Source of the DNA: Dickeya dadantii NCPPB 898
GTDB lineage: Bacteria; Pseudomonadota; Gammaproteobacteria; Enterobacterales; Enterobacteriaceae
Assembly: GCF_000406145.1 (NCBI RefSeq)
Contig: NZ_CM001976.1
Coordinates: forward strand, 1,555,315-1,587,314
DNA: 32,000 bases
Direction: 5' to 3'
Position numbers and translations under genes: made by a program. This document shows, in pieces, positions 1 through 32,000 of the stretch. Each line of letters starts with the position of its first letter. Position 1 is the first letter of the stretch. The notes under the pieces are model-generated. The model was given only the letters and a program-made list of their open reading frames with translations. It made no database searches and had not been told where the DNA came from.

Positions 1-1645
1 GCAGCGCCAGCAGCAGGATGAAAATCAGCGGCGTATTAAGGCGGGTTTGCAGGTGGTCGCCGGGGAAGACGCCCAGTCCCGCGGCCATCATGACTTCCGG
101 GGTGTGCGCCAGGTCCGCCGCGATACGGGTCATCACCGGTACCACCACGCTGGCGCCGACGCCGAGCAGCACGCACAGCAACGCCAGCAGTAACATGGCG
201 AGCGTCATCGGCCAGGGGACTTCGCGGGCGTGAGCGGCTTTCTCGCTACGTGGCGCGCCGCAGAAACTGATGCCGTACACCTTGACGAAACACATCGCCG
301 CCAGCGCGCCGGTGATCGCCAGCATCACGATGGCGATCGGCGCGGCCAGCCGCAGGCCGATGCTGCCGTCATGGCTGAGGGTGAACAGCGACTGGTAGGT
401 AAACCATTCGCTGACGAAACCGTTGAGCGGCGGCAGGGCGGAGATCGCCATACACCCGACCAGAAACGCCAGCGCGGTACGCGGCATCAGCCGTGACAGT
501 CCGCCCATTTTTTCCATGTCTTTGGTGTGGACGCGGTAGATCACCGCGCCGGCGCCGAGAAACAGCAACCCCTTGAACACCGCGTGGTTGAGCAGGTGAT
601 ACAGCCCGCCCAGCAGGCCGAGCAGCGCCAGCAGCGGATGATGGGTGGCGATGCCGATCATGCCGACGCCGACCCCCATCAGAATGATGCCGATGTTCTC
701 CACCGTGTGGTACGCCAGCAGGCGTTTGATGTCGTGCTCGGCCAGCGCGTACAGCACCCCCAGCACCGACGACACCGCGCCGAACGCCAGCACCACCACG
801 CCCCACCAGGTTTCGGTGGCGCCCAGCAAATCAACACCGACTTTGATGATGCCGAATACGCCGATCTTCACCATCACGCCCGACATCAGCGCCGAGGCGT
901 GCGACGGCGCGGCCGGGTGCGCGCGGGGCAGCCAGCCGTGCAACGGCAGCATCCCGGCTTTGGCGCCGAAGCCGAAGAACGCCAGCAGGAACACCACCGA
1001 GGCCTGCGGTGCCGACAACCCGGCGTGGCGGAAATCGACGAAGTCGAGGCTGCTGCTGTGGCGATAGAGCAGGAAGAAGGCAATCATGATCAGCACCGAA
1101 CCGGCATGGGCGATCAGGAAATACAGCAGCCCGGCACCGACCGCCTCTTCATCCTGATCGGCGATGACCAGGAAGTAGGAGCTGAGCGACATCACTTCGA
1201 ACAACACAATGAAGTAGAAGGCGTTGTCCACCACCACCAGCGCCACCATAGAGGCGACAAACAGGTTCATGAAGAACCCCATCGCCCAGGCGCCGCGCCC
1301 GCGGTACTCCTCCAGATAAGCCAGTGAATACAGGGCGGATACCGCCACCAGCAGCGAAATCACCAGCGTCATGAACGCGGCCAGGGTATCGAAGCGCAGC
1401 GTCAGGTGTGCGAAGGCGTCAAACGGCCCGTCGAACACGGCGGTCAGCACGCCGCCGCCGAGCAGGACGGGAGCCGCCGCCAGCGCACCGGCGCAGCCGC
1501 CCGCCAGCGCGCACAGCCCGCTCAGGCGAATCGCCAGCGATTCCCGGCGGCACAGACATAACGAAAGCAGCGCGCCGGCCAGATACAGCGCTAGCGACAG
1601 GCCCAGCCATTGCAGTGGCGTGAACAATTGCAGTGGCGTCATCAT
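1..1645 (-). CDS. hyfB: Hydrogenase-4 / formate hydrogenlyase membrane subunit (NuoL-like, HyfB-type); 5' end complete, 3' end runs off the window
   Basis: Absent from the ORF track because no stop codon lies in the window. My manual minus-strand translation from the ATG at 1645 stays open to position 1: MMTPLQLFTPLQWLGLSLALYLAG...MGFFMNLFVASMVALVVVDNAFYFIVLFEVMSLSSYFLVIA...FGFGAKAGMLPLHGWLPRAHPAAPSHASALMSGVMVKIG...LLAYHTVENIGIIL. These blocks match my recollection of E. coli HyfB better than HycC. There is an ATGA start/stop overlap with hyfA (1642-1645). Plus-strand ORFs here are antisense artefacts. Confidence 0.85.
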   Translation of the reverse strand, partial: MMTPLQLFTPLQWLGLSLALYLAGALLSLCLCRRESLAIRLSGLCALAGGCAGALAAAPVLLGGGVLTAVFDGPFDAFAHLTLRFDTLAAFMTLVISLLVAVSALYSLAYLEEYRGRGAWAMGFFMNLFVASMVALVVVDNAFYFIVLFEVMSLSSYFLVIADQDEEAVGAGLLYFLIAHAGSVLIMIAFFLLYRHSSSLDFVDFRHAGLSAPQASVVFLLAFFGFGAKAGMLPLHGWLPRAHPAAPSHASALMSGVMVKIGVFGIIKVGVDLLGATETWWGVVVLAFGAVSSVLGVLYALAEHDIKRLLAYHTVENIGIILMGVGVGMIGIATHHPLLALLGLLGGLYHLLNHAVFKGLLFLGAGAVIYRVHTKDMEKMGGLSRLMPRTALAFLVGCMAISALPPLNGFVSEWFTYQSLFTLSHDGSIGLRLAAPIAIVMLAITGALAAMCFVKVYGISFCGAPRSEKAAHAREVPWPMTLAMLLLALLCVLLGVGASVVVPVMTRIAADLAHTPEVMMAAGLGVFPGDHLQTRLNTPLIFILLLAL

Positions 1646-2268
1646 AGTGTTTGCTCCCTGTCAGTCCCGGTGGAGGAAAAAGGGATGTTGCCTTCGGGCC
1701 ATTCCGCCGCCTGACGGCGTTTGGCGGCGATAGCGTCGTCCAGCGCGGCGTCATCCACCAGATACAGCGCGTGTGTCGGGCAGACGCGCACACACTCCGG
1801 CCCCTGTTCGCGGAAATCACACAGGTCGCATTTCACCGCGATGCTGCGTACTCCGGCGTTCCACGCCAGCATCGGGTGAATCGACGGTGGACTCACCGGC
1901 ACATCGGACAGCAGCGATAGCGGGATGTGGTGATCAAACGTGGCAGGCGTTGCCAGCGGCGTGCTGCCGGATGGCGTGATGGCGCCGAACGGGCAGGCGA
2001 TGGCGCACAGTTTGCAGCCGATACAGGTGTTTTCATCCAGCAACACGGCATTATCCTGATGCCTGATGGCGTTGACCGGGCACACTCTGGCGCAGGGCGC
2101 ATCCTCACAGTGACGGCATAACACTGGTGCGGTGCCGTTGGCATCACGCTCGACCGTCAGCCTCGGATGAGACTGCAGGCCCTGCTGGCGATGCACCTGC
2201 GTACAGGCCGCCATGCAAGTGTTGCATCCGATACAACGCGTTGGCTCCGCAATGACGAAGCGGTTCAT
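1642..2268 (-). CDS. hyfA: 4Fe-4S ferredoxin-type electron-transfer subunit of hydrogenase-4 / formate hydrogenlyase (HyfA/HycB family)
   Basis: ORF 1642..2322. From the third Met it reads MNRFVIAEPTRCIGCNTCMAAC..., with four CxxCxxCxxxCP-type clusters (CIGCNTCMAAC, CRHCEDAPCARVCP, CIGCKLCAIACP, CDLCDF..CVRVCP). A GGAGG lies 9 nt before the ATG at 2268. The 18 codons upstream overlap the predicted promoter, so I use 2268 as the start. Confidence 0.85.
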   Translation of the reverse strand: MNRFVIAEPTRCIGCNTCMAACTQVHRQQGLQSHPRLTVERDANGTAPVLCRHCEDAPCARVCPVNAIRHQDNAVLLDENTCIGCKLCAIACPFGAITPSGSTPLATPATFDHHIPLSLLSDVPVSPPSIHPMLAWNAGVRSIAVKCDLCDFREQGPECVRVCPTHALYLVDDAALDDAIAAKRRQAAEWPEGNIPFSSTGTDREQTL

Positions 2269-2310
2269 AGCCATACCCTCCGGGGTGATAGAAATGTTTC
2301 CTGCGCCGGA

Positions 2311-2326
2311 AGCATATTCCATGCCA
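2311..2326 (-). promoter_or_regulatory. Sigma-54 (-24/-12) promoter candidate for hyfA-hyfB
   Basis: The minus strand reads TGGCAT-GGAAT-ATGCT, which has the GG-N10-GC spacing of the TGGCAC-N5-TTGCW consensus. It lies about 45 nt upstream of the hyfA ATG at 2268. Formate hydrogenlyase operons are classically sigma-54 / FhlA(HyfR) dependent. Confidence 0.6.
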
Positions 2327-2410
2327 TAAGAAAAACAGTGGAGAGATAGCTTTTAAAATCAGCTAGTTAGATAGGGGTGCTCAATCGGTGGCCGCCAGCC
2401 GAACCTGCCG

Positions 2411-2509
2411 CTCGACATTAGTGACGACGTTTTGCCGCCGGTTTTTACCCGATTGTCGTCACCGTCGACAGCGTCGGGTGAAGGGAAAAGCTCGACACTT
2501 TTGACGAGC
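2411..2509. promoter_or_regulatory. Cluster of three repeated TCGAC(A)...TGACGA elements; candidate enhancer-binding-protein (FhlA/HyfR-type) upstream activating sequence
   Basis: The three copies are CTCGACATTAGTGACGACG (2411-2429), CTCGACACTTTTGACGAGC (2491-2509), and TGTCGTCACCGTCGACA (2454-2470), which carries the same half-sites inverted with shorter spacing. The cluster sits about 90-200 bp from both sigma-54 promoters, the usual distance for a bEBP UAS. Confidence 0.5.
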
Positions 2510-2602
2510 ACCGCCGGTTTTTTAAGGTACAACGATAGTTAGTTACAACATACTATTAGCCTGTCAACCCCTGGCTCGCGGGTTGGGCGGGATCATGTCG
2601 GC

Positions 2603-2618
2603 TGGCATCAAATTTGCT
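2603..2618 (+). promoter_or_regulatory. Sigma-54 (-24/-12) promoter candidate for hypC
   Basis: TGGCAT-CAAAT-TTGCT matches TGGCAC-N5-TTGCW at all key positions. It lies 50 nt upstream of the hypC ATG at 2668. Confidence 0.65.
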
Positions 2619-2667
2619 TAAGCTGTCGGGTAGAAACGGTGTGACTTCAAATAACAGGGTGGGCGTT

Positions 2668-2943
2668 ATGTGTCTGGGAATTCCGGGGCAGGTGGTGGAA
2701 TGGGCGTCGGCGGATCATCAACTGGCGTGGGTGGATGTGTGCGGCGTGCGGCGCGAAGTCAATGTGGCGCTGGTGCTGGACGACGGGCAGCCGTCATCGC
2801 TGATCGGCCAGTGGGTGCTGGTGCACGTCGGGTTTGCTATGAGCCGGCTGGACGAGCAGGAAGCGCGCGACACGCTGGAGGCGCTGCGGCAGATGGAAGA
2901 AGTCGAGTCGGATGTCGGCGTTTTTCTGGCTAAATCGGTTTGA
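2668..2943 (+). CDS. hypC: [NiFe]-hydrogenase maturation chaperone, HypC/HybG/HupF family
   Basis: The family-diagnostic N-terminus [10 protein letters not shown] (Cys2) starts at 2668, inside track ORF 2614..2943. The conserved [13 protein letters not shown]...EARDTLEAL block is present. Length is 91 aa, typical for HypC (about 90 aa). Confidence 0.9.
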
Positions 2944-3393
2944 AGGAAAGGGAAGAGCCATAAGCTGGGCTGTTGGCAAGCAGCCCTGGCGTTCTGTTAT
3001 TGACGATTTATGCCAGAACGGTGGGGCGTTCCATGCTTGATGATGTCGGTTATCCCTTTGTAGCATCACCGCACACCCGGCAAGAAGAGGACTAAACGCC
3101 GCCTTCATGTCGTTCTCGCAGAGAAGTCTCCCACCGCAGTACAGTTTTGACGCCGGAAAAAGACTTAACAAGGTTGTCAGCTATTCCACTTAGCATCTTT
3201 TTTCCTGTTGATACTTCTAGGTGCTCGTCATTGTGCGCGCTGTGAAAAGCAACCGCAGGCTATCGTGGCACGACGGATGCCATACGGCGTTATATCTCAA
3301 AAAGTTATAAATAGTAAGTTTTCTTTATTTGTACGGAATAACAATACTTCGTATGAATAGTGATAACGAGAATGACGGACAAGGGACAAGGGC

Positions 3394-4347
3394 GTGAACT
3401 TTCAACAACTGAAGATTATCCGTGAATCGGCGCGGTGCAACTATAACCTGACCGAAGTCGCCAATACCCTGTTCACTTCCCAGTCTGGCGTAAGCCGTCA
3501 CATCCGCGAACTGGAAGAAGAACTGGGTATTGAGATTTTTATCCGCCGCGGCAAACGCCTGCTGGGCATGACGGAACCGGGCAAAGAGCTGCTGGTCATG
3601 GCCGAACGTATTCTTAACGACGCCAATCATATCCGGCGGCTGGCGAACCTGTTCAGCGACAACGACGTCGGGCAACTGGTGATCGCCACCACTCACACGC
3701 AGGCGCGCTATAGCCTGCCGGGGGTGATCAAGGAATTTCGCGCGCTCTACCCGCAGGTGCAACTGGTGCTCAATCAGGGCACGCCGGACGAAATCGTGGC
3801 GATGCTGGAATCCGGCGAGGCGGACATTGGCATCGCCACCGAGCAACTGATGAACGTGAATTCGCTGGCGGCGTTTCCTTATTACCGCTGGCATCATGTC
3901 ATTCTGGTGCCGGAAGGGCACGCGCTGGCGCAAGAGCCGGCGGTCACGCTGGATAAACTCAGCGCGGTGCCGCTGATTACTTATCGGCAGGGCATCACCG
4001 GCCGTTCCCGTATCGATCGGGCGTTCGCCGCCGCCGGCCTGACGCCGCATATTTCCATCAGCGCGCAGGACTCGGATGTGATCAAAACCTACGTCGAACT
4101 GGGGCTGGGGGTGGGCATCGTCGCCGACATGTCGTTTGACGCCACACGTGATCCCGGTCTGGTGCGGCTGGATGCGCGTCACCTGTTTGAGGCCAGCACG
4201 GTCTGGCTGGGCCTCAAGCGCGGTCAGTTGCAGCGCAACTACACCTGGAAGTTTATTCAACTGTGCAACCCGGAGCTGACGCAGGATGACATCAAAGCAC
4301 GGGTGTTCGCCGAAGACAACGAAGCAGTGATCGATTATCAGATCTGA
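3394..4347 (+). CDS. cbl: LysR-family regulator Cbl (CysB-like; sulfonate-sulfur utilisation activator)
   Basis: 317 aa with a GTG start. The sequence MNFQQLKIIRESARCNYNLTEVANTLFTSQSGVSRHIRELEEELGIEIF...TVWLGLKRGQLQRNY...IDYQI closely resembles my recollection of E. coli Cbl across its whole length and is clearly closer to Cbl than to CysB. Confidence 0.9.
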   Translation: MNFQQLKIIRESARCNYNLTEVANTLFTSQSGVSRHIRELEEELGIEIFIRRGKRLLGMTEPGKELLVMAERILNDANHIRRLANLFSDNDVGQLVIATTHTQARYSLPGVIKEFRALYPQVQLVLNQGTPDEIVAMLESGEADIGIATEQLMNVNSLAAFPYYRWHHVILVPEGHALAQEPAVTLDKLSAVPLITYRQGITGRSRIDRAFAAAGLTPHISISAQDSDVIKTYVELGLGVGIVADMSFDATRDPGLVRLDARHLFEASTVWLGLKRGQLQRNYTWKFIQLCNPELTQDDIKARVFAEDNEAVIDYQI

Positions 4348-4380
4348 CGAGCGGCGGTTCAGCCGCCTGTACCCGAGAGT

Positions 4381-4417
4381 CCGGCCGCGCGTTGTTGCTG
4401 CGCGGCCGGATTTTTTT
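4381..4417 (+). terminator. Rho-independent terminator after cbl
   Basis: A perfect 10-bp GC stem, CCGGCCGCGC (4381-4390) paired with GCGCGGCCGG (4400-4409), is followed by T7 (4411-4417). Confidence 0.85.
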
Positions 4418-4784
4418 GTGGTTTTTATCGGCGAATGGTCAGGCGGCGTACAGTGACGAAACGCATAATTATGAAAAGTCCTTCGAACGAAGCGCTTGAT
4501 CTCAGGGGGCGAGGATAGTAGCATGCCGCGGTATAACAACAGGTTATGCCTTTTTATTTTCTTTTGCGATACAAATAGTTGCGCAGTTTAAGTGAATAAC
4601 TATTTGATAGCGCACTCTGTTTTGGTGAGTCACGTTTTTGGCTGTGGGTCACGCAATTGTGTAAAAAAACAACCTTCATTTCTCCCCTTCATCTGTCGCA
4701 GTTCAGCAGTCGCTGGAATGTCCGATGGCAGTGGTTTAGCCACCGGCAAGTCGTCGCAGGGAGCACAGACAATGGATTCGTATC

Positions 4785-6101
4785 ATGAAAAAACAGAAAG
4801 TTAGCCTTGCCTGGCAAATCCTCATCGCGTTGATCATCGGTATTGCCGTTGGCGCCTGGTTGCATGAAAACCCGGCCGACAAACAATGGGTGATCGTCAA
4901 CGTCCTAAGCCCGGCCGGGGATATTTTTATCCGGTTGATTAAGATGATTGTGGTGCCGATTGTGATCACCACGCTGGTAGTGGGCATCGCCGGCGTCGGC
5001 GACGCCAAAAAGCTGGGGCGCATCGGTTTCAAAACCATCCTGTATTTTGAAGTGATTACCACGCTGGCGATTGTGATCGGCATTACGCTGGCCAATGTGT
5101 TCCAGCCGGGGCACGGCATTGACATGTCGATGCTCACCCGGGTGGATATTTCTCAATACGAGAAAACCACCGAACAGGTGCAGAGCGGTTCGCACAGTCT
5201 GGTGAGCACCATTCTGTCGCTGATTCCTCCCAACATTTTCGCCGCGCTGGCCAAGGGCGAAATGCTGCCGGTGATCTTCTTCTCGGTGCTGTTTGGTCTT
5301 GGGTTGTCGTCGCTGGCGCGCGAACAGCGTGATCCGCTGTTGAACGTGTTCCGCAGCGCATCGGAAACCATGTTCCGCGTCACCAACATGATTATGCGCT
5401 ACGCGCCGGTTGGGGTATTTGCGCTCATTTCCGTTACTGTCGCCAACTTCGGTTTCGCCTCGCTGTGGCCGCTCGCCAAGCTGGTGATTCTGGTGTACAT
5501 CGCGATTGTGTTCTTTGCGCTGGTGGTGTTGGGCGCGGTGGCGCGGCTGTGCGGGCTGCGCATCACGACGCTGATCCGCATTCTGAAGGATGAGTTGATC
5601 CTGGCTTACTCCACCGCCAGTTCGGAAACGGTACTGCCGCGTATTATCCAGAAGATGGAAGCCTATGGCGCGCCGAAAGCTATTACCAGCTTTGTGGTGC
5701 CGACCGGTTACTCGTTCAATCTGGATGGCTCCACGTTGTATCAGAGTATCGCCGCCATTTTCATCGCCCAGCTTTACGGTATCGACCTGAGTCTGGGACA
5801 GGAGTTGGTGCTGGTACTGACGTTGATGATCACCTCCAAAGGCATTGCCGGCGTGCCGGGCGTCTCCTTTGTGGTACTGCTGGCGACGCTGGGTAGCGTC
5901 GGCATTCCGCTGGAAGGGCTGGCGTTTATCGCCGGGGTGGACCGCATTCTGGATATGGCGCGCACCGCGCTTAACGTAGTAGGCAATGCGTTGGCGGTGT
6001 TGGTGGTCGCCAAATGGGAAGGGCAGTTCGACGAAGAAAAAGCGCGCGCGTACGAGCAGGAACGGGCGACGCTGGCGGCACGTCCCGCCGGTCAGGAATA
6101 A
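4785..6101 (+). CDS. gltP: Glutamate/aspartate:proton symporter (DAACS family)
   Basis: 438 aa. SLAWQIL...LSPAGDIFIRLIKMIVVPIVITTLVVGIAGVGDAKKLGRIG...SFVVPTGYSFNLDGSTLYQSIAAIFIAQLYGIDLS...AGVDRILDMARTALNVVGNALAV matches recalled E. coli GltP nearly throughout. Confidence 0.92.
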   Translation: MKKQKVSLAWQILIALIIGIAVGAWLHENPADKQWVIVNVLSPAGDIFIRLIKMIVVPIVITTLVVGIAGVGDAKKLGRIGFKTILYFEVITTLAIVIGITLANVFQPGHGIDMSMLTRVDISQYEKTTEQVQSGSHSLVSTILSLIPPNIFAALAKGEMLPVIFFSVLFGLGLSSLAREQRDPLLNVFRSASETMFRVTNMIMRYAPVGVFALISVTVANFGFASLWPLAKLVILVYIAIVFFALVVLGAVARLCGLRITTLIRILKDELILAYSTASSETVLPRIIQKMEAYGAPKAITSFVVPTGYSFNLDGSTLYQSIAAIFIAQLYGIDLSLGQELVLVLTLMITSKGIAGVPGVSFVVLLATLGSVGIPLEGLAFIAGVDRILDMARTALNVVGNALAVLVVAKWEGQFDEEKARAYEQERATLAARPAGQE

Positions 6102-6124
6102 TCCTGCCGTGTGACGTCAGACAA

Positions 6125-6147
6125 CCGGGCCTTGGCCCGGTTTTTTT
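6125..6147 (+). terminator. Rho-independent terminator after gltP
   Basis: Stem CCGGGCC (6125-6131) pairs with GGCCCGG (6134-6140) and is followed by T7 (6141-6147). Confidence 0.8.
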
Positions 6148-6322
6148 ATGGCGGCAGGCCGCCGCCTTACAGCATGTACCATCGCCCGCGGCGGTGAGGT
6201 CGTATGGAATGGTGCATACTACCGGCGAGGAGCCAGAGCAAAATCTGGCGGTCCGGGCTTTTCGGATGTGGAACAGCCGTCCACCCGATGAATGGTTCCA
6301 GGCGGATGGCGGGAGAGGTGTT

Positions 6323-7093
6323 ATGGATTTATCCGATGAAATGATTCACGACCTTAACGGTATTGCAAGCTGGCTGGCGCAGGATGATTTTCCGCAGGCG
6401 AAAACCATGAGTCCTGACCTGATGATTATCGCCGGTCATGCCATCTTACCCAATATTTTCGGCGCGCTGACACTGGCGAAGAACGCGGATATTCCGGTCT
6501 TATTGAGCGGCGGGATCGGGCATTCCACGGTGTTGTTGCAGCAGGCGGTAAAAAATAACCGCCTGACCGCCGCGATTGATTCCGCGGGTAAAAGTGAGGC
6601 GGAAATTCTCTCCCGCATCGCCATTACCGTATTCGGCATCGCTGCGGATAACCTATTCATTGAGAGCGCCTCCAGAAACTGTGGCGAAAACGCCGACTTT
6701 AGCCGGGAGTTGGTGCTTGATAAAAAAATAGCGCGCCAGGAAATTATTCTGGTGCAGGATCCCCTGATGCAACGGCGCACGACAGAAACCTTCCTGTTCA
6801 GCTGGAATAAGAAGGAAATGCACAGCCGGTTTATCAGTTGGCCGGTGTTTACCCCATCGATCATTATGATTGGCGGCGAGCCGATGATTACCGGCGGACA
6901 AATGCCGGAGGTGTGGGAAATAGAGCGTTATATCGCGATGGTTTTAGGCGAGGTGAAACGCCTGAGAGATGACCCGAACGGTTATGGCCCGTCAGGCGCC
7001 GGTTTTATTGGGCATGTGGATATACCTGACGACGTCGCACAGGCATGGCAACGACTGATGAGAAATTCGTCGCTGAGTGAGAGAGTCAGATAA
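6323..7093 (+). CDS. ydcF: DUF218-domain protein, YdcF family
   Basis: This is the in-frame ATG at 6323 within track ORF 6014..7093, preceded by GGGAGAGG. The upstream part of the ORF overlaps gltP and its terminator. The sequence MDLSDEMIHDLNGIASWLAQDDF...LLSGGIGHST...SRNCGENADFS...ILVQDPLMQRRT...LRDDPNGYGPSGAGFIGHVDIP parallels recalled E. coli YdcF (WLAQDDF, ISGGIGHST, STNCGENA, VQDPTMQRRT, LRDDSDGYGP). Confidence 0.8.
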   Translation: MDLSDEMIHDLNGIASWLAQDDFPQAKTMSPDLMIIAGHAILPNIFGALTLAKNADIPVLLSGGIGHSTVLLQQAVKNNRLTAAIDSAGKSEAEILSRIAITVFGIAADNLFIESASRNCGENADFSRELVLDKKIARQEIILVQDPLMQRRTTETFLFSWNKKEMHSRFISWPVFTPSIIMIGGEPMITGGQMPEVWEIERYIAMVLGEVKRLRDDPNGYGPSGAGFIGHVDIPDDVAQAWQRLMRNSSLSERVR

Positions 7094-7108
7094 CGGTTCT
7101 TCAATGCT

Positions 7109-7141
7109 GACAGGCCACCCCGAGATGGCCTGTCGTTTTTT
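7109..7141 (+). terminator. Rho-independent terminator after the ydcF-like gene
   Basis: Stem GACAGGCC (7109-7116) pairs with GGCCTGTC (7127-7134), followed by G and T6 (7136-7141). Confidence 0.8.
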
Positions 7142-7187
7142 AGGGTATAGTCAGCGATATTTCGGTAATACGCTCAGGAGTTATCCC

Positions 7188-8177
7188 ATGAAAATCGCGC
7201 TGGTAGGGGCAGGTAAAATAGTGCTGTCCTGTCTTGATGCATTAAAAGACATAGAGGGCATTGATATTGCGGCGTTATGCGTCCGACAGGGAAGTCTGCA
7301 AAAAGGCGAGGCATTAAAAAACCAATATAATATCCATTCGATTTATACCGATTACGATGCAATGTTGCAGGATGGCAACATTGATTTTGTTTATCTTGGG
7401 ATACCCAATCACCTGCATTTTTCCTATTCGCATAAAGCGTTGTCCGCCGGAAAGCATGTCATTTGTGAAAAGCCGTTCACGTCAAATTATGCGCAATTGC
7501 TGGAATTGGTCACGCTGGCGAAATCAACAGGGCGTTATCTTTTTGAAGCGATTACCTCGATCCATACTCCCGGTTTTAATTATCTGAAGACTCATGTCGC
7601 TGACATCGGTGAGATTAAGCTTGTACAGGCAAATTACTCGCAATATTCAAGCCGCTATAATGACTACGTCAATGGCATCGTGCATCCGGCGTTTGATCCC
7701 GCTGCATCGGGCGGCGCGCTTTACGATATCAACTTATATAACATTTATAATGTCTGCGCTTTATTTGGCGCGCCGGAAAGCGTGAGTTATCACTGTAATA
7801 AGGGACACAACGGCATTGATACGTCAGGTATTCTGGTCATGAATTACGGGGAATTTATTGCTGTTTGCACCGGCGCGAAAGATTCGGCCAGCCCGGGGTA
7901 TTTCACCGTTCAGGGGACGGCTGGTTATGTGAAAGTTACCGATATACCGAGCGTATGTAAGCATGTTGAATTTTCGCAAGCGGGAACGCTGATAAAACAT
8001 GACGACACCACGGATAAAAATCACATGATTTATGAGTTTGAGGCATTCAGGAATATTGTTAGCGCACAGGATATGCCACGGTGCCATGAATTGCTGGATA
8101 TTGCCCTGAACGTCTCTAAGGTGCTGGAGCAGGCCAGAGAATGTTGCGGTATTGATTTCCCTCTCACGCAGGAATAA
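7188..8177 (+). CDS. Gfo/Idh/MocA-family NAD(P)-dependent oxidoreductase
   Basis: In-frame ATG at 7188, preceded by AGGAG, within track ORF 7077..8177. It has the N-terminal Rossmann motif MKIALVGAGKI and the family EKP motif (HVICEKPF). Substrate is unknown. GC content is visibly lower than in neighbouring genes. Confidence 0.8.
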   Translation: MKIALVGAGKIVLSCLDALKDIEGIDIAALCVRQGSLQKGEALKNQYNIHSIYTDYDAMLQDGNIDFVYLGIPNHLHFSYSHKALSAGKHVICEKPFTSNYAQLLELVTLAKSTGRYLFEAITSIHTPGFNYLKTHVADIGEIKLVQANYSQYSSRYNDYVNGIVHPAFDPAASGGALYDINLYNIYNVCALFGAPESVSYHCNKGHNGIDTSGILVMNYGEFIAVCTGAKDSASPGYFTVQGTAGYVKVTDIPSVCKHVEFSQAGTLIKHDDTTDKNHMIYEFEAFRNIVSAQDMPRCHELLDIALNVSKVLEQARECCGIDFPLTQE

Positions 8178-8214
8178 CCCGCCGCCGGTCAGTGCGGCGA
8201 CGGGATGAGTGCAA

Positions 8215-9078
8215 TCAGCGCGGGGCCGACAGTTTGTCCTGCGTTTGCGTCTCGAAGTCGCTGGCGTCGTGACGCTCATGCAACTGGGTGGCGGGATCGC
8301 CGCTCAGGCGGTTGACCATGCGGCCGCGCTGGACTGCGGGGCGGGCGAGAATGGCGTCCGCCCAGCGCACCACATGTGGGTAGTCGTGAACGGACAGAAA
8401 TTCGGCGCCGTCATAAAGCCAGCCTTTCACCAGACCGCCGTACCAGGGAAACGCGGCGATGTCGGCGATGGTATAGTGGGAACCGGCCAGATAGTCGCTT
8501 TGCGCAAGCCGCTGATTGAGGACATCGAGCAGGCGTTTGGTTTCCATCGCGAAGCGATCGATAGCGTATTCGATCTTGACCGGCGCGTAGGCGTAGAAGT
8601 GGCCGAAACCGCCGCCAAGGTAGGGCGCGCTGCCCATCTGCCAGAACAGCCAGGACAGGCATTCGGCGCGTTCAGCCGCGTCGGTCGGCAGGAATTCGCC
8701 AAACTTCTCCGCCAGATAAAGCAAAATAGCACCTGACTCAAACACCCGCACCGGCTGTGGCCCGGAGTGGTCGACGAGCGCCGGGATCTTGGAATTGGGG
8801 TTGGCTGCTACGAAGCCACTGCTGAACTGATCGCCGTTGCCGATTCTGATTAGCCAGGCGTCGTATTCCGCGCCGCTATGACCAAGCGCCAGCAGTTCTT
8901 CCAGCAGGATCGTCACTTTCTGGCCGTTTGGCGTCGCCAGCGAATAGAGCTGGAGCGGATGACGGCCGACCGGCAGGTCTTTGTCGTGGGTGGCGCCGGC
9001 GATCGGGCGATTGAGGCCGCCGCTGGTTTTATTCCAGGTCCAGACTTTCGGTGGTACGTATTCGGATGAATCGGTCAT
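8215..9078 (-). CDS. yghU: Nu-class glutathione S-transferase-like protein (disulfide-bond reductase YghU family)
   Basis: The start is at the internal ATG (9078), preceded by AGGAGG. MTDSSEYVPPKVWTWNK...HPLQLYSLATPNGQKVTILLEELLALG..AEYDAWLIRIGNGDQFSSGF...GGGFGHFYAYAPVKIEYAIDRF...LHERHDASDFET closely parallels recalled E. coli YghU (288 aa). The 75-codon upstream extension in the track ORF is not homologous. Confidence 0.88.
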   Translation of the reverse strand: MTDSSEYVPPKVWTWNKTSGGLNRPIAGATHDKDLPVGRHPLQLYSLATPNGQKVTILLEELLALGHSGAEYDAWLIRIGNGDQFSSGFVAANPNSKIPALVDHSGPQPVRVFESGAILLYLAEKFGEFLPTDAAERAECLSWLFWQMGSAPYLGGGFGHFYAYAPVKIEYAIDRFAMETKRLLDVLNQRLAQSDYLAGSHYTIADIAAFPWYGGLVKGWLYDGAEFLSVHDYPHVVRWADAILARPAVQRGRMVNRLSGDPATQLHERHDASDFETQTQDKLSAPR

Positions 9079-9302
9079 GCAAACCTCCTGATAATCACAT
9101 TCGGCAGGGAAAGGACAATTAACGCGATGGACGGGCCAGATTAACCCACGCTTGCACCGGTGGGTGTTGCCATTGGTGCCGGGCGTATTTTTTCCAACTC
9201 TTCGGCCGGTTCCTCTGCCCGCTGGCGCATCAAGGCTGACGTGTCTCGTCCCCATGACGGCCCTTTTCGGTAGATTATCTGCGTTCATTATCTGAATACG
9301 CA

Positions 9303-11198
9303 CTATCTGAAGGCATATTCAAGACCGGCACTGACGCCATAATCACCTTTCCTGGCGTTACCACCAAACTGACTGGAATATTGCAACCATGTGTGCAGAT
9401 TGGTGGTGATATTCAGCATAACCCCGGCGTCTGCCGAGTCCCAATTTTTCTCTGAAACCGCCCCCGACATAGAGAAAGAACCATTCATAGTGTTCAATCC
9501 GGCCGTTACCTGCGGGGCATGAGTCATGTAGTCATGATTCCTGGCGATCTCGGCGAAAGGGCTGATATCCAAACCGAATACCGACCACTGCCCCTGAGCA
9601 CGCCAGCCAAGACCGGAAACCAGAGAATTACGACGTTGCGCGGAGAACCACATGGCGGAACTGTCATCCCCACGCTCACTGTAGCCGTATACCTTGACGA
9701 ACTGGCGCTCCAGACGGGCAAAAGGGCCTGTTTTAACTGGCCCCAGATTGAACCACCAGCCACCATCAATGCCGCCGCCAAGGTGATGTCCTTTCACTGA
9801 GCCGGATTCTCGGCGATTTGCCGGGCCAATATGAATGGTACGATAAACATCATCAAAGTTGGATCGACCAGTGTTGAAGAATGCGCTCAGCCAGGCATGA
9901 TCGAGGTGATAGACCTCGTAAAGCGCGATGCTGTCGTCATAGAGCTTATAACCTGCGTCATCAATAGCGGCCTGTTGATTAGAAAGCGTCACCACCGCGC
10001 CTGCGTTAACGTTTTCACTAAGTTTCAGGTCGCCGCCAACCGAAATAAAGCGGTTATTGCCGCTGGTTGACAGGGTATTGTCGGGTGAGCGGGCGTGGCG
10101 GTAATCACCGCCAAGGAAGACTCGGGTCGCGCTCCCGCTTGTATCGGCCAGGATTTCATTACGCAGCAACGTGTACTGCGATTGGGTGGCCGCTAATGGG
10201 CCTTTGCTCAGCAGTGAGATTTTACCGGGCGCGGCAATTTCAGATAGCACGACACTGGCAAGCATCTTGTTGACACCCGTTGTGGGGTGAACGTTATCAG
10301 CGAAAAAATAGCTATATTCTGTTCCGCTGGTGTAATCATTCGAGGTGCATAATAGCGATGATATTGTATCGCAGGCACCGCTGGTGGTGTTGATAATGCC
10401 ATAGGCTGATGGGTTCGCCATTATTTCATTCAGTAGTCCATAGGTATTTACCGGAATGATATTAAGCCCATTTTTACTCAGTGCATTCAGGCCATTATTT
10501 AAGGTCTGATTGTATTGGGTTACAACCTCTTGATATTTTTCCTGTCGGTCATTAATCTTTGCGTCAGGCGTGGCGCTGAGGTTAGACATATTATAAACCA
10601 CAGCGTATTTCCCACCTGCATTGTGCAGGCTACTTAATAATGATATCTCAGCCTCTGCCACAGGGATAATTTCAGCGGTTGGGGTATCGGGCGCAGACTC
10701 GTAAAGCGCATAGATATCATTGGAGCCTGCCCACATTTGATAAAGTGTCGACGCGTTGACAGTATTATCTCTCAGGTAGTTATTAACCTGAGCCTGAATG
10801 GTCGGTGAGAAAATTATACCCAATGAGTAATTATTAAGTACGCCGGCGCCACCCCAGGCATTGTTAGTCCCCCCGGAGGATGAATCTGTAGCCGACAGAC
10901 CTAACCCTTCTGCGACATACATGACGGCGGTTTCTCCGGGATTGGTTGTAAATCTTGCAATACCAAGCCCTAATGCCTGTGAAAGGTTACCCGCGTCGCT
11001 TAAACTATCGCCGAAAACGACCGTGCTATTGAACGTTTCCGCCTCTCCGGTCAGGGTATAAAGGAATAGGACAGTAATAGTAAGTAATACATAGGCTTTA
11101 TCTCGCACACTAAATACATAAGCCAAACACCAACAGATATACAGATTAATAACATTGACAGGATAAGGCCTTTTGAAGGCTTTTCGGATCAGTAACAT
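9303..11198 (-). CDS. SGNH/GDSL-family lipase/esterase autotransporter (EstA/ApeE-like, type Va secretion)
   Basis: GDSL block I is VVFGDSLSDAGN, block III is WAGSNDIY and block V is FADNVHPT. The C-terminal roughly 270 aa show the alternating beta-strand pattern of an autotransporter barrel and end ...GVSAGLEYAFR. The start is ambiguous: ATG 11240 (track), ATG 11198 (AGGAG 10 nt upstream, chosen) or GTG 11108. The locus is low in GC. Confidence 0.8.
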   Translation of the reverse strand: MLLIRKAFKRPYPVNVINLYICWCLAYVFSVRDKAYVLLTITVLFLYTLTGEAETFNSTVVFGDSLSDAGNLSQALGLGIARFTTNPGETAVMYVAEGLGLSATDSSSGGTNNAWGGAGVLNNYSLGIIFSPTIQAQVNNYLRDNTVNASTLYQMWAGSNDIYALYESAPDTPTAEIIPVAEAEISLLSSLHNAGGKYAVVYNMSNLSATPDAKINDRQEKYQEVVTQYNQTLNNGLNALSKNGLNIIPVNTYGLLNEIMANPSAYGIINTTSGACDTISSLLCTSNDYTSGTEYSYFFADNVHPTTGVNKMLASVVLSEIAAPGKISLLSKGPLAATQSQYTLLRNEILADTSGSATRVFLGGDYRHARSPDNTLSTSGNNRFISVGGDLKLSENVNAGAVVTLSNQQAAIDDAGYKLYDDSIALYEVYHLDHAWLSAFFNTGRSNFDDVYRTIHIGPANRRESGSVKGHHLGGGIDGGWWFNLGPVKTGPFARLERQFVKVYGYSERGDDSSAMWFSAQRRNSLVSGLGWRAQGQWSVFGLDISPFAEIARNHDYMTHAPQVTAGLNTMNGSFSMSGAVSEKNWDSADAGVMLNITTNLHTWLQYSSQFGGNARKGDYGVSAGLEYAFR

Positions 11199-11347
11199 AA
11201 TGCTGGCACTCCTGGTATTCTTATTAAAGATAATAATCATCGCCTTTTCGTAACTTAAATAAGTTCATAATTTACATGCTGTGATGGTGAATCAAGGGTG
11301 TTTTAGTTGGGTTTGCGATTATTATTGATGCAATAATAAATAAATTC

Positions 11348-11388
11348 ATAAGACATGTCTTATATGTGAATTTATGAGATATGTCTCA
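11348..11388. promoter_or_regulatory. Two related palindromes (candidate operator) upstream of the lipase autotransporter
   Basis: ATAAGACATGTCTTAT (11348-11363) is a perfect 16-bp palindrome. TGAGATATGTCTCA (11375-11388) is a 14-bp palindrome with one mismatch that shares the AGAyATGTCT core. The centres are 26 bp apart. Confidence 0.45.
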
Positions 11389-11562
11389 GGTGGTGGTATA
11401 TTCAATATGCTATGGTTTTTATGTGTTTTATTTTTTTCGTCAGTATTCTGGGGAATTACTGCTAAATTAGGAAATTCAGCAGGTTTAAATTATTCCGGCT
11501 CATATTGTGTTGGCGATATTCGATTATTTAAATCGTGTCGACATTTTATCTGCGCGTTCGTC

Positions 11563-12468
11563 TCAGGATTCCAGGCCGTTGGGAAGCTCCGCAGCGAGTA
11601 CATCGATTGCCAGTCTGCAGCGCAATGGCAGGTGATGCGCCGCAGGCCAGACGGCGTAGCACTCCATAACCGCGCCCGGACGGTCGCCCCAGATTTCGAC
11701 CAGCTCGCCGCGTTGTATCCGCTCCCTGACGAGCCAGTGAGGCAGCCAGGCAATCCCCATTCCCTCGACGGCGGCATCCGCGACGACCTCAAGATCATTG
11801 AAACGCATCCGTGAACTGACCTGAATGTCGACCAGTTCGCCCGTCGAGTCCGGCAGTCGCCAGGGCATGCCATGATCCTTTCGCCAGTAGGCGAGCAGGT
11901 CGTGCTCCGATAAGTCCTCAAGCGAACGCGGTTCGTTTTTCGCGGCCAGATAAGCCGGAGCCGCGCAGAGAACCTTGCGTTGGCTGACCAGCCGGCGGGC
12001 GCGCAGCGACGACTCGTTGCCCAGGGGGCCGTTGCGCAGCGCGAGATCGAATCCGTCCGCGATCAGATCGACGTAACGGTCGCTAAAATTCAGTTCGAGT
12101 TCGAGCCTGGGGTGCTGACGTGCATAGTTCCGCAGGATCGGCGCCACGCAATAACGCCCGAACAGGACCGGGAGCGAGACTCGTAGCTTGCCCGCCACTT
12201 CCCGGCGTCCTGACTCCAGCAGCGCCTCACCGGCACGCAGTTCATCGATGGCGCGAATGCACCGTTCGTAATACTGTTGCCCGTCCTCGGTAAGGCTCTG
12301 TGTCCTCGTGGTCCGCTGAAACAGCTGGACGCCAAGTCTTTCCTCAAGACGCGCGATCGCCTTACCCACTGCCGAACGCGTCAGCGCAAGCCGTTCACCG
12401 GCTTTTGCGAAGCCGCCCGCGTCGACAACCTCGACGAACAGTTGCACGCCATCGAATCTATTTAGCAC
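11563..12468 (-). CDS. LysR-family transcriptional regulator
   Basis: 301 aa with a GTG start. It has the N-terminal wHTH FAKAGERLALTRSAVGKAIARLEERLGVQLFQRTTR and a LysR substrate-binding fold C-terminal part. It is divergent from the 12653-18583 cluster. Confidence 0.88.
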   Translation of the reverse strand: MLNRFDGVQLFVEVVDAGGFAKAGERLALTRSAVGKAIARLEERLGVQLFQRTTRTQSLTEDGQQYYERCIRAIDELRAGEALLESGRREVAGKLRVSLPVLFGRYCVAPILRNYARQHPRLELELNFSDRYVDLIADGFDLALRNGPLGNESSLRARRLVSQRKVLCAAPAYLAAKNEPRSLEDLSEHDLLAYWRKDHGMPWRLPDSTGELVDIQVSSRMRFNDLEVVADAAVEGMGIAWLPHWLVRERIQRGELVEIWGDRPGAVMECYAVWPAAHHLPLRCRLAIDVLAAELPNGLES

Positions 12469-12503
12469 GTCATTACCCTTGGGTTTGTAGAAATTTTGGA
12501 AGC

Positions 12504-12528
12504 ATTAAGTGGAATTTAATCCACTAAT
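12504..12528. promoter_or_regulatory. Dyad-symmetric candidate LysR recognition site in the divergent promoter region
   Basis: ATTA-AGTGGA-ATTTAA-TCCACT-AAT has perfect 6-bp arms (12508-12513 and 12520-12525). It lies 40-60 bp upstream of the LysR start and about 130 bp upstream of the WrbA-like gene. The spacing is T-N12-A rather than the textbook T-N11-A. Confidence 0.45.
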
Positions 12529-12582
12529 CGTGATTCTAATTCTACTTTATAGTGCCTGGAGGATAAACAAAAGTTCGTGGCG

Positions 12583-12619
12583 CCTTGGGAGAGTGGGTGA
12601 GGCAATCACTCTCCCAAGG
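12583..12619 (+). other. Strong stem-loop (13-bp perfect stem, 11-nt loop) in the leader of the WrbA-like gene
   Basis: CCTTGGGAGAGTG (12583-12595) pairs with CACTCTCCCAAGG (12607-12619). There is no T-tract after it, and it ends 33 nt before the ATG at 12653. Confidence 0.6.
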
Positions 12620-12652
12620 TCCATGCACAACCAACAACGAAAGGCACAACAG

Positions 12653-13222
12653 ATGTTAATTTCGATCGTTTATGACAGCGGATATGGCCACACCGCCCGT
12701 GTTGCCGACGCTGTTGCTGAAGGCGCCCGCGAAGTCGACGGCGCAGACGTGAAGCTCATCGCCGTCGCCGACGGCCCGATGGACTGGGAAACGCTGGAGA
12801 ACAGTGACGCGATTATCTTCGGCTCGCCGACCTATAACGGCCTGATCACCGCGAAGCTCAAGCAGTTCTTTGAGGACTCCACCAAGGCGGCATGGACCAC
12901 GCAGAAATGGCGTAACAAGATTGCGGCCGGTTTCACCAACTCCGGCGCCCAGCATGGCGACAAGCTTAACTCGCTGATGTCAATGGTACTGTTCGCCGCC
13001 CAGCACGGCATGATCTGGGTGGGTCTGGACCTGATGCCGGGCAACAGCAGCAGCGCCGGCAGCCCTGACGATCTCAACCGTCTGGGAAGCTGGCTTGGCG
13101 TCATGACGCAGGCCAATACGGACGAGTCCCCCGAAGTCGCACCGCCCGGCAGCGATCTGAAGACCGCGCAATACCTTGGCCGCCGGGTGGCGCAAACCGC
13201 CCGTCGATTTCATTCCGCCTGA
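12653..13222 (+). CDS. Flavodoxin-fold NAD(P)H:quinone oxidoreductase-like protein (WrbA-like)
   Basis: In-frame ATG at 12653, with GAAAGG upstream. MLISIVYDSGYGHTARVADAVAEGAREVDGADV...AIIFGSPTYNG...FTNSGAQHGD follows the WrbA/flavodoxin pattern (YSxYGH...AEG...GxPTxxG). Confidence 0.75.
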   Translation: MLISIVYDSGYGHTARVADAVAEGAREVDGADVKLIAVADGPMDWETLENSDAIIFGSPTYNGLITAKLKQFFEDSTKAAWTTQKWRNKIAAGFTNSGAQHGDKLNSLMSMVLFAAQHGMIWVGLDLMPGNSSSAGSPDDLNRLGSWLGVMTQANTDESPEVAPPGSDLKTAQYLGRRVAQTARRFHSA

Positions 13223-13252
13223 CCCACGCCATCCCCGAACAGGAGACTGACT

Positions 13253-13552
13253 ATGAAACTGCTTTGCCTTGATATCCCCCAGCCCGGCGCAACCCTGGCG
13301 CAGTACGAACCCTATATGCTGGATGAAGTCCGGCACGGCTGGGAATTGTACAAAAGCGGTCTGGTTCGCGACATTTACTTCCGACAGGATCGCCCGGGTG
13401 TTGCCATCATCGCCGAGTGCGAGTCTGTCGACGCCGCGAAGGCGGCGCTGGCCGAGTTTCCACTCGCTAAAGCCGGGTTAATCGACTGGGATATCATCCC
13501 ACTTGGCCCCTTCACGAACTGGGAAGCGCTGTTTGCCCGGGACAACGCCTGA
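13253..13552 (+). CDS. Small ferredoxin-fold protein, muconolactone delta-isomerase-like
   Basis: 99 aa. Its length and pattern (E..R.GWELYKSG..RDIY....PG.AIIAECES.D.A...L.EFPL...GLI...IIPLGPF) resemble the muconolactone isomerase domain. The call rests on pattern only. Confidence 0.45.
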   Translation: MKLLCLDIPQPGATLAQYEPYMLDEVRHGWELYKSGLVRDIYFRQDRPGVAIIAECESVDAAKAALAEFPLAKAGLIDWDIIPLGPFTNWEALFARDNA

Positions 13553-13649
13553 GCGTCGGACTTGCTATTCCTGTCTCGCCCCGCGCTGCCGGAGCGGCAA
13601 TCTGCTTCATGGTATCCGGCGCAAGATGCAAGATGAAAGAGGACCATTC

Positions 13650-14698
13650 ATGAATGTATTAGGCTTTGCCGCACAATCGGCTGCCAGCCCGCTCGAAAAG
13701 TTCGCCTTCACGCGACGCGCTCCGCAAGCGGATGATGTGGTGATCGATATCCTGTACTGCGGCGTCTGCCACACCGACCTGCACCTTGCCCGCAATCATG
13801 GCGGATTCTCGACCTATCCCATCGTGCCCGGACACGAAATTATCGGTCGGGTGCGGCAGGTCGGTCATCAGGTCACCCGTTTCCGCGTCGGCGATAGGGT
13901 CGGCGTCGGCTGCATGGTTGATTCCTGCCAGCACTGCGCACCCTGCCAGCAGGGCTGGGAGCAGGACTGTATTGACGGCGCCACATTCACCTACAACAGT
14001 ACCGACAGGCACGATGGCAGCGTGACCTACGGCGGCTATTCTGACTCCATCGTGGTGCGTGACAGTTCGTTCTGTCCTTGCCTGATAGCCTCGATCCAGC
14101 CGGCGCCGCGCCGCTCCTGTGCGCAGGCATCACCACCTGGTCGCCTTTGCGCCGTTGGAACGTGGGCAAAGCCAGCAAGGTTGCGGTGATCGGTCTTGGC
14201 GGGCTGGGTCATATGGCGTTGAAACTTGCCAAAGCGCTGGGCGCCGATGTCACGCTGTTCACACGATCCACCGGCAAGGAAGAAGATGCGTTCCGCCTTG
14301 GCGCCGATCATGTCGTGCTGTCGAGTGAACCGGAGCAGATGCAGGCTGTCGCGGGGCGTTTCGACGTCATCATCGACACGGTTCCCTACGACCACGATAT
14401 CAATCCTTACATGCCCACCCTGACGCTGGAAGGCGTACTGGTGCTGGTGGGTTACATGGCGCCCCTGAGCACTCCGGTGAATGCCGGCTTATTGGTGCGA
14501 GGCCGTCGCGCGGTATCGGGGTCGTTCATCGGCGGCGTGCCGGAAACCCAGCAGATGCTCGATTTCTGCGGCGAGCACGGCATCGTCTCCGACGTTGAAA
14601 TCATCCCCATCCAGAACATTAACGACGCGTATGAGCGCATGTTGAAAAGCGACGTCAAGTATCGCTTCGTCATCGACATGGCGTCGCTCAAAGCGTGA
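13650..14698 (+). pseudogene. Zn-dependent NADP alcohol/aldehyde dehydrogenase (YahK/cinnamyl-ADH type) interrupted by a frameshift near 14063
   Basis: The N-terminal half (frame of ORF 13503..14189, ATG 13650) reads MNVLGFAA...CGVCHTDLH...GHEIIGRV...GGYSDSIVVRD and then loses similarity. The C-terminal half (ORF 14078..14698) continues one frame over from 14063: QFVLSLPDSLDPAGAAPLLCAGITTWSPL...VIGLGGLGHMALKLAKALGA...KYRFVIDMASL. A TGA at 14060-14062 blocks the second frame upstream. Confidence 0.8.
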
Positions 14699-14709
14699 GG
14701 AGTCCAGAC

Positions 14710-15399
14710 ATGAGCGGTACTATCAAACCCATTCTTTGCGTTGTGACCAGTCACCCGATTAGGGGCGACAGCGGTGAGCCCACCGGATTTGCGCTGGTCG
14801 AACTGACTCATCCGCTTGATGTGTTCGAAAAAGCCGGTATTCCGGTGGAGATCGCCTCAATCCGCGGCGGTCATCCGCCGATTGATTTTTTCGACCTTTC
14901 CGACCCGGTGAATGCCCGCTTCTGGCAAGACAAGGCTTTTCGTGATGCGCTGGCGCACTCACTGGTGCTCGGCGATCTCGACCCGTCCCGCTATTCAGCG
15001 GTCTTCTTTGCCGGCGGACATGGCACGATGTGGGATTTTGCCGACAGCTCGGCCGTACAAACCATCATTCGGGACATCTGGGAAGCCGGCGGTATCGTTT
15101 CCGCCGTCTGTCACGGCCCTGCCGCGCTGGTGAACGCCACGCTGTCAGACGGCACCTGGCTTGTCGCGGGCAAGAACGTCGCTGCCTTTACGGATGAAGA
15201 AGAAACTGCGGTCGGGTACAGCGCGGTGGTGCCTTATCTGCTGGCGAGCGCCCTTAAACAGCGCGGCGCGCGGCATCAGCCCGCGCCGGACTGGGCTGAA
15301 AACGTGGTGACGGATGGTCGGCTGGTAACCGGTCAAAATCCGGCATCGGCGCATGGCGTCGGCGTGGCGGTCGTCAACCAGCTCAAGGCAACCGCCTGA
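14710..15399 (+). CDS. DJ-1/PfpI-family (class I glutamine amidotransferase-like) protein, possible glyoxalase III/deglycase
   Basis: ATG at 14710 with GAGGAG 6 nt upstream. The nucleophile elbow is AVCHGPAAL. The FFAGGHG and VTGQNPAS motifs are typical of the Hsp31/DJ-1 superfamily. Confidence 0.8.
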   Translation: MSGTIKPILCVVTSHPIRGDSGEPTGFALVELTHPLDVFEKAGIPVEIASIRGGHPPIDFFDLSDPVNARFWQDKAFRDALAHSLVLGDLDPSRYSAVFFAGGHGTMWDFADSSAVQTIIRDIWEAGGIVSAVCHGPAALVNATLSDGTWLVAGKNVAAFTDEEETAVGYSAVVPYLLASALKQRGARHQPAPDWAENVVTDGRLVTGQNPASAHGVGVAVVNQLKATA

Positions 15400-15449
15400 C
15401 GGGGAATCTGTCGGGGTAGATGGCTGCCGGCAGGCCGCGATAATCGTAG

Positions 15450-16606
<1,157 letters not shown>

Positions 16607-16679
16607 CCGTAGCACGATGGTTGTTTTCGCGCCTTGAGGCCGGTTGGCTTGAAGAACAGATCGCATCGGGAGGGACACC

Positions 16680-17474
16680 ATGAAACGTATCGTATTGGCC
16701 GCCGCGCTCTCGCTCGTGCTGAGTGAACCCGCGTTGGCGAAAGAAAGAACAGGAGGCACCATCATGCCAGAAAGCGTATCGTCATTGTCGATCAACGACA
16801 TTCAATCCGTATCCCCGGCGCTTGCCCGCTATGCCCGCGAAGACGTGCTGGCGGACCTGTGGCAAAGGCCGCAGCTGTCGCCGCGCGACCGCAGTATCGT
16901 CACCGTCGCCACCCTGATTGCGCGCAACCAACCCGCCGAGCTCCGGCACTATGTTGGTGTGGCGCTCGATAACGGTGTGACCCCGGCTGAGATCTCCGAA
17001 ATCATCACCCACCTGGCTTTCTACGCCGGTTGGCCGAACGCGATGTCGGCGATCGCCGTCACTAAGGATGTCTTCGCGGCGCGAGGCGTCACCGCCGGGC
17101 AGCTTCCTCCGGCGTCACCGCCGTTGCTGCCGCTCAATGAAGAGGCGGAGCAACGGCGCGCTACCACCGTCGAGAACAGCATCGGCTCCGTTTCGCCGGG
17201 ATTGGTGAAATTCACGACCGATCCGCTGTTTCTCGACCTCTGGCAGCGGCCCGGGCTTGCCGCGCGGGATCGCAGTCTGGTGACCGTCACGTCGTTGATC
17301 GCATCGGGCCAGAGCGCACAGATCGCCTATCATCTCAACCGCGCCATGGATAACGGCCTGACCGCCGAAGCGGCGGGGGAAGTCGTGGCACATGCGGCGT
17401 TCTATGCCGGCTGGCCGAATGCGTTTTCCGCATCGGCGGTGGTCGCGGAGGTACTGCGCAGTCGTGCGAAATAG
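16680..17474 (+). CDS. Carboxymuconolactone decarboxylase (AhpD-like) family protein with two tandem CMD domains and an N-terminal signal peptide
   Basis: The signal peptide is MKRIVLAAALSLVLSEPALA|KE. Two internally repeated modules are visible: DLWQRPQLSPRDRSIVTVATLIA...ITHLAFYAGWPNAMSA and DLWQRPGLAARDRSLVTVTSLIA...VAHAAFYAGWPNAFSA. Confidence 0.8.
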   Translation: MKRIVLAAALSLVLSEPALAKERTGGTIMPESVSSLSINDIQSVSPALARYAREDVLADLWQRPQLSPRDRSIVTVATLIARNQPAELRHYVGVALDNGVTPAEISEIITHLAFYAGWPNAMSAIAVTKDVFAARGVTAGQLPPASPPLLPLNEEAEQRRATTVENSIGSVSPGLVKFTTDPLFLDLWQRPGLAARDRSLVTVTSLIASGQSAQIAYHLNRAMDNGLTAEAAGEVVAHAAFYAGWPNAFSASAVVAEVLRSRAK

Positions 17475-17575
17475 TCGTGCGAATATAGCGCATCGCAATC
17501 TCACCCGAGGACCACGGCGCGACCCACGCAGCCCGGACGGTGAGCGACGTTAAACCGAAGTAGGGGAATGCAACG

Positions 17576-18583
17576 ATGAAACTCGTGGCGATTGAAGAGC
17601 ATGTTCTGCCGGGCGACATCAAGCACGCCTGGACGACGATAACCGGTGCGGATGATGGGACTCTGGCCCTCAATCCCGCGGTCATCGATGAACGCCTCGC
17701 CGACCTTGGCGAGCAGCGGCTGGCATTGATGGACGAGACGGGCGTCGACGTACAGGTCTTGTCGCTAACCACGCCGGGCCTGAACAATCTCGGGGAGCAC
17801 GGCGTCGATCTGGCCCAACGCGCCAATGACCTGCTGGCGGGCGCTGTTCGCGCCAACCCGAGCCGTTTCCAGTTTCTTGCCGCGCTGCCTTTTGCCAATG
17901 CCGAAACGGCGGCGAGCGAATTACGCCGCGCTGTCACCGCACTGGGCGCCAGAGGCGCCATTTTGTACGGCCGGGTGGGGGATAAGCATCTGGACGATGA
18001 ACTGTTCGAACCGACGTTTGCCTGCGCGGCCGAACTCAACGTCCCTGTACTGATCCATCCGCAGATTCCGCAACCGTCGGTGCAACAGGCCTATTACAGC
18101 GGGTTTTCCCCGCCGGTCGACCTGGCTTTTGCTACCTTTGGCCTGGGCTGGCATTACGAAGCCGGCATCGAGTTTGTCCGGATGGTATTGGCCGGGGTGT
18201 TTGATCGCCATCCCAACCTTCAGGTCATTTTGGGGCACTGGGGGGAAGTGGTCATCTTCTATCTGGAGCGCCTGACCATGCTGGATCGGGTGTCTAAACT
18301 GCAGAAGCCATTGCTCGACTATGTTCGTAACAACCTCTATCTGACCGCCAGCGGTATGTTCAGTGCAAACTACCTGCAGCGCGCGATCGATGCCGTGGGG
18401 CCAGATCGCATTCTGTTTTCGACCGATTATCCCTACCAGTATCGGCCGGGAGGCGATGCGAGACGTTTCCTGAACGAACTGGCGCTGGAGCCGGCGAGCA
18501 AAGCCGGGCTTGCTCATCAAAACTGGGAGCGGCTTTGCGCCCGGCGGGGTGGTGGGAATGAACCAGCGGATCTGGTGCGTTAA
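17576..18583 (+). CDS. Amidohydrolase-2 family protein (ACMSD/LigW-type metal-dependent hydrolase or decarboxylase)
   Basis: 335 aa. It begins MKLVAIEEH (metal-binding E-E-H start) and contains ...VLIHP...GHWGE...LFSTDYPY (terminal Asp motif), which is typical of PF04909-type enzymes. Confidence 0.75.
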   Translation: MKLVAIEEHVLPGDIKHAWTTITGADDGTLALNPAVIDERLADLGEQRLALMDETGVDVQVLSLTTPGLNNLGEHGVDLAQRANDLLAGAVRANPSRFQFLAALPFANAETAASELRRAVTALGARGAILYGRVGDKHLDDELFEPTFACAAELNVPVLIHPQIPQPSVQQAYYSGFSPPVDLAFATFGLGWHYEAGIEFVRMVLAGVFDRHPNLQVILGHWGEVVIFYLERLTMLDRVSKLQKPLLDYVRNNLYLTASGMFSANYLQRAIDAVGPDRILFSTDYPYQYRPGGDARRFLNELALEPASKAGLAHQNWERLCARRGGGNEPADLVR

Positions 18584-18723
18584 TAATGACGTCCGAAACA
18601 ATATGGAATCCATCATGGCGGTCCCGATCCTGATGCCCGTACGCCGGGCCGCCCGTAATCCAATCGGTAATCCGCATAAGCCGATTGAGATGCGGGCCAG
18701 ACATACGGGTTAATCCGCGTGGA

Positions 18724-19800
18724 CTACGCTCTGGACTGCGCCGTAGCGGCCAGCGCTTGCCTCAGCGCCGCCCTATCCACCGCGAACGGCAGCCGGGCGG
18801 CGACGTCGGCTGGGATTGTCACCTGCGCGGCAATGTCGTCCCACTGGGATTCGGCGGTCAGGCCCAGCGTTTGCGGGGTTAACGGGCTGTCGTAGCGGCG
18901 CAATTGTGCCAGCAGCTCTTGATTGTCGAACCCGTGGCGCGCTTCCAGTTGCGCCTGCACGGCCAGACCCAACCCGACTTTTTCGCCGTGCAACCAGCGT
19001 TTGGATTCCGGTTGGTGGGTCAGACTGTTATGAATGGCGTGTGCAACGCCCAGTCGCGCGCGTTCATCCTTGACGCTGTTGGCGATTCCGGCCAGCGCAA
19101 TCACCGCGTCGATCACCCGGCGTAGCGCCGGCGTTACCCGTTGCTGCTGGTTATCCGCCAGCGCCTGCTCGCCGTGTGCATCAAACATGTCGACCGCCAG
19201 CCGGGCGATACGGGCTTTGATGTGCAACGACAGAGCATCGTCGCCGTGCCGCAGGTAAGGCAGAAATTCGTACCATTTGGCGAGCGCGTCGACAATACCG
19301 GCTTTCAGATAGCGTACCGGCGCGCGGGCAATCACCGTACTATCGACCAGCACCCACGCCGGCAGACGGTTCAGACTGAGCCGGCCCAGATGCGCGCCGT
19401 CACGGGTATAGAGCACGCTGATGGGCGACCAGGCGGCGCAGGTGGCGGCGACGGTCGGCACGGCGATCATCGGCAACGCGTCGGACTGGTCGGCCACTGC
19501 TTTGGCGGTATCCAACACTTTTCCGCCGCCGACGCCGAGAATCAGTTCGGCGCGTTCGATGTGCGCCTGTTCACGCAGCGCCGCGATGCTCTCTTCGGTG
19601 CAATAGCCTTCCAGAAACAGCGTCCGGTAATACAAACCATGCTGCCTGAGGCTGGCCTCCAGCGTGGCGGCGGTGTGCAGCCAGGCGGTCGGGCTGGTGA
19701 TGATCAACACCCGTTTCGCCAGCGGCTGGATATAATCGCCCACTTGGGCGAGCAGGCCGTCCTGATTAAGGTAGGTGTCCGGGACCTGTATGGCGATCAT
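18724..19800 (-). CDS. Iron-containing (group III) alcohol dehydrogenase family, YbdH/HcxA-like hydroxycarboxylate dehydrogenase
   Basis: 358 aa. GVGGGKVLDTAKAVA, AVPTVAATCAAWSPISVLY, DALAKWYE and AHAIHNSLT...LHGEKVGLG parallel recalled E. coli YbdH blocks. It is the last gene of the minus-strand ABC operon. Confidence 0.75.
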   Translation of the reverse strand: MIAIQVPDTYLNQDGLLAQVGDYIQPLAKRVLIITSPTAWLHTAATLEASLRQHGLYYRTLFLEGYCTEESIAALREQAHIERAELILGVGGGKVLDTAKAVADQSDALPMIAVPTVAATCAAWSPISVLYTRDGAHLGRLSLNRLPAWVLVDSTVIARAPVRYLKAGIVDALAKWYEFLPYLRHGDDALSLHIKARIARLAVDMFDAHGEQALADNQQQRVTPALRRVIDAVIALAGIANSVKDERARLGVAHAIHNSLTHQPESKRWLHGEKVGLGLAVQAQLEARHGFDNQELLAQLRRYDSPLTPQTLGLTAESQWDDIAAQVTIPADVAARLPFAVDRAALRQALAATAQSRA

Positions 19801-19833
19801 GCTCTGTTCTCCTGTCGATTTTTTCTGCGCAGC

Positions 19834-20700
19834 CTAGCGCTGCATACCCCATTTTCGGACGGTCAGGCGTTCCAGCGTGGCGAAAATCAGCCCTTCCACC
19901 AATAACCCGATCAGGATCACCGAAGCCAGACCGGCGAACACGCGGTCGGTATACAGCTCATTGCGGTTCTGAAAAATGTACCACCCCAGTCCGCCTTTGC
20001 CACTGGAAGCGCCAAACACCAGTTCAGCGGCGATCAAGGTACGCCAGGCGAAAGCCCAGCCGATTTTCAGACCAGAAATAATGGCGGGCAGCGCCGCCGG
20101 GATCAGAATGCGGGCGACATAGCGCCAGCCGGTCAGGCCGTAATTGCGCCCGGCCATGCGCAGGGTGTCGGAAACGCCGAGAAAGCCGCTGTAGGCGTTG
20201 AGCGCCATCGGCCACATTACCGAATGCACCAGCACGAAAACCAGGCTTTTTTCACCGAGTCCAAACCACAGCAGCGCCAGCGGCAGCAGGGCGATGGCGG
20301 GCAGCGGGTTAAGCATCGCGGTGAGCAGCGCCAGCAGGTCGCGCCCCAGTTGCACCGACACCGCCAGCGTACTGAGCAACAGCGCCAGCACGCTGCCGAT
20401 GACGTATCCTTTGAGCAGCGTACCGAGGGACACGGCTGTTTTCTGCGGCAGTTCGCCGCTCAGCCAATCCTGCTGGAATGCCTGTAGCGTCTGGAGAAAG
20501 CCGGGCAGCATCAGGTCGTTGTTCTGCCAGCGGGCGGCGGCTTCCCACAACACCAGCAGCAACAGCACCAGTATCAACCGCCGCAGCACGGTATGCTGCG
20601 CCAGCCGGGTCAGCCACGGTAGCGGCGCTTCCAGCGTCTCGGGCGGCAGCGGCGTCAGTTCACGCTGATACTCGGGTCTGACCGGGGGCAACGTATTCAT
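19834..20700 (-). CDS. ABC transporter permease, NitT/TauT (SsuC/TauC-like) family
   Basis: I place the start at the internal ATG (20700, GAGG 6 nt upstream): MNTLPPV.... The protein is a multi-pass hydrophobic protein with the EAA-like loop LRMAGRNYGLTGWRYVARILIPAALP. It overlaps the ATPase 3' end by 41 nt. Confidence 0.8.
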   Translation of the reverse strand: MNTLPPVRPEYQRELTPLPPETLEAPLPWLTRLAQHTVLRRLILVLLLLVLWEAAARWQNNDLMLPGFLQTLQAFQQDWLSGELPQKTAVSLGTLLKGYVIGSVLALLLSTLAVSVQLGRDLLALLTAMLNPLPAIALLPLALLWFGLGEKSLVFVLVHSVMWPMALNAYSGFLGVSDTLRMAGRNYGLTGWRYVARILIPAALPAIISGLKIGWAFAWRTLIAAELVFGASSGKGGLGWYIFQNRNELYTDRVFAGLASVILIGLLVEGLIFATLERLTVRKWGMQR

Positions 20701-21517
20701 GAGGAACCTCGTGTGAAGCCAACGCGCCGCGAGGGGCCGGCGTCGGCGGGAATAACAGATCGTGGATGCGCTGCGCGGTGTGCTGGAACGCCTCGCCGCC
20801 GGCATCGTTCAGCGAAAACTGATGGCTGTTGATTTCCGCCCGTACCCGGCCGGGATGGGGCGATAACAGCAGGATCCGGCTGCCGACCACCAGCGCTTCC
20901 TCAATCGAGTGGGTGACGAACAGCAACGTGAAGCGCACCTCTTCCCACAGTGTGAGCAACTCTTCCTGCATCTTGCGGCGGGTGAGGGCGTCCAGCGCGG
21001 CGAAGGGCTCGTCCATTAGCAGGATTTTCGGCTGCATCGCCAGCGCGCGGGCGATGGCCACCCGCTGTTTCATACCGCCGGACAGCGTGTGCGGGTAGGC
21101 ATCGGCGAATTTTGCCAGCCCGACCTTATCGAGAAAATGCAGCGCCCGTTCACGCGCTTCGGATAGTGGCAGCGTGCCGCTGGCGACCAGCGGGAACAGT
21201 GTGTTTTCCAGCACGGTTTTCCACGGCGGCAACTGGTCGAACTCCTGAAACACCATCATACGGTCCGGTCCGGGGCGGGTAACCGGTTGGTTTTCCAACC
21301 GGATACTGCCGCCGGCCGGCGACAGAAATCCGCCGATCGCTTTCAGCAGGCTGGACTTGCCGCAGCCGGACGGCCCCAGCAAAACGAAGCGTTCCGCCGG
21401 GAACACGTCAAAGCTGACGTCATGGGTCGCCTGTATCTGCGCGCGATGGGTGCGGTAACGCAGGTCAACGCCATTGACCTGCAACAGCGGATGCAATGGA
21501 TGAGCGGACATCGCCAT
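20660..21517 (-). CDS. ABC transporter ATP-binding protein, NitT/TauT (SsuB/TauB-like) family
   Basis: Walker A GPSGCGKSS, Q-loop, signature LSGGMKQRVAIARAL, Walker B ILLMDEPF and the H-loop VTHS are all present. Confidence 0.9.
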   Translation of the reverse strand: MAMSAHPLHPLLQVNGVDLRYRTHRAQIQATHDVSFDVFPAERFVLLGPSGCGKSSLLKAIGGFLSPAGGSIRLENQPVTRPGPDRMMVFQEFDQLPPWKTVLENTLFPLVASGTLPLSEARERALHFLDKVGLAKFADAYPHTLSGGMKQRVAIARALAMQPKILLMDEPFAALDALTRRKMQEELLTLWEEVRFTLLFVTHSIEEALVVGSRILLLSPHPGRVRAEINSHQFSLNDAGGEAFQHTAQRIHDLLFPPTPAPRGALASHEVPHEYVAPGQTRVSA

Positions 21518-21533
21518 CTCCTGTAGCCGGATA

Positions 21534-22679
21534 TTAACTGCCCGGCTGATCGTGGATTTCAGTGAAGAAGTAGTCTTTCCATGATGCCGCCTTGTTTTTC
21601 AGTACGCCGAGCTGGTGCAGTTTTTCGGCGTATACCGAGGTTCGCTGCGGCACGATGGTGAAGTTCACCTCCGGGTCTTCGACGATGCGTTTGACCAGCG
21701 GCAGCGGCAGGCGCGAATTTTCCACCCGGATATAGATTTCCGCGGCGGCGGCCTTGTTGGCGTTGATAATGTCGGACGCTTCCTTCAGCGCGTCGTAAAA
21801 GGCGCGGTAGGTTTTCGGGTTTTCATCGTGGAATTTCTGCGTGGTGTAGAGCACGTTGAAGGTGCCCGGACCGCCCAGCACGTCATAGGAACTCAGGATT
21901 TTGTGCACGTTCGGGTGCTCCAGCGCCTGATACTGGAACGGCGGGCTGGAGAAATGGGTGGTGATTTCCGAGCCGCCGGCGATCAGCGCGGCGTTGGCGT
22001 CCGGGTGCGGCAGGCTGACGGTGATGGTATCGAAGCGTTTGTAGTCGCTATTTCCAAACAGTTTGGCGGTTTCAATTTGCAGCGTGCGTGACTGGAAACC
22101 GACGCCGGCGGCCGGGGTGGCGATACGGTCGCGGTCGCTCAGGTCGCGCAGGGTTTTCACCGCCGGGTTATTGCTCAGCAGGTAATTCGGCATGGAGCCC
22201 AGCGAGGCGATGGCGCGCACATTTTGTTTGCCCAGCGTGCGGTCCCACAGGGTCAGCATCGGCGGTACGCCGGCGGAGGCGACATCCAGCGCGCCGGACA
22301 ACAATGCTTCGTTGATGACGGTGGCGCCGGACAGCGTGCGCCAGTCGACCTTGATCTCCAGCCCTTGTTGCTTGCCATGCTTTTCAATCAGCTGCTGGTC
22401 ACGCACCACGTCCAGAATCAGGTAGCCGATGCCAAACTGCTGGGCGATGCTGATGCTACCTTCCGCCTGTGCTGCCAGCGGCGAGGCGCCCAGAGCGAGT
22501 ACCAGCGCGAGCAGCCAGCCGCGTGTGACATGGCTGGAGGCGGTATTCTGCCCAGACGTGCTTTCAGTCCGGTTTATTTTGGCGAATTGGTTTTTTTTCA
22601 CGAACTGATTTGTTTTTACACATAGATCTGTTTTCACGAATCGATTGGTTTTCAAAAATTGCGTTTCCACTGGCGCCAT
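21534..22679 (-). CDS. ABC transporter periplasmic substrate-binding protein, NMT1/SsuA/TauA-like
   Basis: The signal-peptide-like segment is WLLALVLALGASPLAAQA|EG. The mature part is typical of NitT/TauT-family binding proteins. The start is uncertain: the only in-frame starts are ATG 22679, GTG 22637 and GTG 22601, all inside or upstream of an 18-bp repeat array. Confidence 0.75.
   Translation of the reverse strand: MAPVETQFLKTNRFVKTDLCVKTNQFVKKNQFAKINRTESTSGQNTASSHVTRGWLLALVLALGASPLAAQAEGSISIAQQFGIGYLILDVVRDQQLIEKHGKQQGLEIKVDWRTLSGATVINEALLSGALDVASAGVPPMLTLWDRTLGKQNVRAIASLGSMPNYLLSNNPAVKTLRDLSDRDRIATPAAGVGFQSRTLQIETAKLFGNSDYKRFDTITVSLPHPDANAALIAGGSEITTHFSSPPFQYQALEHPNVHKILSSYDVLGGPGTFNVLYTTQKFHDENPKTYRAFYDALKEASDIINANKAAAAEIYIRVENSRLPLPLVKRIVEDPEVNFTIVPQRTSVYAEKLHQLGVLKNKAASWKDYFFTEIHDQPGS
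22571..22660. repeat. Degenerate tandem repeat, 18-bp unit x5, at the 5' end of the binding-protein gene
   Basis: Plus-strand units are GGTTTATTTTGGCGAATT / GGTTTTTTTTCACGAACT / GATTTGTTTTTACACATA / GATCTGTTTTCACGAATC / GATTGGTTTTCAAAAATT. On the coding strand they encode FLKTNR FVKTDL CVKTNQ FVKKNQ FAKINR. Confidence 0.8.
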
Positions 22680-22956
22680 CGGTATAGTCTCGCAGTCGGT
22701 TAATTATTTAATTAATAAAAATCGGCAATCATGTTTCATTTCGAAAGGGATAACTTTCGCATGCTATTTTTATAATCCCTGACGGCAAAGCTTATTTGGG
22801 AATAAGTTATTTTAATTCTATTTATAGTTATTCCTGATAAGCAGAGTGGATATTCTGTTAAGCAATATTGTTGCTATCGTTTCCCGTATTATTCACTTAC
22901 CCCGATTTCCGCGAGGATTATAGTAAACCCCTTTCTGATTTACGGGGACCCGGAGT

Positions 22957-23979
22957 ATGCCTGTCTTTGCTCATGATTATTTACGTCGCTATCTGCGCGA
23001 ACGCCTGACCGACGCGGAGGTGAATGCGGAGGTTGCCGGGATAGTGGCGGATAATCTGGTGGAATCCAGCTTAAAAGGGCACGATTCCCACGGCGTCAGC
23101 ATGCTGCCGCGTTACATCGCCGCCATTCGCGAAGGCGGGTTGTCACCGCACGCGCGGGCGGAACAGACCCTGGACGCCGGGCCGATGCTGGCGTTTTCCG
23201 GGCAGCATGGCTTTGGTCAGGTGGTGGCCCGGCAGGCGATCGCGCAGGGCATTGAGCGCGCGAAACAGCAGGGCGTGGCGGTGATCAGCCTGTCGGATGC
23301 ACACCATCTCGGGCGCATCGGCGCCTGGGCGGAGCAGGCGGCCGAGGCCGGGCTGGTGTCGCTGCATTTCGCCAACGTCTATACCCGCCCGATCGTCATG
23401 CCCTGGCAGGGGCAGCAACCGCGTTTTGGCACCAATCCGTTCTGCGCCGGCGTTCCGGTGGCGGGCGGCTCGCCGGTGATTCTCGATTTCGCTACCAGCG
23501 TGATTGCCGGCAACAAGGCGCGCATTGCCTGGAACGAAGGGCGACAGCTGCCGCCGGGGCAGATTGTCGACAGTCAGGGCCAGCCTGCGGTGGAGCCGCG
23601 CTGGCTAATGGAAGAGCCATTCGGCGCGTTGCTGGCGTTCGGTCAACATAAAGGTTCCGGGCTGGCGCTGGTGTGCTCGCTGCTTGGCGCGGCGCTGACC
23701 GGCGGGTCGACCGAGCGCACCGCCACCGGTCAGGGTAAGCAGATCATCAACAGCATGCTGTCGATACTGATCGACCCGGAGCGGCTGGGCGGCGCGGCCA
23801 GCTATCAGCAGGAAATTCCCGCCTTGCTGGACTGGGTGCGCCAGTCGCGCCCCGATGGCGGATTGCTGCTGCCCGGCGACCCGGAACAGCAGGCGTATCA
23901 GCAACGGCTGGCAAACGGTATTTTCGTCGACGACACCAGCTGGCGGCAATTAACCGAACTGGAGCGGCAAGTGGCCTGA
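22957..23979 (+). CDS. Ldh_2-family (malate/L-lactate/sulfolactate dehydrogenase type) oxidoreductase, YbiC/HcxB-like
   Basis: 340 aa. GHDSHGVSMLPRY, AHHLGRIGAWAEQAAEAGLVSLHF, RFGTNPFCAGVP, DFATSVIAGNK and FGQHKGSGLAL parallel recalled E. coli YbiC blocks. Confidence 0.8.
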   Translation: MPVFAHDYLRRYLRERLTDAEVNAEVAGIVADNLVESSLKGHDSHGVSMLPRYIAAIREGGLSPHARAEQTLDAGPMLAFSGQHGFGQVVARQAIAQGIERAKQQGVAVISLSDAHHLGRIGAWAEQAAEAGLVSLHFANVYTRPIVMPWQGQQPRFGTNPFCAGVPVAGGSPVILDFATSVIAGNKARIAWNEGRQLPPGQIVDSQGQPAVEPRWLMEEPFGALLAFGQHKGSGLALVCSLLGAALTGGSTERTATGQGKQIINSMLSILIDPERLGGAASYQQEIPALLDWVRQSRPDGGLLLPGDPEQQAYQQRLANGIFVDDTSWRQLTELERQVA

Positions 23980-24050
23980 ACCGGTTGTCAGTCAGTACGC
24001 CACGGTTATTTTTATTACCCTGATTAACTGCGCGACGTCTTATTTCATGG

Positions 24051-24072
24051 CGTGTTCTGCAACACGTTTTTA
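24051..24072 (+). terminator. Weak rho-independent terminator candidate after the Ldh_2 gene
   Basis: A 6-bp stem, CGTGTT (24051-24056) paired with AACACG (24061-24066), is followed by TTTTTATT. The stem is short, so this is tentative. Confidence 0.35.
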
Positions 24073-24158
24073 TTACTTCGTCCGTTGATTAGCGTGGGCG
24101 AAATAAGATGAAAAAAACGACGGCTAAAACACATTGATTATTCCCCGAGGAGAAAAAT

Positions 24159-25172
24159 ATGCATCTCGCCCGTTTTCCCCGCTTATCGCTGGGCCATTTC
24201 CCTACGCCGCTGGAACCGCTGCCGCGTTTATCGGCTTATCTCGGCGGCCCGACGATTTATATCAAACGTGACGACGCCACCGGGCTGGCGACCGGCGGAA
24301 ATAAAACCCGCAAGCTCGAATTTCTGCTGGCGGAAGCCTTGCAGCAGGAGGCCGATGTCATCATCACCCAGGGCGCTACCCAGTCCAACCATGTACGGCA
24401 AACCATTGCCGCCGCGGCGAAACTGGGGTTAAAAACCCAGGTACTGCTGGAAAAACGGGTTGAAGATTACGGCGTGGATTACCAGCGTTCCGGCAACGTG
24501 TTGCTGGACAAACTGCTGGGCGGCGACATTGTTGACCACCTGCCGGCCGGCACCGATATGCAGCAGGCGATGGAGGTGTTGGCCGCCACGTTACGCGAGC
24601 AGGGACACCGCCCCTATGTGATCCCCGGCGGTGGCTCCAGCCCGACCGGCGCGCTGGGATACGTCGCCTGTGCTGAAGAGTTGCTGTATCAGTCCAGCCA
24701 GCAGCGGCTGCGCATCGACCATATCGTACACGCCACCGGTAGCACCGGCACTCAGGCCGGGCTGGTTGCCGGGTTGACCGCCAGCAACAGCGGTATTCCG
24801 GTGCTGGGCATCAGCGTGCGTGCGCCGAAAGCGAAGCAGGAAGAAAACGTCTGGCAACTGGCGCAGCGCACCTGGCAGAAGCTGGGGCTGGTGGGCGAGG
24901 TGCCGCGCGAGGCTATCCAGGTTAACAGTGACTATGTCGGGCAAGGATACGGCATTCCCACCGCCGGGACGCTGGAGGCCCTGACGCTGGCGGCGCAGCT
25001 GGAAGGCATTTTGCTGGACCCGGTCTATTCCGGCAAGGCGCTGGCCGGGTTGATCGATCTGGCGCGCAAGGGGCGGTTCGGCAAGGATGAAAACGTGCTG
25101 TTTATTCATACCGGCGGGTCGGCCGGGCTGTTTGGTTACCGCCAACTGTTCGAACAGCAGGAAGGCTGGTGA
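24159..25172 (+). CDS. PLP-dependent fold-type II lyase of the D-cysteine desulfhydrase / ACC deaminase / cysteate sulfo-lyase family
   Basis: 337 aa. [12 protein letters not shown]...IYIKRDD...[12 protein letters not shown] (PLP lysine), [32 protein letters not shown] and LFIHTGG parallel recalled E. coli DcyD. Substrate cannot be assigned from sequence alone. Confidence 0.8.
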
Positions 25173-25900
25173 TGCCGTCGCCGGCGCGTTTTCTGGTCGG
25201 GGTGCTGGGCGGCATGGGGCCGCTCGCCACCGTCGACCTGTTACAGAAGATCATCGCCGCCACGCCCGCCGAGCGCGACCAGCAACATGTACCGGTCGCG
25301 GTGTGGAATGTGCCGCAGATTCCGGATCGTCAGCGGGCGCTGGCCGGGATTGGCGCATCGCCGTTGCCGGCGTTGCTGGATGGCGTTGAGCGCCTCAACC
25401 GGCTGGATATCAGTCATCTGATTATTCCCTGCAATACCGCGCATCACTGGTTTGATGAACTGCAAGCGGCCAGCCGCGCGCCGGTGCTGCATATCGCCGA
25501 TGTCACGCTGGCACAGGCGCAGGCCGCGCTGGCTGACACGTCATCGCCCCGGGTAGGGCTAATCGCCACCCATGGCACGCTGGCGGCGGGCTGGTATCAA
25601 CGGCGGCTGGCGGCGTTGGATATCGAGACGGTGCTGCCCGATGAACAGGAGATGGATAACCTGTTTGTGCCGGGCTGTTACGCCGTCAAGCGCGGCGACG
25701 TGGCGGCGGGCGGCGCGCTGTTCGGGCAACTGGCGGAACGGCTGGCTGCACGCGGCGCCACCCACCTGATTCTGGCCTGTACTGAAGTGGCTCCCGGACT
25801 GGCGGCAACGCAGTCACGCTGGCTGGCGCGCAGTATCGACAGTACTGAGGCGCTGGCCCGGCACTGCGTCGCGCTGTGGCGGGAACAGGCGGGCGGGTAA
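25169..25900 (+). CDS. Aspartate/glutamate/hydantoin racemase-family amino-acid racemase (YgeA / aspartate-racemase-like)
   Basis: 243 aa. [11 protein letters not shown] and the two catalytic-Cys motifs [10 protein letters not shown] and LILACTEV are present. The start (GTG 25169 or ATG 25172) overlaps the lyase stop codon at 25170-25172. Confidence 0.8.
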
Positions 25901-25905
25901 CGAAA

Positions 25906-25969
25906 AACCGCCCGACGGCTGGGACCGAACGGGCGGTTGGGGGGAGAACATGTGCTGCGCCGACGTGCT
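25906..25969. terminator. Two GC-rich hairpins between convergent racemase and dcuB (bidirectional terminator region)
   Basis: Hairpin 1 pairs AACCGCCCG (25906-25914) with CGGGCGGTT (25930-25938). On the minus strand it is followed by a T-run, giving ...GGCGGTTTTT. Hairpin 2 pairs GCTGCGCCG (25944-25952) with CGGCGCAGC (25961-25969). Confidence 0.55.
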
Positions 25970-25987
25970 GCGGCGCAGCGTGATAAC

Positions 25988-27328
25988 TCAGTAATACCCG
26001 TACATGGCGGCGAACACCCAGCCGAATACGCAGGAGGTGCTGACGCCAATCAGGCCCGGCAGGATGAAGCTGTGGTTAATCACAAACCGGCCGATGTGGG
26101 TGGTACCGGAGCGGTCGAACTGGATAGCGGCCAGATCGCTCGGGTAGGTCGGCAGAATGTAGTAACCATAACAGGCCGGTGCCGACGCCACGATGTACGC
26201 CGGGTCAACGCCGATCGCCAGCGCGACCGGCACAATGGCGGCCAGCGCGGCGGCCTGCGAGTTCACGAACTTGGACACCAGCAGCAGGATCAGCGCATAC
26301 GCCCACGGGTACTCTTTCACCAGCGTGCCCAGCGTTTCCTTAATTTCCGTCAGGTGCGCGCCGAACATGGTTTCCGCCATCCAGGCGATGCCGTACACCG
26401 CAACAATCGCGATCATCCCGGAACGGAATACCTCGTTTTTCGAAATCGACCCCGGATTGGTTTTGGTGGCGATGATGATGATAGCGCCGGACAGCAGCAT
26501 GAACATCTGAATCACCAGCACCATCGACAGCGGTTTGCCGCCGAAGGACGGACGCAGGCTTTCCACCGCGCCCAGCAACGCTACCGCGGCGATGGTGGCG
26601 AGGAAGATCCACATGGCGACCCAGTTGCTGCGCGGCAGTTTGCGGTCCAGCAGGGTGGCGGTGTCGCCGTAGACGTACTCGCGGTTTTCCGGCACGGAAA
26701 TGAATTTCTGGAATTCCGGATCCTTGTCCAGATCTTTACCCCTGAACCAACTGAAAATCCCGATGGCCAGAATACCCAACAGGGTAGAGGGAATCGTGAT
26801 TGCAAGTAAGTCCAGGAATTCAAGATGTTTGCCGTGGAAGGTGAATTTGCCGAGCATGGCGACCAGCGACACCACCGCCACCGAAACCGGGCTGGCGATA
26901 ATCCCCATCTGCGCGCCGATCGAACTGGCGGCCATCGGCCGTTCCGGGCGAATGTTATTCTTGATGGCGACGTCGTAAATAATCGGCAGGATGGTGTACA
27001 CCACGTGGCCGGTGCCACACAGAATGGTCAGTATACAGGTCACGAACGGCGCAATGATCGACACATATTTCGGGTTGCGTCGCAGCATTTTTTCCGCCAC
27101 CTGCAGCATCACATCCAGCCCGCCGGAGGCTTGCAGCGTGGCGGAGGCGGCCACCACGGAGATGATGACCAGCATCACGTCCACCGGCGGTTTCCCAGGC
27201 TCTAGTTTAAAAATGAAAACCAGAATGACGAGTCCGATACCCCCTAATAATCCGAGCGCGATACCACCTTTTCGCGCACCGTAAAACAGGCAGATCAGGA
27301 CTATGATAAGTTGAATGATAAAGTCCAT
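25988..27328 (-). CDS. dcuB: Anaerobic C4-dicarboxylate transporter (Dcu family)
   Basis: 446 aa. [40 protein letters not shown]...[30 protein letters not shown]...[68 protein letters not shown] is nearly colinear with recalled E. coli DcuB. Confidence 0.92.
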
Positions 27329-28042
27329 AGATTCCCCATTGCTCAGAATGACGAGTTAATTAATTGAGATTGGATTACTGTCGTCACAGGTACTATAGAG
27401 ATTATTCCGTCTGTTTTTTCTTGATCTAAATCTACTATTCTCTCTGTTTCTTTCCTGGATGGTGAATTAATGGGGCGTGTTGCAGGAATAAAAATCTCCT
27501 GATTTTTTTTAGTTTATTAATTATAAGATTAATTTTATAATTCTTAATAAAGATGAATTGTCGTCAATTTGTTTCATAGGTTTTATTGCTTCAACGTTTT
27601 GTTTTGATGAGTGTTTTGTTTTTGTTGTGATGGTGTTTTTTTATAGTTGCGTTTTTGCCCCAATAGGGTGAGCGGCGCGAAAGTTAACGCTGTTTTAAAA
27701 ATAAATCAATAATATAACTTTAAAGTAAGTCATTGATTATAATCATCTTATATAAATTTAATTCTATCTTTCTGCGCTGTTTTTTTAATGTCAATCGCGT
27801 GTATCGATGGCCGGGAATAAATGATAATAATTCCCGGTCGTTCTGACTGCGTTATTTTATAAATCTACCGGCGACATCACATTATTTCATTCATGGGTAA
27901 AATGAATATGATGGGGAACGGTTAATAGTTTGTCTGGTTATTAAAATAAAACCGTCATGGTGTATTTTTGTCTATTAGACCTCGCTGCGCATCATTACAG
28001 GTTTAACCTAAAGCCAGGTGAAACGGCATTGCCGACGAACAC

Positions 28043-28672
28043 TCATTCTGCACGTCGGGCGCCAACCCATTCCGCCATTGCCGGGCAGCCGTTTTCACGT
28101 TGTAACCCATCAATCACCCCCTGACGATCTTCCGGCGTTCTGTTCTGGCTGACTTTCCATTTACCGTCGAGTGCCGCGATCGGGATTTCCAACCCGACGA
28201 TACCGTTAAGCTGGGCGGCGATAAACGCGGCGGGCGCATCGTCCACCTGCCACGGCCGGGGGCGCTCGTGCTCATGGGCGTGGGTCAAGGCGTCGATCTG
28301 CCGGCGCAGCCAGTCTGCGTCGTCAGTCACCATTGGCGCGCCGCGCGCCTGCACCATCACATAGTTCCAGGTCGGCACCGCTTTGCCGTGTGCCTGTTTC
28401 GATGGATACCAGTCTGGCGAGATGTAGCTGTCCGGCCCCTGAAACACCACCAGCGCCTCGCCGACGGTCCTTAATTCAGCCACCTGCGGATTATTACGGG
28501 CCAGATGAGCGCGTAACGTACCGAATGCGCCGTCATCGGTTAACAGAAAAGGGACGAGGTTGGCGGACAGACCGCCGGGGCCGGCGGTAATCAGCATGGC
28601 GAGCGGATGGGCACGCATCAACGCGTGCAGAATCGGCTGGCGTTCTTCCCGAAATACGTGCGGACAATGCAT
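28043..28672 (-). CDS. paiB: FMN-binding split-barrel protein, PaiB family (putative negative transcriptional regulator)
   Basis: I place the start at the ATG at 28672 (AAGGA 9 nt upstream). MHCPHVFREERQPILHALMRAHPLAMLIT...VPTWNY..V...G...KVSQNR follows the PaiB-family pattern. Confidence 0.75.
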   Translation of the reverse strand: MHCPHVFREERQPILHALMRAHPLAMLITAGPGGLSANLVPFLLTDDGAFGTLRAHLARNNPQVAELRTVGEALVVFQGPDSYISPDWYPSKQAHGKAVPTWNYVMVQARGAPMVTDDADWLRRQIDALTHAHEHERPRPWQVDDAPAAFIAAQLNGIVGLEIPIAALDGKWKVSQNRTPEDRQGVIDGLQRENGCPAMAEWVGARRAE

Positions 28673-28766
28673 AGCGATCATTCCTTCTGTGGCTGGATAA
28701 CATCATTCATCCCGACCATTGTGCGGTAAAGCGGTCTGCAATTAAGAGCCGCTTTGGCGTAATATC

Positions 28767-28820
28767 GACAGGCCACTATTAATTGATAGGCCACTATTAA
28801 TTGACAGGCCGCTATTCGGT
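28767..28820. repeat. Tandem direct repeat, 18-bp unit x3, in the paiB / MocR divergent intergenic region (candidate MocR operator)
   Basis: The units are GACAGGCCACTATTAATT / GATAGGCCACTATTAATT / GACAGGCCGCTATTCGGT. The array ends 11 bp before ATG 28832 and 41 bp before ATG 28862. Confidence 0.85.
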
Positions 28821-28861
28821 GGCGATATCCCATGCGATCACAGATAAAAAGGAATGCGCTG

Positions 28862-30343
28862 ATGCCACGATCACGTTGCCTGACCGAATTGCCTGCGCTC
28901 GGCGCGCTGGACCGGGCCGCCGGCTCGGTGGGGCGCCAGCTGGCTCTGGCGCTGCGGCAAGCCATTCAGCGCGGAGAATTAAAAGCGGGCGAACGTATTC
29001 CTTCAACCCGAACGCTGGCGCGATCGCTGGGGCTGGCGCGCTCGACGGTGGCGGATGTGTTCGACCAACTGGCGGCGGAGGGGTATCTGGACGCGCGCAG
29101 CGGCTCCGGCACCTGGGTCTCTTCCGCGTTTGGCCTCATGGCGCCGGTCAGCATGACGGCATCGTCGGCAGCGCCTCCGGCTCCGGTGTCGTTGCCGTCC
29201 TCGGCGCAGCGTTATGCCGCCATCGCCCGCGCGTTGTCGCCGTTACCGGCAGTACCGTTTTCAGTGGCAGTGCCGGAAGGGGAGGCGGCGCCGGACGATC
29301 GCTGGCGATGCCTCGGCAACCGGGTACGCGCCGGTCAGGCGGCGGCGCTGGCCGGATACAGCGACCCCCGAGGGCTGTTTTCGCTGCGTGCGGCGATTGC
29401 CACGTATCTGCGCCAGTCGCGGGCGGCGATCGCCGAGCCGGACAACATTATCCTGACCGAAGGCACCCAGCAGGGGCTGTATCTGGCGGCGCGGGTACTG
29501 CTGTCGCCCGGCGACGGCGCCTGGGCGGAAGATCCGGCTTATGCCGGGTTGATCGCGGTGCTGACCGAATGCGGCGTGCAGACGCGGCGCATACCGGTGG
29601 ATACGCAGGGCATGGACGTGGAACTGGCGACACGCCGCTATGCCGATGCCCGGGCGGCGTTTGTTACGCCGTCTCATCAGTATCCGCTCGGAATGCCGCT
29701 CAGCATGGGGCGCCGCCTGGCGCTGCTGGAGTGGGCGAGGCAGCACGATAGCTGGATTGTGGAAGATGATTACGACAGCGAGCTGCGGTACGTCGGGCAT
29801 CCGTTTCCCGCCATGCAAGGGCTGGACCCCGGGCGGGTGGTGTATCTGGGCACGTTCAGCAAGGTGATGGCGCCGTCGTTGCGGCTCGGTTATATGGTGG
29901 TGCCCGCGGCGCTGACGGAGGCGTTCGCCGGCGCCCGCGCACTGATGGGGCGCGCTTCGCCGCTGGCTGACCAGCACGTGCTGACGGCGTATATGCAAGA
30001 GGGGTATTTCGAGGCGCATATTCGTCGCATTCGCACCGTTTATGCCGAACGGCGTCACGTGTTGATTGAGGCATTGCAGCACGAAACGCCCTGGTTGCAG
30101 CTTGAACCCGGCGATCAAGGCATGCATCTGGTGGCGTGGCTGCCCGATGGCGTAGAGGATGTGGCGGTCGAGCGTGCGGCCCACGCCGCCGGGCTGGCGT
30201 TGCGCGCGCTCTCGCCGATGTATGCCGGCCCGACGCGTCGCTCGGGCCTGATGCTGGGGTTCGGCGGGTTTCCGCCCGAGGCGCTGCGACAGGCTGTTCG
30301 ACAGTTGCGCACGGTACTGACGCCGTTTATGACATTGTTGTGA
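28862..30343 (+). CDS. MocR/GabR/PdxR-type regulator (GntR wHTH fused to a fold-type I aminotransferase-like domain)
   Basis: The wHTH is GERIPSTRTLARSLGLARSTVADVFDQLAAEGYL. The aminotransferase-like domain has the PLP-lysine context YLGTFSKVMAPSLRLGY. The track start is 28832, but I prefer ATG 28862 because AGGA lies 8 nt upstream. Confidence 0.85.
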   Translation: MPRSRCLTELPALGALDRAAGSVGRQLALALRQAIQRGELKAGERIPSTRTLARSLGLARSTVADVFDQLAAEGYLDARSGSGTWVSSAFGLMAPVSMTASSAAPPAPVSLPSSAQRYAAIARALSPLPAVPFSVAVPEGEAAPDDRWRCLGNRVRAGQAAALAGYSDPRGLFSLRAAIATYLRQSRAAIAEPDNIILTEGTQQGLYLAARVLLSPGDGAWAEDPAYAGLIAVLTECGVQTRRIPVDTQGMDVELATRRYADARAAFVTPSHQYPLGMPLSMGRRLALLEWARQHDSWIVEDDYDSELRYVGHPFPAMQGLDPGRVVYLGTFSKVMAPSLRLGYMVVPAALTEAFAGARALMGRASPLADQHVLTAYMQEGYFEAHIRRIRTVYAERRHVLIEALQHETPWLQLEPGDQGMHLVAWLPDGVEDVAVERAAHAAGLALRALSPMYAGPTRRSGLMLGFGGFPPEALRQAVRQLRTVLTPFMTLL

Positions 30344-30402
30344 TTGGAGACATTGTTGTGACCTGAGACATCGTTGTGAACTGAGGCATCGCTGTGAACG
30401 GA
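30331..30402. repeat. Tandem repeat, 18-bp unit x4, beginning in the last codons of the MocR gene
   Basis: The units are GACATTGTTGTGATTGGA / GACATTGTTGTGACCTGA / GACATCGTTGTGAACTGA / GGCATCGCTGTGAACGGA. In the MocR reading frame every unit carries an in-frame TGA (..TLL* LETLL* PETSL* TEASL*). Confidence 0.9.
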
Positions 30403-30526
30403 ATAGTATAGATGTGCTTTCCCTCACAAGGGCCGTCCGCTCATTTGCTAACGGCTCGGCTACGCTTGATAAGGAACGCCTGCGGTTTTCACTCGCGAAT
30501 CCGAATGCGGTTCAACACCGTGAAAA

Positions 30527-30542
30527 TGGCAGATATTTTGCA
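30527..30542 (+). promoter_or_regulatory. Sigma-54 (-24/-12) promoter candidate for patD
   Basis: TGGCAG-ATATT-TTGCA matches 10 of 11 consensus positions of TGGCAC-N5-TTGCA with exact spacing. It lies 51 nt upstream of the patD ATG. Confidence 0.7.
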
Positions 30543-30592
30543 AATAAGTCTCTACAGGTATGCCTATAGCTATCGCTTCGAGGGATCAGGTT

Positions 30593-32000
30593 ATGCACGA
30601 CAAGATATTGACTGACATGTTGATTGACGGAAAACGGGTGTCGGGCAACGGGGCGCCTTACACGGTATACAACCCGGCGACCGGCGAAGCCATCATTGAG
30701 ATTGCGCAGGCGGACCTGGCGCAGGTCGATGACGCGGTGATGGCGGCGGATGCCGCGTTTGCCCACTGGGGGCAGACCACGCCGAAAACGCGCGCCACGC
30801 TACTGCTGAAACTGGCGGACGCTATCGAGGCGCACGGCGAGACGCTGGCCCGGCTGGAGTCGCTGAACTGCGGCAAGCCCTATCACGCGGCGCTGAATGA
30901 CGAGATCCCGGCGGTGGCGGACGTGTTCCGCTTCTTCGCGGGGGCGGCGCGCTGCCTGAACGGTTCGGCGGCGGGCGAGTATCTGGAAGGGCATACCTCA
31001 ATGATTCGCCGCGATCCGGTCGGCGTCGTCGCCTCTATCGCTCCCTGGAATTACCCGCTGATGATGGCAGCGTGGAAGCTGGCCCCGGCGCTGGCGGCGG
31101 GGAACTGCGCGGTGCTGAAGCCGGCGGAGCAGACGCCGCTGACGACGCTGTATCTGGCCAGCCTGCTGGCCGACCTGTTCCCGCCGGGCGTGGTCAATAT
31201 TCTGTTCGGGCAGGGACGAGAAATCGGCGATGCGCTGACCGGCCACGAGCGGGTGCGCATGGTATCGCTGACCGGGTCGATCGCCACCGGTTCGCATATC
31301 ATCGGCAATGCGGCGGCCAGCGTGAAACGCACCCACATGGAGTTGGGCGGCAAAGCTCCGGTGATTGTGTTTGACGACGCCGACCTGGATCAGGTGGTGG
31401 ACGGTATTCGCAGTTTCGGCTTCTACAACGCCGGGCAGGATTGCACCGCCGCCTGCCGCCTGTATGTGCAGCGCCCGGTGTATGAACAACTGGTGGAGGC
31501 GCTGGGCAAGGCGGTCGCCACCCTGAAGATCGGCGCGCCCGACGACCCCACTACCGAACTGGGGCCGCTGATTACCGCTGAGCAACTGGAGCGGGTCGCC
31601 GGTTTTGTCGATCGCGCCCGCGCGCAATCGCATATCCGGCTGATCACCGGCGGGGAGCGGGTGCCCGGCGGCGGTTACTATTTTCAGCCCACGGTGCTGG
31701 CGGATGCGCGGCAGGAGGATGAAATCGTCCAGCGGGAAGTGTTTGGCCCGGTTATCTCCATCACGCCGTTTGACGATGAAGCGCAGGTGGTGGCGTGGGC
31801 TAACGACTCACATTATGGGCTGGCGTCCTCGGTGTGGACCCGCGACATCGGCCGCGCGCACCGCGTCGCCGCCTGTCTGGAATACGGCTGCACCTGGGTC
31901 AATACCCACTTTATGCTGGTGAGCGAGATGCCGCACGGCGGCCAGAAGCTGTCCGGCTACGGCAAGGACATGTCTGTCTACGGTCTGGAAGATTACACCG
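30593..32000 (+). CDS. patD: Gamma-aminobutyraldehyde dehydrogenase (NAD-dependent aldehyde dehydrogenase; YdcW/Prr); 3' end truncated by a few codons at the window edge
   Basis: Not in the ORF track because there is no stop in the window. My manual translation from ATG 30593 gives [31 protein letters not shown]...[63 protein letters not shown]...[18 protein letters not shown]...[12 protein letters not shown]...[36 protein letters not shown]. This closely tracks recalled E. coli PatD. Confidence 0.9.

Follow-up and report, generated by a model that had tools for sequence, protein, structure and literature searches.

The locus described here (Table 1), found in a window of 32,000 nucleotides (the whole stretch of DNA analyzed) of the Dickeya dadantii NCPPB 898 genome, may be a sulfonate-sulfur scavenging unit of two modules that imports a hydroxy-carboxy-sulfonate, probably 3-sulfolactate, under sulfur starvation. 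We favor this reading tentatively, and under it the locus would be a genetic variant, not described before, of a published pathway. Its cuyAB core is already known and has curated NCBIfam models; it is not new because the biochemistry of the CuyB/CuyA pair was characterized in Bilophila in 2024 (PMC11193023), and to that extent the original prediction of an undescribed locus does not stand. It does stand for the other five genes, since the second module, formed by the importer, the Ldh_2 dehydrogenase, and the glycerol dehydrogenase-like Fe-ADH, is the undescribed part. The sulfonate reading put forward in that prediction is supported by the fact that the CuyA and CuyB models are passed, and by comparative genomics, which ties the importer and the dehydrogenases to cuyAB and cbl.

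The lyase reached 549.5 bits with the NCBIfam CuyA model NF052482 (cut-off 450). Compared, as had been suggested, with CuyA, DcyD, and ACC deaminase models, it passed only the CuyA cut-off: three DcyD models gave 317, 302, and 300 bits (cut-offs 429, 610, and 469) and the ACC deaminase model gave 260 bits (cut-off 392). Residues N48–K49, S76–N77, Y290, and T318 are conserved, the roles of the CuyA catalytic residues being taken from the literature (PMC11193023), and the protein is, as judged from its sequence, the PLP-dependent D-cysteate sulfo-lyase CuyA and not a generic DcyD. The racemase passed the CuyB model NF052483 of NCBIfam (260.6 bits, cut-off 190; 154.6 bits with Asp_Glu_race) and carries the cysteine pair C88 (PCNTAH) and C204 (ACTE); it is predicted to be CuyB, a PLP-independent cysteate racemase that turns L-cysteate into D-cysteate. 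The preference of CuyA for D-cysteate (PMC11193023) explains the need for such a racemase, and cuyB adjoins cuyA in 77 of the 78 species-level loci.

Table 1. Features of the cuyAB locus and of its surroundings, in positions of the window
Feature	Position	Strand	Remarks
cbl, CysB-family activator of sulfonate-sulfur utilization	3394–4347	+	NF009324
Fe-ADH gene	18724–19800	−	Last of the importer operon; Pfam Fe-ADH
BPD_transp_1 permease	19834–20700	−	ORF reaches 20805; start probably the ATG at 20700, since the Dickeya orthologue is annotated with 288 aa
ABC ATPase	20660–21517	−	ABC_tran
NMT1_2 periplasmic substrate-binding protein	21534–22679	−	NMT1_2/distant SsuA family
Divergent promoter/operator region	22680–22956		Conserved blocks in cross-genus alignment
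Ldh_2 dehydrogenase gene	22957–23979	+	YbiC/HcxB-type
Ldh_2–cuyA spacer	23980–24158		Hairpin followed by T-run at 24049–24068
cuyA, PALP lyase gene	24159–25172	+	NF052482
cuyB, Asp/Glu racemase gene	25169–25900	+	NF052483
G+C-rich hairpin with T-runs	25906–25932		Flanked by cuyB and dcu, which converge

All seven ORFs of the locus were found at the predicted positions and in the predicted families. The spacing of the genes fits two divergent transcription units, set apart by a 277-bp AT-rich spacer; at the successive minus-strand junctions, the genes leave 16 nt between them, overlap by 41 nt, and leave 33 nt, and cuyB, which overlaps cuyA by 4 nt, is translationally coupled to it. The cuy unit probably terminates at the hairpin downstream of cuyB. 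Where the window has a spacer between Ldh_2 and cuyA, full loci have a TauABC-like importer (tauA2C2B2): Pectobacterium versatile and others have three genes at that position, P. betavasculorum retains TauA2 fragments there, and no remnant of this importer was detectable in the window.

The gene arrangement is not due to chance, since about 25 species of at least 10 genera share this gene set, in two gene orders that both keep the modules side by side. Among 78 species-level cuyAB loci, whose species counts are not phylogenetically independent, 59 have the TauABC-like importer, 25 the NMT1_2 module, and nine both. It is the NMT1_2 importer, and not the TauABC-like one, that the dehydrogenases accompany: Ldh_2 is present in 23/25 and Fe-ADH in 22/25 of the NMT1_2-importer loci, and dehydrogenases occur in just 2/50 of the loci with only the TauABC-like importer. 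The Ldh_2 gene constantly accompanies the importer in divergent orientation, even where cuyAB lies elsewhere, and in Superficieibacter and Phytobacter the Ldh_2–importer pair stands alone, apart from cuyAB. The Fe-ADH gene is absent from Phytobacter and is a pseudogene in locus L027, and three species loci lack a dehydrogenase, namely L033 (Ldh_2), L010 (Fe-ADH), and L026 (both), the last with a split cuyB. The locus was absent from every one of 5426 complete E. coli genomes.

The binding protein matched NMT1_2 with 44.7 bits (cut-off 24.7) and stayed below the NCBIfam cut-offs of SsuA_fam (59 against 163.5) and TauA (23 against 304); a PDB sequence search with it returned no match. The best structural matches of its AF2 model (pLDDT 97.4) are E. 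coli TauA and the SsuA proteins of Xanthomonas and E. coli (TM 0.72–0.75), its identity to TauA and SsuA being 15–20%. The mature protein begins at about residue 71, its N-terminal extension contains an in-frame 18-nt tandem repeat, and orthologues with 77–96% identity are found across many Enterobacterales. Permease and ATPase (ABC_tran, 118 bits) likewise remain below the cut-offs of their best NCBIfam matches, which are SaoP, SsuC, and TauC for the former and the taurine ABC ATPase (210.5 against 357) for the latter. A Cronobacter orthologue of the importer (82% identical) shares an operon with a TauD-like dioxygenase, and remoter relatives adjoin an LLM monooxygenase or an Xsc-like TPP enzyme; these desulfonating-enzyme neighbors, together with TauA and SsuA as the nearest structures, support the sulfonate nature of the importer.

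The Fe-ADH protein (Pfam Fe-ADH, 105.5 bits) finds its best NCBIfam model in a glycerol dehydrogenase subfamily (245; cut-off 336) and its top PDB matches among glycerol dehydrogenases (165 bits), and scores 43 with the SarD model; GGGKVLDTAK (residue 91), its NAD motif, is conserved, as are the motifs D171/H254/H271. It had been called HcxA-like, a label that we do not retain, as it is 36% identical to E. coli HcxA, reaches 190.7 with the HcxA model (cut-off 429), and scores higher with glycerol dehydrogenase models. The corresponding HcxB-like label is acceptable for the Ldh_2 protein (Pfam Ldh_2, 339.5 bits) insofar as it passes the YbiC-type model NF007504 (419 bits, cut-off 336), although its identity to E. 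coli HcxB is only 41%. With the archaeal sulfolactate dehydrogenase (ComC-type) model it fails (186.5 against 500), and its PDB matches are E. coli YbiC 2G8Y (283 bits), DpkA (157), and ComC 2X06 (143); on these scores it is YbiC-type, nearer to E. coli HcxB, with DpkA and ComC about equally close. In E. coli K-12, hcxA (ybdH) and hcxB (ybiC), members of the same two families, lie unlinked at a distance of 204 kb and neither adjoins an ABC importer, as had been anticipated. We propose that the Ldh_2 enzyme is an NAD(P)-dependent sulfolactate/sulfopyruvate oxidoreductase, its family including the (R)-sulfolactate dehydrogenase ComC, and that the Fe-ADH is an accessory second dehydrogenase acting on the imported hydroxy-sulfonate. 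To our knowledge, C3-sulfonate metabolism has no known glycerol dehydrogenase-like enzyme; DhpA is of a different family.

In the proposed route, the NMT1_2/SsuA-like importer would take up a hydroxy-carboxy-sulfonate, most likely 3-sulfolactate, and the dehydrogenases of the second module would convert it into 3-sulfopyruvate, the two enzymes possibly serving two enantiomers; we infer the imported ligand and both dehydrogenase substrates. A housekeeping aspartate-type aminotransferase encoded elsewhere would then form L-cysteate, CuyB would turn it into D-cysteate, and CuyA would release pyruvate, ammonium, and sulfite by PLP-dependent beta-elimination; the sulfite would stay in the cell, where the assimilatory sulfite reductase would reduce it to supply cysteine synthesis. 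The passage from sulfolactate through sulfopyruvate and cysteate to pyruvate and sulfite, already drawn in the original prediction, agrees with a published route that proceeds through L-cysteate, CuyB, and CuyA (PMC11382572). It had been regarded as incomplete for having no aminotransferase or sulfite exporter; both are indeed absent, but the aminotransferase gene is unassigned in the published pathway too, and in other systems this step falls to a general aspartate aminotransferase, which converts cysteate and sulfopyruvate into each other (PMC12713407).

A less likely reading is that the locus deals with cysteate only, the NMT1_2 importer bringing in L- or D-cysteate, perhaps in an enantiomer or affinity range outside that of the TauABC-like importer, and CuyB and CuyA doing all the sulfonate chemistry; the dehydrogenases would then serve side reactions or salvage (e.g., of sulfopyruvate from unspecific transamination) or be unrelated passengers. 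As a pathway, cuyAB plus an importer suffices, as in the 50 TauABC-like-only loci; many genomes, that of the window included, have kept cuyAB with the TauABC-like importer gone, and the Ldh_2 protein stays below the cut-off of the sulfolactate dehydrogenase model; since L033, L010, and L026 miss one or both dehydrogenases, the importer substrate could be cysteate itself. However, the dehydrogenases go with the NMT1_2 importer (23/25 and 22/25 against 2/50) and not with cuyAB, the Ldh_2–importer pair survives as a unit apart from cuyAB, the presence of both importers in one locus in nine species argues for different ligands, and L026, the sole locus without both dehydrogenases, looks decayed because its cuyB is disrupted.

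The imported compound might also be another C3 or C2 hydroxy-sulfonate, such as 2,3-dihydroxypropanesulfonate (DHPS), with the Fe-ADH acting first, on the vicinal diol, host aldehyde dehydrogenases bridging the gap, and Ldh_2 coming in at the sulfolactate stage. The Fe-ADH is nearest to glycerol dehydrogenases, DHPS is a sulfonated glycerol analogue, the Fe-ADH gene is co-transcribed with the importer, and the candidate DHPS importer of Desulfovibrio sp. DF1 is an SsuA/TauT-type ABC system (PMC6278857). We nevertheless consider this improbable, as glycerol dehydrogenases oxidize C2, which is not a way to sulfolactate, no sulfolactaldehyde dehydrogenase or HpsN was found in any locus examined, and the Fe-ADH accompanies the importer less constantly than Ldh_2 does (missing in Phytobacter, L010, and L026; pseudogene in L027). 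Very improbable, in our opinion, is a route for D-/L-cysteine or other beta-substituted amino acids, which the original prediction had judged equally possible and in which a D-cysteine desulfhydrase would be fed by the racemase from the L-isomer, the remaining genes handling non-sulfonated hydroxy or amino acids. It is true that the nearest solved homologue of the lyase, the near-identical PDB 7YSK (full length, 632.7 bits), was deposited as 'D-cysteine desulfhydrase', that characterized CuyA enzymes retain some D-cysteine activity (PMC11193023), and that the lyase shares 48% identity with its E. coli homologue DcyD, also a PLP fold-type II enzyme and encoded, like it, within a sulfur-nutrition ABC importer operon (tcyJ-dcyD-tcyLN). 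But the lyase passes the CuyA model and none of the three DcyD models, BwCuyB is inactive on L-cysteine and L-serine (PMC11193023), and the E. coli operon encodes a cystine transporter of the polar amino acid type, and not of the TauT type of the window, with no racemase or dehydrogenases. In addition, desulfonating enzymes adjoin the importer relatives, and a cell starved of sulfur, the context to which the cbl linkage points, would work against itself by racemizing and destroying L-cysteine.

Returning to the scavenging of sulfolactate sulfur, the closest known counterpart of the core is the CuyB–CuyA pair of Bilophila wadsworthia (Liu et al., J Biol Chem 2024; PMC11193023), which shares with ours the adjacency, the equivalog models passed, the catalytic residues, and the predicted chemistry. 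In Bilophila, however, sulfite is a respiratory electron acceptor and the neighbors are an SDF transporter and RidA, whereas the neighbors here are TauT-family ABC importers and two dehydrogenases, there is no respiratory context, and the cbl linkage suggests assimilation. Our proposed route shares its intermediates with the 'CuyA pathway' for sulfolactate/DHPS of Roseovarius nubinhibens and Ruegeria pomeroyi (PMC11382572), and in neither system is the aminotransferase encoded with the pathway, but the roseobacters use a membrane-bound SlcD, the TTT-type importer SlcHFG, the sulfite exporter CuyZ, and the regulator CuyR for carbon catabolism, in contrast to the soluble Ldh_2 and GldA-like enzymes, ABC importer, and absence of exporter and local regulator in Dickeya. 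Two NAD(P)-dependent dehydrogenases, one of them an Ldh_2 (ComC), also accompany C3-sulfonate desulfonation in the SlcC/ComC sulfolactate 'racemase' and SuyAB system of Chromohalobacter salexigens and Paracoccus; there, SlcC is of the D-2-hydroxyacid dehydrogenase family and not an Fe-ADH, and the Fe(II)-dependent SuyAB desulfonates (R)-sulfolactate directly, whereas the Dickeya locus has no suyAB and an Ldh_2 protein outside the ComC-type model. E. coli tauABCD and ssuEADCB combine, as here, a TauT/NitT-family importer with a desulfonating enzyme, a link to Cbl, and no local regulator or sulfite exporter, but they employ oxygenases instead of oxygen-independent dehydrogenation, transamination, and PLP beta-elimination, and their binding proteins are very distant from that of the window, which is under both model cut-offs.

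No local regulator or sulfite exporter was found in any locus examined, and these absences, with the cbl linkage, point to sulfur assimilation and not to the carbon catabolism implied when the locus was first called catabolic. The cbl gene (551.6 bits with NF009324, cut-off 491), expected about 15 kb away, lies at 14.4 kb, with gltP and an inserted block in between. The order in Pectobacterium, Samsonia, Brenneria, and Lonsdalea is cbl–gltP–locus, and in seven loci of the Sodalis/Acerihabitans group cbl is directly downstream of cuyB, which places it at most two genes from the locus in two lineages and in two independent arrangements. Cbl is therefore a candidate regulator; both units would probably be induced at sulfate limitation, by a LysR-type activator at about −63. 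At that distance, the Ldh_2 side has the dyad AGCAA-N5-TTGCT (22861–22875, centered near −63), upstream of a −35 TTACCC (22897–22902) and a −10 TATAGT (22919–22924). This operator only weakly resembles the promoters of E. coli tauA and ssuE (z = 2.4 and 0.6), so that the case for Cbl control comes from gene linkage only. A PWM derived from 40 Enterobacteriaceae cuyA promoters, with z scored against shuffles, matches positions 22850–22924 (z = 7.8), and the promoters of the stand-alone Ldh_2–importer pairs of Superficieibacter and Phytobacter are likewise cuyA-like (z = 2.9 and 5.4). On the importer side, the conserved motif CTTATTTGGGAATAAGTTA (22791–22809) is also found upstream of the Cronobacter SBP–TauD operon.

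All seven open reading frames of the original prediction were recovered at the positions and in the families it had named, and they form two divergent units separated by an AT-rich spacer of 277 bp. On the minus strand, the gene of the substrate-binding protein (SBP) lies 16 nt from that of the ATPase, which overlaps the permease gene by 41 nt, and 33 nt separate the permease gene from that of the glycerol-dehydrogenase-like (GldA-like) Fe-ADH; on the plus strand a 179-bp gap lies between Ldh_2 and the lyase gene, which overlaps the racemase gene by 4 nt. The locus has a DNA identity of approximately 90% to that of two Dickeya genomes with the same seven genes. The presence of cbl in the window, also proposed from the sequence alone, was confirmed by its NCBIfam model.

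Features of the locus and the cbl gene (window positions)
Feature	Position	Strand	Remark
Fe-ADH	18724-19800	minus	last in tightly packed importer unit
Permease	19834-20700 (ORF to 20805)	minus	
ATPase	20660-21517	minus	
Binding protein	21534-22679	minus	
Ldh_2	22957-23979	plus	
Lyase (CuyA)	24159-25172	plus	
Racemase (CuyB)	25169-25900	plus	
cbl	3394-4347		NF009324, 551.6 bits (cut-off 491)

The core of the locus could be assigned with curated equivalog models, which NCBIfam provides for both members of the CuyA/CuyB pair. When the lyase was compared by profile with CuyA, DcyD and ACC deaminase, as had been suggested, it passed the D-cysteate sulfo-lyase CuyA model NF052482 (549.5 bits, cut-off 450; aligned over residues 1-331 of the 332 profile positions) and failed the others, namely three DcyD models (317, 302 and 300 bits against 429, 610 and 469) and the ACC deaminase model (260 against 392). 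By the curated model it is thus a member of the CuyA family, and its conserved motifs contain the catalytic residues N48-K49, S76-N77, Y290 and T318; a PLP-binding Lys and active-site Asn, Ser-Asn, Tyr and Thr have been described for StDcyD, BwCuyA and SpCuyA, with the Tyr as the α-proton base that sets D-specificity (PMC11193023). The lyase is 48% identical to E. coli DcyD, whose gene sits inside the tcyJ-dcyD-tcyLN cystine transporter operon, a context missing here; its identification as the D-cysteine desulfhydrase DcyD is not supported, since no DcyD cut-off was reached and there is no cystine-transporter operon. The racemase passed the cysteate racemase CuyB model NF052483 (260.6 bits, cut-off 190), has the Asp/Glu racemase fold (PF01177, 154.6 bits) and carries a pair of catalytic cysteines, C88 in a PCNTAH motif and C204 in an ACTE motif, so that by its own curated model it is a CuyB family member. 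In Bilophila wadsworthia, CuyA prefers D-cysteate approximately 50-fold over L-cysteate (PMC11193023, 2024) and CuyB converts L-cysteate to D-cysteate while being inactive on L-cysteine and L-serine (PMC11193023), which would explain the presence of a racemase beside the lyase, because CuyB supplies from L-cysteate the enantiomer that CuyA prefers. The closest solved structure to the lyase is PDB 7YSK (entries 7YSK/7YSL; near-identical, full length, 632.7 bits), labelled by its depositors as a 'D-cysteine desulfhydrase'. Because of this near-identical, full-length match to the window CuyA, 7YSK probably represents a D-cysteate sulfo-lyase and its deposited annotation would need correcting; a literature search found no publication on 7YSK.

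The Ldh_2 protein has the expected fold over its full length (PF02615, 339.5 bits) and belongs to the same family as the (R)-sulfolactate dehydrogenase ComC, as seen in profile and PDB matches. It remains far below the cut-off of the sulfolactate dehydrogenase equivalog NF040650 (186.5 against 500) and passes the YbiC-type model NF007504 (419 against 336), with a PDB score of 283 bits for YbiC (2G8Y) against 143 bits for ComC (2X06) and 41% identity to E. coli HcxB, all of which identify it, at the level of sequence, as a YbiC-type enzyme. The Fe-ADH is 36% identical to E. coli HcxA and scores under the cut-offs of both the HcxA model NF007880 (190.7 against 429) and the GldA-subfamily model NF006941 (245.4 against 336); an NAD-binding motif, GGGKVLDTAK, lies at residue 91, and the metal-site residues D171, H254 and H271 lie within motifs aligned to glycerol dehydrogenase 8K1G. 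We know of no precedent for an Fe-ADH of this type in C3-sulfonate metabolism. The E. coli genes hcxA and hcxB are not linked to each other, as originally noted, and neither has an importer; no report on the substrates of HcxA or HcxB was found in a literature search.

The SBP passed a single model, Pfam NMT1_2 (44.7 against 24.7), and scored below the cut-offs of the SsuA-family model TIGR01728 (59.2 against 163.5) and the TauA model TIGR01729 (23.3 against 304), and a sequence search of the PDB gave no real match. An AlphaFold2 model from a shallow alignment (pLDDT 48.6) was set aside in favor of one from a deep alignment (pLDDT 97.4), for which the top Foldseek matches were E. coli TauA (6SSY) and SsuA of Xanthomonas and E. 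coli (3KSX/3E4R/2X26), with TM scores of 0.71-0.75. ThiY, Thi5, NrtA and PqqT, binders of thiamine precursors, nitrate and PQQ with the same fold, ranked shortly after; the fold search on this predicted structure confirms the TauA/SsuA class without naming the ligand. The neighbors of related importers are informative as well. In Cronobacter, an orthologous importer with an SBP of 82% identity lacks Ldh_2, and its operon has acquired an inserted gene for a TauD-family dioxygenase; an SBP relative of 56% identity adjoins an NtaA/DmoA-type LLM monooxygenase, and another of 46% identity adjoins an Xsc-like TPP enzyme and a GMC oxidoreductase, so that the desulfonating-type partners of the importer and its relatives comprise cuyAB, the TauD-like dioxygenase, the LLM monooxygenase and the Xsc-like TPP enzyme. 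Taken with the TauA/SsuA-like fold and the co-occurrence of the dehydrogenases described below, these neighbors suggest that the NMT1_2-type importer is a sulfonate-class system, the ligand of which would need a 2-hydroxyacid-type dehydrogenase before it reaches CuyB and CuyA.

The Cronobacter operon (locus L083, 10001-13592) has the order SBP, TauD-like dioxygenase, ATPase and permease, and represents an uncharacterized second tau-like operon; its dioxygenase scores 241.5 bits, under the taurine dioxygenase cut-off of 313, and its promoter shares the motif GGAATAAGTTA with the window. Within the SBP reading frame of the window, the N-terminal extension contains an in-frame 18-nt tandem repeat of approximately 4-5 copies (22571-22654; peptide units NRFVKT/DLCVKT/NQFVKK/NQFAKI). 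The extension is 12 codons shorter in the Dickeya relatives, and its place is taken in other genera by an ordinary signal peptide (approximately 30 residues); the repeat may be an expansion that the n-region of the signal peptide tolerates, or may have a regulatory role. An extra orphan NMT1-family SBP gene, convergent to Fe-ADH, lies at the edge of the locus in Sodalis sp. RH13 (L022, 3655-4656).

In the Enterobacterales, a search with each species represented by a single genome yielded 80 cuyA loci, onto which all locus genes were mapped; the counts that follow cover the 78 of these that exceed 15 kb in length and are species counts that are not phylogenetically independent. cuyB adjoins cuyA in 77 of the 78. 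A second importer type, the TauABC-like tauA2C2B2, lies within the cuy operon in 59/78 loci, and its SBP scores 174-183 bits on the taurine SBP model, under the cut-off; the NMT1_2-type importer occurs in 25/78, both importers in 9/78 and a relic SBP gene alone in 3/78 (Lonsdalea). The usual layout in Enterobacteriaceae is rnr / cuyA-cuyB-tauA2C2B2 / rlmB. In Pectobacterium, Brenneria and Yersinia, the last of which shows a rearranged order, a 'full' layout is found, with Fe-ADH-permease-ATPase-SBP divergent from Ldh_2-tauA2C2B2-cuyA-cuyB, and the window-type layout is the one from which tauA2C2B2 has been lost. Fragments of TauA2 remain at the position of the loss in Pectobacterium betavasculorum; in the window, the 179 bp between Ldh_2 and cuyA were searched for traces of the TauABC-like importer, and none was found. 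Among the 25 loci with the NMT1_2-type importer, Ldh_2 is present in 23 and Fe-ADH in 22, one or both dehydrogenases being missing in three species loci, against only 2 of the 50 loci with the TauABC-like importer alone that have dehydrogenases. The dehydrogenases thus belong with the NMT1_2-type importer and not with cuyAB. Superficieibacter and Phytobacter carry the divergent Ldh_2-importer pair alone, elsewhere in the genome, and members of these genera have cuyAB-tauA2C2B2 between rnr and rlmB. The locus was found in none of 5426 complete E. coli genomes, which gave weak dcyD matches only.

Neither a regulator of its own nor a sulfite exporter was found in any locus examined. The order cbl-gltP-[locus] is present in Pectobacterium, Samsonia, Brenneria and Lonsdalea, with cbl within two genes, and in seven loci of the Sodalis/Acerihabitans group cbl lies directly downstream of cuyB, so that cbl is linked to the locus in two independent arrangements. 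The 14.4 kb that separate the locus from cbl in the window are mostly due to a block (~9.2-18.7 kb) absent from the Dickeya relatives. Upstream of Ldh_2 there are a conserved LysR-type dyad, AGCAA-N5-TTGCT (22861-22875), approximately 63 nt before the inferred start, a weak -35 and a TATAGT -10. A PWM built from 40 Enterobacteriaceae cuyA promoters showed that a 75-nt block in this region resembles them (z = 7.8 in the window, 5.6-7.1 in Dickeya, Pectobacterium, Samsonia and Brenneria, and 5.4 and 2.9 at the stand-alone Ldh_2 modules), and this shared block argues for a co-regulation of Ldh_2 with cuyAB. The same PWM is weak on E. coli tauA (z = 2.4) and finds no match on ssuE (z = 0.6), for which reason we do not claim a Cbl box at the cuy promoters; given this weak resemblance, Cbl is a candidate regulator on the basis of gene linkage, with no recognized site.

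Beyond the family membership of CuyA and CuyB, we infer every step of the mechanism that we propose. The importer would bring in a hydroxy-carboxy-sulfonate, most plausibly 3-sulfolactate, to be converted to sulfopyruvate by Ldh_2, proposed for this oxidation because its family includes ComC, while the glycerol-dehydrogenase-like enzyme may act in an accessory manner on the other enantiomer or on a related substrate. L-cysteate would then be formed by a housekeeping aspartate aminotransferase, for which a 'general aspartate aminotransferase' provides a precedent (PMC12713407), CuyB would make D-cysteate, and CuyA would free sulfite to be assimilated. These intermediates have been published as the 'CuyA pathway' in roseobacters, where the aminotransferase gene was not identified either (PMC11382572).

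Our tentative reading, held with somewhat less than even confidence, is that the Ldh_2-NMT1_2-importer module, with or without the GldA-like enzyme, is an unrecognized system of the Enterobacterales for the assimilation of sulfolactate or a related C3 hydroxy-sulfonate. Its main rival takes cysteate as the imported ligand, in agreement with the CuyA/CuyB core; this is unlikely in our judgment, if far from negligible, as the importer travels with dehydrogenases that the loci with the TauABC-like importer mostly lack. DHPS as the ligand would give the glycerol-dehydrogenase-like enzyme a substrate and is a lesser rival that we consider improbable; DhpA belongs to the 3-hydroxyisobutyrate dehydrogenase family and so does not serve as an example of an Fe-ADH with DHPS as substrate. 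A generic D-cysteine function, which the original prediction had placed beside the C3-sulfonate route and which the kinship of the lyase with DcyD would recommend, is very unlikely with all three DcyD models below cut-off.

The CuyA/CuyB core is already known, and so is the pathway logic, from marine Alphaproteobacteria. What is undescribed is the enterobacterial version, in which an NMT1_2-type ABC importer is combined with two soluble dehydrogenases of the YbiC and GldA types, as well as the modular pairing with a TauABC-like importer and the linkage to cbl; no publication on this locus in enterobacteria came up in a literature search. The turnover of sulfoquinovose, the plant sulfolipid, and of cysteine gives rise to sulfolactate, DHPS and cysteate as major products, and to our knowledge little has been described of their use by Enterobacterales apart from the Tau and Ssu systems, which depend on oxygen. 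The locus would offer an oxygen-independent source of sulfur from such compounds to the soft-rot pathogens Dickeya, Pectobacterium and Brenneria and to Yersinia, Rahnella and Sodalis, and the simpler cuyAB form would serve many gut Enterobacteriaceae likewise. Two gaps of the published 'CuyA pathway', one at the importer and one at soluble sulfolactate dehydrogenases, also gain candidates from it. If our reading is correct, this would be the first ABC-type sulfolactate importer, joined by two new types of sulfolactate dehydrogenase (YbiC/HcxB-type and glycerol-dehydrogenase-type) in a Cbl-controlled funnel into CuyB and CuyA, which would open sulfoquinovose-derived sulfur without oxygen to plant-associated and gut enterobacteria and would hint at the physiological substrate class of the orphan E. 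coli enzymes HcxA and HcxB.

Regarding the surroundings of the locus, the block at ~9200-18700 is missing at the matching position in the Dickeya relatives L081 and L082, in which two GST genes directly follow Fe-ADH, and is an insertion that displaces cbl-gltP from the locus. It contains an EstP-like GDSL autotransporter esterase, a LysR regulator, a WrbA-like protein, DJ-1/PfpI, an aldo-keto reductase, a CMD protein, Amidohydro_2 and one zinc-type alcohol dehydrogenase split into overlapping ORFs (13503-14189, ADH_N; 14078-14698, ADH_zinc_N), probably a frameshift or pseudogene. gltP (4785-6101), which throughout the Pectobacteriaceae (L001-L023) is situated between cbl and the locus, encodes a true GltP orthologue of the SDF family and on account of this orthology was not assigned as the cysteate carrier of the unit. 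As the cuyA neighborhood of Bilophila includes an SDF-family transporter, proposed there as a cysteate carrier (PMC11193023), GltP could by analogy be an entry route for L-cysteate. On the other side lies, convergent to cuyB, a gene for a DcuA/DcuB-type C4-dicarboxylate transporter (25988-27328). Dickeya, Pectobacterium, Brenneria, Lonsdalea and Samsonia keep this gene in place with 87-99% conservation, and other families do not have it beside the locus. It appears to be a core-genome neighbor outside the unit, and as a conserved neighbor in Pectobacteriaceae only was not assigned as the cysteate carrier of the unit. It is followed by a 700-bp AT-rich spacer (27329-28042, GC ~0.40 against ~0.60 around it), in which no Rfam or tRNA matches were found, and by a divergent pair of genes for a PaiB-like FMN_bind_2 protein (28043-28681) and a MocR/PdxR-type regulator (28832-30343). 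The latter, which joins a GntR HTH to an aminotransferase fold, was considered for the aminotransferase step of the cuy pathway and rejected, being a regulator of the MocR type and no catalytic enzyme of that pathway. In the Dickeya relatives, only about one quarter of the FMN_bind_2 gene is left.
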